Positions 1 through 64,000 of a stretch of DNA of 64,000 nt are shown here, piece by piece. The stretch is taken from contig CBIHQY010000030.1 of the NCBI GenBank assembly GCA_966212305.1, positions 9,018-73,017 on the forward strand. The letters are read 5' to 3'. Made by a program: the position numbers and the translations under genes. Within the stretch, counting starts at the first letter, position 1. The number at the start of each line of letters is the position of its first letter. This DNA is from an uncultured Azospirillum sp. (GTDB lineage Bacteria; Pseudomonadota; Alphaproteobacteria; Azospirillales; Azospirillaceae). The notes below the pieces were generated by a model that did not search any database, was not told where the DNA came from, and saw nothing but the letters and a program-made list of their open reading frames with translations.

Positions 1-81
1 GCGGCCGGCCGGGCATCCCGCTTCCCGACGCCCGTTCCGCCCCCCGTCCGCTTCGACCCGACCGCAGGAGGTGGTTGCGCC

Positions 82-591
82 ATGCGCACCGCACTGTCCA
101 TCCTCTACCGAACCGCCGAGATTCTGGGCGCGGTTTCGCTCGCCGCCATCGCCGTCCTGATCGTGACCCAGGTGGCGAGCCGCCTGTTCGACCGCATGGT
201 GCCTGGCGCCGACGAGCTGGCGGGCTACTGCATGGCCGCGTCCTTCTTCCTGATGCTGGGGCCGGCGCTGCGCCGCGGCGCCCATATCCGCGTCGGCGTG
301 CTGGTGGACCGGCTCCGCGGCGGCCCACGCCGGGCGCTGGAGCTGCTGTGCCTGGGCTTCGCCACCGCGCTCAGCGCCTATTTCGCCTGGTACTGGGTGC
401 GCATGACCTATGATTCCTATGATTTCGGCGATCTCAGCCAGGGCGTGCTGCCGATCCCGCTGTGGATCCCGCAGGCGCTGATGGCGGCGGGTCTGGTGGT
501 GCTGGTCATCGCCTTGATCGACGATCTGCTGGCCGTGCTGCAGGGGCGCGACGCCTCCTACCAGCATGCCGGCATGCAGAGCGAGGGCTGA
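82..591 (+). CDS. TRAP transporter small permease (DctQ-type)
   Basis: 169-aa hydrophobic ORF. AGGAGG at 66-71 lies 10 nt upstream of the ATG. The stop is 3 nt before the large-permease start, the classic small/large TRAP pairing. Confidence 0.8.
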   Translation: MRTALSILYRTAEILGAVSLAAIAVLIVTQVASRLFDRMVPGADELAGYCMAASFFLMLGPALRRGAHIRVGVLVDRLRGGPRRALELLCLGFATALSAYFAWYWVRMTYDSYDFGDLSQGVLPIPLWIPQALMAAGLVVLVIALIDDLLAVLQGRDASYQHAGMQSEG

Positions 592-594
592 GCG

Positions 595-1896
595 ATGGAC
601 GAGACGACCGCATCCATCGTCGTCGTGGTGACGATGTTCCTGATGCTGGGGGCCGGGGTCTGGGTAGCGCTGGCGCTGGCCGGCGTCGGCTTCGTCGCCA
701 TGGCGCTGTTCACCGCGCGGCCGGTGGGCATGGTGATGGCGACCAACGTCTGGGGCGCCAGCACCTCCTGGACGCTGACCGCCCTGCCCTTGTTCATCTG
801 GATGGGCGAGATCCTGTTCCGCACCCGCATCTCATCCGACATGTTCAAGGGGCTGGCGCCCTGGACCGGCTGGCTGCCCGGCCGGCTGATGCATGTGAAC
901 ATCATCGGCTGCTCGATCTTCGCCGCCGTGTCCGGCTCCTCGGCCGCCACCGCCGCCACCATCGGCCGCATGACGATCCCGGAGCTGAACCGGCGCGGAT
1001 ACGACCCGATGATGACCTTGGGGTCACTGGCCGGGGCCGGCACGCTGGGGCTGCTGATCCCGCCGTCGATCATCATGATCGTCTATGGCGTGGCCGCCGA
1101 CGTGTCGATCGCCCGGCTGTTCATCGCCGGCGTCATTCCCGGCATCGTGCTGACCGGCCTGTTCATGGTCTATGTCGGCGGCTGGTCTCTGCTGAACCCC
1201 GGCCGGGTGCCGCCGCCGGAAGCCTCGCAGAGCTTCGCTGAGAAGATCCGCGACACCGGCGCGCTGATCCCGGTCATGCTGCTGATCGCGGCGGTTCTGG
1301 GCTCCATCTATGTCGGCATCGCCACCCCGACGGAGGCGGCGGGCATCGGCGTGCTGGGCTCCCTTGTGCTGGCGCTGGTGACCGGCACACTGAACTGGGC
1401 GACCTTCCGCGACAGCCTGTTCGGCGCCGCCCACACCTCCTGCATGATCGGCTTCATCCTGGCCGGCGCCGCCTTCCTGACGGTGGCGATGGGCTATACC
1501 GGCATCCCGCGCCTGCTGGCGGAATGGATCACCACCATGCAGCTGTCGCCGGCGGCGCTGCTGGTGGCGCTGACCGCCTTCTTCGTCGTGATGGGCTGCT
1601 TCCTCGACGGCATCTCCATGGTGGTGCTGACCACCTCGGTGATCCTGCCGATGGTCCAGCAGGCGGGCATCGACCTTCTGTGGTTCGGCATCTACATCAT
1701 CATCGTGGTGGAGATGGCGCAGATCACCCCGCCGGTGGGCTTCAATCTGTTCGTGCTGCAGTCGATGACCGGCAAGAGCATCTTCACCATCGGCAGGGCC
1801 AGCATGCCCTTCTTCCTGCTGATGGTGCTGATGGTCGTCCTGCTCTGGGTGTTCCCCGGTCTGGTGACCTGGCTGCCGTCGAAGATGATCGGGTGA
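595..1896 (+). CDS. TRAP transporter large permease (DctM-type)
   Basis: 433-aa polytopic membrane ORF with DctM-like sequence throughout (e.g. GSLAGAGTLGLLIPPS, ITPPVGFNLFV). Tightly coupled to the preceding small permease. Confidence 0.9.
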   Translation: MDETTASIVVVVTMFLMLGAGVWVALALAGVGFVAMALFTARPVGMVMATNVWGASTSWTLTALPLFIWMGEILFRTRISSDMFKGLAPWTGWLPGRLMHVNIIGCSIFAAVSGSSAATAATIGRMTIPELNRRGYDPMMTLGSLAGAGTLGLLIPPSIIMIVYGVAADVSIARLFIAGVIPGIVLTGLFMVYVGGWSLLNPGRVPPPEASQSFAEKIRDTGALIPVMLLIAAVLGSIYVGIATPTEAAGIGVLGSLVLALVTGTLNWATFRDSLFGAAHTSCMIGFILAGAAFLTVAMGYTGIPRLLAEWITTMQLSPAALLVALTAFFVVMGCFLDGISMVVLTTSVILPMVQQAGIDLLWFGIYIIIVVEMAQITPPVGFNLFVLQSMTGKSIFTIGRASMPFFLLMVLMVVLLWVFPGLVTWLPSKMIG

Positions 1897-1907
1897 GGAG
1901 CGAAAGC

Positions 1908-2627
1908 GTGGACGTCCGCTTCACCAGCGCCGGCGACACCGCCTTCAACGTCGAGTTCGGCGAAGACATCGACCGGGCGACCAATGCCCGCGTCATGGCC
2001 CTGCACGCCCGGCTGAAGGCCGCCCCGCCGCCGGGACTGGTGGAGACGGTGCCGACCTTCCGCTCGCTGCTGGTGGTCTATGATCCCGTCACGTCCAGCC
2101 GGCGGGAAATGCAGGCGGCGGTCGAGGCGGCGCTGGCCGGCAGCGACACCGCCCCGGTGGAGGGCCGGCTGTGGCGCCTGCCGGTCTGCTATGCCCCCGA
2201 CCTCGGCCCCGATCTGGCGGAACTGGCGGACTCGTTGGGCCTGACGGCGGAGCGGGTGGCGGCGTTGCACGGCTCGGTGGAGTATTTCGTCTACATGCTG
2301 GGGTTCATGCCGGGCTTCGGCTACATGGGCGACCTGCCGGCCGAGCTGGACCGGCCGCGCCGGACCGAACCGCGGGTGCGGGTGCCGGCGGGATCCGTCG
2401 CCGTCGCCGGGCGGCTGACCACCGTCTATCCCTGGGAAAGCCCCGGCGGCTGGCATCTGATCGGACGCTGCCCGGTGCCGCTCTATGACGGCGACCGGCC
2501 CGACCCGGTGCTGCTGGCGGCCGGCGACCGGGTGCGCTTCGAGGCGGTGGACCGCGCCACCTTCGACCACATCGCCGAGACGGCAAGCGCCGGCCGCTTC
2601 GACCCCGCCAGCCTGAGGGCCGCGTGA
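1908..2627 (+). CDS. pxpB: 5-oxoprolinase subunit B (KipI / allophanate hydrolase subunit 1 family)
   Basis: GTG at 1908 with GAGGAG upstream. Protein starts VDVRFTSAGDTAFNVEFG and contains FMPGFGYMG and WHLIGRCP, typical of PxpB/KipI. The stop overlaps the pxpC start. Confidence 0.85.
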   Translation: MDVRFTSAGDTAFNVEFGEDIDRATNARVMALHARLKAAPPPGLVETVPTFRSLLVVYDPVTSSRREMQAAVEAALAGSDTAPVEGRLWRLPVCYAPDLGPDLAELADSLGLTAERVAALHGSVEYFVYMLGFMPGFGYMGDLPAELDRPRRTEPRVRVPAGSVAVAGRLTTVYPWESPGGWHLIGRCPVPLYDGDRPDPVLLAAGDRVRFEAVDRATFDHIAETASAGRFDPASLRAA

Positions 2628-3685
2628 TGAGCGCCTTTTTGACGGTGGTCCGGCCGGGCCTGTTCGCGACGATCCAGGATCTGGGCCGCTTCGGCTATCA
2701 GGAGCTGGGCATGCCGGTGGCCGGCGCGCTCGACCCGGTGGCTCTGCGGCTGGCCAACGCGCTGGTCGGCAATCCGCAGGGCATGGCGGGGCTGGAGATC
2801 GCCCTGCTCGGCCCCGCCCTGCGGGTGGATGCGCCCTCTGCCCGCATCGCTGCCGTCGGACCGCTGGCGCTGACGCTGGAGCGGGAGGGAGACGCCCCGC
2901 AACGGCTGGCCCCGCACCGCAGCCACACCCTGCGGCAGGGCGACATCCTGCGGCTGGGCGCGGTGGACGGGGCTTCCGTCGCCTGTCTGGCGGTGTCCGG
3001 AGGCTTCGCACTGGCGCCGGTGATGGGCAGCCTGTCCACTTACGTGCGCGCCGGCATCGGTCCTCTCGGCGGGCGGCCGTTGGCCGAGGGCGACCGGCTG
3101 CCGCTGGCCCGCGACAGCGCCCCGGACGGTTCCGACGTAGAACTGCCGCAGCCGCCGGACTACGGCGCCGGCCCGTTGCGCGTCGTGCTTGGACCGCAGG
3201 AGGACCGCTTCACCGAATCCGCAATCGACATTTTCCTGTCGGCAACCTACCGCGTCGGCAAGCAGGCCGACCGCATGGGCCTGCGGCTGGAAGGGCCGGC
3301 GCTGGCGCATCGCGGCAGCGCCGATATCCCGTCGGACGGGCTGGTCACCGGCTCCATCCAGGTGCCGGGCAACGGACAGCCGATCCTGCTGCTGAACGAC
3401 CACCAGACCGCCGGCGGCTATGCCAAGATCGCCACGGTGATCTCCGCCGACCTGCCCCGCGCCGGCCGCCTGCGCCCCGGCGACGGCCTGTCCTTCCAGG
3501 CGGTGACGGTGGAGAAGGCCGAAGCGATCCGCCGCCGCCAGGAGCAGGCCATCGCCGGCTGGGTTCGCGCCATCCGCCCGGTGCGCCCCACCGGCGGCAA
3601 CGATCTGGAGGCCCTCTATGCGGAGAACCTGATCTCCGGCACTGTCGACATCGTGAACGGCGGCAGCGATATCCCCCTGCTGTGA
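2624..3685 (+). CDS. pxpC: 5-oxoprolinase subunit C (KipA / allophanate hydrolase subunit 2 family)
   Basis: 353 aa. TIQDLGRFGYQELGMPVAGALD and HQTAGGYAKIATVI are typical PxpC/KipA motifs. GTGATG start overlaps the pxpB stop. Confidence 0.85.
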   Translation: MMSAFLTVVRPGLFATIQDLGRFGYQELGMPVAGALDPVALRLANALVGNPQGMAGLEIALLGPALRVDAPSARIAAVGPLALTLEREGDAPQRLAPHRSHTLRQGDILRLGAVDGASVACLAVSGGFALAPVMGSLSTYVRAGIGPLGGRPLAEGDRLPLARDSAPDGSDVELPQPPDYGAGPLRVVLGPQEDRFTESAIDIFLSATYRVGKQADRMGLRLEGPALAHRGSADIPSDGLVTGSIQVPGNGQPILLLNDHQTAGGYAKIATVISADLPRAGRLRPGDGLSFQAVTVEKAEAIRRRQEQAIAGWVRAIRPVRPTGGNDLEALYAENLISGTVDIVNGGSDIPLL

Positions 3686-3720
3686 CGCCCCCTGCTGTGA
3701 CGGACACCCGCCGGGGCGGG

Positions 3721-5478
3721 TCAGACGCCGACGATCTGCAAGCCGTTGCTGGGCAGGGTAAAGGTCTGCGAACCGGCGAGTTCCCTCACCACGCCGCTGT
3801 CCACATCCATGCGGAACAGGGCACCGGCCTGGGTGGAGTCCGTCGCGCTGAAATACAGCTGGTCGCCGACCGCATCCACGCTGGTGGGCTGCGTCCAGCT
3901 GGTGCGGTGGGCCTTGTCGGTGACCATCCGCGTGCCGGCCTCGGTGCCGTCGGTTCTCCACAGGGCGTTGCCATGCACGCCGTCATCCGCGGTGAAGAAC
4001 AGCCTGTGATCGGCGACGGTCAGGTTTCCGATGGCGGCGCTGGCGCTGCCGGATGCGATGTCCTTGACCATGTGCGTTCCCTGCTCCGTCCCGTCCGAGA
4101 TCCAGAGTTCGTAACCGCTCTGCTCGGTGCGGGCGTTGAAGACGACCTCGTCGCCGACGGCAAGGAACTGATTGGGACCGGAAAGGCCTGATGATGGGAA
4201 CGGCTTGACCAGGACCGTGCCCGTCGGCGTACCGTCGCTCTTCCACAGATCATTGCCACTGTTGAAGAACAGCGTATCTCCCGCGGCGACCAGAGACACC
4301 GTGCGCCCGATCCTCACATTCTCACCGAGACCTTCGCGCAGCTTGACCGTGCCCTTCTCCGTCCCGTCAGTGACCCACAGCTGGCTGTAGGAGCCGGTGC
4401 CGTCCCACGCCGTCAGGAATAGCCGGTCGTCGAGCGCCGTGAAATGGTTGGGAAAGATCGGCAACGGCACCGGAATCGGCGGATCGACCGCTCCGGGATA
4501 GAAGTCCTTCACCAGCACCGTTCCGGCCGCCGTTCCATCCGAGCGCCACAGCGCGATGCCGTGATCGCTGTCGGTGGCGGAGAAGAACAGCTCGTCCCCC
4601 ACCGCCGTCAGATTGCGCGGCGAGGAACCGGCCGGTCCCTCACCGATGTCCTTCACCATATGCGTCCCGGCGGCGGTGCCGTCACTGACCCACAGCTCGC
4701 TCCCGTGCTGGCCGTCATCCGCCTGGAAGAACAGCTTGCCGTCCGTGACGGTCAGTGCCGTCGGCGACGAGCCCGTCGCCCCCGGATTGATGTCGGCCAG
4801 CATGCGCGTCCCGCCCGGCGTTCCGTCGGTCGTCCACACTTCGCGGCCATGCACGCCGTCATCCGCGCTGAAATAGGCACGCCTGCCCATTTGCACCAAA
4901 CCCTGCGGGTCCGACGAGGCCGCGCCCGGGGCGATGTCCCGCACAAGGAAGGTCCGGCGGCCGTCGGTTCCCCACAGCTCGTCGCCATGACCGGTGTCCA
5001 CCGCCGCGAAGACGGCATCGGCCCTGACATGGCTGGTCTTGAGTAGCAGATTGTCGGCGCTCAGGTCGTCCCGTGTCAGCCCCATCAGCTTGACCCCGTC
5101 GCGCGGCCCGAAATCGAGGACCAGCCCGTCGCGATCCTGATGGGAATGGGCCAGCACATCCTCAAGGCTGCCGATCCCGCCCCAGCCTTGCAGGTCCAGC
5201 AGGTCGCCGCCCGCACCGCTCTGGAAATCGCCGATGCAGTCCCAACCGTCGCCGGGCTTGAGGACGAAGCGGTCGCTGCCGCCATCGCCTTCCATATAGT
5301 CATTGCCGCGGTTGCCGGTGATGATGTCGTCCCCACTGCCACCGAACAGAAGATCGCGATGCGCGCCGCCGGAGATCCGCCGACCGGTCACGCCATGATT
5401 CTGCGTCTGATCCCGCCCCATGATCGCACACTCCCAATGGTGCCGACGCGGATGACGTCGAAAGGGTGCCATCATCAT
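3721..5478 (-). CDS. Repeat protein: N-terminal RTX-type Ca-binding nonapeptides plus about 9 ELWxxDGT repeats
   Basis: GGSGDDIITGNRGNDYMEGDGGSD lies near the N-terminus. Then come repeated ELWGTDG, EVWTTDGTPGGT, ELWVSDGTAAGT, ALWRSDGTAAGT, QLWVTDGTEKGT, DLWKSDGTPTGT, ELWISDGTEQGT, ALWRTDGTEAGT. The true start may be the ATG at 5421. Confidence 0.8.
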   Translation of the reverse strand: MMMAPFRRHPRRHHWECAIMGRDQTQNHGVTGRRISGGAHRDLLFGGSGDDIITGNRGNDYMEGDGGSDRFVLKPGDGWDCIGDFQSGAGGDLLDLQGWGGIGSLEDVLAHSHQDRDGLVLDFGPRDGVKLMGLTRDDLSADNLLLKTSHVRADAVFAAVDTGHGDELWGTDGRRTFLVRDIAPGAASSDPQGLVQMGRRAYFSADDGVHGREVWTTDGTPGGTRMLADINPGATGSSPTALTVTDGKLFFQADDGQHGSELWVSDGTAAGTHMVKDIGEGPAGSSPRNLTAVGDELFFSATDSDHGIALWRSDGTAAGTVLVKDFYPGAVDPPIPVPLPIFPNHFTALDDRLFLTAWDGTGSYSQLWVTDGTEKGTVKLREGLGENVRIGRTVSLVAAGDTLFFNSGNDLWKSDGTPTGTVLVKPFPSSGLSGPNQFLAVGDEVVFNARTEQSGYELWISDGTEQGTHMVKDIASGSASAAIGNLTVADHRLFFTADDGVHGNALWRTDGTEAGTRMVTDKAHRTSWTQPTSVDAVGDQLYFSATDSTQAGALFRMDVDSGVVRELAGSQTFTLPSNGLQIVGV

Positions 5479-5597
5479 AAGATTCTTATATACGTCCCCG
5501 ACATGTGCACACAGTCAGTGATCCATCGCACCGGGCCTCTACCCCGGTTCGGCCTGTGACATCCCGCAATCGCCCGAAAGAAAGTGCGGCGGATGCT

Positions 5598-6737
5598 TCA
5601 ATCCGCGGCCGGTACCGGCTCTTTCACGCTGCATTCGCAATGGCGGCAGACCCGGTCCCGGCCACCCTGCTTGGCGCGGTAGAGCGCCATGTCGGCCGCC
5701 TTGATCATGGCGTCGGCCCGGCCGATGTCGGGGGCGAGGGTCGACAGGCCGATGCTGACGGTCACATGCAGGATCGCACCGTCCTGCGGGATGCTCATGT
5801 CGCGGACGGAGCAGCGCAGCCGTTCGGCGAGTTGGAAGGCCCCGTCGCCCGGCGCGTTGGGAAGCAGGATGGCGAACTCCTCGCCGCCGAAACGGGCGAC
5901 GAGGTCGCTCTGCCGCACGCTGCATTGGAGCAGACGGCTGAGCGACACCAGCACGGCGTCGCCGGCATCGTGGCCGCGGCTGTCGTTGACCTGCTTGAAA
6001 TGGTCGATGTCGAGCATCAGCAGCGACACCGGCGTGTCGTGGCGCAACGCGCTGGCCACGGCCCGATCGATGGAGGCGAAGAAGGCGCGGCGGTTCGCCA
6101 GCCCGGTCAGCGGATCGCTCAACGCCGCATTGCGCAGCATCTGCTCGGTGTCGACGCGGCGGCGCTCGCGCGCCAGCATCGTGCCCAGCATCAGAATGCC
6201 CAACGCCGTGAACAGCGCGATGGGAAGCCCGCCATCGATGAAGATCGGCAGAGCGACCTCCCAGGGCAAGATGAAGATGCTGAGGGAATTGAAGGACGCA
6301 ACCGGGCCGAGGATGAACAGCGGCCTTGAATTCCGCCACTCCACGGCAGGCACCAGCCGCCGGAGCAGCAGACCGACCGACGCCGCCAGCAGGATCCCGA
6401 GCACCCCCGGAAGCGTCCCGGCGCCGCCGATCGCGATGCGGACCGCCGACACGATCCCGGCGGCGAGCACGGCGGCCAGCGGTCCACCGAAGGGAGCGGC
6501 CAGCGCGACCGGCACCGCCTTCACGTCCAGATACACGCCGGGGGAGATGGGAACCGACTGCAGCATGGCGGCCACGCCGCCGATGCCGAACAGCAGCCCC
6601 AGGCAAAGCTGCCGAATCCGGGGCCGTTCCTCCATCCGGTACAGGATCGTCCCGTAGACGAGCGTCACCAGCGCCAGCAGCCCGACACCGCCCGCGAGTG
6701 CCGTTGCGATCATGGTCGTGGCGCTGGGTTCCTCCAC
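5598..6737 (-). CDS. Membrane-anchored diguanylate cyclase (GGDEF domain)
   Basis: N-terminal half has multiple TM helices (5TMR-LYT-like). C-terminal half has LMLDIDHFKQVNDSRGH and RFGGEEFAILL, an intact GGEEF active site. Confidence 0.85.
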   Translation of the reverse strand: MEEPSATTMIATALAGGVGLLALVTLVYGTILYRMEERPRIRQLCLGLLFGIGGVAAMLQSVPISPGVYLDVKAVPVALAAPFGGPLAAVLAAGIVSAVRIAIGGAGTLPGVLGILLAASVGLLLRRLVPAVEWRNSRPLFILGPVASFNSLSIFILPWEVALPIFIDGGLPIALFTALGILMLGTMLARERRRVDTEQMLRNAALSDPLTGLANRRAFFASIDRAVASALRHDTPVSLLMLDIDHFKQVNDSRGHDAGDAVLVSLSRLLQCSVRQSDLVARFGGEEFAILLPNAPGDGAFQLAERLRCSVRDMSIPQDGAILHVTVSIGLSTLAPDIGRADAMIKAADMALYRAKQGGRDRVCRHCECSVKEPVPAAD

Positions 6738-6978
6738 CTGCCGCTCCCCTTCGGATCGTCTGGTTGTCGACCTTCAGGCATCCATCTTCGTGTGAGTATC
6801 CTAATATGCTTAGCGCGGACATCCCAGTGTGATGCGGAGGGTTTGTCGCAAATGCGGCGCATTGTCCGGGAGGTTGCCGGACCGGAACCGGTTTTCGGGC
6901 ACCGCGTCCCCGCCGATAAGCCGAAGACGCCCGACGGAATGATGCGTATTGCGAGAAAAACAGGCCGAGCGTGGCTTG

Positions 6979-9621
6979 TCAGCTCTCCCCATCGCCGACA
7001 GGACACAGCGACTCGCCTCTCCCGCCGACGGGAGCCGCCGCCACCGGGCCGAACGCCGGATCGAACGCCTCTGCCGGGATGGGCCGGCCGAGGAACGCCC
7101 CCTGCGCGAAGCCGCAGCGGATCTCGCCGGCCAGAAGCTGCTGCTCTCCCGTCTCGACCCCTTCGGCGATCACCGTCAGGTTCATGCTGCGGGCCAGCGC
7201 CACGATGGCGCGCAGCGTCTTCTGGTTGGCGGGATTGCGGATCGTGTCCAGCAGGATGCCCTGATCGATCTTCAGGAATTCCACCGGAAGCCGCCGCAGA
7301 TGGCCGAGCGACGCATAGCCGGTGCCGAAGCCGCCGACGGAGAAGGTGACGCCCAGCGTCCGCAGGGCCTGCATGGTCAGCGTCATCTCCGCGGAAGGCG
7401 CCAGCACGGCGGCCTCCGGCAGTTCCAGGATCAGCCGGTCCGGCGACGCCCCATGACGGGCGATGCAGCCGGCGACCTGATCGCCGAAGCCGGAATGCTT
7501 GAGCTGCAGGGTGGACACCGGCACGGTCAGCCGCAGCCCGGCGGCGCCACGGTCCCGCCAGTCCGCCAGTTGCCGGCAGCCGGCATCGAGCAGCCATGTG
7601 CCGATCTGCAGGATCAACCCATTCGCCTCGGCCAGATGCAGGAAGTCGGTGGGGGGCAGCAGGCCGCGGTCGGGGTGGTTCCAGCGCACCTCCGCCTGCG
7701 CGCCGGCCAGCAGGCCGCTGCCGACCTCCACCACCGGTTGGAGGAACAGCGCCAGCTGGCCCTTGGCCACCGCCTCGTGCAACTGGTTCTCCGTTTGCAA
7801 ATGGTCGAGCGCGTCGGCGTCCATCGCCGGATCGTAGAGGGTCCAGTTGGCCGTCCCCTGCCGCTTGGCCTGATACATGGCGACATCGGCATTCTTCACC
7901 AGCAGTTCGGGGTCGGTCCCCTGCTCCGGCGCGAAGGTGACGCCGATGCTGGCCGAGATGTGCAGCGTCTGGCCGGCGATGTGGAAGGGCTCGCCCAGGC
8001 TTTCGAGCAGGCGGCGGGCCACCGTCTCCGCCTCCGCCCGGTCGCCGACCTGCGACAGGATGACGGTGAACTCGTCGCCGCCGATGCGGGCGATGGTCTC
8101 CGACCCGCGGACGCACGCCGCCATCCGGTGCGCCGCCTCGCGCAGAAGCACGTCGCCGGTCTGGTGGCCCAGCGTGTCGTTGACCCATTTGAAGCGGTTC
8201 AGGTCGATGAACAGCAGCGCCACGCAGGTCCGGTCACGCGCCGCCCGCCGCAGCGCCTGGCGCAGCCGGTCGTAGAACAGCGGCCGGTTGGGAAGCCCGG
8301 TCAGCGCGTCGTAATTGGCCTGATGGCGGATCGTCTCCTCCGCCCGGCGGCGAGCGGTGACGTCCTGGATGGCGGTGATCAGCCCCAGCACGACGCCGTC
8401 GGCGTCGTGGAAGGGTTCCCCGACCTCCTGAAGGTCCAGATGGTCGCCGTCGGGCCGGGCGACGCGGTATTCGATGTCGAACCGTGCGTTCTCGGCCCAG
8501 GCGCGGCGGTAGGCGTCATGCACGTCCGGCCGCTGTTCCGGCACAACCCGGTCGAGAAGCTGCCCGAGGGTGAGCGGTTCGGCCCCGCCGCCCAGCCGGA
8601 CCGGCTCCAGGCCGACCAGTTCGCGGAAATTGGCCGAAACCTCCAGCAGATCTTCGGGCAGATGGACGGTATAGGCCAGCTTTGCGACCCGCTGCGCCTG
8701 GGCCAGCCGGGCCTCGCTGAGGCGCAGCGGCTCCTGCCGCTTCAACCGTTGCAGCACGCGCTGGAACAGGAACAGCAGGGCCAGCAGTGCCAGCGCGAAG
8801 CCGCCGGCATAGGGCGCCGTCTCGCGGACCAGGGTGCGGCCGGGCTGCTCCGGCCTCCAGGTCAACACACCGAACCGCTGCCCGGCAATGCTCTCCAGCG
8901 GCAGGCTGACGACGTCCGCCGGAGCAGGTCCGTCGACCGTGGCCACGCGCAGATCGGCGATTCGGCGCGAACTTGCCAGCTTCGCCAGTTCCGAGTCGAG
9001 CCGGGTCATGAAGACCTGTACCGGCCGGTCAGGGTTCGGCGGCAGGGGATCGTGCCCATATTCGTACTCGATCACCCGCGCGCCGAAGACGAAGGGGATT
9101 TGTCCGATATGGACAATGCCGCTGACCGGCTTTCCGGCGGCGCGCGCCGCCGCCAGCACCGGCCGCAGATCGGCGGCCTCGCTGGTCGCCGCGTCCATGT
9201 CATCGCGCAGGGCGCCGTCCTTCGACGCATAGATCAGCCCGTCACGGCCATTCCACGCATAGGAGCGGTCGAGTCCCCACAGCCGCTCCGCATAGGGACC
9301 GACATTGGCGTTGGCCCAGACAGGGTCGTAACCGACGACCAGATGGTCGACGGCGTCGTTCCACAGGCTGTATTCCTCGGCCTTCTTTCCCATCGCGGCG
9401 CCGAGGTCCGCGACGGCATCGGCGATCTCGTCCTTCGTCCGCTCCGCCGTGGCCATATCGATCCGCCGGGCGGTCTCCAGCGCCATGAACAGCACGAACG
9501 CGATGGTCAATACAACCATAGCGGCAAAAAGCAGGCCGGCGACGTTAAGACGACGGGCATCGCCCGTGGCATGATCGAAGTTTCCCGGGGTGCGTGCGGA
9601 GGTCATCGCAGCAATTACCAA
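6979..9621 (-). CDS. Sensor protein with periplasmic domain, PAS, intact GGDEF and degenerate EAL domain
   Basis: 880 aa. TM plus periplasmic sensor region, PAS-like segment, LFIDLNRFKWVNDTLGH and RIGGDEFTVIL. The EAL domain is recognisable (LKIDQG, AEGVET, QGAFLGRP) but key residues are substituted (see finding). Confidence 0.85.
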   Translation of the reverse strand: MVIAAMTSARTPGNFDHATGDARRLNVAGLLFAAMVVLTIAFVLFMALETARRIDMATAERTKDEIADAVADLGAAMGKKAEEYSLWNDAVDHLVVGYDPVWANANVGPYAERLWGLDRSYAWNGRDGLIYASKDGALRDDMDAATSEAADLRPVLAAARAAGKPVSGIVHIGQIPFVFGARVIEYEYGHDPLPPNPDRPVQVFMTRLDSELAKLASSRRIADLRVATVDGPAPADVVSLPLESIAGQRFGVLTWRPEQPGRTLVRETAPYAGGFALALLALLFLFQRVLQRLKRQEPLRLSEARLAQAQRVAKLAYTVHLPEDLLEVSANFRELVGLEPVRLGGGAEPLTLGQLLDRVVPEQRPDVHDAYRRAWAENARFDIEYRVARPDGDHLDLQEVGEPFHDADGVVLGLITAIQDVTARRRAEETIRHQANYDALTGLPNRPLFYDRLRQALRRAARDRTCVALLFIDLNRFKWVNDTLGHQTGDVLLREAAHRMAACVRGSETIARIGGDEFTVILSQVGDRAEAETVARRLLESLGEPFHIAGQTLHISASIGVTFAPEQGTDPELLVKNADVAMYQAKRQGTANWTLYDPAMDADALDHLQTENQLHEAVAKGQLALFLQPVVEVGSGLLAGAQAEVRWNHPDRGLLPPTDFLHLAEANGLILQIGTWLLDAGCRQLADWRDRGAAGLRLTVPVSTLQLKHSGFGDQVAGCIARHGASPDRLILELPEAAVLAPSAEMTLTMQALRTLGVTFSVGGFGTGYASLGHLRRLPVEFLKIDQGILLDTIRNPANQKTLRAIVALARSMNLTVIAEGVETGEQQLLAGEIRCGFAQGAFLGRPIPAEAFDPAFGPVAAAPVGGRGESLCPVGDGES

Positions 9622-10114
9622 ATTCTGGAAAGTACAATTATTCTATCCTGACCTCCGTTAATTTTCCGCTTACGAGAACAGTTCGCAATGCAGGCGCACC
9701 AATCTTTCATCCACGCCCGGCTGCCCACGGCCGGCTTCCCACCAGTCTTTCGGCGAGTTGCGCCGATACGGACAAACCGCAATTGAAAAAGCGACCCGGC
9801 GGAGGTCAACCGACGGAGAAGGGGCGACCGAAAGCCTACAGCTACGGGTGGCGCCCTTCGTTCGATTCTGAAAAATCTGCAGCCGGGATGGCGTGAATGG
9901 CTGATCGTGGACTGGATTTAAATATCTGATCGCGGAGTTGCAATCACATGCCGCCGGAGCCAATAACCCACGTCAGTTCAATCATGAATATCACGGCACA
10001 TCCGCAGCATTTTATTCTATCTTGATTTCCCGTGATTACGCCGCCTTATTGGTGCAGTGAAACACGGCCCTCCAATAGGCCTCTCTAATGTAAATATCTG
10101 GATCGGGAGCGGGT

Positions 10115-10456
10115 ATGAGCAATCTCAATCTGGTCGAGACGTACGGTGCCGACGCGGTTGGCGTGGCATTGCAGAAGCTGGAGCAGGACCCAGCATTTCG
10201 TGCCGAAGCCAAAGCCGATCTGAACGCCGCTGTGCTGAAGCATTTCGGCGTCGCCTTGCCGGTGCCCATGCGGCTTATCGAGAACGACCAAGGTTTCCGG
10301 GCAGAGGTCGCAGACGCCGGAGATGGTCGCGAGTTGTCCGACCACGAGCTTGATCTGGTCGCAGGCGGCGGTGGCAGCAGCAGCACGGGGTCCGGCAAGG
10401 ACCAGGGCGTCATGGATTTTAGCAAGTCCCGCGCATCCAGGGGGCGCATCGGGTAA
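10115..10456 (+). CDS. NHLP (nitrile-hydratase-like leader peptide) family RiPP precursor candidate
   Basis: 113 aa. The leader resembles NHLP (EQDPAFRAEAKADLNAAVLKHFGVALP) and ends in ELSDHELDLVAGGGG, the double-Gly cleavage motif. A 26-aa Ser/Gly/Lys-rich tail follows. Confidence 0.6.
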   Translation: MSNLNLVETYGADAVGVALQKLEQDPAFRAEAKADLNAAVLKHFGVALPVPMRLIENDQGFRAEVADAGDGRELSDHELDLVAGGGGSSSTGSGKDQGVMDFSKSRASRGRIG

Positions 10457-10777
10457 AGGCGTAGGGTCGCCAATGAGGGGCATCCGGTTACCGGCCGGGC
10501 GAAGAAAACTCGGCCGGTGTCGAACGCCTGCCGTCCGGCGAATGGGAACGATGGCCGAACCGGGCGGTCGATTTCTCCATCTTCCAACGTTAATGAGCCT
10601 ATGCGCCGAACCGTGGTTCCGGCGCTCCACACCGGCCGGAGGTTATCGGACCTCCATCTAGATGCGGTGGGATGATGATGACGCCCCCCGATCCAGGTTA
10701 CCCAGAAAAAGACCGGTACCCGGCTGTGGGTACCGTGTCACGCGGATCCAAAGGTCGAGTTGACGGAGTGGAAGTGA

Positions 10778-11017
10778 AACGCCACCTCCGGGACAGTACT
10801 GGTCAACCCCGCTTCCGGACAGCCCTGGAACAGAATAGGATTTTCCAACGCCGTAGGTTTGGCCATCAAAGCTCATCCGGAGCTGAAGGGTTACGTTTTC
10901 CATGGTTTGCGGAAAGCCTCTGCCTCGCTGCTGGCGGAGACCGGCCGTTCGGCTCTGGAGATCGCGGCCTTCACCGGGCATATGTCACTGAAAAACCTCG
11001 AAATTTACACAGGTTAG
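10778..11017 (+). pseudogene. C-terminal remnant of a tyrosine recombinase (phage-type integrase)
   Basis: Hand translation gives ...IKAHPELKGYVFHGLRKASASLLAETGRSALEIAAFTGHMSLKNLEIYTG*. This carries the HxLR, GH and catalytic Y signature of the integrase C-terminus. An in-frame stop lies directly upstream and there is no N-terminal part. Confidence 0.6.
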
Positions 11018-11321
11018 GCGGATCGGCGACAAAGGGCGAACGCCGCCATCGGAAGCCGGAGAACCACCGGCGGAAAACGCAGGAAAATTGGGCAGGTAAC
11101 CCGTTGGAAACATTCGTTTATTGCAGATTGAAACAAAAGTTGACTTTGGCTTCCCCGGCGTGCTGTGGCACACCACTCTCGGAATTGCCGATGGTGCGGC
11201 GCCCACTCCGGAAGAAGCGTCGTATTTTCCGGCAGTGATGTCTTAACCTTTCCCGTCTCAAGTACGACACCTTTTGCGACCGGTTTCCCCCTCCACACAA
11301 GGTTCGACCAGGAACACCACC

Positions 11322-12674
11322 ATGGCCCATCGTCCGCTCGCCTGCGTGATCCTCGCCGCCGGCAAGGGCACGCGCATGAAATCCGATCTGCCCAAGGTGC
11401 TGCACCGGGTTGCCGGCCGGCCGATGGTCGGGCATGTGCTGGCCGCGGTGAAGACGCTCGACCCCGACCATGTCGTCGTCGTGGTCGGCCCCGGCATGGA
11501 CAGCGTGGCCGCCGCCGTCGCCCCCTACCCCACCGCGGTCCAGCATGAGCAGCGCGGCACCGCCGACGCCGTGCGCGCCGCCTTCGGCCTGCTGGAGGGC
11601 TTCACCGGCGACGTCATCGTGCTGTACGGCGACACGCCGCTGGTCACGCCTGACACGCTGCGCGCGCTGGTGCAGGCGCGCCGGCAGGCGGCCGACCCGG
11701 CGGTGGTGGTGCTGGGCATGCGCCCCGACGATCCCGGCGCCTATGGCCGGCTGATCCTGAACGCTCGCGGCGGGTTGGAGAAGATCGTCGAATATCTCGA
11801 CGCCAGCGAGGAGGAGCGCGCGGTCACCCTGTGCAACGCCGGCCTGATGGCGTTCGACGGCGCGCGCATGTTCGACCTGATCGGCAGCGTCGGCAACGAC
11901 AACGCCAAGTCCGAATATTACCTGACCGACGTCGTCCAGATCGCGCGCCGCGCCGGCATGGCCTGCGCCGTGGTGGAGGCCGCCCCGGCCGAGGTGGTCG
12001 GCGTCAATTCCCGCGCCGAACTGGCGGAGGTGGAAAAGCTGCTGCAGCGCCGGCTGCGCAAGGCCGCGATGGACAACGGCGCCACCCTGATCGACCCCGA
12101 CAGCACCTTCCTCAGCGTCGACACCAGGCTCGGCCGCGACGTGGTGGTCGGTCCCGGCTGCTTTTTCGGGGCCGGCGTCACGGTGGGCGACCGGGTGGAG
12201 ATCAAGCCCTATTGCCATCTGGAGGGCGTGCGCATCGACAGCGGCGCCGTCATCGGCCCCTACGCCCGCCTGCGTCCGGGTGCGGAAATCGGCCCGGACG
12301 TCCACATCGGCAATTTCGTCGAGGTCAAGAACGCGGTGATCGAGGCCGGAGCCAAGGCCAACCACCTGACCTACATCGGCGACGCCCGCGTCGGCGCCAA
12401 GGCCAACATCGGCGCCGGCACCATCACCTGCAATTACGACGGTTTCACCAAGAGCCGGACGGATATCGGCGCCGGGGCCTTCATCGGCTCCAACAGCGCG
12501 CTGGTCGCCCCGGTCGTCATCGGCGACGGCGCCATCGTCGGCGCCGGCAGCGTGGTGACGATGGCGGTGGAAGCCGACGCCCTGGCCGTCGCCCGCGGCA
12601 GCCAGAAGCTGTACGCCGGCTGGGCAAGGCGCTTCCGCGAACGGAAGCAAAACGAGAAAGCGAAAAAGGCGTAA
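11322..12674 (+). CDS. glmU: Bifunctional UDP-GlcNAc diphosphorylase / GlcN-1-P N-acetyltransferase
   Basis: MAHRPLACVILAAGKGTRMKSDLPKVLH at the N-terminus. The C-terminus has left-handed beta-helix hexapeptide repeats. Followed by glmS. Confidence 0.95.
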   Translation: MAHRPLACVILAAGKGTRMKSDLPKVLHRVAGRPMVGHVLAAVKTLDPDHVVVVVGPGMDSVAAAVAPYPTAVQHEQRGTADAVRAAFGLLEGFTGDVIVLYGDTPLVTPDTLRALVQARRQAADPAVVVLGMRPDDPGAYGRLILNARGGLEKIVEYLDASEEERAVTLCNAGLMAFDGARMFDLIGSVGNDNAKSEYYLTDVVQIARRAGMACAVVEAAPAEVVGVNSRAELAEVEKLLQRRLRKAAMDNGATLIDPDSTFLSVDTRLGRDVVVGPGCFFGAGVTVGDRVEIKPYCHLEGVRIDSGAVIGPYARLRPGAEIGPDVHIGNFVEVKNAVIEAGAKANHLTYIGDARVGAKANIGAGTITCNYDGFTKSRTDIGAGAFIGSNSALVAPVVIGDGAIVGAGSVVTMAVEADALAVARGSQKLYAGWARRFRERKQNEKAKKA

Positions 12675-12726
12675 GGTCGGTTCGGGTCTTCTCTCCGGTC
12701 GGCATCTATTCAGGAGCATCAGGTCC

Positions 12727-14553
12727 ATGTGCGGCATCATCGGCATCAACGGCATTCACGACGCGTCCCCCCGGCTGGTGGAAGGCCTGCGCCGGCTCGA
12801 ATACCGCGGCTATGACAGCGCGGGCGTCGCCACCCTGGTGAACGGCCACATCGAGCGCCGCCGCGCCGAGGGCAAGCTTGCCAACCTGGACATGAAGCTG
12901 CGCGACCAGCCGCTGTCCGGCACGGTCGGCATCGGCCACACCCGCTGGGCCACCCATGGCGGGCCGACGGAGAACAACGCCCATCCGCACGCCACCAAGC
13001 GCGTCGCCGTCGTCCACAACGGCATCATCGAGAACTACCAGGAACTGAAGGACGAGCTGACCGGCCACGGCTACGTCTTCGAAAGCGCCACCGACACCGA
13101 GGTGATCGTCCACCTCGTCACCTATTACCTGGACAAGCACGGCATGACGCCGGTCCAGGCGTCGGCCGCCGCCTTCAAGCGCTTCACCGGCGCCTTCGCC
13201 CTGGTGCTGATCTTCGCCGGCGAGCATGAGCTGATGATCGGCGCCCGCCACGGCACGCCGCTGGCCGTCGGCTATGGCGACGGCGAGATGTATCTGGCGT
13301 CGGACGCCTTCGCGCTGGCGCCGCTGACCAACCGCATCTGCTATCTGGAGGACGGCGATTGGGTCGAGGTCAGCCGCACCGCCGCCATCGTCCACGACGC
13401 CACCGACACGGTGGTCGAACGGCCGGTGAAGACCACCGCGGTGTCCGGCGCGCTGATCGGCAAGGACGGCTACCGCCATTACATGCTCAAGGAAATCTAC
13501 GAGCAGCCGCAGGTCATCGGCGACACGCTGAACGCCTACATCAACCCGGAAACCGGCACCTTCTCCCTGCCGGACTTCCCCTTCGATCTGGCCGGCGCCA
13601 GCAAGCTGACCATCGTCGCCTGCGGCACCGCCTACTATGCCGGTTTCGTCGCCAAATACTGGTTCGAGACGCTGGCCCGCATCCCGGTCGAGGTCGACAT
13701 CGCCTCTGAGTTCCGCTATCGCGAGGCCCCGCTGCCGCCGGGCGGCATCGCGCTGTTCATCTCGCAGTCGGGCGAGACGCTGGATACGCTGGAGGCGCTG
13801 CGTTACTGCAAGCGCCAGGGCCAGAAGATCCTGTCGATCGTCAATGCGCCGGAAAGCACCATCGCGCGCGAATCCGATGCCGTGCTCTACACCATGGCGG
13901 GTCCGGAGATCGGCGTCGCCTCGACCAAGGCCTTCACCACCCAGCTGACCACGCTGGCCTGCCTTGCCGTCACCGTCGGCCGCGCCCGCGGCGCCATCGA
14001 CCAGGAGCGGATGCAGCAGATCGCCCACGCCCTGCGCGAGGTCCCCGCCCGCGCCGCCGAAGTGCTGGCCCATGACGAGCGGCTGAAGGAACTGGCGCAG
14101 GAGGTGTCGGAAGCCCGCGACGTGCTCTATCTCGGCCGCGGCGCCATGTACCCGCTGGCCCTGGAAGGCGCACTGAAGCTGAAGGAAATCAGCTACATCC
14201 ACGCCGAAGGCTACGCCGCCGGCGAGTTGAAGCACGGCCCCATCGCGCTGATCGACGACAATGTGCCGGTGATCGTGCTGGTGCCGTCCGACGCCCTGTT
14301 CGAGAAGGTTGTGTCGAACGTGCAGGAGGTCTGCGCCCGCTCCGGCAAGGTGCTGCTGCTGGCCGACAAGAAGGGCATCGACAAGCTGAAGGACAAGGTC
14401 CGCTGGTCGGTCGAACTCCCGGCCTGCGACCCGCTGGTGGCGCCGCTGCTGTACGCCATTCCGGTGCAGCTGCTGGCCTATCACACGGCGGTGCTGAAGG
14501 GCACTGACGTGGACCAGCCGCGGAATTTGGCGAAGAGCGTGACTGTGGAGTAA
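12727..14553 (+). CDS. glmS: Glutamine--fructose-6-phosphate aminotransferase
   Basis: Starts MCGIIGI and ends ...RNLAKSVTVE. 608 aa, with SIS domains (SQSGETLDT). Confidence 0.97.
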   Translation: MCGIIGINGIHDASPRLVEGLRRLEYRGYDSAGVATLVNGHIERRRAEGKLANLDMKLRDQPLSGTVGIGHTRWATHGGPTENNAHPHATKRVAVVHNGIIENYQELKDELTGHGYVFESATDTEVIVHLVTYYLDKHGMTPVQASAAAFKRFTGAFALVLIFAGEHELMIGARHGTPLAVGYGDGEMYLASDAFALAPLTNRICYLEDGDWVEVSRTAAIVHDATDTVVERPVKTTAVSGALIGKDGYRHYMLKEIYEQPQVIGDTLNAYINPETGTFSLPDFPFDLAGASKLTIVACGTAYYAGFVAKYWFETLARIPVEVDIASEFRYREAPLPPGGIALFISQSGETLDTLEALRYCKRQGQKILSIVNAPESTIARESDAVLYTMAGPEIGVASTKAFTTQLTTLACLAVTVGRARGAIDQERMQQIAHALREVPARAAEVLAHDERLKELAQEVSEARDVLYLGRGAMYPLALEGALKLKEISYIHAEGYAAGELKHGPIALIDDNVPVIVLVPSDALFEKVVSNVQEVCARSGKVLLLADKKGIDKLKDKVRWSVELPACDPLVAPLLYAIPVQLLAYHTAVLKGTDVDQPRNLAKSVTVE

Positions 14554-14709
14554 AGGGGAAGACCTGAGCTTTGCATCGTCTCCGGGAAAGCGTGTCTTCA
14601 GTCGAGGATGCGCATCGCGGGGGTGATGCATGGCTCGGCATCCACCCAATCCTGATGAGGATCAGAGTGCGCCCCGCGGATTTGCAGGCGGAGAACCGGG
14701 GGGCGCCGA

Positions 14710-17700
14710 TCACAGGCCCGCAAGGATCGACGCCTCGTCCACGACGGCGAGGCTTCTGGCCAGGATGTCGAAATAGCGGCGCCTCTTCCACTGGTCGCGG
14801 TCGCCGATCACGATGATGCGGTCGCGGGCGCGGGTCAGGGCGACGTTCAGCAGGTTCGGCGCCAATGCCGCCCAGTCCATGCCGCCCGGCCGGGCCGGAT
14901 CGCCACCCAGCACCAGAAGCACCAGTTCCGCCTCCTTTCCCTGGAAGGTGTGAACGGTGCCGACGGACTGCTTGATCCAGTCGGGGTCCAGCTTGTCCCG
15001 CTCCAGCTTTTGCCGCAGGCCCTTGGCCACCTTGCGGAAGGGCGTGATCACGTACAGGCCGGGCCGGCGGCCGTTGTGCCTGCTCCCCTGCCACGCGGCG
15101 GCGATCAGCGCGCAGGCGAGGTCGCGCTGGGCCGGTATCAGATGCCCTTCCGCGCCTTCCGCCGGAATGTCGATCCAGCAGCTTTCCCCGAACAGACCGC
15201 CCGGATCGAAGGAGGCGACGCGCCCCTGCACCATCAGCCCGTCATAGGCGATGCGGTTCGCCACCGTGAACATCGGGTCCAGACAACGGCGATGCACGCG
15301 CAGCGGACTGCCCACCCACAGCGGATCGCCGTCCTCCTGCGGCAAGGCGGTGCCCAGCGGATTGGCGCGGTCGGCCAGCACCTGGGCCGAGGCCCGGACC
15401 GGATGCCAGCGGTCGGCCAGCGCGCAGCGGCGCCGGATCGCCTCGACCGCCTGCATCGGCAATGTGACCACCGGCTCCAATTGCAGAGGGTCGCCGATGA
15501 TCACCGCGCGCCGCGCCCGCCAAACCGCCCCGGCCGCGGCCTGTGGCGTCGCCTGTCCGGCCTCGTCCACGAACAGCCAGCCGATGCTTTCCCGAGCCAT
15601 GCCGTCGAACAGCCGGTCGAAGGAGGCGAAGGTGGTGGACACCACCGGCACCGCCAGACCGAAGGTCGCCCACAGGGACGCCGGCCCACCTTCGATGGCA
15701 TCGCCGGCGGTCTTGCCGGTCAGCAGATCCATGAAGCGGTTGAGGTTGGTCCACACCTTCTTCGACGCCCCGGCCAGGAAGGCGCGGTGCAGATCGAGCG
15801 CCCGAAGGAAACAGGCGACGCGCAAGTCGTGCAGTTCGGCATCCAGCCAGGGCGAGGTCTTCTGCCGCTCCTCCTCCGGCAGCGCCCGCCACGCCGCGTC
15901 GATCCGGGTGCCGGCGAAACCGCCGTCCAGCGCGGCAAGCCGGGCGTCGAACGCCGAACAGGCAATCCTTTGCTCCTCGCATCGGGCGCGGGAGGCGGCA
16001 AGCCGCCGGCGCACCTCCTCCACCTCCGCCATTCGGCGGCGGGCCTCCTCCGTCGCGGCCCGGATGGCGGCGGCAGCAGCAGACGCCAGCGCGTTCAGCA
16101 GGTCGCCGGCCCCCTGCCGATCGCCGGCTTCCTGCAACAGAGCCACTTCGGCCAGCCGGTCGTCCGACCGCAGCAGGTCGGACAAGGTCCGCCGCGCCTC
16201 GTCCCGGTCCGCCAGCGCCCGTTCGCGCTCGGCCGGAGCGGTGGCCCGGTCCCGCCTCAGCGCCTCAAGCGCGGCGAGCGTCTTCGTCCGGCGAAGATCG
16301 GCCTCGACCCCTTCGCGCTGAAGCCGGGTGACGGCGTCGCCCGCTTCGCGCCGCCGCACCTGCCACTCCCGCTGCTGTTTTGTGCCGAACAGCTTGCCGA
16401 GGAAGGACGGCCGTTCCCGTTCCAGGCGATCGTAAGTCTCGCGCTCCACGAGAAGATGGGCGTCGCAGGCGGCCACTGCCGTCTCCGCCTCGGCAAGGTC
16501 GGCCGCCAGGGATGCTTCGCTCCGGCCGGATTCCTCGATCAGGCCGTCCAGGCGGCTCACCACATCCCGGCATGCCTGTTCGCGTGCCATCGCTTCGCGG
16601 CAGCGGTCCAGACACTCCACCCACGCGGACGCCTTCGCCACCTCCTCCCGCGCCGATGCGGTGTCGATCGCGGATTGCCGTTCCGCAGCCTCGTCCTGCA
16701 GCACCCTGTCCGCCGCCGCCGCCAGGGCCGATTGGGCCGCGTCATGCTCGGTCAGGGCGTCGGACAGCGCCGCCAGGGAGTCGCGCCGGGCCTCGAACAG
16801 CGCGATGGCGTGCCGGAAGGCGTCGCGCGCCTCGGTCCAGGACGGCGCGCCGTCTTCATAGGAGGTCTTGAACAGGGTGGGCGGGACCTTCACCCGGTCG
16901 AAACGGCCGAACCAGAAGCGGTTGACGAAGGTTGACCGCTTCTCCTTGTTGCCCAGCACCGCCGCCATCATGCCCCAGCAGATGCCGGACTTGCCCGGAT
17001 TGTCCTCCGGCGCGAACAGGGTATCGGCCGCCGCGCGGAAATGATCGGCCTGATCCAGCCAGCGCGGATCGATGGCCTTCAGCGCCGGAATCTCGCGGGT
17101 GACGTTTTCCACCGCGCTGTTGTTGGACGAAGCGACGACCATTTCGAAGCCGCGAAGCCGCTCGTCGATCTCCCAGGCATGATAGTCGCTGTGCCGGACG
17201 GCGCGTTTGTCGCCGAAGGCATCGTTGGGGTGGCCGAATTGGGCCAGCGCCCGCGCGCGTTCGACGAACACCCCGACGATCAGGTCGCGCAGAAGGGTCG
17301 TCTTGCCGGTTCCCGGCGGGCCGTTGACGGAAAACACGCCACGCCCATCGCTCAGCCTGGTCAGGGCGGCGTTCACCGCCATCTGCTGCGCCATCACCAG
17401 CGGATGGCCGCCCGGTGCTGGCCAGCAGCCCGGCGGCAGGTTGGACGGGTGCAGAATCCGTTCGGCGAAGCCGGGGTCACGTACCACGTCGGTGCGCCCG
17501 CCGTCATGGCCGAACAGATAGCCGGCCAAGCCCGGGCCATGGTCGCCACGCCCGACGGCGGCGGACACACGCCCCAGATCACGCAGGAAAAAGCTGTTCA
17601 GCAGATCGGGTTCGATCTCCCCGAACCGCCCATCCTTGCGGCGCCTCAGTTCCACCCCCTTGAAGCGGGCGCGCGCGGTCAAGCCGGCCCTCGGCGCCCA

Positions 17701-18282
17701 ACCGGTTTCCCTGGCGACGATGGCGGCGATCGCGTCGCAATCGACCAGCGTCAGCGCAGGTGCATCGCCCGATGCGCAGGCCCCCTCCCCCTCCGGCACC
17801 AGGATTTCACGTTCGGCGAGGTAGTCGGTGATGCCCGTCGCCACCCGTTCCTCGACCGCACCGAAATCGCCGAAGCGCAACTCCCCCTTGGCCGCGGCGA
17901 TTTCGTTCATCGCCCACGGCACCGCCGACACGGCGGGCACGCCGAAGGGATAGCCATCGGCGGTAACGCAGAGGCAGACCAGCGACGCCTCGCCACCACG
18001 CGGACGCTCCTCGTCATCGTCGACGCCCAGCCGTTCACGCAGTTCCTCAACCACCTTCTCCATTTCGAACAGGCCGATATGGACCTGGAAGCGCCATCGC
18101 CGGTCGCGCGATTCGGCATAGGTGGCACGCATCCGTTCATGCCAGGGCAGCGTCGTCTCGTCCGCTGCCGTCCAAGCGTGATCCCTGCGGTCGTTCTTCG
18201 GCGGAGCCGCCGGAGACAGCGCTTCGATGGCCTGCCAATAATCGAGGATCGTCAGCGCGGTGTTCGTACGGTCGGGTATCAT
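14710..18282 (-). CDS. Large SF1 (Upf1/DNA2-like, COG1112-type) helicase with unknown N-terminal domain and a coiled-coil insertion
   Basis: 1190 aa. Motifs: GPPGTGKTT (I), VASSNNSAVENV (Ia), FVDEAGQATP (II), IIGDPLQLEPV, TVHTFQGKEAELVLLVLG (V), LNVALTRARDRIIVIGD (VI). About 350 aa of Ala/Arg/Glu-rich helical sequence sits between Ia and II. Confidence 0.8.
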   Translation of the reverse strand: MIPDRTNTALTILDYWQAIEALSPAAPPKNDRRDHAWTAADETTLPWHERMRATYAESRDRRWRFQVHIGLFEMEKVVEELRERLGVDDDEERPRGGEASLVCLCVTADGYPFGVPAVSAVPWAMNEIAAAKGELRFGDFGAVEERVATGITDYLAEREILVPEGEGACASGDAPALTLVDCDAIAAIVARETGWAPRAGLTARARFKGVELRRRKDGRFGEIEPDLLNSFFLRDLGRVSAAVGRGDHGPGLAGYLFGHDGGRTDVVRDPGFAERILHPSNLPPGCWPAPGGHPLVMAQQMAVNAALTRLSDGRGVFSVNGPPGTGKTTLLRDLIVGVFVERARALAQFGHPNDAFGDKRAVRHSDYHAWEIDERLRGFEMVVASSNNSAVENVTREIPALKAIDPRWLDQADHFRAAADTLFAPEDNPGKSGICWGMMAAVLGNKEKRSTFVNRFWFGRFDRVKVPPTLFKTSYEDGAPSWTEARDAFRHAIALFEARRDSLAALSDALTEHDAAQSALAAAADRVLQDEAAERQSAIDTASAREEVAKASAWVECLDRCREAMAREQACRDVVSRLDGLIEESGRSEASLAADLAEAETAVAACDAHLLVERETYDRLERERPSFLGKLFGTKQQREWQVRRREAGDAVTRLQREGVEADLRRTKTLAALEALRRDRATAPAERERALADRDEARRTLSDLLRSDDRLAEVALLQEAGDRQGAGDLLNALASAAAAAIRAATEEARRRMAEVEEVRRRLAASRARCEEQRIACSAFDARLAALDGGFAGTRIDAAWRALPEEERQKTSPWLDAELHDLRVACFLRALDLHRAFLAGASKKVWTNLNRFMDLLTGKTAGDAIEGGPASLWATFGLAVPVVSTTFASFDRLFDGMARESIGWLFVDEAGQATPQAAAGAVWRARRAVIIGDPLQLEPVVTLPMQAVEAIRRRCALADRWHPVRASAQVLADRANPLGTALPQEDGDPLWVGSPLRVHRRCLDPMFTVANRIAYDGLMVQGRVASFDPGGLFGESCWIDIPAEGAEGHLIPAQRDLACALIAAAWQGSRHNGRRPGLYVITPFRKVAKGLRQKLERDKLDPDWIKQSVGTVHTFQGKEAELVLLVLGGDPARPGGMDWAALAPNLLNVALTRARDRIIVIGDRDQWKRRRYFDILARSLAVVDEASILAGL

Positions 18283-18738
18283 CGGCGGGAGGGTTGTCGC
18301 AGAAAATCAATCTATAGCAGGCGGCGGGGCATCGACACCACCGGTTCCGGGTGAAGGGCGGGAATGCACCACCGCGTTCCGATTGATTCAGCAGGATTGG
18401 CGATGGAGCCGTGGTCTCAGCCGTGGCTGAGCCTGCGGCGTTTCCGTACAACCTGTCACCTGCTGCGAGCCGAAGAGAAACGCGCCACTTTCGATGCCAA
18501 ATCCAGGCCGATCTTGGGCCGGCGGCGCTGGAAATCGGCACGAAGACTGATGCGATGCTCATCGCGACGACAGGGTTCCAAGCTCAACTCCAGCCGATCG
18601 GGTTTCTCTTCGACGAGACGATAATCGTCATCGCCAATGGTCCGGCATCGGCGGGTGTCTGCAATGGGATCGTGCCCCTGAGCGTAGTATGGGAACTGGG
18701 TCGCTCATCAGGTTCTCCGGCCGGTCTGGCCGGACGGC

Positions 18739-19023
18739 TCAGGCTGCCACGGCGGGCAGGCTGACGAGGGGATCATCGCCGTCAGCGCCTTCTCGGCCAT
18801 CCGCCGCGGCTCCAGAAAGCCTGGAAAGCTGGAGCCCTTGCGCAAGTTTGGCAATGCACAGCTCGACGGTGCCGGCGCGGCTCTCCCAGTCGCGATCCCG
18901 GTAGCCGTTGCGCTGGACCAGCCGCTCGGCGGCAAAGCCGATCATCTCGCGCAGAACATCGGCATCCGCGCCCTTCTCAAGCATCGCGCGAAGCGCCGTC
19001 ATCTCATCGGCTATCGTGGTCAC
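18739..19023 (-). pseudogene. IS256-family transposase remnant (frameshifted, internally deleted)
   Basis: N-terminus ...LEKGADADVLREMIGFAAERL..QRNGYRDRDWESRAGTVELCIAKL. A second frame continues RKGSSFPGFLEPRRMAEKALTAMI. The ORF ends DDPLVSLPAVAA, which matches the usual IS256 C-terminus. The whole catalytic core is missing. Confidence 0.65.
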
Positions 19024-19049
19024 CCTTCGGTCGGGTTGAGGTGTGGTGA

Positions 19050-19440
19050 CCAGACTTTATCGACGAACCGCGATGACCGCCCCGCTGTGGATAACCGCCC
19101 CGCCTACGCCAGCCATGGCAGGGCGCTACGGCGGGGTCGGTTCCGCACAGCCGCTCATACCGCGTCGATGATGGCGTTCTGGTCGGGAGCGTCCAACGCT
19201 GTGCGGATGGATGGTTTTGCCGAACTTGACGGCGATCCACACCGCCAGTGCCTGGCAGGTCCAGGTGCAGACCCCATCAACGGCTAGATCGGATCGCGTA
19301 AAATCGGAATCGATTTAGAGCGTGAGTCCGATCGCCAAACATAAAGCTAAAGCGTCGTCCGTTTCATATTAAACGCACGACGCTGTAGGTCCGGCCCCTT
19401 GAACACCACGGCTGCCAAGGCCGCCCGCTCCGCGTCGGTC
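19050..19440 (-). pseudogene. IS630-family transposase N-terminal fragments
   Basis: LTDAERAALAAVVFKGPD at about 19400, and DGVCTWTCQALAVWIAVKFGKTIHPHSVGR at about 19280-19190. Both resemble the HTH / winged-helix part of IS630 transposases. Interrupted, and truncated at the IS256 fragment. Confidence 0.4.
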
Positions 19441-19851
19441 AGCCACTCCGCCCGATGTTCCTTCGGCCGGTCGAACGGTCCCGCGTCCCCTCCGCTTCGG
19501 CACCGGTCCAGCGGCGGGTGAACGGTGTCGATCGCGGCCACCGGGGCGGCGACCGAAGCGGACAGCACCACCATCTGCGCAGGCATGGTGGCAGGCATCG
19601 CGGCCGTCGGCGTGACAACCATGGCGGGGCAAACCTCCGCTGCGGAAGCCGGGTTGCCCGACGGCATGCCGATCGTCGCAAAGCCGGCCGGCAAGGGCGG
19701 CAGGACGTCCTCAAGGTCGTTGTAGTGGTTCTTGCTCCCGTTCGGCGTTGATGCGGTGGATGCGGGGAAGCCCGCGCAGCACCAGCCGCGCTAGGTAGCT
19801 GTGCTCGGCCGTCTCCGCTGCCGGCACCGGCAGGCCGACGGTGACGGCGCG

Positions 19852-20301
19852 CTACAGCACCGTGCGGGCGGCATCAAGGCGGTTGTGCCGGACGGCGTCC
19901 TCGATGGTGGCGACGGCGTCTAGCTCGGCTTGGACCCACCGGGCGATCTCCTCCGGCCCCCGCTCCCCGCCCAGGGCACGCGCCACCTCCGCCCGTTCCA
20001 GCTCGCCGAGCAGGATCGGTTGGAGGAGGGCGCGGAGCGCGCAGGTGTCGATGGTGCCGGCCAGCATGACCTCGCCGAGGAGTGCGAGCACGGCATCGAC
20101 CATGACGCTGAGACGCCGCCCTCGCTGCCGTGCGAGGTCGGCCATATTTGTCCGCAAGGAGAGACGTATCTCCCGATCGGCGCATTTTTCCGAAAAATTT
20201 TTGAGAGTGCCGTCCTCACCGGCGGTGACCCCGCATGCCGGCAGGATCCGGCGCCACCAATAGACGGAACCGCGGCGGTAGAGGTGAGGGGCAAGCGGCA
20301 T
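19852..20301 (-). pseudogene. N-terminal fragment of a tyrosine integrase of the same type as the intact island integrase
   Basis: MPLAPHLYRRGSVYWWRRILP...EIRLSLRTNMADLARQRG parallels MAHRHPNLRLQGSIWHFRRRVP...EIVRSLRTGDRLMAAARA of the 612-aa integrase. Only 149 aa, with no catalytic domain. Confidence 0.6.
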
Positions 20302-20358
20302 TGGCGGCTCCGTCTTGAGGAGCGCCGCGCGCGCGTGAGGGCACAGGCCGCTGGCACA

Positions 20359-20369
20359 GTTGGGGGACT
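20359..20369. repeat. Degenerate extra copy of the att core (GTTGGGGGACT)
   Basis: 11 of the 17 att-core bases recur 75 bp to the left of the exact repeat. Confidence 0.3.
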
Positions 20370-20433
20370 CAGCGGGAAGGTCCCGGAGCAGTCAGCCCTA
20401 AGTGCTTGATTTACAAGGGAAACAACTGGGAGC

Positions 20434-20450
20434 TGGTTGGGGGACTAGGA
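20434..20450. repeat. attL-type direct repeat TGGTTGGGGGACTAGGA
   Basis: Exact 17-bp match to 58442-58458, which is the 3' end of tRNA-Gln including CCA. Confidence 0.8.
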
Positions 20451-20813
20451 CCCCCAATGCCGGAGGTTCCCCTAACCGAATCTACGCTTCCGAGGCGCGA
20501 AGCGGCCTCTTGACGCAAGTTTGTGGACTAGCTTGGTGGGCATGTCAACATCGGCATGAGGTGCCGTCAGGGGACTGCGTCAGCGAAGGGGAATGCCCTG
20601 TCACCAGTGGCGGATCACAGCCGCTTGAACAGGTCTGGATCGGTGAGCACGGAAACTGCAATCAGCAGGCGGCCGGCGCCGTCCGCGGCGGACACGAACG
20701 GGTGCGGCGGGCGTCCGGGAGCTCGTCCAGAGCCACCACGATGAACACTCGCGAGGGCTGACCGACCTTGGCGAAGCGGTCGCCAACAGATACCCGTGCG
20801 GAGCGCCAGAGCA

Positions 20814-21152
20814 TCAGCGGTTCTCCGGCATGCGCGCGAGCTCGTTGATCAGGTGGCCGTATCGCTCCGGCGGGAAGTGCCGCGGGTCGGCCGCCATCGT
20901 GCGCAACACAGCGTATCCCGACGCCGTGAAGCGCGCGGGAAGTGCAACCCGGTACCTTCGATTGTCATCAGCCCTCGCTCCATCATGCTCTCGACGGCGA
21001 CCGTCAGCTTCGGCTTGTCCTTCTTCGGATCGGTGGCCCAGCACTTCAGCGGGATGCCGTCCGTAAGCCGTGGCGGCTCAGACCAGCGGAGCATGGAACT
21101 CGCGGCGAAGCAGGTCGCGCTCGGCGGGGGTGAATTCCGGGGTGTCCGTCAT
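20814..21152 (-). pseudogene. Small conserved-looking ORF broken by two frameshifts
   Basis: Three consecutive reading frames give MTDTPEFTPAERDLLRREF.., then MLRWSEPPRLTDGIPLKCWATDPKKDKPKLTVAVESMMERGLMTIEG.., then ..ARFTASGYAVLRTMAADPRHFPPERYGHLINELARMPENR. A second small frameshifted ORF follows at about 20601-20814 with a TGATG overlap. Confidence 0.3.
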
Positions 21153-21638
21153 GGCGGCGACCGATAGCACCTGTGACGGCTAGTCTAACAGTGCCATGGG
21201 CATCCAACCCGTTGTATGGCAGCGTGATGGCATCCGGCCAGATCAGGATATGCTCTTGCGAATGGCGTAATTACTGCTGCCGACGCCCCGCGCGGAGTCG
21301 GCAGGGCCGCAAAGTGCGCAACCAGCGCGCACTTGTCCCCGCCAGAGAGGATCGAGCAGCTGACGACCTCTCCCCAACATTCAAACAGTAGGTGTGTCAC
21401 CGCACTGCCTCGTTTTGACGCATGTGATGACCAATGCGGCGGCCCTGTTGCAATACAAGTAGCATCCCGTCGGCAGGGTGACTCGGTTTTTCCCTGACAA
21501 AGTGAACAGGAGCTTTCCCGTCAACTGGACCGGGAGCGCTCAGACACTTGGCCCTAAATTATTCGCCTCCGCGGTGCGGCGGAAAAAATAACCGTTCTGG
21601 GCGATTGGGAGCGCCCCACTCAGCTATCTAAACTAAAG

Positions 21639-22502
21639 TTAGATCAGATTTATTATGCATCCTGCTAGTGCATTGATCATTGCTGCGGCGTTTGGAGACG
21701 GTGATGGTGGAATTGTTTGCGTGTCGAGGTGCGCTTGATCGCAGAGTGCAATACTGTATTTCTTTGATAGGCGTGTGGCGCTTGAGGTAGGGTTCCCGCA
21801 ACCAGATATTTCTCTCTTTGAGACCAAGAAATGAGCCTTGCTCTTATTGAGTGAAATAGCGCCTTGCGTAAAAACGATTTCTGTTTCATTTGGCCTTTTG
21901 CATTGCACCTGCATGTAGTCGCCCTGGCCTAATCCGTAAACATATTTACCATCCGTTGCCACATCACATTCAACAGCGCGGGCCATTACTTGCCTAACGA
22001 CATCCACACTGAGGGTGCTATCAACATATTTGCATTCTACTGTTACGATGGGGGCGGATTCTGGATTACCTGCATTCGAGCCCGAGCGAATTGCCGTGCC
22101 AAGCCAGCGAGGGATCAAAGCAATATCAAATTCATGACTTGCTCCGCTAATTCCTAAGAACTCCAAGCTGTTATGAATTTCATATTCTCTACCCTCGCGT
22201 TCCAAATAAATGAATCCTGGGGTTCCTCGTGAACTGGCGGGGTGCAACTGCCCAGGCCCCCCTCGAAGTACAAATGTACGATTGGAGCTATTCAGCCGAC
22301 GCCCTGAACAATCACACAAAATAACAGAAACGTCCGGGTGCGTGTTGATGGTTGAGCAAAGCATTGCTAGCAACCAAAACTCGTATTGCTTTCCGTATTC
22401 CGTCACCGTTGAGAGTCTGGCGCTCTGCCCCGACATAATGGTTATTTGTGAATTAGCAATTGCGGCAAGCATCGTCCTGATAGTATAAAGCATGGTATTC
22501 AA
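21639..22502 (-). CDS. Hypothetical protein, PD-(D/E)xK nuclease-like candidate
   Basis: 287-aa ORF in a visibly AT-richer block. Candidate core: E in EYGKQYEFWLL, D in HEFDIALIP, ExK in IVTVECKY, followed by a helix VVRQVMARAVE. The likely start is the internal MLYTIRT. Confidence 0.6.
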   Translation of the reverse strand: MNTMLYTIRTMLAAIANSQITIMSGQSARLSTVTEYGKQYEFWLLAMLCSTINTHPDVSVILCDCSGRRLNSSNRTFVLRGGPGQLHPASSRGTPGFIYLEREGREYEIHNSLEFLGISGASHEFDIALIPRWLGTAIRSGSNAGNPESAPIVTVECKYVDSTLSVDVVRQVMARAVECDVATDGKYVYGLGQGDYMQVQCKRPNETEIVFTQGAISLNKSKAHFLVSKREISGCGNPTSSATRLSKKYSIALCDQAHLDTQTIPPSPSPNAAAMINALAGCIINLI

Positions 22503-22530
22503 CCCTCCTTTTTTGGCCTATAATGCGTTC

Positions 22531-23148
22531 CTATGCCGGACTCGGCCGCGGGATAATGTCTGGGGCAGCTTCTGGTTCTTCGTCTGTGCTTGTAGGATCA
22601 GGATTGCTTTGCCGCGGAGTGCGCGTGTTTACAGAGGAGGACGGGTTTGTCGATTGGGATGCGCCAGACGGACCCCGCCCGGGGTTACGGGGTGATGGTC
22701 CTTGTTGAGGACTACCTCCCTGAGGTCCCTGGGGGGCAGAGCCGGGATTTGGTGGTGTTCTTAGAAAATCCACGAATTCGTCGAATCGATTGATGAAGGT
22801 AATAATGTCATTTTCTCCTTTATCATCGTACGCTGGTCTAGCGACCTGAGAGGATTCATCATAAACGATTAGAGAAATTTTATTATCAGCAATTTCTCTA
22901 AAACTGTCACGTGCCAAAGTGAACATTTGGAATGGGTCCTTGAGATGATGACGGACTGCTTCCGCCACGATCTTTGCTTGCTCATCAAGATCGTATTCAG
23001 AAATGCGTCGGGACAGCTGCCTTGGTGAGCGAGCTATTGCTGGGGCGAGTTTTAGCCTTTGTATGATGTCGTTTGCAACGTGGTCGAGATTAAAGGCGCG
23101 GAGTTCGCGAATGAATGCCACAATGTTGGGGCCAACAGGAGAAGGCAT
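22531..23148 (-). CDS. Hypothetical protein with disordered Pro/Gly/Ser/Gln-rich C-terminal tail
   Basis: 205-aa ORF 28 nt upstream of the nuclease-like ORF on the same strand, with the same AT-rich composition. No recognisable motif. Confidence 0.6.
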   Translation of the reverse strand: MPSPVGPNIVAFIRELRAFNLDHVANDIIQRLKLAPAIARSPRQLSRRISEYDLDEQAKIVAEAVRHHLKDPFQMFTLARDSFREIADNKISLIVYDESSQVARPAYDDKGENDIITFINRFDEFVDFLRTPPNPGSAPQGPQGGSPQQGPSPRNPGRGPSGASQSTNPSSSVNTRTPRQSNPDPTSTDEEPEAAPDIIPRPSPA

Positions 23149-23844
23149 CTTTTTTTGTCTCCTTTTTGTCCGCTATCGCATATCCCTATGCAACTCGTGT
23201 TTCAAGAAAATTCGGCGATAGGGGCCGCGAGGTTGTTGATGGAGCGAGGAGCGGTCAATTCAGTAAAGCTGCCATACCTCCGTACTGAAGGTTCCTGCTA
23301 CTCCTGAGCTAATTCGTCGTGGCTAAGCTCAATCCCGGCGCGGGATTGTGTTCCATAATGTCCGGAGTTGTCGAAATTCGCTGCGGCGATCATGCCCTCC
23401 GGCGCCATTGCGACCTTGCGGTCGAGGAGCAGCGATGCCTTCGAATTGCGCAAACTGCTGTGCGAGAGGATGGGCCGCAACCTGCTGGGTGCAGGGCTTC
23501 CGTCTAGCCTTCTATGATCCTGCCAGAGGTTGCTATCACGCGAGATGCAACAATAGGGTGGCTATCTGACGCCTGCACCGGGTCCGCTATGCAGAAGTAG
23601 CGACCACCAGGCAGGCCGCCTCCTTGACAGACATCTCTGGGACCGCTCAACACTAGATGATCACCCTGTAAAGCTGGCTGCCGGAGGGTCGCACTCCGGT
23701 GAAGGCCATTCTGCTTATGCGGCACTCTGTCGAGTAGAGGGTGGACGCGTTCAACACACGGTATGCCACACGGAAGCGCTCACCATTGCCTCTCAAATCG
23801 TCTGCGGTGCAGGCGACGGGCGAGCGCCCGCCGCCTACCTTTGG

Positions 23845-25035
23845 TTACCAATTGCGCAGCGTCTTCCATCCGCCCAGCAGCGGCGAGCCCTGCTCCTCCT
23901 CCAGCCTGCCGCCTCGCTCCGCCTCCCGAACATGATGGCGGTGATCGACTTCCGCCAAGTCCGCGCGTACCTCCTCTTTGACCTCGCGCAGCCATTGCGG
24001 CGTGAGTGCCTCAATCTCGGCCTCGGACAGACAGTCGCACTCGGCATCGACGACACGGCGGATCAGGGCCTCGCGGAACTCGGCCTCCTCAATCTGTCGT
24101 CGCCCCTCTGGCGTCTCGCGGGCGTAGCCCGGACCAGTGTAGAAGTCTTTGGGCGGCCAAAGCTGACGCTTAGGATTGGCCGTGAAGACGTACATCTTGA
24201 TAAGGCAGGGATCTACGTGAACCGGCGTGCCGTCGAGGTCGCCCAGGTCGTACGGGCGCAGGAACCCTAGGCGCCGCCCGTTGCAGAGGGCCGGGACGTC
24301 AGTCAGCGCCCCTCGGACGGCCTTTAAGAGATGCGTGGGGCGCATTGGCGACCGTTTGTAGCCGATCGCGGCGGCGAGCTCGTCCGCCGCGAATTCGATA
24401 ACGATATCCTTCCTGAAGTCGTCCGCGGCTGGGGCATGCAGGGCCGCCAAGTGAACAAGGCGCACGCCGTAGGCCCGTCCGCAAGCGCGGACCTCCCCCA
24501 AGTTAAGGCGGGCGTAAGGTATGGGCGAGACGATCGCGTGGCGCAGCGGCTCCGGGATCTTGTAGGTGAGCCAGCCCGCGCAATCGTGGTTCGCCCGCTC
24601 AATGACGGAGCATGCTATCGCGGGCCGGGTGCCGTCGGCGCCCGTGGCACTGAAGACAATGGTTGTGGTGGCAATCTCCTCGACCACCACCATCACCTCG
24701 CCGGGTCGCGGCAGACGACCGCCGTTGGGCGCTCTCAGGAATGCCGCAAGGTGTCGGAGTTCGACGCGAACGGTGGTCGCGTCCGGCCCCGCGGCATAAG
24801 CGTAGGCCAGCAGCAGGTCTGCAAGCTTCATCGCAGCCAGCGACATGATCCCGCTCGGCAGATGCAGATCGAGCGTCGCGCGTGCCCGCGGAACACGGAC
24901 CGCGTGGTCACCCGGGAACCCCCGGGCGGCCCATGCCTTCAGAGCCGCCCTGAGGTCCAGGCGCGCCCGGACGTCCTTGGGGACGTCGTGCTCCACCCTG
25001 TCCTTACACATGTCCGCCGCCTGATCCATCACCAT
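23845..25035 (-). CDS. Hypothetical protein, possibly a replication-initiator-like winged-helix protein
   Basis: 396 aa with good GC3 bias. The segment YARLNLGEVRACGRAYGVRLVHLAAL...IEFAADELAAAIGYK...LLKAVRGALTDV loosely resembles Rep-type winged-helix repeats. This function call is weak. Confidence 0.6.
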   Translation of the reverse strand: MVMDQAADMCKDRVEHDVPKDVRARLDLRAALKAWAARGFPGDHAVRVPRARATLDLHLPSGIMSLAAMKLADLLLAYAYAAGPDATTVRVELRHLAAFLRAPNGGRLPRPGEVMVVVEEIATTTIVFSATGADGTRPAIACSVIERANHDCAGWLTYKIPEPLRHAIVSPIPYARLNLGEVRACGRAYGVRLVHLAALHAPAADDFRKDIVIEFAADELAAAIGYKRSPMRPTHLLKAVRGALTDVPALCNGRRLGFLRPYDLGDLDGTPVHVDPCLIKMYVFTANPKRQLWPPKDFYTGPGYARETPEGRRQIEEAEFREALIRRVVDAECDCLSEAEIEALTPQWLREVKEEVRADLAEVDHRHHVREAERGGRLEEEQGSPLLGGWKTLRNW

Positions 25036-25157
25036 GTCCTTCCCGGTGCCCGGTGTCGTCTTTCATCGAGGCTATCCCGGAGTTGGCGACTTGGCCACCG
25101 GGCAAGTTCGATGGCCTTCACGGAGGTGGCGTCGGGTGGTGGACGGGCGGCCATGAA

Positions 25158-25815
25158 ACATCAGGCGATTCTAATTCGTAGTGAATGACGCCAGGGTTCG
25201 ATGCGGAGACCGCCTCCAAACCGTTGATACGTCTCGGTTCTTGTCTGGCACTAACATAAGAAGATTCGTGGATGTCCGCCATGGCGGCGGGGCGCCGTCC
25301 GCCCGCCCTGTTCGAGTCCGGCGATCCGGGGCGAAGCGGACTCCCATCGCCGGAGTATGCGGCTTCCCCGCGCGGCTGTCCGGCCCCTTCGTGACGGACG
25401 ACCCTCCATCTCCGTGACCGCCGCCGAGATCTTCGGAGGATGGCGACGACGTCCCTGCTGTTTCGCCACCCCCGGCCAAGCCGGGTGGTGTGGAGAGGTC
25501 CAGTCCCGGGCGAAGCGCGGCCGACGACAGGCGCAGCGTCAGCGGGCCGCCGAACCCCACCATGTCGGCGACAACAGTCACAGCGATCTCTGGCTCGTAA
25601 GGTGCTCGTCGTCCGCGAGCGGAGGCGGAGAGAAGGACCGTGTCGCAGCGCCGTCTGTGTCGCGCAGCGCCGGGCGACGACCGTCCCAGTGATCGTCGGC
25701 CGCCATGCGCCGATGGTGGCGACTGTGCCAAGCGCCCTTGCCCAGGGCCTCGTGATCGCCACTGCCGTCCCCTTCGTCAACGGCGCGGAGGACTCCCTGA
25801 GCAGGCATCACTTTC
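25158..25815. repeat. Tandem repeat copy A (about 0.66 kb)
   Basis: Shares conserved blocks with copy B: CTAA(T/A)TCGTAGTGAATG, CTAACATAAGAAGA, GCCGCCGAACCCCA, GTCGGCGACAA, and a ~90-nt block near the 3' end. Confidence 0.7.
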
Positions 25816-26464
25816 CATCAGACGGTGCTAAATCGTAGTGAATGGCGCCGGTGTTTCGGGTGCCGACACCATCGGAGGCGTTGGTACGTCTCAATCCCGC
25901 CGGGGACTAACATAAGAAGATCTGGCGTCCCCGTCCGCCCCGTTCGGGAAGGGCCGTCCCCGTGCCTGTCTCCGGCTTCTGCGCGCTGGACGATCGTCCA
26001 TCTCCGTGTTCGCCGCCGGAGCCATTGGGGGCATGGCGACGATGTCCTCCGCTGTGTACCGTCCCGGCGGAGCCGGGGTGGTGTTGGGGGAGGCCCTGTC
26101 GCGAAGCGCAGGCGACGACAAGCGCCGCGTCAGCGAGCCGCCGAACCCCACGAGGTCGGCGACAAGAGGGGCAGCCATTCCCGGCCCGTGAGGCGCCCGT
26201 CGTCCACCGGGAGAGGCGGGGTGAAGGGCCGTGCCGCGATGCCGTCGATGGCGCGCAGTGCCGGGTGACGACCGTCGCATGGATGGTAGCCGCCTTCGTG
26301 GACGCGTCGGCAACAGTAGGGGCGCAGTCGTCCCGGCTAGTGACAATCGTTCGCCTACGCACGATAACGGCGGGAATGGCCCAGGTAGACGGCCGCGACA
26401 TTCCGCCCTTTGTCGAGCGCCCGCTGTCGCGGCTACCGTCGCGCCGCCAAACGGGAGGGTGCTC
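25816..26464. repeat. Tandem repeat copy B (about 0.65 kb), ending at the methyltransferase start codon
   Basis: Imperfect copy of 25158-25815, with a ~65-bp indel between the second and third conserved blocks and a diverged 3' part. Confidence 0.7.
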
Positions 26465-29446
26465 ATGGCGGACGACAAGGACGTGGGCGGCGATGCGCCG
26501 CAGGAGGAAAGTGTCATGCCTGACGCCGTCGTTCCGGAGGGAGGGGAATCCGCCGCCGCTTCCTACCCCCTTCTTCCCGTGGTCCCGGAGGTGCGGCGGT
26601 TCGACTATTCCAAACTCGATCTGCCGAAGACGGTGCGCACGGAGATCGCGAACACTGCGGTCGAGATCCGTTCGGCCATGCGCCGGACGTTGGACGACTG
26701 GAAGCTCATCGGCAGCAGATTGGCCTGGGTCAAGGATCGACTGCCCCACGGGGCTTGGCTGCCGTTCCTGGAACTCGAGTTCGGCCTCAGCGACAGGCAC
26801 GCGCGGAACTTCATGACCGTCGCAGCCTTCATAAGCCGGAAGGAAGCGGAAGTTTTTTCCGATTTGCCACCCTCAACGGTGGCGGTCCTGGCAACGGCTC
26901 CAACTCCTGTTCAGGAGGAGGTAGCCGGGCGGCTGCGCCGGGGCGAACGGCCGTCGTTCACCGAGATCCGCGACTTGGCCAAGCATACCCGCTCGTCGGC
27001 CCGGACGGCGCGCCGGACCTCGGACGACCGTCCGTCGCCGACGGCGCCGCGGAAGTTGCCCGAGCATCTCTGGACCCCTGTGGACGGCGAGGAAGACGAC
27101 TTCGACACGGAGACGATCGAGGACCACACCAACCCGCCGGACGACCCGGACCTCTTCATTCCCCTGCACGACGTCGGCGTGACGCTGGACACCGCGGCGG
27201 CACTCGGCCTGGAGGAACTGGCCGCCGACTGGGGCGTGTCACCGGGGGCCGCGGTGCGGCGGCTCCTGGAGTGGGCGGACGAGAGCTACACTACGATTCC
27301 GCCGCCCTTGCCGACCTACCGATGCGACCGCCGAGCTGACTTGGCGGATCAGGCGTGCCGGATGCGGGTCCGGTACGTCAGCTTCTTTTCCGGGATTGAG
27401 GCCGCCCTGTCGGTGGCGGCGGACCGGCACCGCTGGGACGCGGCGGCGGTCTGCCAGTACGAGCCGCCGAGCAAGGCCCCGGAAAAGAAAGGGCAGTACG
27501 CCGCGACCGTCCTCACCGAGCGGCTGCCTCCGTCGGTCGCCAACCTGGGCGACGTCACCGGCGTTCAGGCGTCCGATCTCCGGGGCGTGGAAGTCATGGT
27601 CGGCGGCTCGCCGTGCCAGGCGTTCTCCGCCGACGGGTTGCGGCGCGGCGTTATGGACCCGCGTGGAATGCTGACGCACACGTTCGTGACGCTGGCCACG
27701 AAGGCGGACTGCCGCGTCAGCCGGGAGGGCATTCAAGGCGTGCCTGTGCTCCTGTGGGAGAACGTCCCCAACGTGCTGGCGCTTCACTATTTGGCTCCGC
27801 CGCCGAAGAACGCCGGGAAAAAGACAGACGGGGCGAACTTCGACGACCGCCAGGACGTCTTCGGCTCGGTGCTTGCCGTGCTGTCGGGCGCATATGACCG
27901 GGGAACTGTCATTCCGCGCCCCCGTACGACGGTCCGTAACCGCCGCAAGGGCACGGAGCGCATCGACCTGGAAAGCTGGCCGCGCGCCGGTTACGTCGCC
28001 GGACCCACGCGCCTGCTCGCCTGGGCCGTCCTCGACCCGGTCGCCTTCGGTCTGCCGCAGGCACGTGAGCGCGTCTATCTCGTCGCCTGCCGCCGCGGCG
28101 ACGGCCTCGATCCGCGGGAGATGCTGTGGGAGCGCCCTCCAGCGCTTGACCGGCCGTACTGGTCCGAAAACGGCACCACCGTCTGGCTGTTCGACGGCGT
28201 CCGCACAGGACCGGCCGTCCCGGCATCGCCGGGAACCGTGCGCGCCGCCTTGGCGGCGGCGTTCGTGCGAACCGGCATCGACCGGACCGGCGATGCGGCA
28301 TCAACGGAGGAGTCGCCCGCGGTTCCGCCGTCCGGGTCCGGAAAGCGGTCCCGCCGACCGAAGGGCGGGCAGCCTCAGGCGGCCCGCCTCGCGGCGCTGC
28401 GGTCGATCGTGCGGAAGACCGGGGAGCGGGAGTACGACCCCGGGGAGGACGTCCAGGAGCACGACGTTCCGACGGCGACTTACCACGGCAACGCCCAACC
28501 CGAAACCGGGCACGAGGCCGACTACCTGATCGCGCCGGAGCAGGCGGCCAACATCCTGGCCAATGTCGGGCGCAAGCGGAACGCGGACAGGCTCGCGCCG
28601 TGGGTGCGGACGCTCCTCGGCGCCGTTCACGAACAAGGCGCCGTCCTGCCACTTGACGCAATCCTCTTTAAAGACGACGAGCGTCAAGCGTTCGAGGAGG
28701 CGATGGCGTGGTGCGCGGACGCCGTGCTGCTGCACTGGTCGAGCAAGGGTGGCGACCTGACGGTGCGCACCGGGGCGGACAAGGGCCATATGCTGACCCT
28801 GAAGGCAAAGGCCGGGAGCGGCCCCGCCGAGCGCTCGCTGGTGGTCCGCCGCGACGGCGACCGCGTGTGGGTGCGCACCATGATGCCGGTCGAGGGCGAG
28901 AGGCTGATGGGCGTGCCGGACGGCTGGACCCAGCTGCGGAAGTGGGACGGCGGTTCTGCGGACGGGGAGACGAAACGGCGGAAGTCCCGCGCCTCGCTGC
29001 GCGCACACGCGGAGAACGCCCGCTTCTTCGTCCTGGGCAACTCGCTGATGGTGGGCATGATGGACTGGCTGGTCGGACGGATCGACGCCGCCATCCGCCG
29101 GGCGGCCGCCGACGGTGCTTTCCGTCCGGAGCGCGGCGCAGGCATCCGGAACCACTTCGAGGCCACGAAGGACGACGCCCGCCGCCGGGCGGCGCAGGAG
29201 AAGCCGAAGGAGACCGAGGGCGACTGGAAATCGCCACCGGCGCCGAACAACCGGGGAGCCGGTGCTCAGGGGTTCCGCATGTGGCTTCGCGCTCAGGCCA
29301 AGGACATGACAACGGACGAGATCCGCAACCGCGCCGTCATTTGGCCGTGGTGGTCGAAGGTGCTGGCCGAGAGGACGGTCGGCGATCTGCGGGAGCATGC
29401 CGAGGCCGTGGAGCGCGAACGCACGTCGCCGGACGTTCCCGAGTGA
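26465..29446 (+). CDS. DUF3102-like N-terminal domain fused to a DNA (cytosine-5) methyltransferase
   Basis: N-terminus: IGSRLAWVKDRLPHGAWLPFLELEFGLSDRHARNFMTVAAF (DUF3102-like). MTase motifs: FFSGIEAA (I), GGSPCQAFS (IV), LWENVPNV (VI), RLMGVPDGW, LGNSLMV (X). The ATG at 26465 is chosen over the upstream shadow start at 26231. Confidence 0.85.
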   Translation: MADDKDVGGDAPQEESVMPDAVVPEGGESAAASYPLLPVVPEVRRFDYSKLDLPKTVRTEIANTAVEIRSAMRRTLDDWKLIGSRLAWVKDRLPHGAWLPFLELEFGLSDRHARNFMTVAAFISRKEAEVFSDLPPSTVAVLATAPTPVQEEVAGRLRRGERPSFTEIRDLAKHTRSSARTARRTSDDRPSPTAPRKLPEHLWTPVDGEEDDFDTETIEDHTNPPDDPDLFIPLHDVGVTLDTAAALGLEELAADWGVSPGAAVRRLLEWADESYTTIPPPLPTYRCDRRADLADQACRMRVRYVSFFSGIEAALSVAADRHRWDAAAVCQYEPPSKAPEKKGQYAATVLTERLPPSVANLGDVTGVQASDLRGVEVMVGGSPCQAFSADGLRRGVMDPRGMLTHTFVTLATKADCRVSREGIQGVPVLLWENVPNVLALHYLAPPPKNAGKKTDGANFDDRQDVFGSVLAVLSGAYDRGTVIPRPRTTVRNRRKGTERIDLESWPRAGYVAGPTRLLAWAVLDPVAFGLPQARERVYLVACRRGDGLDPREMLWERPPALDRPYWSENGTTVWLFDGVRTGPAVPASPGTVRAALAAAFVRTGIDRTGDAASTEESPAVPPSGSGKRSRRPKGGQPQAARLAALRSIVRKTGEREYDPGEDVQEHDVPTATYHGNAQPETGHEADYLIAPEQAANILANVGRKRNADRLAPWVRTLLGAVHEQGAVLPLDAILFKDDERQAFEEAMAWCADAVLLHWSSKGGDLTVRTGADKGHMLTLKAKAGSGPAERSLVVRRDGDRVWVRTMMPVEGERLMGVPDGWTQLRKWDGGSADGETKRRKSRASLRAHAENARFFVLGNSLMVGMMDWLVGRIDAAIRRAAADGAFRPERGAGIRNHFEATKDDARRRAAQEKPKETEGDWKSPPAPNNRGAGAQGFRMWLRAQAKDMTTDEIRNRAVIWPWWSKVLAERTVGDLREHAEAVERERTSPDVPE

Positions 29447-29503
29447 GCGGGAGGCTTGGTGAATGGGAACGCGGGGCGGCGCGGTGAAAGCCGCCGGGTC
29501 CGC

Positions 29504-29917
29504 TCAGGCGGCTGAACGCTCGCGCTTGCGCAGGATCGCCAGCGTGTTGTCGCTCTGCGGACAGGCGATGTCGCGCTGGAACGTGAACTTCCCGACGGTG
29601 AGCGTTACGAGCACGCTGTTTCGCTCGATAACTGCCCGCGTGCTCCCGTCCATACCTGCGGCGTGTGCGCGGCAGACGACCGTCGCCTCGCCGGGCACGG
29701 CGAAGCGGCGCGACACGGCGTCCAGGATGGCCTCGTAGGTGTCGTGGTCGTCTCCACTCGGGAACCGGGTCTCCCGCGCGTCCTCCCAAACGCCGCCATG
29801 CTCCTCCTCGGCCTCGTCGCGGACCTCGTGGTCCTCGATCTCCTGGAAGCAGCCGAGATCACGCAGGAAGACTCGGCGGGGGTGGAGCGGTGATTCGAAG
29901 AAAGTCCGGTGGTCATG
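29504..29917 (-). CDS. Hypothetical acidic protein with an unresolved start
   Basis: Strong GC3 bias runs from 29917 to the stop at 29504 (..FFESPLHPRRVFLRDLGCFQEIEDHEVRDEAEEEHGGVWED..). The only canonical in-frame start is the GTG at 29716. The ATG at 29916 is one nt out of frame. Confidence 0.4.
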   Translation of the reverse strand, partial: HDHRTFFESPLHPRRVFLRDLGCFQEIEDHEVRDEAEEEHGGVWEDARETRFPSGDDHDTYEAILDAVSRRFAVPGEATVVCRAHAAGMDGSTRAVIERNSVLVTLTVGKFTFQRDIACPQSDNTLAILRKRERSAA

Positions 29918-30036
29918 TCAGATCCTTTCGAAGGAAGATCACAGCTGCCGGGCAGTCGGCATCACCGATGTCACCGGCGGCAGGAGAAGGGAGACGGGGC
30001 AGGCGTGCTGGACACCACCCCGTCCGGCGCCGCCCA

Positions 30037-31122
30037 TCATGCCGCCTGCCGCACCCGTGCGGAGAACTCACCCACCCACGCGCGCACACGGCGGACGCGG
30101 ACGCCGTGCCGCCGGGCGACAGCCGATAGATCCCCGCCGTCCCACAGGTCCCGGCCGACCAGATGGCGAAGGTGCTTGGTGTCCAAGACGGCCGCCACGG
30201 CCTTGAGACGGCGGCGCAGGTTATGGTCCGGCTCCGCGTCCGCCCGAGCCGCGAGTTCGCGCGCCTGGTCGCTGACGTAAGAGCGCGGGAGAGGTGACCC
30301 GCTTTCGGTGGCCTTGGCCACCGCGGGCAGGTCATCGTTGGCGACGCGCGCCAGCAGATCCACGAGTTCGGCCACCGGACGGTACGCGTGGTGGAGAGGG
30401 TACCCGCCCACGGCCTCGGCGGCTTCGGCGTAGCTGCACCCGGCGGCCACCTCGGCGGCGTAGAGCAGGTCCTTGGCCGCGCGGGGGTCCAGCTGGTAGG
30501 CGGCGAGCGCACGGATCTGCTCCGGGTCGCAGCCCTCGATGAGACAGCGTAGCAGGGTCTCCTTGGGCTTACGCCGCTTCGTGGTAACGGGCACCACGGT
30601 CGCTTCCGCAGCGCCGCACGGGTAAGGGCTCGCGCGGCGAACCTTCGGCCGGAGGGCTTCGATGCCGCCGCTCCGGTACGCGGCCACGCAGCGGCTCACC
30701 TTCGAGCGGCTGAGGCCGGTGCGCTTACTGACCTCGTCGAGCGCCAGGCCGCTTGCGACAAGCGACACCGTCAGCAGGCGGCGGGCGACCTCGCCGTCCT
30801 GCTCGCGCTCGGCCAGACGGGCGAGTTCATCGGCGTCGAGGCCCACCGTCTCAAGGGCCGCGACGGGGCGGGTTTCGACGTGCGGGGCCGGAACCAGAAC
30901 GGCGGAGCGCTCGCGAAGTGCGTCGATGCCGCCGCTCTCGAAGCGGCGCATTGCGTCGAGCACGAGCACCGGGCTCACGCCGTACGCATGGGCGATCTCC
31001 GCGGGCATCATGCCGCTGTGGTAGTCGGCGACGATCTCCAGGCGGCGGGCGACGACGGGGTTGGTTTCGGTCGGGGCAAGACCGCGCAGGTGGGAAGCGA
31101 GTTCAGGGTGAACAAAGGACAT
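30037..31122 (-). CDS. Protein made of 3-4 tandem helix-turn-helix modules
   Basis: Repeats of the pattern RRLxxVxxxxxGxxxxEIAxxxGVSxxxVxxxxxxFxxGGIxALR: RRLEIVADYHSGMMPAEIAHAYGVS..GGIDALR, RRLLTVSLVASGLALDEVSKRTGLS..GGIEALR, plus two degenerate copies. Confidence 0.7.
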   Translation of the reverse strand: MSFVHPELASHLRGLAPTETNPVVARRLEIVADYHSGMMPAEIAHAYGVSPVLVLDAMRRFESGGIDALRERSAVLVPAPHVETRPVAALETVGLDADELARLAEREQDGEVARRLLTVSLVASGLALDEVSKRTGLSRSKVSRCVAAYRSGGIEALRPKVRRASPYPCGAAEATVVPVTTKRRKPKETLLRCLIEGCDPEQIRALAAYQLDPRAAKDLLYAAEVAAGCSYAEAAEAVGGYPLHHAYRPVAELVDLLARVANDDLPAVAKATESGSPLPRSYVSDQARELAARADAEPDHNLRRRLKAVAAVLDTKHLRHLVGRDLWDGGDLSAVARRHGVRVRRVRAWVGEFSARVRQAA

Positions 31123-31220
31123 GGCGAGTTCCCTTCTTTCAGTCCCCGGCATGGGGCGGAGCGGTTCGTGGCGTCAATGGCAGAGAGGGGGAGGACACCG
31201 GAGACGCCGGTGCCTGTCGG

Positions 31221-31481
31221 TCAGTCCTCCTCCAGCAGCCAGTCGCACGGCAGGATGTCGGCATCGCGCCCAAGCTGGACGTCGTGGGCGCAGCCGCGGC
31301 AGTGGACGCTGAGGATCAGACGCTCGGCGATGTTGTCCACGTCATTCGGGAAGAGGTCGGCGAGGACGGCGATCTCCGCTTCCAACAGCCTGGGGATCAG
31401 GCAGCCCGTTTCGGCCGCACGAGGGCAGTACACGTCCATTCGCATCTCCATCATGGGTGCGTTGAGGTCGGAAATGGTCAA
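31221..31481 (-). CDS. Hypothetical small protein
   Basis: 86-aa ORF with acceptable codon bias, downstream of 31504-31905 on the same strand. No motif recognised. Confidence 0.4.
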   Translation of the reverse strand: MTISDLNAPMMEMRMDVYCPRAAETGCLIPRLLEAEIAVLADLFPNDVDNIAERLILSVHCRGCAHDVQLGRDADILPCDWLLEED

Positions 31482-31503
31482 AGGATCGGGAGGTGGCAGC
31501 GGG

Positions 31504-31905
31504 TTATCCGTCCGGCGCGGCCGCGTACGCCTGCTCGAAGGCGTACTCGACGGCGGCTGTCAAGGCGGCGATCGCAGCCCCGGGTGGGGCGCCCGCCGCG
31601 GCGACAGCGACCCCGAAGTGCCATGCCGCGTCGAGGGCGGCCACGGGCAGGGAGGGTGCCGTCGCACCGGCACGGGTGTCGTAATAGCCGTGCAGGTAGG
31701 CGACGGCGCGTTCGCGCCCGGCGAACGGGACGCAAGCGACATACCGCTGTGTCACATCGTAGTGGCCGAACTTCCACGCGTCACGCTCGGACGATCCGGC
31801 GTCGAACGGGCACCGGACGGAGACAGGCGCCGCCCGGGGGGGGCGAGATCGGCCGGAAGGGCGCTGGACGATCTCAGGCAGGTCGAACATAGTGCGCATG
31901 GACAC
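31504..31905 (-). CDS. Hypothetical protein
   Basis: 133-aa ORF with non-shadow-like composition. No motif recognised. Confidence 0.45.
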   Translation of the reverse strand: MSMRTMFDLPEIVQRPSGRSRPPRAAPVSVRCPFDAGSSERDAWKFGHYDVTQRYVACVPFAGRERAVAYLHGYYDTRAGATAPSLPVAALDAAWHFGVAVAAAGAPPGAAIAALTAAVEYAFEQAYAAAPDG

Positions 31906-32247
31906 TCCCCCGTTAGCGGTTACACAGTTCAGGAAGTACTGTGGGCATTTGGGGGCGCCGGTCGCCGTCCAAGCGGCCGGTCAGCCTCGCTTCAGCGTTG
32001 CGGCATCGCTGCCGCCGCCATATTCCGAGACCGATGCGGGCGGACCGGTCGTCGTTGTTCCCCGAACCCGGGGACCCGCGGCTATCGCGGGTGGCTCACG
32101 CTTTGGACCAAGGCTCCGTGAGGAACCGTGAACAAAGCCTGCCGGAGTGCCAGCGTGTTGTCTATACAAAAAGTGTACCGCTTCCTGAGTTACCCGGAGG
32201 GGTGGTGAGCGCGGTGAACTCAGCCTGAATCATGACCGCAGCCCTCA

Positions 32248-32925
32248 ATGATTGTCGTCGGCCGCGTCATTCTGGATGTCCCTTGCGATCGCATGCCGCG
32301 GGGGCGTCCTCTTGCTGCTTCGAACGACGCCGTGGCACGGTGCGCCATCCATGAGTGGAGACCGACGGTGATTGGAGCGGGCTTGCGACACGACCAGGAA
32401 GAACGCATCGGCTGGTGTCCGGTCTGCTTCGGCGAGCACGTCACCGAACTTATGGACGGCGGTCCGGCGCTCGCGTTGCACGGCTACCAGCGCCCGGGAC
32501 GCGGGTCCATCGTTGGGCGCTGCCTTGGCAGCGGCGAGGTGCCGCTCGACGTCTCCCCCGACGGGCTGAAGCGGTCCGTCGACCGTATGACGATCCGGCT
32601 GGCCGAGCTTGTCGGGGCCACCGCTCCCGGCGCCGCCGAGGAGCGACGGTCTCTGGAAGTCCGCATCGCGTTCGCCCGACGGGAGCTCGCGGACTGGCGC
32701 CCAGGCGAAGAGATCTCCGGACTGCGGCGGCGTCGCCAACCGGCGATGGGCGACGACGAGATCCGCCTGCGGCTGGACAGCGACATCGCCGCCCGCAAGC
32801 GCCTGCCGCCCCTGCCCGACCCGCCCAAGGATGTCAGGCCGTTCCTGTCGGTGGTGCTAAACCTCCCGAACCCGCTGGCGGACGAGGCCGAACGCAGGAG
32901 GGGGGAGGCGCCGCCGGACCCGTAG
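32248..32925 (+). CDS. Hypothetical protein
   Basis: 225-aa ORF containing a CPVCFGEH motif. No family recognised. Confidence 0.45.
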   Translation: MIVVGRVILDVPCDRMPRGRPLAASNDAVARCAIHEWRPTVIGAGLRHDQEERIGWCPVCFGEHVTELMDGGPALALHGYQRPGRGSIVGRCLGSGEVPLDVSPDGLKRSVDRMTIRLAELVGATAPGAAEERRSLEVRIAFARRELADWRPGEEISGLRRRRQPAMGDDEIRLRLDSDIAARKRLPPLPDPPKDVRPFLSVVLNLPNPLADEAERRRGEAPPDP

Positions 32926-33036
32926 GCCGACGAGGCTGGGCGATCGGAGGAAACGGCGCCCCCCGCGCCTCGCGGAGGTCCCGGCAGGATACGGACGAAA
33001 TCGGACCGGGCGCCGCCAAACGAGCCATCAGCGACA

Positions 33037-33366
33037 GTGAAAATCGACCCGGCATCGCTGGACCAGCTGCGGACGACTCAACGGCTCTGGCTTGACCACT
33101 TGATCGAGATCGAGCGCATCGAGACCAAAGCCGAGCGACTGCGTCTCGCCGCCGGGGAAACCGCGAAGGCGTGGATGGCTGCCGTCGGCGCCACGGACGC
33201 CAAGTGCCTGGAGGCGATGTGCAGGAAGCGTGACGGGATGCACTGCATCACTGTGGACATGCCGCTGGGGCGGGCGTCGTGGGACCGCGTAGCGGAGATC
33301 GGAGAGCGGTTGGACGGCGCGCAGCGTTCCAACAAGGCTGCTCCCCCGGCGTCGTATGGACGGTAA
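33037..33366 (+). CDS. Hypothetical protein
   Basis: 109-aa ORF, helical-looking (LDQLRTTQRLWLDHLIEIERIETKAERLRLAAGE). Confidence 0.45.
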   Translation: MKIDPASLDQLRTTQRLWLDHLIEIERIETKAERLRLAAGETAKAWMAAVGATDAKCLEAMCRKRDGMHCITVDMPLGRASWDRVAEIGERLDGAQRSNKAAPPASYGR

Positions 33367-34004
33367 ACGCGGCCGACCTGGAAGGATTGGCGGCCGCGCT
33401 GGGCGTTCCGGCGGCCGACACCAGACGCTTCAAGCCCACTCTCAGGGAACCCGCGCCCAGGATCATCCCCTTCGAGGATCTTCCGCGTTGGGACGGCAAG
33501 GATCCCGTTCTTCTGGCGGAGTCCCTGAACTGGTGGTATGTGGAATTGGGGGAGTTGATAGTTGTCCGCCTTGCCACGGCATGGCTGGCGCGGTTTCTGA
33601 CGTGGGTTCCAGACAATTTGCGTGGCCACACGGAAGGCGACATCTGGCTGGACCCCGTCGGCAACGCCGTCGTCCGGACGGGATACACCATTGACTGGCG
33701 CGGCCGATGCTGGAAGGTCGCCCCCTTCCACCGACGATGCGATTACGACCAAGGGTGCGAAGCCTTGGATCTGAATCAGGACGATGTTGACGGCCTGCTC
33801 GCCGCCGGTGACGTAGCCCTGCTGCCGGATGGGCAAGTCGCCGTGGTCAATCTCGTCAGGGACCGCAAGGACCGTGAGAGGATCACCTCTTTGAGCCTCT
33901 CGACAATGGCTGAGGTTCTGGCAGTGCCCACCCGCAGACACCCGCCTCCCGCTACAAAAAGAAGATGCTCTTTCTCGCGGGTGTCGCAGAGCAAAGCCGT
34001 ATAA
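33279..34004 (+). CDS. Hypothetical protein (start uncertain)
   Basis: Long ORF with protein-like sequence from about 33350 (VNAADLEGLAAALGVPAADTRRFKP...). The true start is probably downstream of 33366, for example the in-frame TTG at 33387. Confidence 0.45.
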   Translation: MGPRSGDRRAVGRRAAFQQGCSPGVVWTVNAADLEGLAAALGVPAADTRRFKPTLREPAPRIIPFEDLPRWDGKDPVLLAESLNWWYVELGELIVVRLATAWLARFLTWVPDNLRGHTEGDIWLDPVGNAVVRTGYTIDWRGRCWKVAPFHRRCDYDQGCEALDLNQDDVDGLLAAGDVALLPDGQVAVVNLVRDRKDRERITSLSLSTMAEVLAVPTRRHPPPATKRRCSFSRVSQSKAV

Positions 34005-34045
34005 TTCGGGAGGCGAACAGCGTCGCCCCCCTAAGCATATCATTC

Positions 34046-36997
34046 CTACAGCTTTACCTCTTTGAGACTGGTGACCACATCAAAGTTGGCTCCGATCGTC
34101 TCAAAATGGCGCTTTCCGCAGGAGACTTTCTGGTTCTCTTTGTTCCGACGCTCCTCTTCATCCAACGTGCTCTTGGTCTCGCGGACAAAGTAGAGCTTCT
34201 CATCGCGCTCGGTGACGAATGCCCAGTCCGGGTTATAGGGGCCAATGGGCGTGTCGATCCTGAACCAGGACGGCAATTTAATGAATAGCTTGACATTTTC
34301 GCTGTCGTCCAAGTCCTTGGCGAACAGCCGCTCGGTTTCGGATTCGAACTCGATGTGATCGAACAGGCATTTGTCCTTGTTCTGCACCTCATACAGGCTA
34401 CTGAGGTAGCGGACGATGCCTTCCTCAGCCTCCTGCTCGATACGGCTCATTTCCCAGAACTGACCGGCGACCTTTTCGTATTGAATGCCTTCGAGCATCA
34501 AATCGTGCAGGGCCGCACCGATCTGCTTGCCCACCTGGGACATGAAAGACTGAGGGTTTACCTTGAACTCATCCAGCCGTCCGCTCTGCTTCAGGATTTG
34601 GACTAGGGTGTGCCGAGTAAGCTCGATTTCCTTTTGCAGGTAAGCGAGTATATCCGGAAGAACCGTGACAGGCTGTACATCGTAGGTGCGCGAGTCCAAT
34701 TCCCGGTCGGCGGCGACGCCAGCTTCGGTGATGTCGATATCGCGCTTGCTGATGGCGATACGGGCGGGTTCAATCTTCGGAATCTTGGTCCTGATACGCT
34801 CCACCGCCTTGGCGATCAGGTCAGCAGTCTTAAACGTAACCCGGTAGCGGGTGCGCTGGCTGATCTTTTCCCACAATGCCTGAAAGTCAGGGTGTAGTTG
34901 AACAGCCTTGCGGAACTTCACTTCTTTCCGCTCACGGGCATTGACCACCCGGTTTTTGAAGAGGCGTTTCTGAAGCTCGTCCACAATTTTGGCTTTCAGG
35001 TCGGCGAACTCCGCCGGAACCTTCAAGTCGAAGCCTGGCTTCTTCGGGTCGAACTTGTCGAGGATTTCGCCTGCCCCATTGATGTAGCCATTGGCCTTCA
35101 GTTCGCTCCAAATGCGGGTCGAGATCTCCTGCCCGATGGGGGCTTCGGTGCCGTTGGGAGCCGGACGCACCAGCTTGGCGAAGTCGATCTTCTCGATTTT
35201 GCCGAACTTGATTCCGAAATCCTCCTCGAATTCCGTCTGGAGCTTCCGGGCAAAGTCTTCATAGGACTCGTTAGCAATGACCGTCAGCCGGTTCACCGAC
35301 TCATCGTGAACCCGTTCGCCCTTGTCGTTAACTGGAAGACGCAGACCTCGCCCAATCTCCTGGCGCTTCCGCTCCACCGACTGACTTTCGTTCAGGGTGC
35401 AAATCTGGAAGACGTTGGGGTTGTCCCAACCTTCGCGCAGGGCGGAATGGGAAAAGATGAAGCGTAGCGGTTCAGCTGGGTCCAGTAGCCGCTCCTTGTC
35501 CCGCATGATCAACGAATAGGTGTCTTCGTCGTCGGCAGTCTTGCCGCTGGTGTCCTTGGCCCGGCCCTGCTTATCCTGCGAGAAATAGCCGTCGTGGACC
35601 TGCGACACATCGAAAGGGATCAACCCCTTGTAGATGGGCTTGGCGGCAAGTTCGAGGAGCGCTTCCTCAAACCACTGTCCAATCTTGCCGAGGCTGGTGG
35701 TCCCGTCCTCGTTGTAAATGCGGTAGTTGGCAACCTTGTCGATGAAGAACAGGGAAAGGACCTTGATGCCTCGGCCGCGGAGGGCACGCTCCTTGCGAAG
35801 GTGTTGTTCGACAGTCTCGCGGACCTGGGCCTTCATCACGTCCTCGCCCTGCCCACCGACTTCCTGGCCCAACTCAAGATAGCGGCCCTGGTTGAACTCG
35901 ATAAACTCGGCACCTGGTGTGCAGTCGATGTCCTGGACGATATAGCCCTGCCGGTAAGCTTGGCGCTCACCGGACTTCAGATACAAATCATCGCGCTTTT
36001 TGACCCAAGCCTTCGCGACTTTGGGGCCGTCCTTGCCTTCCTTGTGGAATTCCACCTGAGCCTTGATGCCGTTGGTGTTGTCCACCTTCAGCAGCTTCAC
36101 GTAGGCGTCATTGAAGCTGTCTTCCGATCGGACCGACGCCACCTCGATGCGCTTCACCAGTCTTAGGTCGTAGGCTTTGATCGGGTCCAGGCGGTACAGC
36201 AGGTTATGGGGATCCTTGTGAGTCGCGCTGTAACGAAGGTTCGCCGCCGGATTGAGGTTGGCGATGGCACGTTTGGATTTGGGGGTGTTATCGACGCTTT
36301 GCGGTTCGTCGATGATCACGATGGGGTTGGTGGATTGGATGAATTCGATAGGCTTTCGGCCCGACATCCGGTCGTTTTCGCGGTTGATGACGTTCAGCTT
36401 CTTCAATTCGTCCTCAGTCATCTCCGACACGTCCTTGTCGGGCACATCCTTCTGGAAGCTTTGGATGTTGATGACCATGATCTGGACGTGGTTGCTGCTA
36501 GCAAACTGCCGCACCTTGCCCAGCCGTTTGGAGTCGTAAACGAAGTGGTCGAACGGAACCTTGTCGTACAGGGTCTGAAAGTGCTCCTTCATCACATCCA
36601 GGCTCTTCAGCACACCTTCGCGAATGGCGACACTGGGCACAACGATGATGAATTTCTTGAAGCCGTAGTTCTTGTTTAGCTCAAAGATGGTGCGGAGATA
36701 GACATAGGTCTTGCCGGTACCCGTTTCCATTTCCACGGAAAATTCGCGACCCTGCAAGGTGTTCACGCGTTCGATGTCATTTTTCTCCTGGGTCTTGTGG
36801 ACGTTGGCAAGCATAGCCTCGTCGAGGAGGTCGATGCGGTTGCCGACGCCTAGCTCCGTCAGCGCCATCCCGGCCTGACCGGATGCCATGCTGATCTCGA
36901 AGTGGGCAGCCTGGATCGGCTGCCCATCGAAGACGTTGACCACTGCCTGAATGGCGTCCTGCTGGTACTCCAGCGAAGGGTCAAACTTGAGCTTCAC
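34046..36997 (-). CDS. res: Type III restriction enzyme Res subunit (helicase plus C-terminal PD-ExK nuclease)
   Basis: 983 aa. Starts MKLKFDPSLEYQQDAIQAVVNVFDGQP. METGTGKTYVY (motif I), IIDEPQS (II), LREGWDNPNVFQICTL, and a C-terminal YNPDWAF...VRETKS nuclease motif. Confidence 0.9.
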   Translation of the reverse strand: MKLKFDPSLEYQQDAIQAVVNVFDGQPIQAAHFEISMASGQAGMALTELGVGNRIDLLDEAMLANVHKTQEKNDIERVNTLQGREFSVEMETGTGKTYVYLRTIFELNKNYGFKKFIIVVPSVAIREGVLKSLDVMKEHFQTLYDKVPFDHFVYDSKRLGKVRQFASSNHVQIMVINIQSFQKDVPDKDVSEMTEDELKKLNVINRENDRMSGRKPIEFIQSTNPIVIIDEPQSVDNTPKSKRAIANLNPAANLRYSATHKDPHNLLYRLDPIKAYDLRLVKRIEVASVRSEDSFNDAYVKLLKVDNTNGIKAQVEFHKEGKDGPKVAKAWVKKRDDLYLKSGERQAYRQGYIVQDIDCTPGAEFIEFNQGRYLELGQEVGGQGEDVMKAQVRETVEQHLRKERALRGRGIKVLSLFFIDKVANYRIYNEDGTTSLGKIGQWFEEALLELAAKPIYKGLIPFDVSQVHDGYFSQDKQGRAKDTSGKTADDEDTYSLIMRDKERLLDPAEPLRFIFSHSALREGWDNPNVFQICTLNESQSVERKRQEIGRGLRLPVNDKGERVHDESVNRLTVIANESYEDFARKLQTEFEEDFGIKFGKIEKIDFAKLVRPAPNGTEAPIGQEISTRIWSELKANGYINGAGEILDKFDPKKPGFDLKVPAEFADLKAKIVDELQKRLFKNRVVNARERKEVKFRKAVQLHPDFQALWEKISQRTRYRVTFKTADLIAKAVERIRTKIPKIEPARIAISKRDIDITEAGVAADRELDSRTYDVQPVTVLPDILAYLQKEIELTRHTLVQILKQSGRLDEFKVNPQSFMSQVGKQIGAALHDLMLEGIQYEKVAGQFWEMSRIEQEAEEGIVRYLSSLYEVQNKDKCLFDHIEFESETERLFAKDLDDSENVKLFIKLPSWFRIDTPIGPYNPDWAFVTERDEKLYFVRETKSTLDEEERRNKENQKVSCGKRHFETIGANFDVVTSLKEVKL

Positions 36998-37010
36998 TTG
37001 TCCCTCCAGG

Positions 37011-38993
37011 TCAGACGGTTTTAAACACGATTTCGCTTTCCTGTGAGGCGGCTCGAGCTTTGAACGTCTGTACGGCGTTTGCTTTTAGCTGATCGTTTCC
37101 TTTGAAAGCCCGGTCCAGGCATATAACTTGGAATGGCTCTCGATCTGCGAGTGCATCTATTAACTCGGGAGTAATTTCGTTTTCCAAGCAGATCAGCAGT
37201 ACGCCTCCGGCAACAGAAAAGGCGGTCGCCTCTCCAACCGTCATGCTATCTATTGAAGCTGTCAGAGGAAATCCCGCTTTAATCAGAAGCTCGTAGAGAA
37301 TTGAGATATGGTCTGCATTCTCAGCAATATGCTCAATGTGAAGGTCAAGCTGTGCTTCCAATTCCGCGCTGACGCTTCCGTCCCAGTTCTTGAAATTTGA
37401 TGCGGCTAGCTTGAAGTGCCGAAAGCCCATATCAAGTTGAGACACGATGAGCGGGTCTGTATTACTTCTAATACTTTCTATCGCCTTTTGCACTCTGTGG
37501 GTGCAGACTTCGCCGATATTGTGCAATCCCATTTTGTAGGCAACTGACTTTTCACTGCAAGCCTCTGGAAGTTGTATCAACATGAACTTGCGGCGGCTGT
37601 TTTCTTCCGCATTAAGTTGCAAGACTGCGTGGGCCGTAGTGCCCGACCCTGCGAAGAAATCCATAACAATGTCATCAGGCCCAGTAAGATACCGGACCAG
37701 ACGCTTAATATCGTTCCAATTCTTTGGGTTATCAAACGTCTTGCTGCCGACGAGATCGACAAACTCCATGGTGGCAGTTTGAGCATAGCTATAGAAAACA
37801 GACGGCATTAGCTGTTGGTCGCTCTCAAACAAGAAGCGACATTGTCTTGGCAATGTGTTGTGATTATCGCCAAAAACGATTCGTCCAGCAGTAACTTCCT
37901 CCCAGAACCGCTCAGGGGAAGGGTGCCGCCACCCGCCGTCTGGGATCTTACATGGCATTTTTGTGATTGGGTGGAGAATCTCATACCGAGGCCCACCACC
38001 TCCGGGCCAGGAAATATCTCCGTCGTCTCGGTATGGGCCTTTGGGGCCGATCTTCGAGAAGCGTCCTAGCTTCTTCCGATGATCGGACGCAGGGATGGCA
38101 TTGAAGAATGCTCTCCACTCTTCCTGGATCGCGTCGTAATCATTGCCATAGCTTGAGACCAGCTTTTTGTAAAAATCCCGCGCCTCTTCGATACCATCTT
38201 TGGGTTCACGGAGAATTATCCCTTGCTCCTGAAGATGTCGAGCGCTGTTCGCGTATACAAGCATGTATTCATGGCCTACAGAAAAGTATCTAGCATCATT
38301 TTTCCGGTTCTTATCCCATACTAGAGTGGAAAGATAGTTCTCCTGACCAAAAATTTCGTCGCAAACGAGTTTTAGATTCGCGTATTCGGCATCATCTATG
38401 CTGATGACAAGGAATCCATCCTCTTGCAGTAGGTTCTTGGCCAAGAATAGGCGTGGGTACATCATGTTCAGCCAGCGAGAGTGAAAGCGCCCGGACTGTT
38501 CCGTATTGGTAGAGAAACGCTTTCCATCCTCGGCTACTTGCCCAGTGTAGCGGAGATAGGTATCGATATTTTCGGAATAGTTGTCCGGGTAAATGAAATC
38601 ATTCCCGGTGTTATAAGGAGGGTCAATGTAAATGAGCTTAACCTTTCCATAATAAGATCTCTGAAGTAACTTGAGAGTCTCGAGGTTATCCCCCTCTATA
38701 ATAATGTTTTCTGAATTATCGAAATCGATGGATGAGTTTGGATTTGGGCGGAGTGTGGCAGTGCTAATCTCTTGGATAACCCGAGTGCATTCAGCTTTTC
38801 CCGGCCAACCAAGGCCGAATCGCTCTTTTCCTGGGTCAACCCATTCGCCAAGCAACCTCTTCAGTTTATCGAAATCGATCCCGCTCTCGGTGGCGATCTC
38901 GGGGAATAGGCTTACCAGTTGCTGGCGCTTCTCCTCAGTGACCTTCATAGAGGTAAGCTGCATCTTCTCGGGCATGTCCATGATGTTTTCCAT
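37011..38993 (-). CDS. mod: Type III-like DNA methyltransferase Mod (beta-class amino-MTase)
   Basis: 660 aa. LIYIDPPYNTGNDFIY (motif IV) lies N-terminal to VMDFFAGSGTTAHAV (motif I), the beta-class order. The start ATG shares one nt with the SNF2 stop. Confidence 0.9.
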   Translation of the reverse strand: MENIMDMPEKMQLTSMKVTEEKRQQLVSLFPEIATESGIDFDKLKRLLGEWVDPGKERFGLGWPGKAECTRVIQEISTATLRPNPNSSIDFDNSENIIIEGDNLETLKLLQRSYYGKVKLIYIDPPYNTGNDFIYPDNYSENIDTYLRYTGQVAEDGKRFSTNTEQSGRFHSRWLNMMYPRLFLAKNLLQEDGFLVISIDDAEYANLKLVCDEIFGQENYLSTLVWDKNRKNDARYFSVGHEYMLVYANSARHLQEQGIILREPKDGIEEARDFYKKLVSSYGNDYDAIQEEWRAFFNAIPASDHRKKLGRFSKIGPKGPYRDDGDISWPGGGGPRYEILHPITKMPCKIPDGGWRHPSPERFWEEVTAGRIVFGDNHNTLPRQCRFLFESDQQLMPSVFYSYAQTATMEFVDLVGSKTFDNPKNWNDIKRLVRYLTGPDDIVMDFFAGSGTTAHAVLQLNAEENSRRKFMLIQLPEACSEKSVAYKMGLHNIGEVCTHRVQKAIESIRSNTDPLIVSQLDMGFRHFKLAASNFKNWDGSVSAELEAQLDLHIEHIAENADHISILYELLIKAGFPLTASIDSMTVGEATAFSVAGGVLLICLENEITPELIDALADREPFQVICLDRAFKGNDQLKANAVQTFKARAASQESEIVFKTV

Positions 38994-41902
38994 TACTGTA
39001 TGGAATATCGGATGGTGAAAAGGTGTTCTTCGGCCACCTGCTGGCGAAGGCGCTCCTCCACTTCATCCAGTAAGGCGTCCTTCTGGGCTTCCAGTCTACG
39101 GGCTGAGGCATCGTATTCGCGCCACGCCTCGTCCCGCTTTTGCTCGAATGTCTTGACCTTTCGTTGCAGTGCCAGCTTGTCGGGCAGATTTCCGGTCTGG
39201 CGCGCTTCTTTCTTCAGCGCCTTGATCTCTTCCTCAAACTCCTTGAACGCGAACTTCAATCCGGCCCGCTTGTCCTCGGCCCACTTGTCCAGCTTGTCCA
39301 TTTCTTCATCGAACCATTCAGACTGGCGTTGCGCGAGATCGTCGAGGATGGTCGACTTAGTGGTCTCAATGGCTTTTTCCAACTTGCCGCTCCTGGCAAT
39401 CCCCTCAGAAGCGGCACTGGCGCATGGAAGCTCGAAGAGCCTGCGCACTGCATCGGGTTCAACGGCCGTTCCGTCGTCCGCGACAGCAGCGAGAATGATA
39501 TGATCCTGCTCATCTGCTCCGGTGATGGAGAGGCGATGTGCGGTCAGCAGACCGGACTTGCCGATAAGCGGTTCGATAGCCGCCGCCTTCCGGCCCCAAC
39601 CCGAATAATCGAACGCCAGCTTGGCCCCGTTCAGCGGACGCTCCGCTGCCGCTTTGAGGATGTGCTGGGCCAGAGGGTGGCCAATGCGGAAGCGATGGCC
39701 GTGTTCGTCGTCTTTGGACAGGTGATAACGGCCCTTCGACACCGACACACCAGCGGGCAGCGAGGCAAGATCGAAGGACAGGCAGCCGTCGTCGAACCGC
39801 GCGTTCTGAGCAAGTTCATGGCGGGTGATCGTCCACAGCAGGCTCTCGTACCTGCCGATATACTCGCGGCTCTGTGACAGGCTGAGCTTCAAGCGGTCGT
39901 GAACCTCAGCGTCGAAGTTCTCCAGCAGCTTGCGGCGCGTATCATCCATCGTTTCCTTGATCTGCTCGTCCATCTCGGCCCGAAGCGCCGCGAATGCCGC
40001 CTCGATTTCGTCGGTGGTCCGGCAGGTTTGATAGATGGCGACGATGCGCTTCTCGAACTCCACACCTGACTCGATAGCGCCGAGAACCTCATCGCTGGCA
40101 CCGAATACGCCACTGAAAAGCTGGAACTTCTCGGCGAGAAGCTGGTGTACGCGCACGTCGGCAGCATTGTTTTTATTCAGGAAGTTGATCACCACCACGT
40201 CATACTTCTGACCATAACGGTGGCAGCGCCCGATGCGCTGTTCAATCCGCTGAGGGTTCCAGGGGAGGTCATAGTTGACCACCATTGAGCAGAACTGAAG
40301 GTTGATACCTTCAGCCGCCGCCTCCGTGGCAATCATGATAGATGCGCTGTCCCGGAAGTGCTCCACCAGGGCGGCACGCATGTCGGCGGTGCGGGAGCCG
40401 GTCACCTTGTCGCTGTCCCTGTGGCGGGCAAGCCACTGCTCGTACATGGCCCGCGATTGCGGGTCGGCATTGGTGCCGTTGAACAGGACAACCTTGCCGT
40501 CGTAGTCGTTGGCGAACAGGAGTTTGACGAGGTACTCCTGGGTGCGGCGAGACTCGGTGAAAATGATGGCCTTCTCGCCCCCGCCAAGGTCCTTAATCTT
40601 AGAGAACCCGGCGCGCAGGGCATTCAGCAGGGCTTGCCCCTTGGCATTTTCCGTCACCGAAACGGCGAGGTCGCGGAACGCCCGAAGATCGGCGATTTCC
40701 CCCTCGATGGCAGCAATGTCGTCCTCGCTGAGGAGAGCAGGATCGTCCTCGTCATCGACCCACTCATCCACCGCCTCGGCCAGCCCCTCGTAGTCCTCGG
40801 AGATCTCCTCGACCTCCTCGGCCTCCAGGTTCTCGTGCAAGGCTCGGTCGTCCTTCAGTTGACGCTCGAGCTTACGGGCAAGGGAGTCCAGGGCGCCGGC
40901 GATGGCGAAGGTGGACGATGCCAGCAGCTTGCGCATGATCAGGGTCATGAGCGTGCGCTGGCTGGACGGCAGCGCTTGGAGGCTGGGGCGGCGCAGATAG
41001 TCCGAAACGAGGTCGTACAGGGTTTGCTCTGCTTCGGTCGGCACGAACTCCTGAAGGATGGGCAGACGCTTGGTATAGCGGATGTACTCAAGAACTTGCC
41101 GACGGAGCGTGCGGTGGCAAACCGCGGTCAGGCGAGCCTTCAAGTCACGGTACAATTCATCGCCGGTCAATCGGGCGAACTGCGCACGGAAGCTCTTGGC
41201 GTCGCCAAAGGTGTACTCGTCGATGATGCTGACAAGGCCATAGAGCTCCATCAGGGAGTTTTGCAGCGGGGTGGCTGTCAACAGCACTTTGGGGGCGTTG
41301 GCGAGGGCGTTCTTGAGCGCGCGGCCAATTCGGTTGTCGGGCCGGTAGACGTTGCGCAGGCGGTGCGCTTCGTCGATCACTACAAGATCCCAGCGCATCA
41401 CCATCAGTTCGTCGGCGTGGCGGGCCGCGAACTGGAAGGAGCACAGGATGATGCAAGGCTGCTCGAAGGGCTGGCGGACGCTGTCCTTCTTCATCTGGTT
41501 GTAATTCTTGGCCTCAAGGATGATGCTCGGCAGAAAGAATTTTTCCTGGAGCTCCTGGGACCACTGCTTTCTCAGGTTGGCCGGGCAGATGATCAAGAGC
41601 CGACGGCGGCGCTCGGACCACTTCTGCGACAGTACGAGACCAGCCTCGATCGTCTTGCCGAGACCAACCTCATCAGCGAGGATCGCGCCCTTGGAGAGCG
41701 GCGACTTAAAAGCGAACAGCGCAGCTTCGACCTGATGTGGGTTCAGGTCTACCTGGGCGTCCAATAGGGCATTGACGAGCTTTTCGGCGTCGGCAACCGA
41801 CTTGCGGCGTAGAAGTTCATGGGCGAACAGCTTGGCGTGGTAATCGGTGATGGCGCTCAAAGGCATAGCCCGCCTACCGCCATCAACACGGTCCAATGGC
41901 AC
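38993..41902 (-). CDS. SNF2-family helicase with a ~330-aa C-terminal extension
   Basis: 969 aa. ILADEVGLGKTIEAG (I), VVIDEAHRLRN (II), LLLTATPLQNSLMELY (III), ATEAAAEGINLQ..NYDLPWNPQRIEQRIGRCHRYGQK (V/VI). The C-terminal part includes a Lys/Glu-rich coiled coil. The start may be the internal MPLSAITDYH. Confidence 0.9.
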   Translation of the reverse strand: MPLDRVDGGRRAMPLSAITDYHAKLFAHELLRRKSVADAEKLVNALLDAQVDLNPHQVEAALFAFKSPLSKGAILADEVGLGKTIEAGLVLSQKWSERRRRLLIICPANLRKQWSQELQEKFFLPSIILEAKNYNQMKKDSVRQPFEQPCIILCSFQFAARHADELMVMRWDLVVIDEAHRLRNVYRPDNRIGRALKNALANAPKVLLTATPLQNSLMELYGLVSIIDEYTFGDAKSFRAQFARLTGDELYRDLKARLTAVCHRTLRRQVLEYIRYTKRLPILQEFVPTEAEQTLYDLVSDYLRRPSLQALPSSQRTLMTLIMRKLLASSTFAIAGALDSLARKLERQLKDDRALHENLEAEEVEEISEDYEGLAEAVDEWVDDEDDPALLSEDDIAAIEGEIADLRAFRDLAVSVTENAKGQALLNALRAGFSKIKDLGGGEKAIIFTESRRTQEYLVKLLFANDYDGKVVLFNGTNADPQSRAMYEQWLARHRDSDKVTGSRTADMRAALVEHFRDSASIMIATEAAAEGINLQFCSMVVNYDLPWNPQRIEQRIGRCHRYGQKYDVVVINFLNKNNAADVRVHQLLAEKFQLFSGVFGASDEVLGAIESGVEFEKRIVAIYQTCRTTDEIEAAFAALRAEMDEQIKETMDDTRRKLLENFDAEVHDRLKLSLSQSREYIGRYESLLWTITRHELAQNARFDDGCLSFDLASLPAGVSVSKGRYHLSKDDEHGHRFRIGHPLAQHILKAAAERPLNGAKLAFDYSGWGRKAAAIEPLIGKSGLLTAHRLSITGADEQDHIILAAVADDGTAVEPDAVRRLFELPCASAASEGIARSGKLEKAIETTKSTILDDLAQRQSEWFDEEMDKLDKWAEDKRAGLKFAFKEFEEEIKALKKEARQTGNLPDKLALQRKVKTFEQKRDEAWREYDASARRLEAQKDALLDEVEERLRQQVAEEHLFTIRYSIQ

Positions 41903-42077
41903 TTCCGTCGCGGAGCCTCATTGTGACTGGGCATTTTATCGAGCGTTTCCTCAGGCCGTAGTCGGGTGCGGCAGTCTACCAGAAGGGGTAGAGGGAGCAA
42001 CCTCCTGCTCGCGACCCGTGGCGAGGCAGCAGGCCGATGCGGCGACAAGTCGCCCGTCTCCCCCGGGGCCTATCATG

Positions 42078-42135
42078 GGTGTGTTCCGGTGTTCTCCTGT
42101 TCCGCACACTTGTCCACGCAACACCAGAGACAGGT
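42078..42135 (+). repeat. GTGTTCCGGTG element, copy 1
   Basis: GTGTGTTCCGGTGTTCTC ... AACACCAGAGACAGG. The 18-mer is identical to copy 2. Confidence 0.6.
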
Positions 42136-42329
42136 CTGGGGCTGTGACGCCGCCAGTGGCATGCACCTCAGCTGTCGCGTAGAACCTCCATAAATGCGGC
42201 CCGTTGGCCAATCTCGCTGACGGTGGATCCGTTCGGCAGAATAGCCAGCACCATCAGCGAGCTTGTAAAGGGCGAGCGACCGCGATAAACGTATAATGCG
42301 GTTCGCACAGCTTAGGCTTTGTTCAATCG

Positions 42330-42602
42330 TTGCGCCGATGCGCACAGCGATCGTATATGCAACGCCCATTTAGCTGGAGAAGATGTTCCGTGCCGAGGAC
42401 ATATCCGTCTTACCCTTCTGTGAGCGCCGCGCTGGCGAGCGTCCGGTCCTACACGTTCCGCGGGAACACGTTTGGTCAGCTGGACAGCTACAACACCCTG
42501 AGCGATGAGCAACGCGAGTTGGCCAACAAGTTCGATGTTTCCACGCAGTTGGCCGCTGCTCTCGATGCTCGTCACCGTGCGGGTCTCAAGACCGACATCT
42601 GA
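42330..42602 (+). CDS. Small hypothetical protein (start uncertain)
   Basis: The C-terminal part looks protein-like (SYNTLSDEQRELANKFDVSTQLAAALDARHRAGLKTDI). A canonical intrinsic terminator follows 30 nt downstream. Confidence 0.35.
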   Translation: MRRCAQRSYMQRPFSWRRCSVPRTYPSYPSVSAALASVRSYTFRGNTFGQLDSYNTLSDEQRELANKFDVSTQLAAALDARHRAGLKTDI

Positions 42603-42632
42603 TCGGTGATTCCCAAAGTTTAGGTGTGCCCG

Positions 42633-42662
42633 AGCGCCCCGCCCTTGGGCGCTTCATTTTTT
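42633..42662 (+). terminator. Rho-independent terminator
   Basis: AGCGCCC-cgccctt-GGGCGCT, a 7-bp GC stem, followed by TCATTTTTT. Confidence 0.6.
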
Positions 42663-42675
42663 GCGAATCGATGCG

Positions 42676-44022
42676 ATGACTGACAACCTTCAGAAGCTGG
42701 CCGAACGCGAAAAATCGATTCGTGCTAAGATCAATACGCTTGAAGGACTCCATAAAGCCTGTCAGCTCAGCGCTATTGGGCTAGCAGAACCTATTCTGAA
42801 CGAGAGCCGGTATTTGGCCCGTGCGCTGGCCGATGTGCTGTACTTTGACAAGGGAACGCCTGAGTACATGGCGGCGCTCCAGAATGCGGAGCATGCGGCC
42901 AGATGCGCCATCAATGATGCCGTAGATATTCTGCTAACCTACGTGAAGGCAGGCATTGCGCGTATACAACATGATTATACGACCTTTGACCTTCCAACGT
43001 CGGAGTTCGGTGAAGATTTTGTTCGTGCGCTCAGGGCAATGGAGCGGGTTGGTGCCAAGGTCGTATCGTCGCGCCGTGCGCGCGAAGATAGAGATGCAAT
43101 CTACCAGCAATTAGCTGAACAGAAGGAAGACCTTGCTTGTCTTTCTGAGTTCGCGCTGCTGATGCCGCGCATGGAGGCGGTTGCGCAGCGCGTCCACCTC
43201 GACAAAGCCGGTTCGACGAGCGGAGAGAAAAACCCTGGAAGCCGGTGGTTGGCAGACCAAATGGCGGCGGGATTGTCTGCCGGGTCGGAGGATGTTCGTT
43301 TTTCCCTTGTTATACAACCAAAGTACGAATTGTCGGACACGGGAGACGCGGCGTGCATAGGCGCGGAAGCATTGACGCGACTGCATGTGCGCGGTTCCGA
43401 AATCTCTCCAGGGCGTTTCATCCCACTTGCCGAAGCAACAGGGCAAATCAGGGAAATCGGTACTTTTGCGCTCCGGAATACGCTGAGGGTCCTCAAGGAG
43501 CACCCAGAAATTCCTTCTGTTTCCGTCAACGTGTCACCAGTCGAGTTGCTGGACACTGAATACGCTGACCGAGTGCTGGACTTGATCGCTGCCGAGTTAG
43601 GCGGCGCATGTGGGCGACTTGAGTTGGAGATCACAGAAAACGCCGCCATCAATGACCTGGAAAGCTTCAGGCATTTGTCAAAGCTGGCGGATGCGGGCGT
43701 GCGTATTGCCATTGATGACTTCGGGACCGGCCTGACACGGTTCGACTACTTGGCCAAGGTCCGAATTTCTGTTCTGAAGATCGATCAGACGCTGGTGCGT
43801 GCGTACAATCGTGCGCCCGACACTTACGGAATGTTGCTTCGCGCAATTATGGGGGTCGGAGATATCTGTGGCATGCACGTCGTTGCCGAAGGAGTCGAGA
43901 CGCTCGAAGACGTTCAGAACCTACATCGTCATATTGGCCTGACAAAATTTCAGGGCTGGCACTTTGGACGCCCGGTGCTACCTATGCAGTTCTTCCAAGA
44001 TCACACAAACTTTCGCAGCTAG
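42676..44022 (+). CDS. EAL-domain phosphodiesterase with an uncharacterised ~200-aa helical N-terminal domain
   Basis: All canonical EAL residues are present: GAEALTRL, NVSP, ELEITE, DDFGTG, KIDQ, AEGVET, QGWHFGRP. No GGDEF, no TM segment, no known sensor motif. Confidence 0.85.
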   Translation: MTDNLQKLAEREKSIRAKINTLEGLHKACQLSAIGLAEPILNESRYLARALADVLYFDKGTPEYMAALQNAEHAARCAINDAVDILLTYVKAGIARIQHDYTTFDLPTSEFGEDFVRALRAMERVGAKVVSSRRAREDRDAIYQQLAEQKEDLACLSEFALLMPRMEAVAQRVHLDKAGSTSGEKNPGSRWLADQMAAGLSAGSEDVRFSLVIQPKYELSDTGDAACIGAEALTRLHVRGSEISPGRFIPLAEATGQIREIGTFALRNTLRVLKEHPEIPSVSVNVSPVELLDTEYADRVLDLIAAELGGACGRLELEITENAAINDLESFRHLSKLADAGVRIAIDDFGTGLTRFDYLAKVRISVLKIDQTLVRAYNRAPDTYGMLLRAIMGVGDICGMHVVAEGVETLEDVQNLHRHIGLTKFQGWHFGRPVLPMQFFQDHTNFRS

Positions 44023-44129
44023 TGTGCTGACGCAAACATAGGAGCCAAGGCGGGCAGCGTTCGTGCTACTTGGGCGGCATGGCTCAGTCCGTCAGCTTCA
44101 TCGGTCGAACGGAGACTCGCGCGCGCTCG

Positions 44130-44360
44130 GCCGCGGTTGGCAGCTTTCGCCGAGTACGAGCGCGCCATCCTGCGCCAGCGGACTGCCGCCAAGCGTCGGG
44201 AAAGCTGCCTGGGGGGCGGCCGAAGCTGTCGCCGGTTCAGCGGCAGGCTGTCGTCCAGAACGTTACAGCCGATACGTGGAGACGGGCGGAGGCGTCGCCA
44301 ATCATGGACGTGGGCCCGGCGATGATCACGCGCGTGATGGCGAGCGCCATGGCGACCTGA
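44130..44360 (+). pseudogene. Serine recombinase (resolvase/invertase) C-terminal remnant, frameshifted
   Basis: LAAFAEYERAILRQRTAA in one frame continues in another as GKLPGGRPKLSPVQRQAVVQNV...MDVGPAMITRVMA (HTH). The catalytic N-terminal domain is absent. Confidence 0.6.
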
Positions 44361-44373
44361 CCGTTCATCCTGT

Positions 44374-44458
44374 CGGTGTTCTTGGTGTTCAGTGTGTTCC
44401 GGTGTTCTCTCGCCGCACGGGCTGGTACACGGAACACACTGAACACCAGCGACAGAGG
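44374..44458 (+). repeat. GTGTTCCGGTG element, copy 2, containing an 18-bp perfect inverted repeat
   Basis: GGTGTTC heptamers at 44374, 44384, about 44393 and 44401. Arms GGTGTTCAGTGTGTTCCG (44384-44401) and CGGAACACACTGAACACC (44430-44447). Ends AACACCAGCGACAGAGG. Confidence 0.7.
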
Positions 44459-44518
44459 GACATCGTTGCTGAGCGCAGCCGAAGTTCATGACCGCCGCCA
44501 TGCTAATGCAGGCATCCC

Positions 44519-44994
44519 TTGATGGAGGCTGCTGAGGTGCTCGCGCGTCCATCGCTGATTCCGGCCGCGCCCGGCGTCTACGCTTGGTTCTTCCGGAAGG
44601 CGCCACCGACGAACGGTACGCCGCTCAGCCGACAGACGCTGCGTAGCCGGATACGCTACCATTACCGGGCGAACACCGAGGGCTCGACGCTGCGGCTGAC
44701 GCTGGGCTGCCTGTTGGCGAACTCGCTCGGCATCGAACTCCGCCGAGTCGGCTCAGGGACGCGGATGACGTTCAGCACCGGCGAAGCGACCTTGTCGAAG
44801 TGGATGGCGGCAAACGCGTTGGTGCCCTGGGAGGACATACCCGCCCATGGGAGGCCGAGAAGGCGCTTATCCGGTCCGTATCCCTGCCGCTAAATCTGCA
44901 AGGCGACCAGCATCATCCGTTCCAAGTTCAACTGACTGCCATCCAGGCTGCGGCGAAGCAGCGAGTACGTCTCCTTCCGGTGTCGGGCCGGTGA
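44519..44994 (+). pseudogene. GIY-YIG-like family gene, frameshifted and internally shortened
   Basis: PGVYAWFFRKAPP...QTLRSRIRYHYRANTEGSTLRLTLGCLL...LSKWMAANALVPWEDIP, then a frame change near 44841-44848 into PWEAEKALIRSVSLPLNLQGDQHHPF. The usual YIG segment appears to be missing. Confidence 0.5.
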
Positions 44995-45224
44995 GCGGGA
45001 AGCTGGGCGTGGTGGCCATAGACATGCGGCCCGGTGCGCATAGGATTGCTCGCAAGCGGTTACCGGCATGAGAATGGAGCAATAACGAAAGCGAGCCGGT
45101 CAATCACGGTGCCGACGACGGTGCAGGCGCGCTTCGAGGAGAGCATCGGCATCACAGGTGCGTTCTGCGCCGCGGTGTCTATGGCTGAAGCCGGGAGCTT
45201 GTACGGGGCAAAATAACGCTTCGA

Positions 45225-45914
45225 TCAGGACGACATCACTGCAGGGGTTTGGAGGCGTCCGGCCGCGCGCAGGGCGGCGATTTCGGTCTTCAGTAGTTCC
45301 ATGCCGCATTTCTGCTTGTCGCGGTTCGCTGCAGAGTTGAGGAAGCGACTCGTGCCTGATGTGTGGGCCAGATAGACAATGGTCCGGTCGTCCCATTTTT
45401 CCGAGGTGCCTACCACTTCGCCCAATGACCGGCGTGTCATCCGGCGGAGGCGATCCAGCGAGCTCATCGCCACGCTGCCCAGTGCGACGATGACGGCTGG
45501 GCGCACCAAGTCAAGCTGTCGGCTTAGGAAATCGCCGCACAGCTTGTGCATCGTGGCGCACGGTGGCCTGTCTTCCCAGCGTTCCCCGTTGAGCTTCCGG
45601 CCCGGAAAGCATTTCACAGCTGAGGTCTGGTAGACTGTTCCGTCGAACTCCATGTGGCGCAGGCCACATCGCACGAACAGCCCGCGAATCTCTTGCCCGG
45701 CACTCCCAGCGAACGGTTGACCCTCTCGATACTCCGTTAACCCTGGAGCTTGGCCGATCAGCATGATCGGCGCCTCTATTGCGGGCGAAAGAATGGGCCT
45801 GGGAACGACGCCGCGCGTGGACCCTGGCGGGTTCTCGGGATATTGCGCGAGGATCGGGCCGCAATGTTTGCAGGATCGGATTTCCTGGTCGAGAGCGGCA
45901 AGCTCGTCAAGCAT
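45225..45914 (-). CDS. Uracil-DNA glycosylase superfamily protein
   Basis: From the ATG at 45914: MLDELAALDQEIRSCKHCGP..., IMLIGQAPGLTEYREGQPFAGSAGQEI (UDG motif A-like), VYLAHTSG (motif B-like). Confidence 0.7.
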   Translation of the reverse strand: MLDELAALDQEIRSCKHCGPILAQYPENPPGSTRGVVPRPILSPAIEAPIMLIGQAPGLTEYREGQPFAGSAGQEIRGLFVRCGLRHMEFDGTVYQTSAVKCFPGRKLNGERWEDRPPCATMHKLCGDFLSRQLDLVRPAVIVALGSVAMSSLDRLRRMTRRSLGEVVGTSEKWDDRTIVYLAHTSGTSRFLNSAANRDKQKCGMELLKTEIAALRAAGRLQTPAVMSS

Positions 45915-45944
45915 AGTGGGCTCCGCTGAATGCAAGCCGGATGG

Positions 45945-46193
45945 CAGGTGGAATTCCAGAGCTATCTTGGGTCGATGTCCAGCACGTTCGAGGCGATGGA
46001 TGGCGGCGAATGCGCTGGTGTCCTGAATGGAGCACCCTCGCGCCCTCGGGAAGCCGAGGAGGAATTCATCCAGTTTGTGTCCTTGCCGCTGAACTTGCAA
46101 GGCAACCAGCAACACCCATTCCCTCTGCGCCTGACGGCCATCCGAGCGGCAGCGAAGGAGCAGGCGCGTCGTCATCCGGTGTCGGTCCGGTGA
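45945..46193 (+). pseudogene. Second, more decayed C-terminal copy of the GIY-YIG-like gene
   Basis: ..RWMAANALVS* (TGA where the paralogue has Trp), then in another frame REAEEEFIQFVSLPLNLQGNQQHPFPLRLTAIRAAAK. Roughly 75-80 percent nucleotide identity to 44800-45000 by eye. Confidence 0.45.
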
Positions 46194-46279
46194 GTGAGAA
46201 GTCGGGCGTGGTCGTCATGGACATGTGTCCCGGTACGCGTAGGGTTGCTCGAAAGCGGTCATCGGCATGAGGTACGAGG

Positions 46280-46792
46280 ATGACAAGGGCCAGCCGGTCA
46301 ATGACGGTGCCGAAGGCGATGCACGCGCGCTTCGAGGAAATCGTCGGCATCACGGATGCGTTCTGTGACAAGCACCTTGATGCCGAGTACAACGAGTTGG
46401 TCCGGCGGATGACGGCGGCCCTGTGTAGGAAGCGTCCAAGTCCGGTGGCGTCTGGCAAGCCGGTGACATGGGCCAGCGGCATCATCTGGGCGCTCGGTCG
46501 GGTGAACTTCCTGTCGGACCCGTCCACGCCGTCGATGACGCTGGCGGAAGTGGCGAGCGCGTTCGGCGTCGGCGAGAGCACCGTCAGTGCCAAGTCCCGG
46601 ACGATCATGAACCTGTTCGACCTGCACCAGTTCCACCCCGACTGGACGCTGCCGCGTCTTGCTGAGTCGAACCCGTACATCTGGATGGCCGAGGTGAACG
46701 GGCTGCTGGTGGACCTGCGCGACATGCCGCGAGAGGTGCAGGCCATCGCCTACGAGAAGGGGATGATCCTCTACATCCCGGCCGACCGGTAG
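46280..46792 (+). CDS. DUF6398-like protein
   Basis: 170 aa: FCDKHLDAEYNELVRRMTAALCRKRPSPVASGKPVTWASGIIWALGRVNFLSDPSTP..VASAFGVGESTVSAKSRTI. A truncated paralogous start occurs at 45100-45216. Confidence 0.65.
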   Translation: MTRASRSMTVPKAMHARFEEIVGITDAFCDKHLDAEYNELVRRMTAALCRKRPSPVASGKPVTWASGIIWALGRVNFLSDPSTPSMTLAEVASAFGVGESTVSAKSRTIMNLFDLHQFHPDWTLPRLAESNPYIWMAEVNGLLVDLRDMPREVQAIAYEKGMILYIPADR

Positions 46793-46812
46793 GTGTAGTG
46801 CCGAGGGCAGTC

Positions 46813-46856
46813 GGTGTTCCGGTGCTTTCTTCTGGTATCGTACACTCGAAACACCG
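46813..46856 (+). repeat. GTGTTCCGGTG element, copy 3 (more diverged)
   Basis: GGTGTTCCGGTGCTTTC ... ACACTCGAAACACC, located 20 nt after the DUF6398 stop at the border of an AT-rich block. Confidence 0.45.
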
Positions 46857-46901
46857 TATCAACGCCTCGAATACCAAGGGCACGCGGACCTCGACACCTC
46901 C

Positions 46902-47984
46902 TCACGCGGGATTTTGCCTCTTTTCGGTCAGAGATTTTATCATGCTTTGCGTAAAATCATCGCGGAAAGCAAATCTATACTCAGAATCGGTCAACTGTAT
47001 CACGATTGGCTGATCTCCTGACCCGAAATAATTCACTCTTACATGTTGGGTGCCCGCCCGCGGGCCAGAGCGAAATAAGAAGAAATTTACAAGCCAGCGG
47101 TATTCGGTGCCCGGAACAGATACTTTATTATCGTCAAATCTATCGAAAACAGGGTCAATTACGTAGAGCCTATCATTGGAGTTTTCTGTGCTCCAATCAC
47201 ACACCAAGTTGACTAAGCGGTCTTTTTGGTATGTAGATTTAACAAAGCATGGTAGAAGATTGCATGAAAGGTCGCCTGTCTCTTCTTCGCTAACCTCCCA
47301 AAAAAGCTGCATCACATCAGAGAGCTTTTCGAAGGCCCCTCTGCGAACGTAGGCCATTTCAAAGGTGCCTCCCCAGGCATCTAATATCCCCGCTCCTGTG
47401 GCTAGTTGGTTGCCGAATGCGTGGGAGATGAATAAAAGCCCTTTCCCAATTGCAGCTTCCAAGGCGTTGGCGTTTCCACTAAGATGTCCGCTCGATATCA
47501 TCTCGATTGCCTGAACGAATGCGGGAGTTCCACTTCCGGCAACCTGAATATCAGTAAGCGCATCCAGATCAAACATAGGGGCATTTCTGTCTCTTCTCCA
47601 GAACCCCTTTCCATCATAGAAATACGATATAAGGCATAGGTCCCCAAGATCCTCTGCTGGGTAGCTGTCTAGAATTAAGTTGTATTCATCCGCCGTTATG
47701 GTTGCTCTGCTTGCGTGCTCGCGCAGGTAATTCATGAAAGACTTTGCGTAAATATAGCTTCCTGACCACGCAACACATAATTTCTCAGATATCAGGTTGA
47801 CCTTCTGGCGGGAGCCGCAGACCGTCAAAGCTTTGTTGCCTACAATGGCTTGATTCACCATGTGAATTGTTGGAATTGATACCTCTACGCCTTCTTCGTA
47901 AGTCTCCTTTGAAATAAGGGCATCTCCCAAGATTATAGGGCATCCACCAAAAACAAATGCGGCAATCAGCGTCATAATCGGCAC
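46902..47984 (-). CDS. HslV/proteasome beta-like Ntn-hydrolase candidate with a C-terminal extension
   Basis: The second Met (47975) is followed by Thr. Counting from that Thr: ILGD with Asp at position 17, RQKVNLISEKLCVAWSGS (compare HslV KKVRRLYNDKVIAGFAGG), IQVAGSGTPAF (compare IAIGSGG). About half of the protein (C-terminal) has no recognisable motif. Visibly AT-rich gene. Confidence 0.65.
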   Translation of the reverse strand: MPIMTLIAAFVFGGCPIILGDALISKETYEEGVEVSIPTIHMVNQAIVGNKALTVCGSRQKVNLISEKLCVAWSGSYIYAKSFMNYLREHASRATITADEYNLILDSYPAEDLGDLCLISYFYDGKGFWRRDRNAPMFDLDALTDIQVAGSGTPAFVQAIEMISSGHLSGNANALEAAIGKGLLFISHAFGNQLATGAGILDAWGGTFEMAYVRRGAFEKLSDVMQLFWEVSEEETGDLSCNLLPCFVKSTYQKDRLVNLVCDWSTENSNDRLYVIDPVFDRFDDNKVSVPGTEYRWLVNFFLFRSGPRAGTQHVRVNYFGSGDQPIVIQLTDSEYRFAFRDDFTQSMIKSLTEKRQNPA

Positions 47985-48081
47985 CTCTCACAGTGATATG
48001 TATTATGTTGCAGGAGTAGAGATTGCTCAATAGGGACTAAGCTTCATAAGCTTGAGGCAAACTCAGATGGTGAGAAATACC

Positions 48082-48518
48082 TCACAGCCTGTTCGGCTTG
48101 AATTCCCGGCCGAGGAAGAGGGACTCGCTGTCAACCCACTGTCCGAAATGGTCGCTCCACTCGAGCTGCGGGACTCGTTCGCCTACCTCCGTGAAGGCGC
48201 CCTCGATAGCGAGGCGATCCCGCAGCCGCTGGGCGGAAACGCTGTCCGGCCTCAGTTGGATTTCCATACTCCACTCCGCCTGCCACTTATCCTCGTGGTC
48301 CTCGACCAGTTCAAACCTATAGGCCAGCACGTCCTCCTGGATCGGGACGAGGCGCGCAAATGCGCTCAGCACGTCCGTGTAGGTTCCCCTCGCGTCGAAA
48401 TCGGGCCGGAACTCGTGCCCCGCAGCTTCGAAGGCGGTCGCCTCCGTCGGTCGGGAAACGGATGGAACTGGTCCAGCGAAGTTTCGGGCTGCTTGGTCGC
48501 GGTCTTCCTGGGCGGCAT
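48082..48518 (-). CDS. Hypothetical protein, apparently frameshifted
   Basis: The ATG at 48518 gives MPPRKTATKQPETSLDQFHPFPD with high GC3. The coding signal then moves to the frame ..TEATAFEAAGHEFRPDFDARGTYTDVLSAFARLVPIQEDVL.. near 48441-48460. Confidence 0.4.
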
Positions 48519-48660
48519 CTCGATGGCCTCGGCAATTTCCGCGCATCTTAGGCGGAGCTTGCCGGCGACGCATCGGTGACGTTTGGTCGCGGTCGGGGTG
48601 GAGGAATTGCGTTCGGATGCGACGCGGTCTGCGCACCTGACGGGGCGAGCCGCCATCGGC

Positions 48661-49065
48661 CTACAGCGCCTTGTTCGCTTCGATCAGCATCCGTCCCCAG
48701 GACCGCCAATTGGGCAGCAGGTCCATGATGGTGAGGATGGAGAGTCCCGAGGCGGCAGGCGCTTTCCCTCCTGTCCGGCGGCGCCATGCCTGATATCGAC
48801 CCATCTGTCGCTTCCTGACGCGCTCAACCTCGTCGGACCAAGCGTCCTCCCCGGCGACCGCGACCGCCCGGAGATACGCGGTCAACTCGGGGTCCATTTC
48901 GATGACGTCGCGCACGGCCCGGCTGCACCAGCCCGGCGCCTTGCCGTGGTGTTCGTGCAAAAGGGAGCGGACGGCCCTCGCGAGTTCGCGCTCGCGCTGC
49001 TCTTCCCGCCAGTCGGCGAAGGCGCGCTGGATCGGCGTTATCTCCTCGGACATGGGGCACCTCAC
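48661..49065 (-). CDS. Hypothetical protein
   Basis: 134 aa. The start overlaps the ArdC stop by 4 nt, indicating an operon. Confidence 0.55.
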   Translation of the reverse strand: MRCPMSEEITPIQRAFADWREEQRERELARAVRSLLHEHHGKAPGWCSRAVRDVIEMDPELTAYLRAVAVAGEDAWSDEVERVRKRQMGRYQAWRRRTGGKAPAASGLSILTIMDLLPNWRSWGRMLIEANKAL

Positions 49066-50165
49066 AGCCGGGGTCCGGCGTAGACCGGCTCGTCGGCAGT
49101 GCCGGGCGCCGGGGCAGCGGGATGGTCGCCGAACAGACGGCGGCGAAGGTGCTCGGGGATCGCTTCGGCGATCTGGCGCGGTCCGTCAGGGCAAGGCGTC
49201 GGCGGTGAACGCGGCGGCGGCTCGGCGGCCGGCGTGGCGGTGGCCTCCCTCGCCGAGCCGACGCCGACGGCCGCCCGGTAGTCCGGGTGCAGGTCGAGGC
49301 ACCAGTCGGCGATGCGCTGCGCATCGGCGGCGGCGCGGAACACCTCGCGCTTGTCCTGCCGCAGCACGGACAACCAGGAGTCCACGTAGCTGTTGTGGTT
49401 CTCCAGGTCGGCCGGGATGCCGACCTCGCCGCAGACGAAAACGCTCGCCAGTTCAGCGCGCAACTCCTCCATAGCGTAGGCGCGGCTGCCGAAGCGGCCC
49501 GTCAGGTCGCGGTCCAGGCGGCTCGGGTGCCCCGTTGCATGGGCGAGTTCGTGCAGGGCCGTTGCCGCCCATCCCTCGCGGCTGGCGAAGGCGGCGTCGG
49601 GCGGTAGCTGGATGTGATCGGTGCCGGGAGAATAGAATGCGCGGTCGCCGCCCGTTCGGATCGCAACGCCGCTGTTGCGCAGGATGAGGTCGGCCGCGTC
49701 GGGACGGCGGCACGGCGCCTCCTCGGGCGTGGGCGGGACGAAGGTGGGGATGTTGTCGATCTGGCTGGCGTGGAACACGGGAAACGAGCGCAGGACCGGG
49801 ATCGTCTTCGTGGCCTCGTCGGCATCGGTGTCAGCGTCGGAGTCGGCCACCTCCACCCGCTTGAAGAAGTAGACCGTGCTGGCCTTCTCCCCGCGCCTGA
49901 CCTGCCAGCCCTTCTCCTGCGCCTGCTTGTACGAGCACCAGCGCGGATCGTCCGTTTCCCAGGCCCGCGGGTGGCAACCCAGCAGCAGCACGTTGATACC
50001 GCGGTAGCGGTGGCTGCTGACGGCGTTCACCGGGCCGGACGGCGCCGCCACGTCCGAGTTCCACGGCTTGCGCCACGGCGCGGTGCCGGTCTCCAAGGCG
50101 GCCATGATCCGATCCGTGACGTCCTGCCAGTGGTCGCGGCGTGCGACGTTATTGTCCCTCGGCAT
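49062..50165 (-). CDS. ardC: ArdC-like antirestriction / ssDNA-binding protein with zincin metalloprotease domain
   Basis: N-terminus: DVTDRIMAALETGTAPWRKPW...RGINVLLL (DUF1738-type). C-terminus: HELAHATGH (HExxH). Confidence 0.85.
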   Translation of the reverse strand: MPRDNNVARRDHWQDVTDRIMAALETGTAPWRKPWNSDVAAPSGPVNAVSSHRYRGINVLLLGCHPRAWETDDPRWCSYKQAQEKGWQVRRGEKASTVYFFKRVEVADSDADTDADEATKTIPVLRSFPVFHASQIDNIPTFVPPTPEEAPCRRPDAADLILRNSGVAIRTGGDRAFYSPGTDHIQLPPDAAFASREGWAATALHELAHATGHPSRLDRDLTGRFGSRAYAMEELRAELASVFVCGEVGIPADLENHNSYVDSWLSVLRQDKREVFRAAADAQRIADWCLDLHPDYRAAVGVGSAREATATPAAEPPPRSPPTPCPDGPRQIAEAIPEHLRRRLFGDHPAAPAPGTADEPVYAGPRL

Positions 50166-50319
50166 GCTGGCGCCTCCTCATCTCGGCGATCTCCTCCCAG
50201 GACGGCCCGGCGCCCGGCGGCGCCTCCTCCAGGCCGAACTCCTCGATGTCGGCGGCCGTCAGGCGGTGGTCGGGGGCGACGCTCTCAAGGACGCGGTGCG
50301 GGGGCAGGACAGGCTTCAT
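50149..50319 (-). CDS. Possible 56-aa ORF between the relaxase and ardC
   Basis: Hand translation: MKPVLPPHRVLESVAPDHRLTAADIEEFGLEEAPPGAGPSWEEIAEMRRRQHAEGQ*. Third-position G+C is high. It overlaps both neighbours and is below the ORF-track cutoff. Confidence 0.3.
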   Translation of the reverse strand: MKPVLPPHRVLESVAPDHRLTAADIEEFGLEEAPPGAGPSWEEIAEMRRRQHAEGQ

Positions 50320-51607
50320 TGGCTGTCTCCTTCGGGGTGATCGGCGCGTGGGCGTCGGTCGGCTCGGGCAGGCCGAGCTTGCGCTTCAAATGCTCGGGCA
50401 TCGGTCCGGACGCGAGCGGCTTCCCGGCGAGATGGTCCTCGCATTCCAGGCTGATGGCCGCGGGTGGGTAGCCTTGGCGGAGAGCCTCCTGGCGCGCTCT
50501 TTTTTGGAAGGACTTGCTATTGCCGTAGAAGCGGATTGTTTCCCATCCGCGCGTTTTGCCTGCGGCCACCAAGGCGGCGATTTGCTCATCCGTCGGTTCC
50601 TCGGCGCCGTTGAGTTCGATCTTGTCGCCGAAGTCACGGTAGGTCGTGCCGAGGTGGCTGATCCAGAGGCCGTCCCACTGGCGGATGACGATGCCGCCGC
50701 GCTCGCGCCAGTACGCCTCCAGGTCGTCCCAGACCACGATCTTGGGCTTGCTGCCTGCCGTGGCGCCGAAAGGTTTCTTGGTGGTGTCCATCTTCTTTCC
50801 CTTCTTCGGTTTGGCCTCGTCCAGCGTGGGAAGGCCGGTCTCGTCGATGTCCGATAGCTTCGCGCGGACGGCTGCGGCTTTGAGGCCGAGGCGGCGGGCG
50901 ACCGAGTGCGGCGTCCCCGCTTCGTCCACGATCAGGAGTCCTCGCCGCCCCGTCGCAAGGGACAAGCCGCGCCTTTCGAGGGCGGCGGCGAACTCCTTGC
51001 CGTTGGCCGCCTCCGCCCACGCGCCCTGGATGCGAATGGCGACGTCCGCGACGGCGATGCCGGTGCGCTCGGCAGCCTGCCAATCGCTGTGCGTGGCCGC
51101 CGCGACCGGCAGGGGTGTGTCCGGCGGGCGCGTGTGCGCGCCGATCACCGGGCGCAGGCCGAGGCGTTCTTCGAGCGCGCGGGCGCACTCTTCATGTCGT
51201 CGGTAGTTATTGGAATCGCTGACGCATTTCAGCGTGACGGGGGCACAGCGACTCCAGACCACATGGACGTGCTCGCGCTGCCGCTTGGTGTGGATGACAA
51301 CGGCGCGCGGGTGGCCGGTCAGGCCGAGGTGGCGTTCGAGTTCGTCCACCGCTTCCATCCAATGGGCGCGCCCCATGGCCGTGACCTCGTCACGCCCGAC
51401 GTTGATGCTCGCGTGGTAGACGGATCGGCGCGCCCGGCCTCCGAGGCTAACCGCTCGCATCTCCGCCAGCGCACCGTGCAGGTCCGCGGCGACGGTGCCG
51501 CGGATTTCGGCGACCTGCACCGTCTCGTTCTCGGCCGCGAGCAGGTGGTCGGCGAGGCGTCGGATATCAGTCGCGGAGCCGCCACGGGCACTACCCTTGA
51601 TCACCAT
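50285..51607 (-). CDS. Relaxase / mobilization nuclease (MobA/VirD2 family) with C-terminal LPD7-like domain
   Basis: MVIKGSARGGSATDIRRLADHLL..., VYHASINV, HTKRQREHVHVVWSR (HxH metal motif). The C-terminus ..EQIAALVAAGKTRGWETIRFYGNSKSFQKRARQEALRQGYP is a polyvalent-protein-type domain. Confidence 0.85.
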   Translation of the reverse strand: MVIKGSARGGSATDIRRLADHLLAAENETVQVAEIRGTVAADLHGALAEMRAVSLGGRARRSVYHASINVGRDEVTAMGRAHWMEAVDELERHLGLTGHPRAVVIHTKRQREHVHVVWSRCAPVTLKCVSDSNNYRRHEECARALEERLGLRPVIGAHTRPPDTPLPVAAATHSDWQAAERTGIAVADVAIRIQGAWAEAANGKEFAAALERRGLSLATGRRGLLIVDEAGTPHSVARRLGLKAAAVRAKLSDIDETGLPTLDEAKPKKGKKMDTTKKPFGATAGSKPKIVVWDDLEAYWRERGGIVIRQWDGLWISHLGTTYRDFGDKIELNGAEEPTDEQIAALVAAGKTRGWETIRFYGNSKSFQKRARQEALRQGYPPAAISLECEDHLAGKPLASGPMPEHLKRKLGLPEPTDAHAPITPKETANEACPAPAPRP

Positions 51608-52007
51608 CGTCGTCTCCACGGCCTTCGAGCGCGGCGCGCACCTGCCGGGCAACGGCGGTCACCTCGTCCAGGACTGCCCGGAAGCGCTCATCTTCGGGAA
51701 GCCGCCCGAGGGAGTTCGCGCACCGCGCCAGTTGATTGACGTTGCTGCCAATTTTACCAAGCTGGCCGAGCACGGCCGCGAGCGCGCGGACGTCCGCTTT
51801 GGGCAGGCGGCGGGCCGGGTTGCGGCGGGGCGGTGGTGGCGACGGCACCTTGATGCGGGCGGCGTGCAACGCGGCCGCCCGGCACCAGTCGTGACGAGTG
51901 CGTGACGGGGTCATCTTGGCCGCCGCCGCATCGACGTGCGCGGCTTCGATGGCCGTCAGCCGGAAGCTCACGACCTCCCGGCGAGGGTCACGCGCGATCG
52001 GCGACAT
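51591..52007 (-). CDS. mobC: MobC-type relaxosome accessory protein
   Basis: From the ATG at 52007: ..REVVSFRLTAIEAAHVDAAA... and LAAVLGQLGKIGSNVNQLARCANS, the typical MobC motif. It overlaps the relaxase start. Confidence 0.75.
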   Translation of the reverse strand: MSPIARDPRREVVSFRLTAIEAAHVDAAAAKMTPSRTRHDWCRAAALHAARIKVPSPPPPRRNPARRLPKADVRALAAVLGQLGKIGSNVNQLARCANSLGRLPEDERFRAVLDEVTAVARQVRAALEGRGDDDGDQG

Positions 52008-52341
52008 CGTCGATTTCCCGCTGCTCCACCCACACAAGGGCGGGCAGCCATGGATCCCGGCGCTCGATAGCGTCGGCGAGGCAACGCAGGTACTCGGCCA
52101 CGGCCGCGTCGGAGAACCCGGCCACGTTATGGGCGAACATGGCACCGTGGAGCACGTGCGCCACGGCGATGGCAGCCGGGTCTATGGGCAGGCCGTCGGC
52201 CTCGGCGGCGGCGAGTTCGCCGTCGAGGGTGGCGAGGAGCCAGCGGCTCCAGAGGCGGGTGTTGTCGTTGCTCATGCGGAGGGTTCCTTCGGGGTCCACG
52301 GGGGCGGCAGCCCCCTGGCAAGCGTCGTCGGTAGACGACAT
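51988..52341 (-). CDS. Hypothetical protein, first gene of the mob operon
   Basis: 117-aa ORF. The likely start is the internal MSNDNTRLW. It overlaps the mobC start. Confidence 0.45.
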   Translation of the reverse strand: MSSTDDACQGAAAPVDPEGTLRMSNDNTRLWSRWLLATLDGELAAAEADGLPIDPAAIAVAHVLHGAMFAHNVAGFSDAAVAEYLRCLADAIERRDPWLPALVWVEQREIDDVADRA

Positions 52342-52743
52342 GGCTTGCTTATGAAGGTTTCTTCTGTTTACGGATGTAGACGCTGCTCACCCTCTCCGGA
52401 GCTCCTTGCTGTAGACGCGCGTATACCGGTTTGAAACTTTCGGCTCAGTGCCTTGATTTCGTTGCGTATACGGGCTGCATACGGCGGCGGAAGGGCTGTT
52501 TACAGCGTTGGGGTGCTCAAAGGGCGCTAGTAACGCTTGTGTTCAGAATGGAAACGCAGATGGGCAACTTGAGGTGAAGCGTCTGCACTTTTATCCGGGT
52601 CTTCGGCGTCAGGCGTCATTCGACCGACGTTTCGGCAAAGTAAACGGATGCTGGGCTTCTGCGCCGGGATAGGAGACGGGTATGGACGAGCCGTGAAGTC
52701 CGGGATAGCTCGGGGATCAGGTCAACTGTATGGAAGACGTGTG
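52342..52743. promoter_or_regulatory. Divergent intergenic region, candidate oriT plus promoters
   Basis: Visibly AT-richer 400 bp between the mob operon and the mucR-like gene. Two copies of GCGTATAC(C/G)GG at 52418-52429 and 52463-52474. The nic site is not identified. Confidence 0.3.
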
Positions 52744-53148
52744 ATGGAACACCTCGGTCCCAAGACTGAATTGACGGCGCAGATTGTCGGAGCCTATGTC
52801 GGCCACAACCCAGTGTCGGCGGCGGACCTACCCGGCCTGATTTCCGCCGTGCACGGTGCGCTGGCGAGCTTGGGCAAGCTGCAAGTCGCTGAAGTGGCGG
52901 AGCGGCCTGTCCCGGCGGTGCCAATCAAGCGGTCGGTCACTCCCGACCACCTGATCTGCCTAGAAGACGGTAAGAAGCTGAAGATGCTGAAGCGCCACTT
53001 GGCGACCGCCTACGACATGACGGCGGAGCAGTACCGGGCCAAGTGGGGGCTGCCTGTGGACTACCCGATGGTCGCCCCGGCCTACGCCGCCAAGCGTTCG
53101 GCGGTGGCAAAGGCCAGCGGCCTGGGGCGGAAGAAGGCCGACGGCTGA
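52744..53148 (+). CDS. MucR/Ros-family transcriptional regulator
   Basis: TELTAQIVGAYVGHNPVSAADLPGLISAVHGAL and HLICLEDGKKLKMLKRHLATAYDMTAEQYRAKWGLPVDYPMVAPAYAAKRS align along the whole Ros/MucR sequence. Confidence 0.9.
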   Translation: MEHLGPKTELTAQIVGAYVGHNPVSAADLPGLISAVHGALASLGKLQVAEVAERPVPAVPIKRSVTPDHLICLEDGKKLKMLKRHLATAYDMTAEQYRAKWGLPVDYPMVAPAYAAKRSAVAKASGLGRKKADG

Positions 53149-53259
53149 CCAGTGGGTGATGACAGCCAACGGGGGGCGCCACGCTGGCACCCCCCCGCTT
53201 ATCTACCGAGAACGATTAACCAGCCCAACGTGGCCGATGGCCATCCGGAAGGACCTGAG

Positions 53260-53496
53260 TCAGCCTGCCTGAAGGCCGGTGTTCGCTGTCCGTGAGCGGC
53301 GCTCGGCATCACCCTGCTTCCAGCCCTCCATGTACGCGTCGCCGCTGCCTCCGTCGCGGCGCCAGAGATCCTCACTCCAGGCGCCCGCGCGGCCATCGAC
53401 GTAGCCCTGGCGCCGCTCCCCGGTGAAGGGACTTTCGTTGTCGGGCATGGCGGTGTTCACGAAGGTGGCGGTCTCGGTCGTGGTGGTCGGTCCCAT
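53260..53496 (-). CDS. Hypothetical small protein
   Basis: 78 aa from the ATG at 53496 (MGPTTTTETATFVNTAMPDNESPFTGERRQGYVDG...). Confidence 0.4.
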   Translation of the reverse strand: MGPTTTTETATFVNTAMPDNESPFTGERRQGYVDGRAGAWSEDLWRRDGGSGDAYMEGWKQGDAERRSRTANTGLQAG

Positions 53497-53561
53497 GTGT
53501 GTCTCCAGGTGGTCGGTTGGAATGAAGGGGCCGCGGGATGTCCGCGGCCCCGCGTTGAGGA

Positions 53562-54116
53562 TCAGTCGCGGTTCTGCGTGGCGGCCTTGCCCTGGGGCAC
53601 ACGGCCTCCCATGAAGCGGAAGGTGTACGGGGTGGCCGGGTCGCCAGTCGGCAGGATCACGTAGGTGCAGAAGTCTGCCGCCCCGCCGGTAATCATGAAC
53701 GCCTGCGGTCCGCGCATGGCCAGCCACACCGCCATGCAGGCGACGATATGGCCGCCGTCGGGCCGGAGGTGCGCGTCGGCCATGAAGATGTCGACGATCT
53801 TGTCGCAGGCGTAGGCGCGGCGCCGCGCCTCATCGCGGATGTCGATCATCGCCAGATCCACTGCCGCAGCCATGTCCCGCATCTCGGAGACGCTCATGTT
53901 AAAGTTCAGGCTGGCGTCGAAATACTCGACGGACCAGCAGATCTTGCCCGGCTCATAGGGCAGCGGCGTGCTGTCGTCGTCCGGCACGACGCTGCCATTG
54001 CGCGCCGCACGGAGGAAGTGCTGACGGGTGTTGTCGTTGGCCGCACGGTCGGCACGCGCACGGCGCATGGCGCGGGTGTCCATGGACAGGGCGGAGGAGC
54101 GGTTCTTCTTGCTCAT
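53562..54116 (-). CDS. Hypothetical protein, paralogue of 54224-54724
   Basis: 184 aa from MSKKNRSS. Shares RxARAxRAANDNxR, an M(S/N)Vxx MRxxAAxxD block and CTY(V/L)I with the upstream gene. Confidence 0.5.
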   Translation of the reverse strand: MSKKNRSSALSMDTRAMRRARADRAANDNTRQHFLRAARNGSVVPDDDSTPLPYEPGKICWSVEYFDASLNFNMSVSEMRDMAAAVDLAMIDIRDEARRRAYACDKIVDIFMADAHLRPDGGHIVACMAVWLAMRGPQAFMITGGAADFCTYVILPTGDPATPYTFRFMGGRVPQGKAATQNRD

Positions 54117-54223
54117 GGCGGTATCCTTGTCGGGTATGGGAGCAGCAGGCTTGAAAGAGATCCCGGTACGGCAGTCCGGGCGAAGAGAGGGAGGGGCGAC
54201 GGGGCGCCGCCCCTCCCGGGAGA

Positions 54224-54724
54224 TCAGCCCACGTGGCGGCCGCTGTCCTCGGCGGCGTCCGTGCGCGGCATCGCAAAGGCGGCCAGGGCAACCTGGGCGT
54301 TCTCGCCTTCGCCGACCTCGTCGATCAGGTACGTGCAACCCGCGAGTTCACCCGAGTCCAGGCTCGGCTCAAGGGGTACGTGCACGCCCAGCCAAGCCGC
54401 CACACGGAAGCAGAAGCTGATCGTTTCCACCGAGTTCGGGCCATGGATGCGGAGCGCATGCAGGACACCGGCGCAGGCCAGCGACATGACCTCGTCGTTC
54501 GTCCGCGTGCCGCGAACCTCCGCATCGAGCGACGCGGCAGCCTGCCGCATCCGGCCGACGTTCATTGTGTAGGGGGCGGTGAACCCGCCGCTCTTGATGA
54601 TGACCGTCACCGTGATGTCATCACGACGGATGTTGTCGTTCGCAGCACGGGCATTGCGGGCGGTTGCGCGGCGGGCAGCGCGGTTGGGCTTCGGGAAGAG
54701 GGCGCGCATGAAGGGGGTCGGCAT
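54224..54724 (-). CDS. Hypothetical protein, paralogue of 53562-54116
   Basis: 166-aa ORF. See the shared blocks listed for its paralogue. Confidence 0.5.
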   Translation of the reverse strand: MPTPFMRALFPKPNRAARRATARNARAANDNIRRDDITVTVIIKSGGFTAPYTMNVGRMRQAAASLDAEVRGTRTNDEVMSLACAGVLHALRIHGPNSVETISFCFRVAAWLGVHVPLEPSLDSGELAGCTYLIDEVGEGENAQVALAAFAMPRTDAAEDSGRHVG

Positions 54725-54750
54725 CGGTGGTCTCCGGTTCGTGTGGGGGA

Positions 54751-55023
54751 TTAGCGGGTGCGGCCGGTGCGGACGACCGGGGTCGTTTCGTTACTCGTCA
54801 GCCAGTCGCGGACGGCCTCGACGCGGTAACGGATCAGGTGACCGACCTTGCAGCGGACCGGGCCGCGGCGGGTCTGGTGCCAGCGCTGAAGGGTGCGCGG
54901 CGAGACGCCCAGCAGATCGGCCAGGGTCCGGGGCGAGATGAATTCGGGGAGCGGGTGGTCGAGGAGGGCGTTGCGATTCGGGGTTATCCGACCCTCGCCC
55001 TCGGTTTGGCGGCTCTTCGCCAT
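54751..55023 (-). CDS. AlpA/excisionase-type HTH DNA-binding protein
   Basis: 90 aa from the ATG at 55023: FISPRTLADLLGVSPRTLQRWHQTRRGPVRCKVGHLIRYRVEAVRDWL, the typical MerR/AlpA-like HTH_17 pattern. Confidence 0.75.
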   Translation of the reverse strand: MAKSRQTEGEGRITPNRNALLDHPLPEFISPRTLADLLGVSPRTLQRWHQTRRGPVRCKVGHLIRYRVEAVRDWLTSNETTPVVRTGRTR

Positions 55024-55159
55024 GGGTGTCGTCTCCTGAGCGGTTCCGGCGCGGAATGGCGCTTGCAGACACCCTAAGCAGCGAAAAGGGGTGACCGGCA
55101 GGCGCCGCGTCACCCCTCTTTCACCTTGACAGCTGACGAGTTTCCTGGACGTTCGGCCG

Positions 55160-55933
55160 CTAACGGGCCATCTGCTTGGAGAGGGTCTGCCTCGACACAT
55201 AGTTGCCGAGCGCCTGCAAGTCCTCCGGCAGGAAACTGGCGAATTCCATCGGCCACGCAGGCTCATACCCCTCGACGGAAACCACGGCGTCGGGGCGGAA
55301 CCTTCCCGCCGGGGCCAGCTGCTCGAAAATCCCGAGTTCGAGGCCGAGGCAACGGAAGTTCGCCGCCATCTCCATCGCGAGATCCCACTGTTTCGATGAC
55401 AGGTCGTGGAGATCGGTGTCGGGGGCGACGAGAAACGCCGTTGCCCAGCAGTGCGCCGCGCTCCAGAATTCCTTGCGCGCTTTGTTGTACTGCCCCTCGG
55501 TGTCGGGGCGCGGCACCTGGGTGCCGGGCACGAAGCCCTTCGTCTGGCCCTCCAGGAACACCCTGAACTTGTTTTGGGTGGCCAACTCCCCCATGCCCTC
55601 CGAAAGGTTGCCGCGCCGCTGCGGCCACGCGGAGGCGCGCAGGTAATAGAGGAAGGCCGTGTGGATCAGCCAGCCGAGTGCCCGGCGGCCTTCGAGCGGG
55701 GCGAACAGCGCATCCGGCGGCGGCGTATCGGCGAGGAGATCGAAGACGTCGCGTTCGAGCTTGATGGGCCAGCGGTTGTCGGTCCGGGCGAGCCGGACGA
55801 ACGCTTCCCGCGCGCGGCCATTGCAAAGCGCTACTCCCTGATCGTGATCGTTGGGGTAGTACAGCAGGCCCTCCAGGGCGAAGGACCGGAACGGGATCGT
55901 TTGGCCGCCCTGTGCGGCTGGTGCGTCAGACAT
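55160..55933 (-). CDS. Hypothetical protein
   Basis: 257 aa from the ATG at 55933 (MSDAPAAQGGQTIPFRSFALEGLLYYPNDHDQG...). No motif recognised. Confidence 0.5.
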   Translation of the reverse strand: MSDAPAAQGGQTIPFRSFALEGLLYYPNDHDQGVALCNGRAREAFVRLARTDNRWPIKLERDVFDLLADTPPPDALFAPLEGRRALGWLIHTAFLYYLRASAWPQRRGNLSEGMGELATQNKFRVFLEGQTKGFVPGTQVPRPDTEGQYNKARKEFWSAAHCWATAFLVAPDTDLHDLSSKQWDLAMEMAANFRCLGLELGIFEQLAPAGRFRPDAVVSVEGYEPAWPMEFASFLPEDLQALGNYVSRQTLSKQMAR

Positions 55934-56285
55934 TCTCTTCTTCCTTGCGAGCGGGCGCGTGTCCCAGAGCGATGGCTGGGCTCTCCGTGGCCTTGTGCAA
56001 CGGGTCATCGTGGAGGTGAGCATACCGTTGCGTGTTGGCGGCTTGGGTGTGGCCGAGCGGCGCACCGATGATCAGCAGCCCCAGGCCCGCGGAGCCCAGC
56101 AGACTCGCGAAGGTGTGCCGGAGGTCATGGAGGCGGACGTCGCGCATCGCGACGGGGGGTGTGACGCCGTCACGCTTGGCGGCTTCCTCCACTTCGGCGA
56201 CCGTCGGCGGGCGCTCCAAGGCGGTGGTGAGGCGGTCGATCAGCGGGCGTGCGGTCCAGTCCTCCATCCACAGCCGGAGCGTCAC
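55926..56285 (-). pseudogene. Truncated second tyrosine integrase (C-terminal catalytic part only)
   Basis: ..VRLHDLRHTFASLLGSAGLGLLIIGAPLGHTQAANTQRYAHL carries HxLRH, LGH and Y. Out-of-frame integrase-like remnants (PAFVFPGDGAGGHLVDIKGP) continue to about 56400. Confidence 0.65.
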
Positions 56286-56492
56286 CGCGTCCTTGAGGCC
56301 CTGCTATGGGCCCTTGATATCAACGAGGTGCCCGCCTGCGCCGTCGCCGGGGAAGACGAACGCCGGGTCGGCGCACCCTACCTAGCCAAAGCACTTGGCT
56401 TCGGAGGGAAAGGCAAGGTGACCGCAGAGTAGCGCGGATGGGGCGTCGGGACATTGTTCTCGGCGGCCCGCCTGCGTCTATCTGGCATCAGT

Positions 56493-58331
56493 TCACCCGG
56501 CGGGGGCGCCGCACTGTTCCGGGGTGATCGGGTCCACGGCCGGGTCGAAACGGCGCAAGTGCGACAGGTCGATCTCGGGGTTGAACAGGTCCACCGCGAT
56601 CTTCAGTTTGTCGGGTTTGACCCTCTTCAAGTAGGTCGCCCCCTCGCCCAGTATGGACGTCAGCTTGTGACCGATGACTTTCGAGACGTGGGCGGACTTC
56701 GAGTTTTCGTCTTCCTCGACGAAGGTACGGAACGTCGCCCGCAACGCGTGAAATGGGCGTTTCGGGTCGTAAATGCCCGTGGCCCGTGTGTACGCGGTGA
56801 ACCGCTGACTGTAGTAGTGAGAAAATTTCTTGTCCGGACCCCGACGCTTGAGGGTCGGCCAGAGGTGTTGGTTGGTCTTTCCCCGGAACAGATCTACGTA
56901 TTCGAGGAATCCCAGGTCGATCAGCAATCGATGTACCGGGACGACGCGGACACCCGCGGGCGTCTTAACGTGGTTCTCGCCCTCTTTGTGCACGTTCATT
57001 ACCCAGGTGCCTCTGATCTGCCGGATGTCCGTGGCTTGAAGCTGTGCGATCTCCTCCTGGCGAAGGCCGTGAAAGACGGCGAGGAGGGGCAGCCAATAAT
57101 AGGCATCATAGATGACCGCAGAGCCCGCCTTGGAGCGCTGGCGCGGGTTGCAGCCGGTCCAGACCGGCGTCTGGAACAGGGCGTTGAGGGCATCCTCCTC
57201 CCACATCTCTCGGCCCGATTCGGTCTTGCCGTACTTGTGACCGAGGAAGATGTTCTCGCCGCGATGGTTGTACGTCGTCTTCCGTTCGAGAACCCACCCC
57301 ATGAAGCCGGAGAGGGCGGACATGTGCCGCTTCACCGTCTTGATCAGCAGGCCCGGAGGCGGCGCCTGATTGTCTGCGATCATCCGCTTCACGGTGTCGA
57401 CCGTTTCGCGCATGGGCATGCGCCAATCTTTGGCCTTGCCGTGCAACCTCGGCAGGTACTCCATACCCAGCTTGAACTCCTCCGCCTCGTCCCGGGTGTA
57501 ACGGTTAAGCGGCCGGTCGCCATGGAACTCGATCCACATGCGGATGGTGGTCGCGTTCTGACGCTGGGTCTGCGCGTTCCAGGCGTCCTTGCCGCGGCGG
57601 GGCGACGTCATGTCCGCCTCATGTTCCTTGTAGGCCACTGAGAGCAGCATGAGCGGCGCAAGCTCGGGAAGTGGCTGGGCGGGCACCGGCGGGACGACAG
57701 GTTCAGGTGCGGCAAGCGGTATCGGCGCGGGCGCAGGCTCGAGGTCACCGAGCGGCGGGTATTCGCCCCGGGCCGCGTCGCCCAGGCGCTCGCAGCATTC
57801 GGCGGCGGCGCGGGTCAGCGCGCGCGCCAGGACGGACAGGTCGGGTTCCGCGGGCTCGCGCCCCGTCTGTCGAAGAAGGTCGGCCGCCTTTCCCTTCATG
57901 TCCTCAATGTCGTTGTACGCCAGGGCATTGCGGAAGCGCTGTTCCGTCGCCTGATGGATCTGCGGCTGCAAGGCACGGACGAGATAGCCGAGGTCATGCC
58001 CGTCGGGGACGCCCACCTCCGCCGGTTCAGCGAAGTCAAAGCCCTGGCTACGCTTGACCTCCGCCTCCCATAGCTGGTCGGCGAGCCACTCCCGGACCAA
58101 GCGGTCGGTTTCCTGGCGGGTCAGCGTCGGTCGCTTCATGATCTCGTCAAACAGTTGTTCCGTACGCAGCCACGCGATGCGCGCCCGCGCGGCCGCCATG
58201 AGCCGGTCGCCGGTGCGCAGGGAGCGTACGATCTCCCGGCGGCCAACGCGCTCCCGCATACCATCGGGCACGCGCCGCCGGAAGTGCCAAATGGACCCCT
58301 GAAGCCGCAGGTTAGGATGACGATGCGCCAC
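56493..58331 (-). CDS. int: Tyrosine-type site-specific integrase (DUF6538-type N-terminus)
   Basis: 612 aa. Starts MAHRHPNLRLQGSIWHFRRRVP. The C-terminus has FHALRATFRTF, IGHK and LKRV..Y-type catalytic signature. The start lies 111 bp from the tRNA-Gln 3' end. Confidence 0.9.
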   Translation of the reverse strand: MAHRHPNLRLQGSIWHFRRRVPDGMRERVGRREIVRSLRTGDRLMAAARARIAWLRTEQLFDEIMKRPTLTRQETDRLVREWLADQLWEAEVKRSQGFDFAEPAEVGVPDGHDLGYLVRALQPQIHQATEQRFRNALAYNDIEDMKGKAADLLRQTGREPAEPDLSVLARALTRAAAECCERLGDAARGEYPPLGDLEPAPAPIPLAAPEPVVPPVPAQPLPELAPLMLLSVAYKEHEADMTSPRRGKDAWNAQTQRQNATTIRMWIEFHGDRPLNRYTRDEAEEFKLGMEYLPRLHGKAKDWRMPMRETVDTVKRMIADNQAPPPGLLIKTVKRHMSALSGFMGWVLERKTTYNHRGENIFLGHKYGKTESGREMWEEDALNALFQTPVWTGCNPRQRSKAGSAVIYDAYYWLPLLAVFHGLRQEEIAQLQATDIRQIRGTWVMNVHKEGENHVKTPAGVRVVPVHRLLIDLGFLEYVDLFRGKTNQHLWPTLKRRGPDKKFSHYYSQRFTAYTRATGIYDPKRPFHALRATFRTFVEEDENSKSAHVSKVIGHKLTSILGEGATYLKRVKPDKLKIAVDLFNPEIDLSHLRRFDPAVDPITPEQCGAPAG

Positions 58332-58441
58332 GCCGGATCTCCCGAACCGAATGGATCGGACCCTGGCTGTGGATTAGCGTTGTGGACTAAACGCTCCACC
58401 GGCCGGGCCGGGAGGTCGGAACCGCGCTGTTCGGAAAAGGT

Positions 58442-58458
58442 TGGTTGGGGGACTAGGA
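58442..58458. repeat. attR-type direct repeat (3' end of tRNA-Gln)
   Basis: TGGTTGGGGGACTAGGA, identical to 20434-20450. Confidence 0.8.
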
Positions 58459-58515
58459 TTCGAACCTAGGCTGGCGGAGTCAGAGTCCGCTGTCCTACCG
58501 CTAGACGATCCCCCA
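58442..58515 (-). tRNA. tRNA-Gln: tRNA-Gln, anticodon CUG
   Basis: The reverse complement folds as a cloverleaf: acceptor UGGGGGA/UCCCCCA, anticodon stem GCGGA/UCCGC with loop CUCUGAC, T-arm GGTTCGAATCC, and an encoded CCA. 74 nt. Confidence 0.9.
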
Positions 58516-58676
58516 GACCGTCACCGGGGCGGCTCGTTTGCCGTGCCCCGTGGTGTGGGCGGGTTTATAGCGGCCATGTGCCGGGCTGTGAAGAGCTTTT
58601 TTCGCTTCGGATGCATTTTTTTCCAACGCTCACCGGCGGCCCGGATTCCTCCAGAGCCGCCGGTGGCGAAAGGCGG

Positions 58677-60869
58677 TCAGCGCGGGGCCATGGCGGCGAT
58701 CGGGGCGATGATGCGGCGGAGGTCGTCGTCGGACTCCAACTCCTCCAGCTGTCGCGGAAGGCGGCGGCGCCAGTTGGGATGCTGATCCACCGTGCCGGGC
58801 AGGTTGGGCTGCTCGTCGTCGGCCAGCGCGTCCTCGATCTGCACCATCACGATGCGGGAGGGAGTGCGCGCCAGATAGGCGTGAACGGCGGCCGACAGTT
58901 CCACGCGGAAAAGCTGGTCGCCGTCATCGCTGGGATAGCTGTCCGGGCGCAGCCCCTCGCGCGACAGCGCTTGCAGCAGGCGCCAGCGGTCGACTCCACG
59001 GTCCCAGATGTCCTTGTCGCGGCTGGCATCGTCCGGATACAGGCTGAGACGCTGGCGCCAGTCGAGGTCGCGACCGGTCCAGAAGCCCTTGAAGGGCGCC
59101 AGATCGTGGGTGCTGACCGTCGCCATCGACCCGGCGGGATAGTCGCCGGGGGGCTTGAAGCCGCCGTCGGCGGTGCGCTCGAAATAGAGCACGCGGTAGC
59201 TGAGGATGCCGGCCTGCTCCAGCGCCGGGCGGAAACCCTCCGGCACGGTGCCCAGATCCTCGCCGATCACAACGCAGTGGTTGCGGCGGCTCTCCAGCGC
59301 AACGATGCGCAGAAGGTCGTGGAAGGGATAGGCGACATAGGCGCCGGGGTTGCCGTCCTCCGGAATCCAGAACAGGTGCTTCAGCGCCATCACATGATCG
59401 ATGCGGAGCGCCGCGGCATGGCGCATGTTGGCGCGCAGAAGCTCGACGAAGGGACGGTAGGCGGACTCGCGCAGGCCCAGCGGCGACAGCGGGGCAAGGC
59501 CCCAGTTCTGGCCGTTCATGTTGAACTGGTCGGGCGGCGCCCCGACATTGGCGCCCTGCACCAGCATCGACGGATCGGCCCAGGCCGACCCGCCGCCGGG
59601 ATGGGCGGCGACGGCGAGGTCGCGGTAGAAGCCCATGGCAAGCCCTGCCGAGCGCCCGCGCGTCGCGGCCTCGCCCAACTGGCGATCGGCTTCGAACTGG
59701 GACCAGGCGAAGAAATCGACGCGGTCGGCATGCTCGCGGGCGAAGGCGGCAACCTCGGCGCTGCGGGGGTCCTGGAAGCCAGCCGGCCAGCTCCGCCACA
59801 TCCACTGCGAGGACTCGTCGCGGAAGAAATGCTCGTGCAGGGCGTCGAACAGGGCGTGGCGGTCCAGTGCCACCCCCATGTCCCGCCGGAAGGCGGCATA
59901 GGCGGCTTTGCGCGGGTGGTCGTCGGGGAGAGCGCGGAAACGGGCGTGCAGAGCTTCCAGCAGCGGCAGCTTCAGCGCGGCGACGGCAGGGTAATCGACC
60001 AGCTCCGCCTGCCGGGCAGCGGCCAGCGCCGTCTGAAAGACGGGGGCTTCGATGCGGGCGCGCAGATCGTCGGCTCCGGCGAATTCGGGAACGGAAGCCG
60101 GGTCGATGTAGAGGATGTTCAGGAACTGGCGGCTGGACGGGGAATAGGGACCGATGTGGTTGGAGTCGGCCGGGAACAGGGCGTGCAGCGGGTTCAGGCC
60201 GACCAGCCCGGCGCCCAACCGCCCGGCGACTTCGGCGAAGCCGGCAAGGTCGCCGAAATCACCCATGCCCCAGTCATTGTCGGAGCGCAGCGAATAGACC
60301 TGCAGGCCGATACCCCAGCTGCGACCGGCCGGCACCATCTCCTCCACCGTCACGCAGCGGTCCGGCGCCACGATCAGGGTGGTGGAGCCCGACGGCCCCG
60401 CCGCTCCGCCGACGGCCTCCACATGCAGGTCCAGCCGGTGATAGCCGATGGGCAGCGACACCGGCAGCACGGCGCCCAGGGCGTGGCGCTCGTAGGCCGT
60501 GCCGTCCAGGGTGGCGCGGTCGGTGACGGGCAGGTCGCGGATGGCGATGCGGCCACCCTGGGCGGTCCCATCCTCCGGCGTCAGGTCCCACGCCAGGGTG
60601 GCATCGTCCAGGCCGGCCGGCAGGGCGACGCCCAGATCGATCCCCTGTCCTTCCCCGACCACCAGCACCGGCGGCAGCGGGCGGCTCCAGGACCGGCGTT
60701 CGACCGTGCGAAGGCTGTCGGCGACCTGGTCGTCCGTGGCGGCCGGCAACCCCATGGCGGCGATCAGCGCCCGTTTGGTGGCGGCGGAGGTCTCCCGCCG
60801 GTTGCCCCAGATGTCGTGATAATGAGGTTCGAGTCCAAGCAGATCGGCCAGCCGGTCGAGATCACTCAT
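58677..60869 (-). CDS. malQ: 4-alpha-glucanotransferase (amylomaltase)
   Basis: 730 aa. Starts MSDLDRLADLLGLEPHYHDIWGNRRE. Contains WGIGLQVYSLRS, LRIDHVMAL and typical GH77 blocks. Confidence 0.9.
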   Translation of the reverse strand: MSDLDRLADLLGLEPHYHDIWGNRRETSAATKRALIAAMGLPAATDDQVADSLRTVERRSWSRPLPPVLVVGEGQGIDLGVALPAGLDDATLAWDLTPEDGTAQGGRIAIRDLPVTDRATLDGTAYERHALGAVLPVSLPIGYHRLDLHVEAVGGAAGPSGSTTLIVAPDRCVTVEEMVPAGRSWGIGLQVYSLRSDNDWGMGDFGDLAGFAEVAGRLGAGLVGLNPLHALFPADSNHIGPYSPSSRQFLNILYIDPASVPEFAGADDLRARIEAPVFQTALAAARQAELVDYPAVAALKLPLLEALHARFRALPDDHPRKAAYAAFRRDMGVALDRHALFDALHEHFFRDESSQWMWRSWPAGFQDPRSAEVAAFAREHADRVDFFAWSQFEADRQLGEAATRGRSAGLAMGFYRDLAVAAHPGGGSAWADPSMLVQGANVGAPPDQFNMNGQNWGLAPLSPLGLRESAYRPFVELLRANMRHAAALRIDHVMALKHLFWIPEDGNPGAYVAYPFHDLLRIVALESRRNHCVVIGEDLGTVPEGFRPALEQAGILSYRVLYFERTADGGFKPPGDYPAGSMATVSTHDLAPFKGFWTGRDLDWRQRLSLYPDDASRDKDIWDRGVDRWRLLQALSREGLRPDSYPSDDGDQLFRVELSAAVHAYLARTPSRIVMVQIEDALADDEQPNLPGTVDQHPNWRRRLPRQLEELESDDDLRRIIAPIAAMAPR

Positions 60870-60976
60870 GCAGGGTCCCCGCGGGTTGTACGGAAAGAGG
60901 TGTGGGGCTTAGGGATTGGGGGCGCGGCCCGCAGCGTCAATGCCGCCCGGCGGCCTATGCCATCGGCACTCCCCCA

Positions 60977-62071
60977 TCAGCCGGCAGACAGGGCGGCGCT
61001 CGCCGACCTGTCTGCCGGCGGCGGGGCGGAGGAAGCGATGGACTCGTCCGTGGCCTCGCCCGCCGCATCGGCGGATGACGCCGCCAGCGCCGACGCGGCA
61101 GCGGCTGCCTTGGCCTGGGCGATCTGTTCCAGCCGGCTGCGATAGCCGGCGACGGCGGAGGCCACCTCTCGCGTCATCGCCTCGAGCGGGCGGTCGGGAT
61201 CGACCGCCTGCATCAGGGCGCGGGACAGGGCCTGCAGCTGATCGCAGTCGTCGGCGGAAACGGGACCGGCTTCGGCGGCAGCGCGCACCTTGTCGGCCAG
61301 GGACTTTATGGCGCGGGCGACCGCCTCGACCGGGGCATGGTCGCCGTCGTCTCCCAGCCGGCGCAGCAGGTCGTCCAGGAAGCCGCCGATGCGGCCGACA
61401 TGGTCGATGGACATGCGGTCGGGAACCTGCCGCGCCAACCCGGCCAGGGCGAATTCGATCAGGAAGGCAACCTGGATGCTGGCGCGCAGCCGCTTCTGGG
61501 TGGTGACGGTGGCGATCGCTTCGTTCAGCCGCATGCGGGCGCCGGACTGGGACCATTGTCCGGTCGCCTTCAGCCGAAGCGTGTTGGGCGCGTCCAGCAC
61601 CGGCACCTGCGCCCCCTCGCGCGGGGATTTGCGGCGGTCGGGACCGGTGTAGTCGGCGGTGACGACGAAGCCCTTGCGCGCCTCGATCAGGCTGACGATG
61701 CGCTCGCGCACCTGTTTGGGCGAGACCGGCTTCATCAGCAGGTCATCGCCGCCGACATTGGTGACGCGGGTCAACAGCGCCGGGGTCGGCGCCCAGGTGG
61801 TGACGATGACGCAGGCGAACGGGTTGGGCACCGCGGGTTCGTTGCGCAGGGAGCGGATGAAGCGGAAGGCCTCCGAATCCTCGCCGTCGGCGTCGACCAG
61901 CACCAGATCGGGCATGGCCGCGGCCAGCAGCCCGGCGGCGGCCTTCACCGAATCGAACAGCTCCACCCGGCGGAAGCCCAGCCGGATCAGCACGTCGCGG
62001 AACACGCGCGCGGTGTTGAGCTGGCTGTCGATGATCGCGGCGTCGACCTGCGAGAAATCGTAATCCGGCAT
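60977..62071 (-). CDS. Response-regulator receiver domain protein with uncharacterised C-terminal domain
   Basis: From the ATG at 62071: receiver-like DLVLVDAD..., TTWAPT, LLMKPVSP. The C-terminal ~230 aa are helical, with no DNA-binding motif seen. Confidence 0.65.
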   Translation of the reverse strand: MPDYDFSQVDAAIIDSQLNTARVFRDVLIRLGFRRVELFDSVKAAAGLLAAAMPDLVLVDADGEDSEAFRFIRSLRNEPAVPNPFACVIVTTWAPTPALLTRVTNVGGDDLLMKPVSPKQVRERIVSLIEARKGFVVTADYTGPDRRKSPREGAQVPVLDAPNTLRLKATGQWSQSGARMRLNEAIATVTTQKRLRASIQVAFLIEFALAGLARQVPDRMSIDHVGRIGGFLDDLLRRLGDDGDHAPVEAVARAIKSLADKVRAAAEAGPVSADDCDQLQALSRALMQAVDPDRPLEAMTREVASAVAGYRSRLEQIAQAKAAAAASALAASSADAAGEATDESIASSAPPPADRSASAALSAG

Positions 62072-62225
62072 CGTCCTACCCGAAGCTCCGCTGCCGCTGT
62101 GACGGGAACGCGCGGCGCAGCGTAACACGCTTTGTCTTCGCCCGTCGCGGTAGCATCTCCGACGGGGGGATGGACAGTGGGCAAAGGATCGCAGGGCGAT
62201 GCGTCACCGGTTTCATGCCCGCCGC

Positions 62226-64000
62226 TCACATGCCCGGCTGCTCCACCAGGGTGAAGACCAGCACCGTCCGCCCGTCGACCAGGGCCGAGCGCCCGGCCAG
62301 ATGGATGCGCTCGTCCCCCGCCCCGTCGGCGACGCGGGTGTCGAGCACGCAACGCCAGCCCCGGCCGCCCGGCACGTCGGGCAGGGTCACGGTCAGGATG
62401 TCGGCATGGGCATTCAGCACGATCAGCAGGACGCCGTCGGACAGCGGCTGCCCGTCCGCGCCGACATGGGTGCCGGCGCGGCCGTTCAGCAGCAGGACGA
62501 TGCAGCGCGCCTGGGTGTTGCGCCAATGCTCCGCCGTCTTTTCCACCCCCTGGGCGTTGTACCAGACGATGTCCTTCAGCCCGTTGGCCGCCACCTCCCG
62601 CCCATGCAGGAACAGGGGACGGCGCAGCACCGGATGGGCGCGGCGCAACGCGATCAGCCGGCGGACGAAGGACACCAGCGTCCCGTCGCGCTTGCCCCAG
62701 TCGAGCCAGGTGATGTCATTGTCCTGGCAATAGGCGTTGTTGTTGCCGTCCTGGCTGTGATCCAGCTCGTCGCCGGCCAGCATCATCGGCGTGCCCTGCG
62801 ACAGCATCAGCGTCGCCAGCATGTTGCGCTTCTGCCGCGCCCGCAGCTCGGTCACCGCCGGATCGTCGCTCGGCCCCTCCACCCCATGGTTCCAGGAGCA
62901 GTTGGAGGAATGGCCGTCGCGGTTCTCCTCGCCGTTCGCCCAGTTGTGCTTGTCGTTGTAGGAAACGAGGTCGTGAAGGGTGAAGCCGTCATGGGCGGTG
63001 ATGAAATTCACGCTGGCCCAGGGGCGGCGCCCGCGCTTCTCGAACAGGTCGGCGGAGCCGGCGATGCGGCCGGCCAGTTCCGGCAGCATGCCGTCGTCGC
63101 CACGCCAGTAGCGCCGCACGGTGTCGCGGTAGCGGTCGTTCCACTCCGCCCAGCCCGGCGGGAAATTGCCGACCTGATAGCCGCCGGGACCGACGTCCCA
63201 CGGTTCGGCGATCAGCTTGACGTCGGCCAGCACCGGGTCCTGCCGCACCGCGTCGAGGAAGCCGGAGCCGGGGTCGTAGCCGTAGGGCTCCCGCGCCAGC
63301 ACGGTGGCGAGGTCGAAGCGGAAGCCGTCGACATGCATCTCCGTCACCCAGTAACGGAGGCTGTCCATCACCATCTGGACGACGCGCGGGTGGCTGAAAT
63401 CCAGCGTGTTACCGGTGCCGGTGTCGTTGATGTAGTAGCGCGGGCTGTCCGGCATCAGCCGGTAATAGCTGAGATTGTCGATTCCCTTGAAGGACAGGGT
63501 CGGCCCCAGATGGTTGCCCTCGGCCGTGTGGTTGTAGACGACGTCGAGAATGACCTCGATCCCCGCCTCGTGCAGGCGGGCGACCATCGTCTTGAACTCC
63601 GACAAAACGCCGGTGTTCATGTAGCGCGGCTCAGGTGCGAAGAAGCCGATGGTGTTGTAGCCCCAGTAGTTGGTCATGCCGCGGGTGACGAGATGCTGTT
63701 CGTCGGCGATGGCCTGGACCGGCAGGAACTCCACCGAGGTGATGCCGAGCGCGCGCAGATACTCGATGACGGTCTGGGTCGACATGCCGGAGAAGGTGCC
63801 GCGCAAATGGGCCGGCACCTCCGGATGGCGCATGGTGAAGCCGCGGACGTGGGTCTCGTAGAGGACCGTGTCGGTCCAGGGCACCCGGCGGTGGCGGTCG
63901 TGCCCCCAGGTGAAGGCGCCGTCCACCACCCGGCATTTCGGCATGCCGCGGGCGTTGTCGCGCCGGTCGAACGATAAGTCCTCGCGCGTCGAGCCGACCC
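62226..64000 (-). CDS. glgX: Glycogen debranching enzyme GlgX (N-terminus beyond the window edge)
   Basis: PWTDTVLYETHVRGFT, VILDVVYNHT, GFRFDLA, AEPWD, FITAHDGFTL are GH13 GlgX blocks. The frame stays open to position 64000. Confidence 0.9.
   Translation of the reverse strand, partial: VGSTREDLSFDRRDNARGMPKCRVVDGAFTWGHDRHRRVPWTDTVLYETHVRGFTMRHPEVPAHLRGTFSGMSTQTVIEYLRALGITSVEFLPVQAIADEQHLVTRGMTNYWGYNTIGFFAPEPRYMNTGVLSEFKTMVARLHEAGIEVILDVVYNHTAEGNHLGPTLSFKGIDNLSYYRLMPDSPRYYINDTGTGNTLDFSHPRVVQMVMDSLRYWVTEMHVDGFRFDLATVLAREPYGYDPGSGFLDAVRQDPVLADVKLIAEPWDVGPGGYQVGNFPPGWAEWNDRYRDTVRRYWRGDDGMLPELAGRIAGSADLFEKRGRRPWASVNFITAHDGFTLHDLVSYNDKHNWANGEENRDGHSSNCSWNHGVEGPSDDPAVTELRARQKRNMLATLMLSQGTPMMLAGDELDHSQDGNNNAYCQDNDITWLDWGKRDGTLVSFVRRLIALRRAHPVLRRPLFLHGREVAANGLKDIVWYNAQGVEKTAEHWRNTQARCIVLLLNGRAGTHVGADGQPLSDGVLLIVLNAHADILTVTLPDVPGGRGWRCVLDTRVADGAGDERIHLAGRSALVDGRTVLVFTLVEQPGM

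Follow-up and report, generated by a model that had tools for sequence, protein, structure and literature searches.

A conserved two-gene module of a putative Mrr-type nuclease and a small acidic partner, carried by an Azospirillum integrative mobilizable element

Mrr (catalytic domain Mrr_cat, PF04471) is a Type IV modification-dependent enzyme that requires no cognate methyltransferase and whose nuclease core is fused to an N-terminal winged-helix DNA-binding domain. PADLOC-DB v2 contains further two-gene, nuclease-containing defence candidates, including PD-T4, PD-T7, PD-Lambda, PDC, HEC, Shedu and Hachiman HamA, which are small operons of mobile elements or defence islands with a PD-(D/E)xK-type effector. 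Type II toxin-antitoxin (TA) and nuclease-inhibitor pairs provide a more general class for comparison, in which the gene of a small acidic protein precedes, and is translationally coupled to, that of a potentially harmful nuclease.

Here we describe two genes, ORF-A and ORF-B, in a 64,000-nucleotide stretch of DNA from an uncultured Azospirillum sp. (the window), which resemble each of these systems in part. Like Mrr, the pair appears to need no cognate methyltransferase, and it occurs beside other Type IV systems (GmrSD, McrBC-like); unlike Mrr, it has a separate gene for an acidic, probably helical partner in place of the fused winged-helix domain. The pair shares its small-operon layout, its setting and its type of effector with the PADLOC-DB v2 candidates, but none of the 5027 models matched it. 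A text search of the literature, which cannot prove absence, found no description of the pair.

Layout and composition of the cassette

ORF-A and ORF-B lie on the minus strand in the same direction, each preceded by a strong Shine-Dalgarno site (Table 1). A previous sequence-only reading of the locus had reported two co-oriented ORFs of 205 and 287 aa separated by 28 nt. These coordinates are correct if ORF-B is read as its longest frame, which begins at a TTG (22502..21639, minus strand, 287 aa). The size of ORF-A stands, and that of ORF-B is revised to 284 aa: translation almost certainly starts at the ATG at 22493, which leaves a 37-nt gap to ORF-A, because the AGGAGG site lies 10 nt upstream of this ATG, whereas just 1 nt separates it from the TTG. 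The length in public gene calls is likewise 284 aa, and the residue numbers of ORF-B used here follow this form.

The G+C content of the pair is 0.487, compared with 0.676 in the flanks, and GC3 is 0.43 and 0.45 in the two genes compared with 0.79-0.85 in neighbouring genes, confirming that the pair is far poorer in G+C than its surroundings, as had been noted. Foreign G+C and GC3 were found for the window pair and for its two closest relatives. The island that carries the pair is a 38-kb tRNA-Gln integrative mobilizable element, which also encodes a Type III R-M system with an SNF2 helicase, ArdC and a relaxase. A 17-nt repeat of the tRNA-Gln 3' end is present at 20434-20450 and again at 58442-58458, which places the beginning of the cassette about 1.2 kb into the island from its left end. 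Its foreign composition and its distance from the left att repeat both agree with the earlier impression of a separately acquired cassette just inside that end.

The related loci described below contain no homologue of the 396-aa gene upstream of ORF-A, and this gene was therefore placed outside the module. Searches of the cassette flanks revealed no Rfam elements, and no promoter or terminator at the cassette was convincing beyond shuffled expectation.

Table 1. Coordinates of the cassette and its features in the window.
Feature	Position	Strand	Basis
attL-like 17-nt repeat of the tRNA-Gln 3' end, island left end	20434..20450	.	exact match to 58442-58458
Low-G+C tract around the pair	21600..23300	.	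composition; ~1.7 kb, 49% G+C inside 68% G+C DNA
ORF-B, 284 aa, divergent Mrr-type PD-(D/E)xK nuclease candidate	21639..22493	-	relatives, conserved columns, Mrr_cat links
E153-C154-K155 (ExK strand)	22029..22037	-	E153 and K155 invariant in 141 relatives; aligned to Mrr Q-A-K
H120-E121-F122-D123 (HExD strand)	22125..22136	-	H120 and D123 invariant in 141 relatives; D123 on the Mrr catalytic Asp (GGID)
E38 codon (GKxYExW helix), candidate first acidic residue	22380..22382	-	invariant in 58 relatives; at least 90% of 141
Shine-Dalgarno AGGAGG of ORF-B	22504..22509	-	sequence reading; 10 nt 5' of ATG 22493
ORF-A, 205 aa, nuclease partner	22531..23148	-	ATG start; ORF list, Shine-Dalgarno, identical gene call in sibling assemblies, partner homology
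ORF-A residues 131-205, Pro/Gly/Ser/Gln-rich tail, lineage-specific, probably disordered	22534..22758	-	composition
ORF-A residues 1-130, conserved, mainly helical (predicted) partner domain, pI 5.6	22759..23148	-	residues 6-119 align to partner profile
Shine-Dalgarno AAGGAG of ORF-A	23159..23164	-	sequence reading; 10 nt 5' of ATG 23148

The ORF-B family and its link to Mrr

Word-indexed protein searches with each protein as query returned self matches only, which gave the impression that ORF-B was an ORFan. This was overturned by an exhaustive phmmer/HMMER search, which recovered about 164 relatives of ORF-B. Alignment of 141 of these relatives revealed that H120, D123, E153 and K155 are invariant and that E38, E105, G114, S116, E121, R136 and R167 are conserved in 90% or more of them. 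All of the conserved family residues are intact in the window copy. The pattern HE.D-(20-45)-E.K is found in nearly all family members, and in ORF-B itself D123 and E153 are 30 residues apart.

The motifs of the window protein, namely E38 in YEFW, H120/E121/D123 in HEFD and E153/K155 in ECK, reproduce the PD-(D/E)xK residue order (E)...D...(D/E)xK through E38, D123, E153 and K155. The nuclease core proposed from the letters of the window (E in EYGKQYEFWLL, D in HEFDIALIP and ExK about 30 aa further on) coincides with these invariant or near-invariant columns. The single-sequence AlphaFold2 model of ORF-B (pLDDT 33.4) was unusable, and its order of secondary-structure elements, though compatible with the fold, carries no weight.

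Profile comparisons suggest, at modest significance, that the ORF-B core is related to the PD-(D/E)xK domain Mrr_cat. Mrr_cat was the sole recurrent weak Pfam match of the family (5 of 141 members, best E 0.013); ORF-B of the window did not match it, and no native family member reached its Pfam threshold. After the insertions had been trimmed by hand, the family consensus matched Mrr_cat with an E value of 4.7e-5 and 23.9 bits (gathering score 21). An hhalign comparison of the ORF-B family with a genuine Mrr_cat alignment built here gave a probability of 50% and E 1.6e-4, and removal of the first insertion of the ORF-B family gave 60-68% and E 5-9e-5 over 16 boundary choices. The reversed decoy scored 0.2% (E 0.3), and a single E. 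coli Mrr sequence scored 8% against the family. Most of the score between the family and Mrr_cat comes from the C-terminal half, and the alignment places the family motif G-x-S-G-x-x-H-E-x-D on S-G-D-G-G-I-D of Mrr and ExK on QxK.

The two families share the order of an (F/Y)E helix, an S-G...D strand, an (E/Q)xK strand, a helix and a 'TT..(F/L)S..A' strand-helix. They differ at the third catalytic position, which is E in ORF-B and Q in Mrr, and neither the invariant H120 nor the near-invariant E121 has a counterpart in Mrr. Moreover, unlike that of Mrr, the core of ORF-B is interrupted by two large insertions. The first, of about 45 aa with an R-G-G-P-G motif, would separate the first strand from the catalytic HExD strand; the second, a variable 30-50 aa, would precede the last strand. 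Domain library searches detected no DNA-binding domain, including Mrr_N, in ORF-B, ORF-A or the partner consensus.

Searches of the PDB by sequence and by profile yielded nothing significant and matched no solved structure. The lone nuclease-like entry touched by the ORF-B family profile was AF1548 (PDB 1y88; E = 1.1, not significant), which has a restriction-endonuclease-like fold and which aligns with the family over the ECK strand and the subsequent helix-strand-helix. A scan of viral contigs for Mrr relatives returned close homologues only. We infer that ORF-B probably belongs to the Mrr branch of the PD-(D/E)xK superfamily as one of its divergent members. It would most likely be a metal-dependent DNA cutter that acts through D123, E153 and K155, aided by E38 and H120/E121.

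The partner family and conservation of the pair

Related loci were found with a tighter sub-alignment of the ORF-B family, the broad alignment containing no conserved stretch. Upstream DNA could be read at 20 distinct related loci, and in every one of them a gene for a small acidic partner lies directly upstream of the nuclease gene, in the same orientation, and abuts or overlaps its start. Co-occurrence of the two genes, which the earlier reading had raised as a question, holds throughout the related loci examined, and at least one relative carries them as a fusion. The junction at other loci is mostly a 4-nt ATGA-type overlap; the window pair, with its 37-nt gap and a separate Shine-Dalgarno site for ORF-B, shows no translational coupling. 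P0149 (431 aa) is a natural fusion, in which an N-terminus matching a stand-alone partner (E 3e-15) is followed by the nuclease domain. A second partner-nuclease fusion, P0110, is weakly supported.

ORF-A belongs to the same partner family. hhalign of ORF-A against a profile of the partners upstream of ORF-B relatives gave a probability of 84.6% (E 6.8e-6), and an HMM of the partners with ORF-A left out matched ORF-A at E 1.6e-5 to 3.7e-5 in a background of about 1500 sequences. BLASTP aligned ORF-A with the partner at locus L011 (E 7e-6). Pairwise BLAST of ORF-A against distant partners gave no match, and the homology is apparent only with the closest partner and with profiles. The earlier statement that ORF-A has no recognised family agrees with the libraries searched, but the N-terminal domain is a member of a conserved partner family; the tail alone is lineage-specific.

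The partners at other loci are 133-183 aa long with a pI of 4.3-5.4, and domain searches detected no antitoxin-type or helix-turn-helix domain in any partner. The helical character of ORF-A is predicted solely by a low-confidence single-sequence AlphaFold2 model (pLDDT 58). The Pro/Gly/Ser/Gln-rich tail that had been noticed in ORF-A was located at residues 131-205, where P/G/S/Q/T/N make up 75% of the residues. It contains no tandem repeat, and its G+C is 0.61, compared with 0.45 for the N-terminal domain. Most partners have no tail of this type, and shorter P/S/T tails occur at loci L020, L025 and L027.

dN/dS is 0.13-0.5 in both genes across five close pairs of relatives. Since these values are well below 1, both genes are under purifying selection. 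A mirror-tree analysis of co-divergence between the two genes was informative for the five close pairs only, the long-range Spearman coefficient being 0.02 with both genes in the twilight zone.

Genomic neighbourhoods and the possible role of the pair

Defence genes of several kinds surround the relatives, including PD-Lambda-5, GmrSD, McrBC-like, SIR2, AbiTii, Avs-like and Dpd genes. In Reyranella, PD-Lambda-5 A and B lie directly upstream of the pair, and the fused form is surrounded by two SIR2 genes, AbiTii, a STAND NTPase and AAA_15. DndB/TGT, which is Dpd-like, and matches to mREase_IV, TmtA and HEC-06 were found among neighbours of the pair. The pair is carried by ICEs and plasmids, and in several cases its surroundings are ordinary backbone of such an element, where ArdA, ParB and T4SS genes occur. 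A tblastn search of plasmids with the partner consensus gave no match, possibly because of low-complexity masking, and the ORF-B family was absent from 50,697 phage records.

No system named in the libraries searched matches the pair. No family member was matched by Pfam at threshold, by the NCBIfam models tried or by PADLOC v2. PADLOC-DB v2.0.0 (5027 models), a check proposed by the sequence-only reading, matched neither protein of the window and gave nothing meaningful for the 141 ORF-B relatives (four single-member matches with E about 0.03).

Taken together, the pair is real and conserved: the two genes are co-inherited under purifying selection, retain invariant catalytic-type residues and occur in defence neighbourhoods. 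Because it is conserved, carried on mobile elements and found among anti-phage defence genes, the pair is a credible candidate defence system, although this reading is one of guilt by association and several of the contexts are ICE or plasmid backbone. We hold with moderate confidence that the pair is a conserved, unnamed and mobile two-gene module, in which a Mrr-type nuclease and an acidic partner act in defence against incoming DNA. The module moves horizontally, as cargo of integrative elements and plasmids, and would most likely defend against phages or other incoming DNA. ORF-A would be an obligate partner, a small acidic helical protein produced in step with the nuclease, through translational coupling in most relatives and through fusion in at least one. 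It most likely binds the nuclease in a complex that gates or targets nuclease activity.

One specific form of this proposal, which we put forward as a long shot, is a self-guarded restriction enzyme. The acidic partner, possibly a DNA mimic, would occupy the DNA-binding cleft of the Mrr-type nuclease and keep it off. Displacement or degradation of the partner would follow once an invader brought in a mimic-binding protein or disturbed the complex in some other way, so that infection would be sensed through the enzyme's own inhibitor and not through the modification of DNA. Splitting or fusing the two proteins, and varying the disordered tail, would be alternative means of tuning this latch.

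The gene order also recalls a type II TA or addiction module, in which ORF-B would act as the toxic nuclease and ORF-A as a labile, acidic antitoxin that neutralises it through direct binding. The chief role would be stabilisation of the mobile element, abortive infection being a possible side effect. The gene of a small acidic protein directly precedes that of a nuclease-like protein that is larger and often basic, and at most loci outside the window the two genes overlap by 4 nt. Plasmids, ICEs and an IME carry the pair, and other TA genes lie nearby in two cases, VapC at L029 and Gp49/HigB at L012. However, at 133-183 aa the partners are large for antitoxins, they contain no DNA-binding or antitoxin-type domain, and no TA-family model of PADLOC, Pfam or NCBIfam matched. 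Additionally, the natural fusion P0149 is hard to square with a separately degraded antitoxin, which disfavours this explanation; we regard it as unlikely.

It seems less likely still that the pair serves transfer of the element and not defence of the host, through DNA processing or anti-defence, for example as a structure-specific resolvase, an exclusion nuclease or an acidic DNA-mimic anti-restriction protein with its nuclease. The partners are strongly acidic, as known DNA mimics are; some relatives lie beside ArdA, ParB, RepC-like replication, Toprim primase-like and T4SS genes, and ArdC and a relaxase are encoded on the island of the window. Against this, no transfer or replication gene shows conserved synteny with the pair, which alone is conserved, and many of the loci are classical defence islands without conjugation genes. 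The absence of the family from the phage records argues in the same direction.

It is very improbable that the pair is a lone Type II restriction endonuclease plus a small regulator, with the protective methyltransferase encoded elsewhere. The PD-(D/E)xK-type core of ORF-B is compatible with such an enzyme, and a C5-MTase ORF (26231-29446, plus strand) is present on the same island. The start called for this ORF lies about 3.3 kb away from ORF-A, as had been reported. However, the ORF runs on the strand opposite to the pair, its G+C is like that of the host, and an unrelated gene lies between it and the pair. In Reyranella a D12 MTase-like gene (PD-Lambda-5_B) adjoins the pair, and a SAM MTase is near the pair at L029; however, no methyltransferase is adjacent in the window, and comparison of about 20 related loci shows none as a regular neighbour. 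The earlier judgement that the pair does not look like a standard Type II R-M unit is upheld by this lack of a conserved neighbour. The partner, moreover, is twice the size of a C protein and has no C-protein-type helix-turn-helix.

Finally, the notion that the ORFs are non-functional remnants or chance frames in AT-rich foreign DNA, suggested by the lack of library annotation and the self matches of the word-indexed search, is effectively refuted by the strong Shine-Dalgarno sites, the 164 relatives with invariant residues, the conserved partner, dN/dS well below 1 in relatives and the intact conserved residues of the window copy.

Since none of the Pfam, NCBIfam or PADLOC v2 models tried recognises the pair, its members are labelled hypothetical by pipelines that rely on these models, such as NCBI's PGAP. 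With the family alignments and conserved residues, a detection model can be written and point mutants can be designed. The window copy illustrates how cargo of this kind is placed within a tRNA-Gln integrative mobilizable element, close to its att site. With separate, coupled and fused forms to compare, the pair provides a clean genetic setting for asking how a dedicated partner restrains a potentially self-destructive nuclease. If it proves protective against phages or plasmids, the module would be a compact two-gene addition to the defence repertoire.

The gene pair and its mobilizable element

ORF-A, the partner gene, and ORF-B, the nuclease candidate, have a G+C content of 48.7% versus 67.6% in their flanks and GC3 values of 0.43 and 0.45 versus 0.79-0.85 in neighboring genes, which bears out the sequence-only reading of a cassette far below its surroundings in G+C. 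That reading described two co-oriented ORFs of 205 and 287 aa lying 28 nt apart, the spacing obtained if TTG 22502 is the ORF-B start. The orientation and the length of ORF-A stand, but ORF-B almost certainly starts at ATG 22493, giving 284 aa and a 37-nt gap after ORF-A, because its Shine-Dalgarno sequence is spaced 10 nt from this ATG but a single nucleotide from the TTG. The 284-aa form is also found in public gene calls of sibling assemblies and is used here for residue numbering (adding 3 converts to the 287-aa form).

Within ORF-A, the G+C is 0.61 in the probably disordered tail (22534-22758) versus 0.45 in the conserved N-terminal domain (22759-23148); the tail could be of separate origin, or its G+C may reflect its Pro/Gly codon content. 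A perfect 13-nt inverted repeat, 20973-20985 / 23237-23249 (CCTCGCTCCATCA / TGATGGAGCGAGG), flanks the low-G+C cassette; chance alone would give about 0.1 pairs of this kind in the region, and the repeat may have no meaning. The 396-aa ORF at 23845-25035, located 5' of ORF-A on the same strand, has host-like G+C and no Pfam match, and we place it outside the module because no related locus contains a homologue.

The 3' end of the tRNA-Gln gene (58442-58458) recurs as an exact 17-nt direct repeat at 20434-20450. This repeat, the integrase-like ORF, the NikA/MobC-like gene, the relaxase and ArdC together identify the island as an integrative mobilizable element of ~38 kb, in which no T4SS genes were seen. 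The cassette begins ~1.2 kb in from the left end, in keeping with its earlier placement just inside that end. The large C5-methyltransferase of the island has host-like G+C and resembles orphan methylases common on conjugative elements. A second low-G+C block (34046-41902, 0.48-0.61) comprises the Type III R-M genes and the SNF2 helicase, which may form a composite defense system. The stretch 46902-47984, with sharply low G+C (0.47) and a 360-aa ORF without Pfam match, may be further foreign cargo. Two fragments immediately beyond the left att repeat, one of a DUF6538 protein (truncated, 149 aa, 19852-20301) and one of an IS256/Mutator-family transposase (94 aa, 18739-19023), look like what is left of an earlier element that occupied this site.

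Features of the gene pair and its island (window positions)
Feature	Position	Strand	Remark
ORF-A	23148..22531	-	205 aa
Shine-Dalgarno of ORF-A (AAGGAG)		-	10 nt 5' of ORF-A ATG
ORF-B, from TTG	22502..21639	-	287 aa
Shine-Dalgarno of ORF-B (AGGAGG)	22509-22504	-	5' of ATG 22493
Low-GC core	~21,600 to 23,300		delimited by G+C
C5-cytosine methyltransferase	26231-29446	opposite to cassette	fused to DUF3102-like N-terminal region
Type III R-M res	34046-36997		C-terminal RE_endonuc domain
Type III R-M mod	37011-38993		
SNF2-family helicase	38993-41902	same as mod	after mod
ArdC	49062-50165		
MobA/VirD2 relaxase	50285-51652		
NikA/MobC-like gene	51591-52145		
DUF6538-type integrase-like ORF	56493-58331		612 aa; adjoins tRNA-Gln
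tRNA-Gln	58442-58515	-	

The ORF-B family and its probable relation to Mrr

Sequence searches of Pfam, NCBIfam, PADLOC and PDB returned no match for ORF-B, and a word-indexed search of 5.8 billion proteins found nothing but ORF-B itself. Exhaustive HMMER searching of 1.84 billion cluster representatives recovered 164 relatives at E <= 1e-3 (48 at E <= 1e-10), mostly of ~250 aa and aligned over residues 25-185, which overturned the view of ORF-B as an ORFan. H120, D123, E153 and K155 are invariant across 141 sequences, in which E38, P80, E105, G114, S116, E121, R136 and R167 are conserved at 90% or above; in a 58-sequence alignment, E38, E105, G114, H120, E121, D123, E153, K155 and R167 are all invariant. 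Nearly all retrieved members carry the pattern HE.D-(20-45)-E.K, and the motif residues first picked out by eye (E of YEFW, D of HEFD and ExK 30 residues on) proved to be conserved columns of the family.

Identified hosts are mostly Alphaproteobacteria (Reyranella, Azospirillum, Roseomonas, Allosphingosinicella, Brevundimonas, Caulobacter, Sphingomonas and Polymorphobacter), with one gammaproteobacterium, Dyella. The family was not found in 50,697 phage records and occurs on only 3-4 of 72,556 plasmids, where RefSeq lists the copies as hypothetical. The window shares its strong G+C deficit with the two relatives closest to it (-16 and -11 points), and more distant members are at host G+C, which fits recent horizontal spread of the window's sub-clade. 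One source labels the UniRef cluster of P0093, the Caulobacter flavus member (L008/L009), as "RES domain-containing protein"; this looks like an annotation error because RES does not figure among the listed Pfam matches of the family.

Mrr_cat was the only recurrent Pfam match among the 141 members, and a weak one (5 members, best E 0.013). Without two family-specific insertions, the family consensus matched Mrr_cat at E 4.7e-5 and 23.9 bits (curated cut-off, 21 bits) over profile positions 13-98 of 115; this trimming was chosen with the expected topology known, so that the match demonstrates collinearity rather than independent discovery. For a less guided test, a Mrr_cat alignment was built from E. 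coli K-12 Mrr and 12 homologues (11 from plasmids and one from a viral contig). The full family matched it in hhalign with 50% probability (E 1.6e-4) across the ExK strand, the next helix and the "TT..S..A" strand-helix. At a looser alignment threshold the match grew to 111 columns, placing G-x-S-G-x-x-H-E-x-D on the S-G-D-G-G-I-D of Mrr and ExK on QxK. Removal of insertion 1 at 16 boundary choices gave 60-68% probability (E 5-9e-5), and a reversed-profile decoy gave 0.2% (E 0.3). Among solved structures, only PDB 1y88 was matched by the family profile, non-significantly (E 1.1), and single-sequence structure models were unusable (pLDDT 33 for ORF-B and 58 for ORF-A). In our view, ORF-B is probably a diverged PD-(D/E)xK protein of the Mrr branch that carries two insertions and has a putative fold of this type. 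Like Mrr-type Type IV enzymes, the module has this probable catalytic core and no cognate methyltransferase; unlike them, it includes no native family sequence passing the Pfam threshold, lacks a DNA-reading domain and has a dedicated partner gene.

The upstream partner

Related loci were recovered by exact-protein look-up, pattern scans of genomes and metagenomes, and from plasmids. Wherever upstream DNA was available, a 133-183 aa ORF in the same orientation ends at the nuclease start or runs into it, most commonly with a 4-nt overlap, and the two genes co-occur in all of these related loci. Pairwise BLAST of ORF-A detected the partner of its closest nuclease relative (E 7e-6, 32% identity over 60 aa) and none of the distant partners. 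In hhalign, ORF-A residues 6-99 matched a partner profile built without ORF-A (84.6% probability, E 6.8e-6). Against ~1,500 background sequences, the partner HMM ranked ORF-A (E 1.6e-5 to 3.7e-5) right after the true partners, including three loci left out of the model, and the next unrelated ORF scored E 0.14. Profile similarity indicates that ORF-A is a conserved partner of the nuclease. The partners have a pI of 4.3-5.1, and ORF-A of 5.4. Only the window's lineage has the Pro/Gly/Ser/Gln-rich tail (ORF-A residues 131-205); three other partners carry shorter P/S/T tails.

Genomic company and proposed function

In the Reyranella sp. chromosome (L014 1051-4675, = L051), a complete PD-Lambda-5 system lies on the same strand, 7 nt 5' of the partner: PD-Lambda-5_A, PD-Lambda-5_B (a D12-class N6A-methyltransferase-like gene), a 183-aa partner missed by the public gene call and the nuclease form one co-oriented low-GC block, low also in GC3, with gaps of 4-15 nt. 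Other relatives neighbor a McrBC-like pair and VapC (L029, Roseomonas plasmid), an HNH gene and a Gp49/HigB toxin (L012), SbcCD/YhaN-like genes (L030, Sphingomonas plasmid), or two SIR2 genes, AbiTii, a STAND NTPase and an AAA_15 ATPase (L031). L033 (1-3912) carries two DndB-like genes and a TGT-like gene, a combination characteristic of Dpd-type 7-deazaguanine DNA modification systems. Scanning 52 neighbor ORFs from 12 further loci in bulk added matches to mREase_IV, MTase_II, TmtA, HEC-06 and Orf5. Beyond the pair, no synteny was found across loci.

The L031 nuclease, P0149 (431 aa), has its nuclease domain at residues 181-340 and first 108 residues matching the stand-alone L030 partner (E 3e-15), and is a true partner-nuclease fusion; P0110 is a weakly supported second candidate. 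Architecture and carriage on mobile elements would fit a toxin-antitoxin or addiction module, but the fusion speaks against this and no antitoxin-type domain was found, making it unlikely. Still less likely is an element-serving role in DNA processing or anti-defense, for which the two supporting observations are the acidity of the partners and the ICE or plasmid backbone contexts of L004 and L008 (TrbI, CagX, RepC-like, ArdA and ParB). A stand-alone Type II enzyme whose methyltransferase is encoded far away is highly improbable: as noted from sequence, no methyltransferase adjoins the cassette, the C5-methyltransferase being on the opposite strand, and none is consistently adjacent to the pair across related loci. 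That the ORFs are non-functional is scarcely credible; both genes are under purifying selection (dN/dS 0.13-0.5). In five close locus pairs, the A and B identities track each other (0.94/0.95, 0.89/0.93, 0.91/0.91, 0.82/0.81 and 0.82/0.82), a comparison that is uninformative at long range.

We lean toward a two-component nuclease module for defense against phages or incoming DNA, a role to which the genomic company points. In this module, D123, E153 and K155 of ORF-B would carry out the predicted PD-(D/E)xK chemistry, and E38 and the family-specific H120/E121 would lie near them. That the two genes are translationally coupled at most loci, and fused in at least one case, suggests that ORF-A would be the stoichiometric partner of ORF-B in a complex. 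Given its acidity and the lack of a detectable DNA-binding domain, ORF-A would more likely gate or sense than read DNA.

PADLOC models matched neither protein of the pair and none of the 141 relatives, and the module corresponds to no system in PADLOC v2; literature searches, which cannot prove absence, returned no description of the pair. Taken together, the module is a real and well-delimited candidate for nuclease-based defense on a mobile element.

What the first reader, a model, noticed from the sequence alone, without database searches (positions are those of the whole stretch)
46902..47984. HslV/proteasome-like Ntn-hydrolase with a large unknown C-terminal half, alone on an AT-rich islet
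Seen in sequence:
- The ORF begins MPIM-TLIAAFVFGGCPIILGDALIS. If translation starts at the second Met, Thr becomes residue 1 after Met removal, and Asp falls exactly at position 17 (ILGD).
- RQKVNLISEKLCVAWSGS resembles the HslV Lys33 region KKVRRLYNDKVIAGFAGG.
- IQVAGSGTPAF resembles IAIGSGG.

Established knowledge: Thr1, Asp17 and Lys33 form the catalytic set of HslV and 20S beta subunits.

Unusual points:
- There is an insertion of about 24 aa between Asp17 and the Lys region.
- The C-terminal half has no motif I recognise.
- No HslU-like ATPase or proteasome alpha subunit lies nearby.
- The gene sits in a visibly AT-rich block between a cassette-border element (46813) and the ArdC/relaxase block of a mobile element.

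Inference: this is a self-contained peptidase effector, either defence or anti-defence. I know of no described system of this type.
Basis: partly seen in the sequence, partly recalled or inferred. Interest (0 to 1): 0.7.

Follow-up and report, generated by a model that had tools for sequence, protein, structure and literature searches.

The report
Stand-alone proteasome-like threonine protease gene
This gene encodes a lone, horizontally mobile relative of the proteasome/HslV protease with an intact catalytic centre and an extra C-terminal domain of unrecognised fold; it belongs to a large, unannotated family whose function is untested but which often sits in mobile elements and next to anti-phage genes.

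Summary
The ORF at window 46902-47975 (- strand, 357 aa from the second Met) begins Met-Thr. It sits in a 1.25-kb AT-rich block (GC 0.45-0.49 against 0.6-0.73) with its own promoter-like site and Shine-Dalgarno. It has at least 881 relatives (clusters at 50% identity), and none is covered by Pfam, NCBIfam or PADLOC. In the 156 best hits, Thr2 is present in all 145 that reach the N-terminus, Asp18 in 153/153, Lys58 in 154/155 and the G-S/T-G motif in 152/155. An AlphaFold model (pLDDT 92.8) matches 20S proteasome subunits (Foldseek probability 1.0). A 27-residue insertion lies between strands S3 and S4, the site of the connectase lid. The C-terminal 146 residues fold confidently but match nothing in the PDB or BFVD. 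No neighbouring gene is conserved across 22 independent loci, and no HslU or alpha subunit is present. The gene is AT-richer than its flanks in 21 of 22 loci. It lies inside a type I R-M operon in Oscillatoria and next to AbiU, McrBC, Mrr or STAND genes elsewhere. About a third of loci have only housekeeping flanks. A self-contained peptidase is well supported. A defence role is suggestive only. Stand-alone proteasome homologues of this kind were catalogued in 2021, so the novelty is moderate.

The parts
46902..47975 (-). Coding sequence, 357 aa plus stop, read from the second Met (ATG 47975-47973). The listed GTG start at 47984 overlaps the ribosome-binding site and is unlikely to be used.
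   Evidence: P0001 (100% identical, 357 aa) and all nine close homologues start MTLIA. In 134 of 156 family members Thr is residue 2 of the called protein, and in 10 more it follows an internal Met.
47343..47975 (-). N-terminal proteasome/HslV-like Ntn-hydrolase domain (residues 1 to about 211). Catalytic codons: Thr2 at 47972-47970, Asp18 at 47924-47922, Lys58 at 47804-47802. G72 corresponds to Gly47, and G147-S148-G149 to the Ser129 motif.
   Evidence: AlphaFold pLDDT 92.8, pTM 0.92. Foldseek against the PDB gave 567 hits at E<=1e-3, and the top 50 are all 20S subunits at probability 1.0. The family profile's best PDB hits are proteasome alpha7, beta1 and HslV. hhalign to HslV. Residue conservation.
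47826..47906 (-). Insertion of 27 residues (24-50) between strands S3 and S4, that is between Asp17 and Lys33. It is an ordered loop with a one-turn helix and a nearly invariant Pro35.
   Evidence: Secondary structure and pLDDT of 89-94 over this stretch. Pro35 is present in 125 of 126 sequences. The gap in the HslV alignment falls here. This is the same site as the connectase lid and the PMI-5/6 insertions (PMC8665760).
46905..47342 (-). C-terminal domain (residues 212-357): eight beta strands and a terminal helix, with an unassigned fold. Conserved residues are K217, W226, Y249 and P275.
   Evidence: Separate model with pLDDT 93.0, pTM 0.86. Best Foldseek hit in the PDB has E = 0.24 at TM about 0.2. 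Best hit in BFVD has E = 0.075. No Pfam match. A profile search found only a truncated family member. Conservation.
47982..47989 (-). Shine-Dalgarno sequence GAGAGGTG. Eight bases separate its AGG core from the ATG.
   Evidence: Read directly from the sequence.
48002..48030 (-). Sigma-70-like promoter, TTGAGC, 17 nt, CATAAT, inside the AT-rich block.
   Evidence: Consensus scan, 9 of 12 positions matched. This is a pattern match only, not evidence of function.
46830..48080 (.). AT-rich islet holding only this gene and its expression signals.
   Evidence: GC is 0.45-0.50 against 0.6-0.73 in the flanks. The same offset is seen for family members in 21 of 22 loci.

Best explanation
The gene encodes an active, stand-alone member of the proteasome/HslV (MEROPS T1-type) N-terminal-nucleophile hydrolases.

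Shown:
- Translation starts at Met-Thr.
- The fold is that of a 20S subunit.
- Thr1, Asp17, Lys33, the Gly47 position and the G-S/T-G loop are conserved across a family of at least 881 sequence clusters.
- There is no propeptide, no alpha subunit, no HslU and no other conserved neighbour.

Inferred from established knowledge of the family:
- Methionine aminopeptidase removes the initiator Met.
- The free amino group and hydroxyl of Thr1, with Lys33 and Asp17, then attack a peptide bond.

Inferred from position only:
- The conserved 27-residue loop inserted at the S3/S4 site, where connectase carries its substrate-selecting lid, and the family-specific C-terminal beta domain restrict the enzyme to particular substrates. 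They may also control when it is active. The enzyme would then be a specific protease, or a transpeptidase, rather than a bulk degradation chamber.

Inferred from context:
- The gene moves horizontally as a single-gene, AT-rich cassette with its own promoter. It accumulates in mobile elements and beside restriction and abortive-infection genes.
- The most likely biological role is therefore as an accessory conflict gene. Most probably it is a one-gene anti-phage or anti-plasmid effector that cleaves a host or invader protein once triggered.
For: Start codon and RBS. Family size and N-terminal register: 881 clusters at E<=1e-3, nearly all aligning query residue 4 to their residue 1. Conservation in the unfiltered top 156: Thr 145/145 aligned, Asp 153/153, Lys 154/155, G72 150/156, G147 and G149 155/155, S/T148 152/155. 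Sequence link to the proteasome family: family profile against the PDB gives alpha7 at E=2.6e-4, beta1 at 0.026 and HslV at 0.041; PF00227 is the only Pfam family hit by more than one member (7 of 126); hhalign to HslV pairs the catalytic residues. Fold: pLDDT 92.8, and the Foldseek top 50 are all 20S subunits at probability 1.0. E. coli HslV crystallises starting at Thr1, so its initiator Met is removed. No conserved partner in 22 loci. AT-rich offset in 21 of 22 loci, median about -0.13. Promoter-like site inside the islet. Context: the window copy sits between ArdC/relaxase and DUF6398/UDG/GIY-YIG/SNF2-MTase-Res cargo of a tRNA-Gln-linked element. Other copies: abutting hsdS and overlapping hsdR in Oscillatoria; directly after an AbiU/AIPR gene, with SLATT nearby; next to McrBC plus DUF2726, Mrr, a NACHT/STAND gene, DUF4062 and GmrSD/WYL. 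Integrases, resolvases or plasmid backbones occur in 9 of 22 loci.
Against: There is no biochemical or genetic evidence of any kind. Pfam PF00227 is never reached at its gathering score. The Asp166/Ser169 positions of 20S beta subunits have no clear equivalent; the family has an invariant [WYF]-G-G-[GA]-[FY]-E motif there instead. No PADLOC model matches the protein. The defence association is modest, with 9 of 22 loci carrying defence-type neighbours, and no background control was computed. Some PADLOC neighbour hits are generic, for example UvrA scoring as mad3. Seven loci have only housekeeping neighbours; in one, the gene follows a fatty-acid oxidation gene by 15 nt. The oligomeric state, which decides activity in classical proteasome subunits, is unknown.
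Confidence: 0.6

Rival explanations
1. It is a connectase-like, sequence-specific protein ligase or transpeptidase rather than a hydrolase. Thr1 forms an acyl intermediate with one target protein, and the intermediate is resolved by an amine instead of water. The S3/S4 insertion acts as the lid.
For: The insertion sits at the site of the connectase lid. The protein has no propeptide and no partner, and it carries an extra C-terminal domain, as some connectases do. The insertion holds a nearly invariant Pro35, which suggests a specific binding element.
Against: Connectase lacks helices H1 and H2 and is confined to methanogenic archaea (Table 1). This protein keeps H1 (residues 74-88) and H2 (95-104) and is bacterial. 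The insertion is mostly loop with a single helical turn, not two helices. No conserved neighbouring substrate gene was found.
Confidence: 0.15
2. It is an anti-defence or establishment factor of mobile elements. It is expressed early after transfer and destroys a host immunity protein in the recipient.
For: In the window it lies two genes downstream of ArdC and the relaxase, on the same strand. The only two PLSDB hits are on mobilisable or conjugative plasmids. Recombinases are frequent neighbours.
Against: Most loci are chromosomal and lack transfer genes. Several are next to core genes such as secA/argJ, uvrA/ssb and uvrB. There was no hit in 50,697 phage genomes and none in IMG/VR with two pattern sets. 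One copy sits inside a type I R-M operon, an odd place for an anti-restriction gene.
Confidence: 0.1
3. It is a housekeeping or stress protease that self-assembles into rings, like Anbu or BPH, and degrades unfolded proteins without an ATPase.
For: It has the same fold and catalytic residues as the ring-forming homologues. Anbu and BPH also lack dedicated ATPases (PMC8665760). Seven of 22 loci have housekeeping flanks.
Against: The gene is a compositional outlier in 21 of 22 genomes. It is patchily distributed and sits in a different neighbourhood in every locus, unlike a core gene. According to Fuchs et al., the S3/S4 insertion and the C-terminal domain are the kinds of element that change or prevent stacked-ring assembly.
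Confidence: 0.08
4. It works with bacterial ubiquitin-like conjugation systems, as a processing or degrading protease for Ubl-tagged proteins.
For: Both plasmid-borne copies lie 3-7 kb from a Multi_ubiq/E2/ThiF-E1 cluster. The two loci are evolutionarily independent: the homologues share 22% identity, the E1s 28%, and there is no DNA similarity.
Against: The genes are not in the same operon. R-M genes, or an integrase and KfrA, lie between them. None of the other 20 loci has Ubl, E1 or E2 genes; the ThiF gene in L001 belongs to a housekeeping operon. Both cases could simply be shared residence in defence islands.
Confidence: 0.05

Closest known systems
Uncharacterised proteasome-like homologues catalogued by Fuchs, Alva and Lupas 2021 (PMC8665760), especially the proteobacterial subfamilies with extra C-terminal domains (GPH, written 'DGH' in the text; RPC; DAH)
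   Same: Proteasome beta-like core with Thr1, Asp17, Lys33 and Gly47. No propeptide, no AAA+ partner and no informative gene context. A C-terminal domain that matches no known structure. Found in Proteobacteria.
   Different: By the features the paper lists, no subfamily combines an S3/S4 insertion (listed only for connectase, PMI-5 and PMI-6) with a C-terminal domain (connectase, DAH, FC4, RPC, DGH) while keeping helices H1 and H2. RPC lacks H2, and this protein has it. Identity with one of the 22 could not be tested, because only accession numbers are given and none matched the members I could look up.
HslV (ClpQ), the bacterial proteasome homologue
   Same: The initiator Met is followed directly by the catalytic Thr. 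The G-D, K and G-S-G motifs are in the same order and align.
   Different: HslV has 175 residues, no S3/S4 insertion and no C-terminal domain. It is encoded with HslU and works as a double hexamer capped by that ATPase. Here there is a 24-residue insertion, 146 extra residues and no ATPase gene.
20S proteasome beta subunits (Pfam PF00227)
   Same: Best structural matches, with Foldseek E about 1e-6 over about 235 columns. Lys58 to Gly72 is 14 residues. That equals the Lys33-to-Gly47 spacing in standard 20S beta numbering, which I took from established knowledge and did not measure on a beta sequence here.
   Different: No propeptide and no alpha subunit. PF00227 is reached only weakly, by 7 of 126 members. 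The Asp166/Ser169 region is replaced by a G-G-x-[FY]-E motif.
Connectase (archaeal protein ligase, PDB 6ZVZ)
   Same: A partner-less proteasome homologue with an insertion between S3 and S4 over the active site and, in some members, a C-terminal beta domain.
   Different: Connectase lacks H1 and H2, occurs only in methanogens and has a two-helix lid. This family keeps H1 and H2, is bacterial and has a mostly non-helical insertion.
Genes embedded in type I R-M operons, such as the anticodon nuclease PrrC in the EcoprrI locus (from my own knowledge, not tested here)
   Same: The Oscillatoria copy is wedged between hsdS and hsdR, with abutting or overlapping reading frames. That is the arrangement of R-M-guarded suicide effectors.
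   Different: Only 1 of 22 loci shows this arrangement. The effector here would be a protease rather than a nuclease. No functional link has been shown.

Membership tests
Proteasome-like Ntn hydrolases (MEROPS T1 / Pfam clan of PF00227) | Alpha-beta-beta-alpha Ntn sandwich fold of 20S subunits | tested here: met
   AlphaFold pLDDT 92.8. Foldseek against the PDB: 567 hits at E<=1e-3, the top 50 all 20S subunits, probability 1.0, TM normalised to target 0.43-0.64.
Proteasome-like Ntn hydrolases (MEROPS T1 / Pfam clan of PF00227) | Thr (or Ser) as the first residue of the mature chain | tested here: met
   Met-Thr start with an RBS. Thr is present in all 145 of 156 top hits that reach the N-terminus, and the other 11 are N-terminally truncated gene calls. 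Removal of the Met itself is inferred, not shown.
Proteasome-like Ntn hydrolases (MEROPS T1 / Pfam clan of PF00227) | Asp/Glu17 and Lys33 | tested here: met
   Asp18 in 153/153 and Lys58 in 154/155. They align to D17 and K33 of HslV and to the RK of alpha7.
Proteasome-like Ntn hydrolases (MEROPS T1 / Pfam clan of PF00227) | Gly47 oxyanion position and the Gly-Ser129-Gly loop | tested here: met
   G72 in 150/156. It lies 14 residues after the Lys, which equals the Lys33-to-Gly47 spacing in standard 20S beta numbering (from my own knowledge), and it aligns to the A-G of alpha7. G147 and G149 in 155/155, S/T148 in 152/155.
Proteasome-like Ntn hydrolases (MEROPS T1 / Pfam clan of PF00227) | Asp166 and Ser169 support residues | tested here: inconclusive
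   The region after helix H4 carries an invariant G202-G203 and E206 instead. Equivalence could not be settled without model coordinates.
Proteasome-like Ntn hydrolases (MEROPS T1 / Pfam clan of PF00227) | Score above the PF00227 gathering threshold | tested here: not met
   The query has no PF00227 hit. Only 7 of 126 members hit it, best E 0.006.
HslV | Adjacent hslU ATPase gene, compact chain of about 175 aa | tested here: not met
   No HslU in the window or in any of 22 loci. The protein has 357 aa with an insertion and an extra domain.
Connectase | S3/S4 two-helix lid, absence of helices H1/H2, methanogen distribution, ligase activity | tested here: not met
   The insertion site is shared, but H1 (74-88) and H2 (95-104) are present and the hosts are bacteria. 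Ligase activity cannot be tested here.
RPC subfamily of Fuchs et al. 2021 | Lacks helix H2; related to phage PPH | tested here: not met
   H2 is present. No tblastn hit in phages. Only 1 of 126 members touches a PHROG HslV family.
GPH/'DGH', DAH and the other subfamilies of Fuchs et al. 2021 | Sequence clustering with the representative sequences (WP_152342571.1, WP_085249540.1 and so on) | not testable with these tools
   The paper gives only accession numbers. The sequences cannot be fetched here, and the accessions I looked up do not coincide with them.
Known anti-phage defence systems (PADLOC-DB 2.0) | Match to a defence protein model | tested here: not met
   No PADLOC families for the protein.
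Defence-island gene (guilt by association) | Enrichment next to known defence genes over background | tested here: inconclusive
   9 of 22 loci have R-M, Abi, Mcr, Mrr, STAND, GmrSD or Ubl genes within about 8 kb. 7 of 22 have only housekeeping flanks. No background rate was computed.

The most novel reading that the evidence does not exclude
A proteasome-fold threonine protease acts as a single-gene immune effector. Its family-specific C-terminal domain, or the S3/S4 lid, senses an invader cue, or the loss of a guarded restriction complex as in the hsdS-[gene]-hsdR arrangement. That unleashes Thr1-dependent cleavage of an essential host or phage protein. It would be the first immune function for a prokaryotic proteasome homologue, and a new protein fold serving as its sensor.
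Probability: 0.25. Interest if true: 0.75.

Novelty: new member of a known kind. Interest (0 to 1): 0.5.

Why it matters
Proteasome-family enzymes are usually thought of as ATPase-fed degradation chambers. Connectase showed that a lone homologue can be a highly specific enzyme of biotechnological use. This family is large (at least 881 clusters at 50% identity) and is invisible to Pfam, NCBIfam and PADLOC, yet its catalytic centre is perfectly kept and it carries a confidently folded domain with no structural relative. Its behaviour is new information that Fuchs et al. did not find for their subfamilies: it is a single-gene AT-rich cassette in mobile elements, once sits inside a type I R-M operon, and twice lies near ubiquitin-like conjugation clusters. 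That gives a concrete, testable hypothesis for one branch of the uncharacterised proteasome homologues. If the defence role fails, the family is still a candidate source of a new sequence-specific protease or ligase.

Tried and rejected
- Single-sequence searches of Pfam, PADLOC and PDB sequences gave nothing meaningful. The weak DUF2135 hit (E 0.08, 21 residues) was ignored.
- NCBIfam and PHROGs: no family.
Narrower alignments returned only 6 loci each from genomes and metagenomes.
- Conserved-partner search by all-against-all blastp of ORFs of at least 50-70 aa in 19 and then 22 loci: nothing beyond resolvase (3 loci), ThiF (3 loci) and antisense shadows of the gene itself.
- Independent occurrence of the C-terminal domain: the profile search found only a truncated family member, P0183.
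- Viral origin: no tblastn hit in INPHARED and no confirmed hit in IMG/VR.
- Matching to the Fuchs et al. representative accessions: not possible.
- The distal attachment repeat of the tRNA-Gln-linked element was not found in the window.
- PADLOC scan of 118 neighbour proteins: the strong 'mad3' hit turned out to be housekeeping UvrA, so raw PADLOC counts were not used as evidence.
- An inactive pseudo-enzyme was rejected because every catalytic position is invariant.
- A non-peptide amidohydrolase (penicillin-acylase type) was considered unlikely, because the Thr-Asp-Lys arrangement and the fold matches are specific to the proteasome family.
Full report
1. The observation

The ORF 46902..47984 on the minus strand is present. 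Its listed GTG start is almost certainly not used. Nine bases downstream is an ATG (47975-47973), preceded by GAGAGGTG with eight bases between its AGG core and the ATG. The identical database protein P0001 and all close homologues begin at that Met with M-T-L-I-A. The protein therefore has 357 residues and starts Met-Thr.

The GC fraction drops to 0.45-0.50 between about 46.8 and 48.1 kb, against 0.6-0.73 on both sides. A sigma-70-like promoter match (TTGAGC, 17 nt, CATAAT; 48030-48002) lies inside this block. The block is therefore a one-gene unit with its own expression signals.

2. The family

The word-indexed search found only nine relatives. The exhaustive HMMER search found 881 representative clusters at E<=1e-3 and 364 at E<=1e-10. 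Almost all are 350-390 aa long, and almost all align query residue 4 to their own residue 1.

My 126-sequence alignment (A2) was pre-filtered for M/V/L-T starts, so I re-examined the unfiltered top 156 hits with an HMM alignment:
- Thr is present in all 145 sequences that reach the N-terminus. It is residue 2 in 134 of them and follows an internal Met in 10, which are probably mis-called starts.
- The remaining 11 are N-terminally truncated calls, not substitutions.
- Asp18 is present in 153/153, Lys58 in 154/155, Gly72 in 150/156, and G147 and G149 in 155/155.
- Residue 148 is Ser or Thr in 152/155.
- Further near-invariant positions are Pro35 (inside the insertion), Gln57, Trp70, Ala77, G202-G203, Glu206, Lys217, Trp226, Tyr249 and Pro275.

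No member is named anything other than 'hypothetical protein'. Pfam, NCBIfam, PADLOC and PHROGs have no model for the family.

3. Relationship to the proteasome

At the sequence level the link is weak but consistent.
- The family profile's best PDB hits are proteasome alpha7 (E=2.6e-4), beta1 (0.026) and HslV (0.041).
- PF00227 is the only Pfam family hit by more than one member (7 of 126).
- hhalign against E. coli HslV pairs Thr2 with Thr1, G17-D18 with G16-D17, K58 with K33, and the AWxG segment with FAGG. I had verified that HslV sequence against PDB entry 1E94, whose chain begins at Thr1.
- Lys58 to Gly72 is 14 residues. That equals the Lys33-to-Gly47 spacing in standard 20S beta numbering, which I took from established knowledge rather than measuring it here.

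At the structural level the link is decisive. An AlphaFold model built on 34 sequences has pLDDT 92.8 and pTM 0.92. Foldseek against the PDB returns 567 hits at E<=1e-3, and the top 50 are all 20S alpha or beta subunits at probability 1.0 over about 235 columns. The model shows the canonical order of strands S1-S5, helices H1/H2, four strands (called S6-S9 here), helices H3/H4 and the following strands.

4. What differs from classical members

(a) Residues 24-50, between S3 and S4, form a confidently modelled loop with one helical turn (pLDDT 89-94). This is the 24-residue insertion between Asp17 and Lys33. Fuchs et al. describe this site as the location of the mobile lid that gives connectase its substrate specificity. 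They list insertions there only for connectase, PMI-5 and PMI-6.

(b) Residues 212-357 were modelled separately at pLDDT 93.0. They form eight strands and a terminal helix. They have no significant match in the PDB (best E=0.24, TM about 0.2) or in BFVD (best E=0.075). A profile of this domain retrieved only a truncated family member.

(c) The Asp166/Ser169 region of beta subunits is replaced by an invariant G-G-x-[FY]-E motif.

(d) There is no propeptide.

5. Genomic context

In the window, the gene sits in an element that abuts tRNA-Gln (58442-58515) and a 612-aa integrase. The gene order is integrase, HTH, Ros/MucR, MobC, relaxase, ArdC, a 130-aa ORF, this gene, DUF6398, a UDG-family gene, GIY-YIG, EAL, and then an SNF2 helicase, an N6/N4 methyltransferase and a ResIII endonuclease.

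I assembled 21 further independent loci.
- An all-against-all comparison of their ORFs found no conserved neighbour. The gene is a stand-alone module with no HslU, alpha subunit or other AAA+ partner.
- In 21 of 22 loci the gene is AT-richer than its ±5 kb flanks, by a median of about 0.13. This holds even where it lies 15 nt behind a fatty-acid oxidation gene (L008) or between ssb and a TPR gene next to uvrA (L011). That is the signature of repeated horizontal acquisition.

Defence-type neighbours occur in 9 of 22 loci:
- In the Oscillatoria nigro-viridis plasmid the gene starts 2 nt after hsdS and overlaps hsdR by 20 nt, inside a type I R-M operon.
- In L028 it follows an AIPR/AbiU gene (PADLOC E=7.6e-39), with a SLATT gene nearby.
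- In L032 it faces a McrBC pair and a DUF2726 gene.
- L009 has an Mrr-type endonuclease.
- L010 has an 889-aa NACHT/STAND protein.
- L024 has a DUF4062 protein.
- L013 has GmrSD and WYL genes.
- The window itself carries the SNF2/methyltransferase/ResIII cluster, and the Ca. Tenderia plasmid (L019) has the ubiquitin-like cluster described below.

Recombinases, relaxases or plasmid backbones occur in 9 of 22 loci. Seven loci show only housekeeping flanks. No relative was found in 50,697 phage genomes or in IMG/VR. I did not compute a background rate. One strong PADLOC hit among the neighbours, mad3, proved to be ordinary UvrA. The defence association should therefore be read as suggestive, not established.

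6. An unexplained detail

The only two hits in 72,556 plasmids both lie 3-7 kb from a Multi-ubiquitin/E2/ThiF-E1 cluster. The two loci are evolutionarily independent: the homologues share 22% identity, the E1s share 28%, and there is no DNA similarity. The genes are not in one operon, and the other 20 loci have nothing similar. I rate a functional link as possible but unlikely.

7. Mechanism

Shown: the fold, the catalytic residues and the absence of a partner.

Inferred from established knowledge of the family:
- Methionine aminopeptidase exposes Thr1.
- The Thr1 hydroxyl, activated by its own amino group and Lys33 and oriented by Asp17, attacks a peptide carbonyl.
- The backbone at the Gly47 position stabilises the transition state.

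Inferred from position only: the S3/S4 loop and the C-terminal domain confer substrate specificity or regulation. The enzyme would then be a specific protease, or a connectase-like transpeptidase, rather than a bulk degradation chamber.

Inferred from context: it is an accessory conflict gene, most probably a one-gene defence effector. The R-M-embedded copy recalls guarded suicide effectors such as PrrC. That comparison comes from my own knowledge and was not tested here.

8. Comparison with what is known, and novelty

Fuchs, Alva and Lupas (2021, PMC8665760) described 22 new proteasome-like subfamilies. All have the Thr1/Asp17/Lys33/Gly47 set, none has a propeptide, and none has an informative context or AAA+ partner. 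Several carry C-terminal domains that match no known structure (RPC, DAH, 'DGH'/GPH).

The present family is therefore of a known kind. By the features the paper lists, no described subfamily combines an S3/S4 insertion, retained H1/H2 helices and a C-terminal domain, and RPC is excluded because it lacks H2. Sequence-level identity with GPH, DAH or another subfamily could not be tested here. I put the chance that the family is already in that catalogue at roughly one half.

None of the papers citing the catalogue, and no defence-discovery paper in the searchable library, assigns a function to such a protein.

9. Verdict

The interpretation as a self-contained Ntn peptidase is well supported. 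The defence or anti-defence role is a reasonable but unproven inference, with defence more likely than anti-defence. The claim of complete novelty is overstated. Interest is moderate. The family is large, unannotated and catalytically intact, it carries a domain of unrecognised fold, and its context now suggests an experiment.

Noticed in passing
window 42079-42124, 44383-44448, 46814-46830: Three copies of a short element (core GTGTTCCGGTGYTYTC) lie in the intergenic gaps between cargo genes. The middle copy sits inside a perfect 19-nt inverted repeat (44383-44401 / 44430-44448). Its nature (regulator site, REP-like element or recombination site) is unknown.
   Followed up: partly
window 44801-45167 and 45997-46365: An imperfect direct duplication (75-86% identity, spacing about 1.2 kb) covers the 3' end of a GIY_YIG_2 gene and the 5' start of a DUF6398 gene. 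A UDG-family gene (45225-46175, minus strand) lies between the copies. This suggests modular rearrangement of the cargo region.
   Followed up: partly
window 56493-58515: tRNA-Gln(ctg) at 58442-58515 (minus strand) lies about 110 bp from the start of a 612-aa integrase gene (DUF6538 plus Phage_integrase). This is probably the attachment site of the mobilisable element that carries MobC, relaxase and ArdC. No second copy of the tRNA 3' 25-mer is present in the window, so the far end of the element was not located.
   Followed up: partly
window 34046-41902: Three large minus-strand genes (SNF2 helicase, N6/N4 DNA methyltransferase, ResIII plus RE_endonuc) form a restriction-like cargo cluster in the same element.
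   Followed up: no
L018 (Oscillatoria nigro-viridis PCC 7112 plasmid NC_019763.1, 27.6-42.3 kb): A family member (WP_015211639.1, 393 aa) is wedged between hsdS and hsdR of a type I R-M operon. It starts 2 nt after hsdS and overlaps hsdR by 20 nt. A SprT-family metalloprotease follows, and a multiubiquitin/E2/E1/DUF6527 cluster lies upstream.
   Followed up: partly
L019 (Ca. Tenderia electrophaga plasmid CP013100.1, record 903-1910): The family member here is not annotated as a gene in the plasmid table. A Multi_ubiq protein (three repeats) and a ThiF-type E1, annotated only as hypothetical proteins, lie 3-5 kb away, separated from it by an integrase and a KfrA-like gene.
   Followed up: partly
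L011 4076-6943 (Massilia MAG): Ordinary UvrA scores E=3.6e-101 against the PADLOC model 'mad3' and 7e-37 against 'mad8'. These models give generic hits outside their system context.
   Followed up: yes
L008 5427-9089 (Gammaproteobacteria MAG): The family member starts 15 nt after a FadB-like gene at the end of a fatty-acid oxidation cluster, yet its GC is 0.42 against 0.61 for the flanks. It looks like a single-gene insertion into a metabolic operon.
   Followed up: partly
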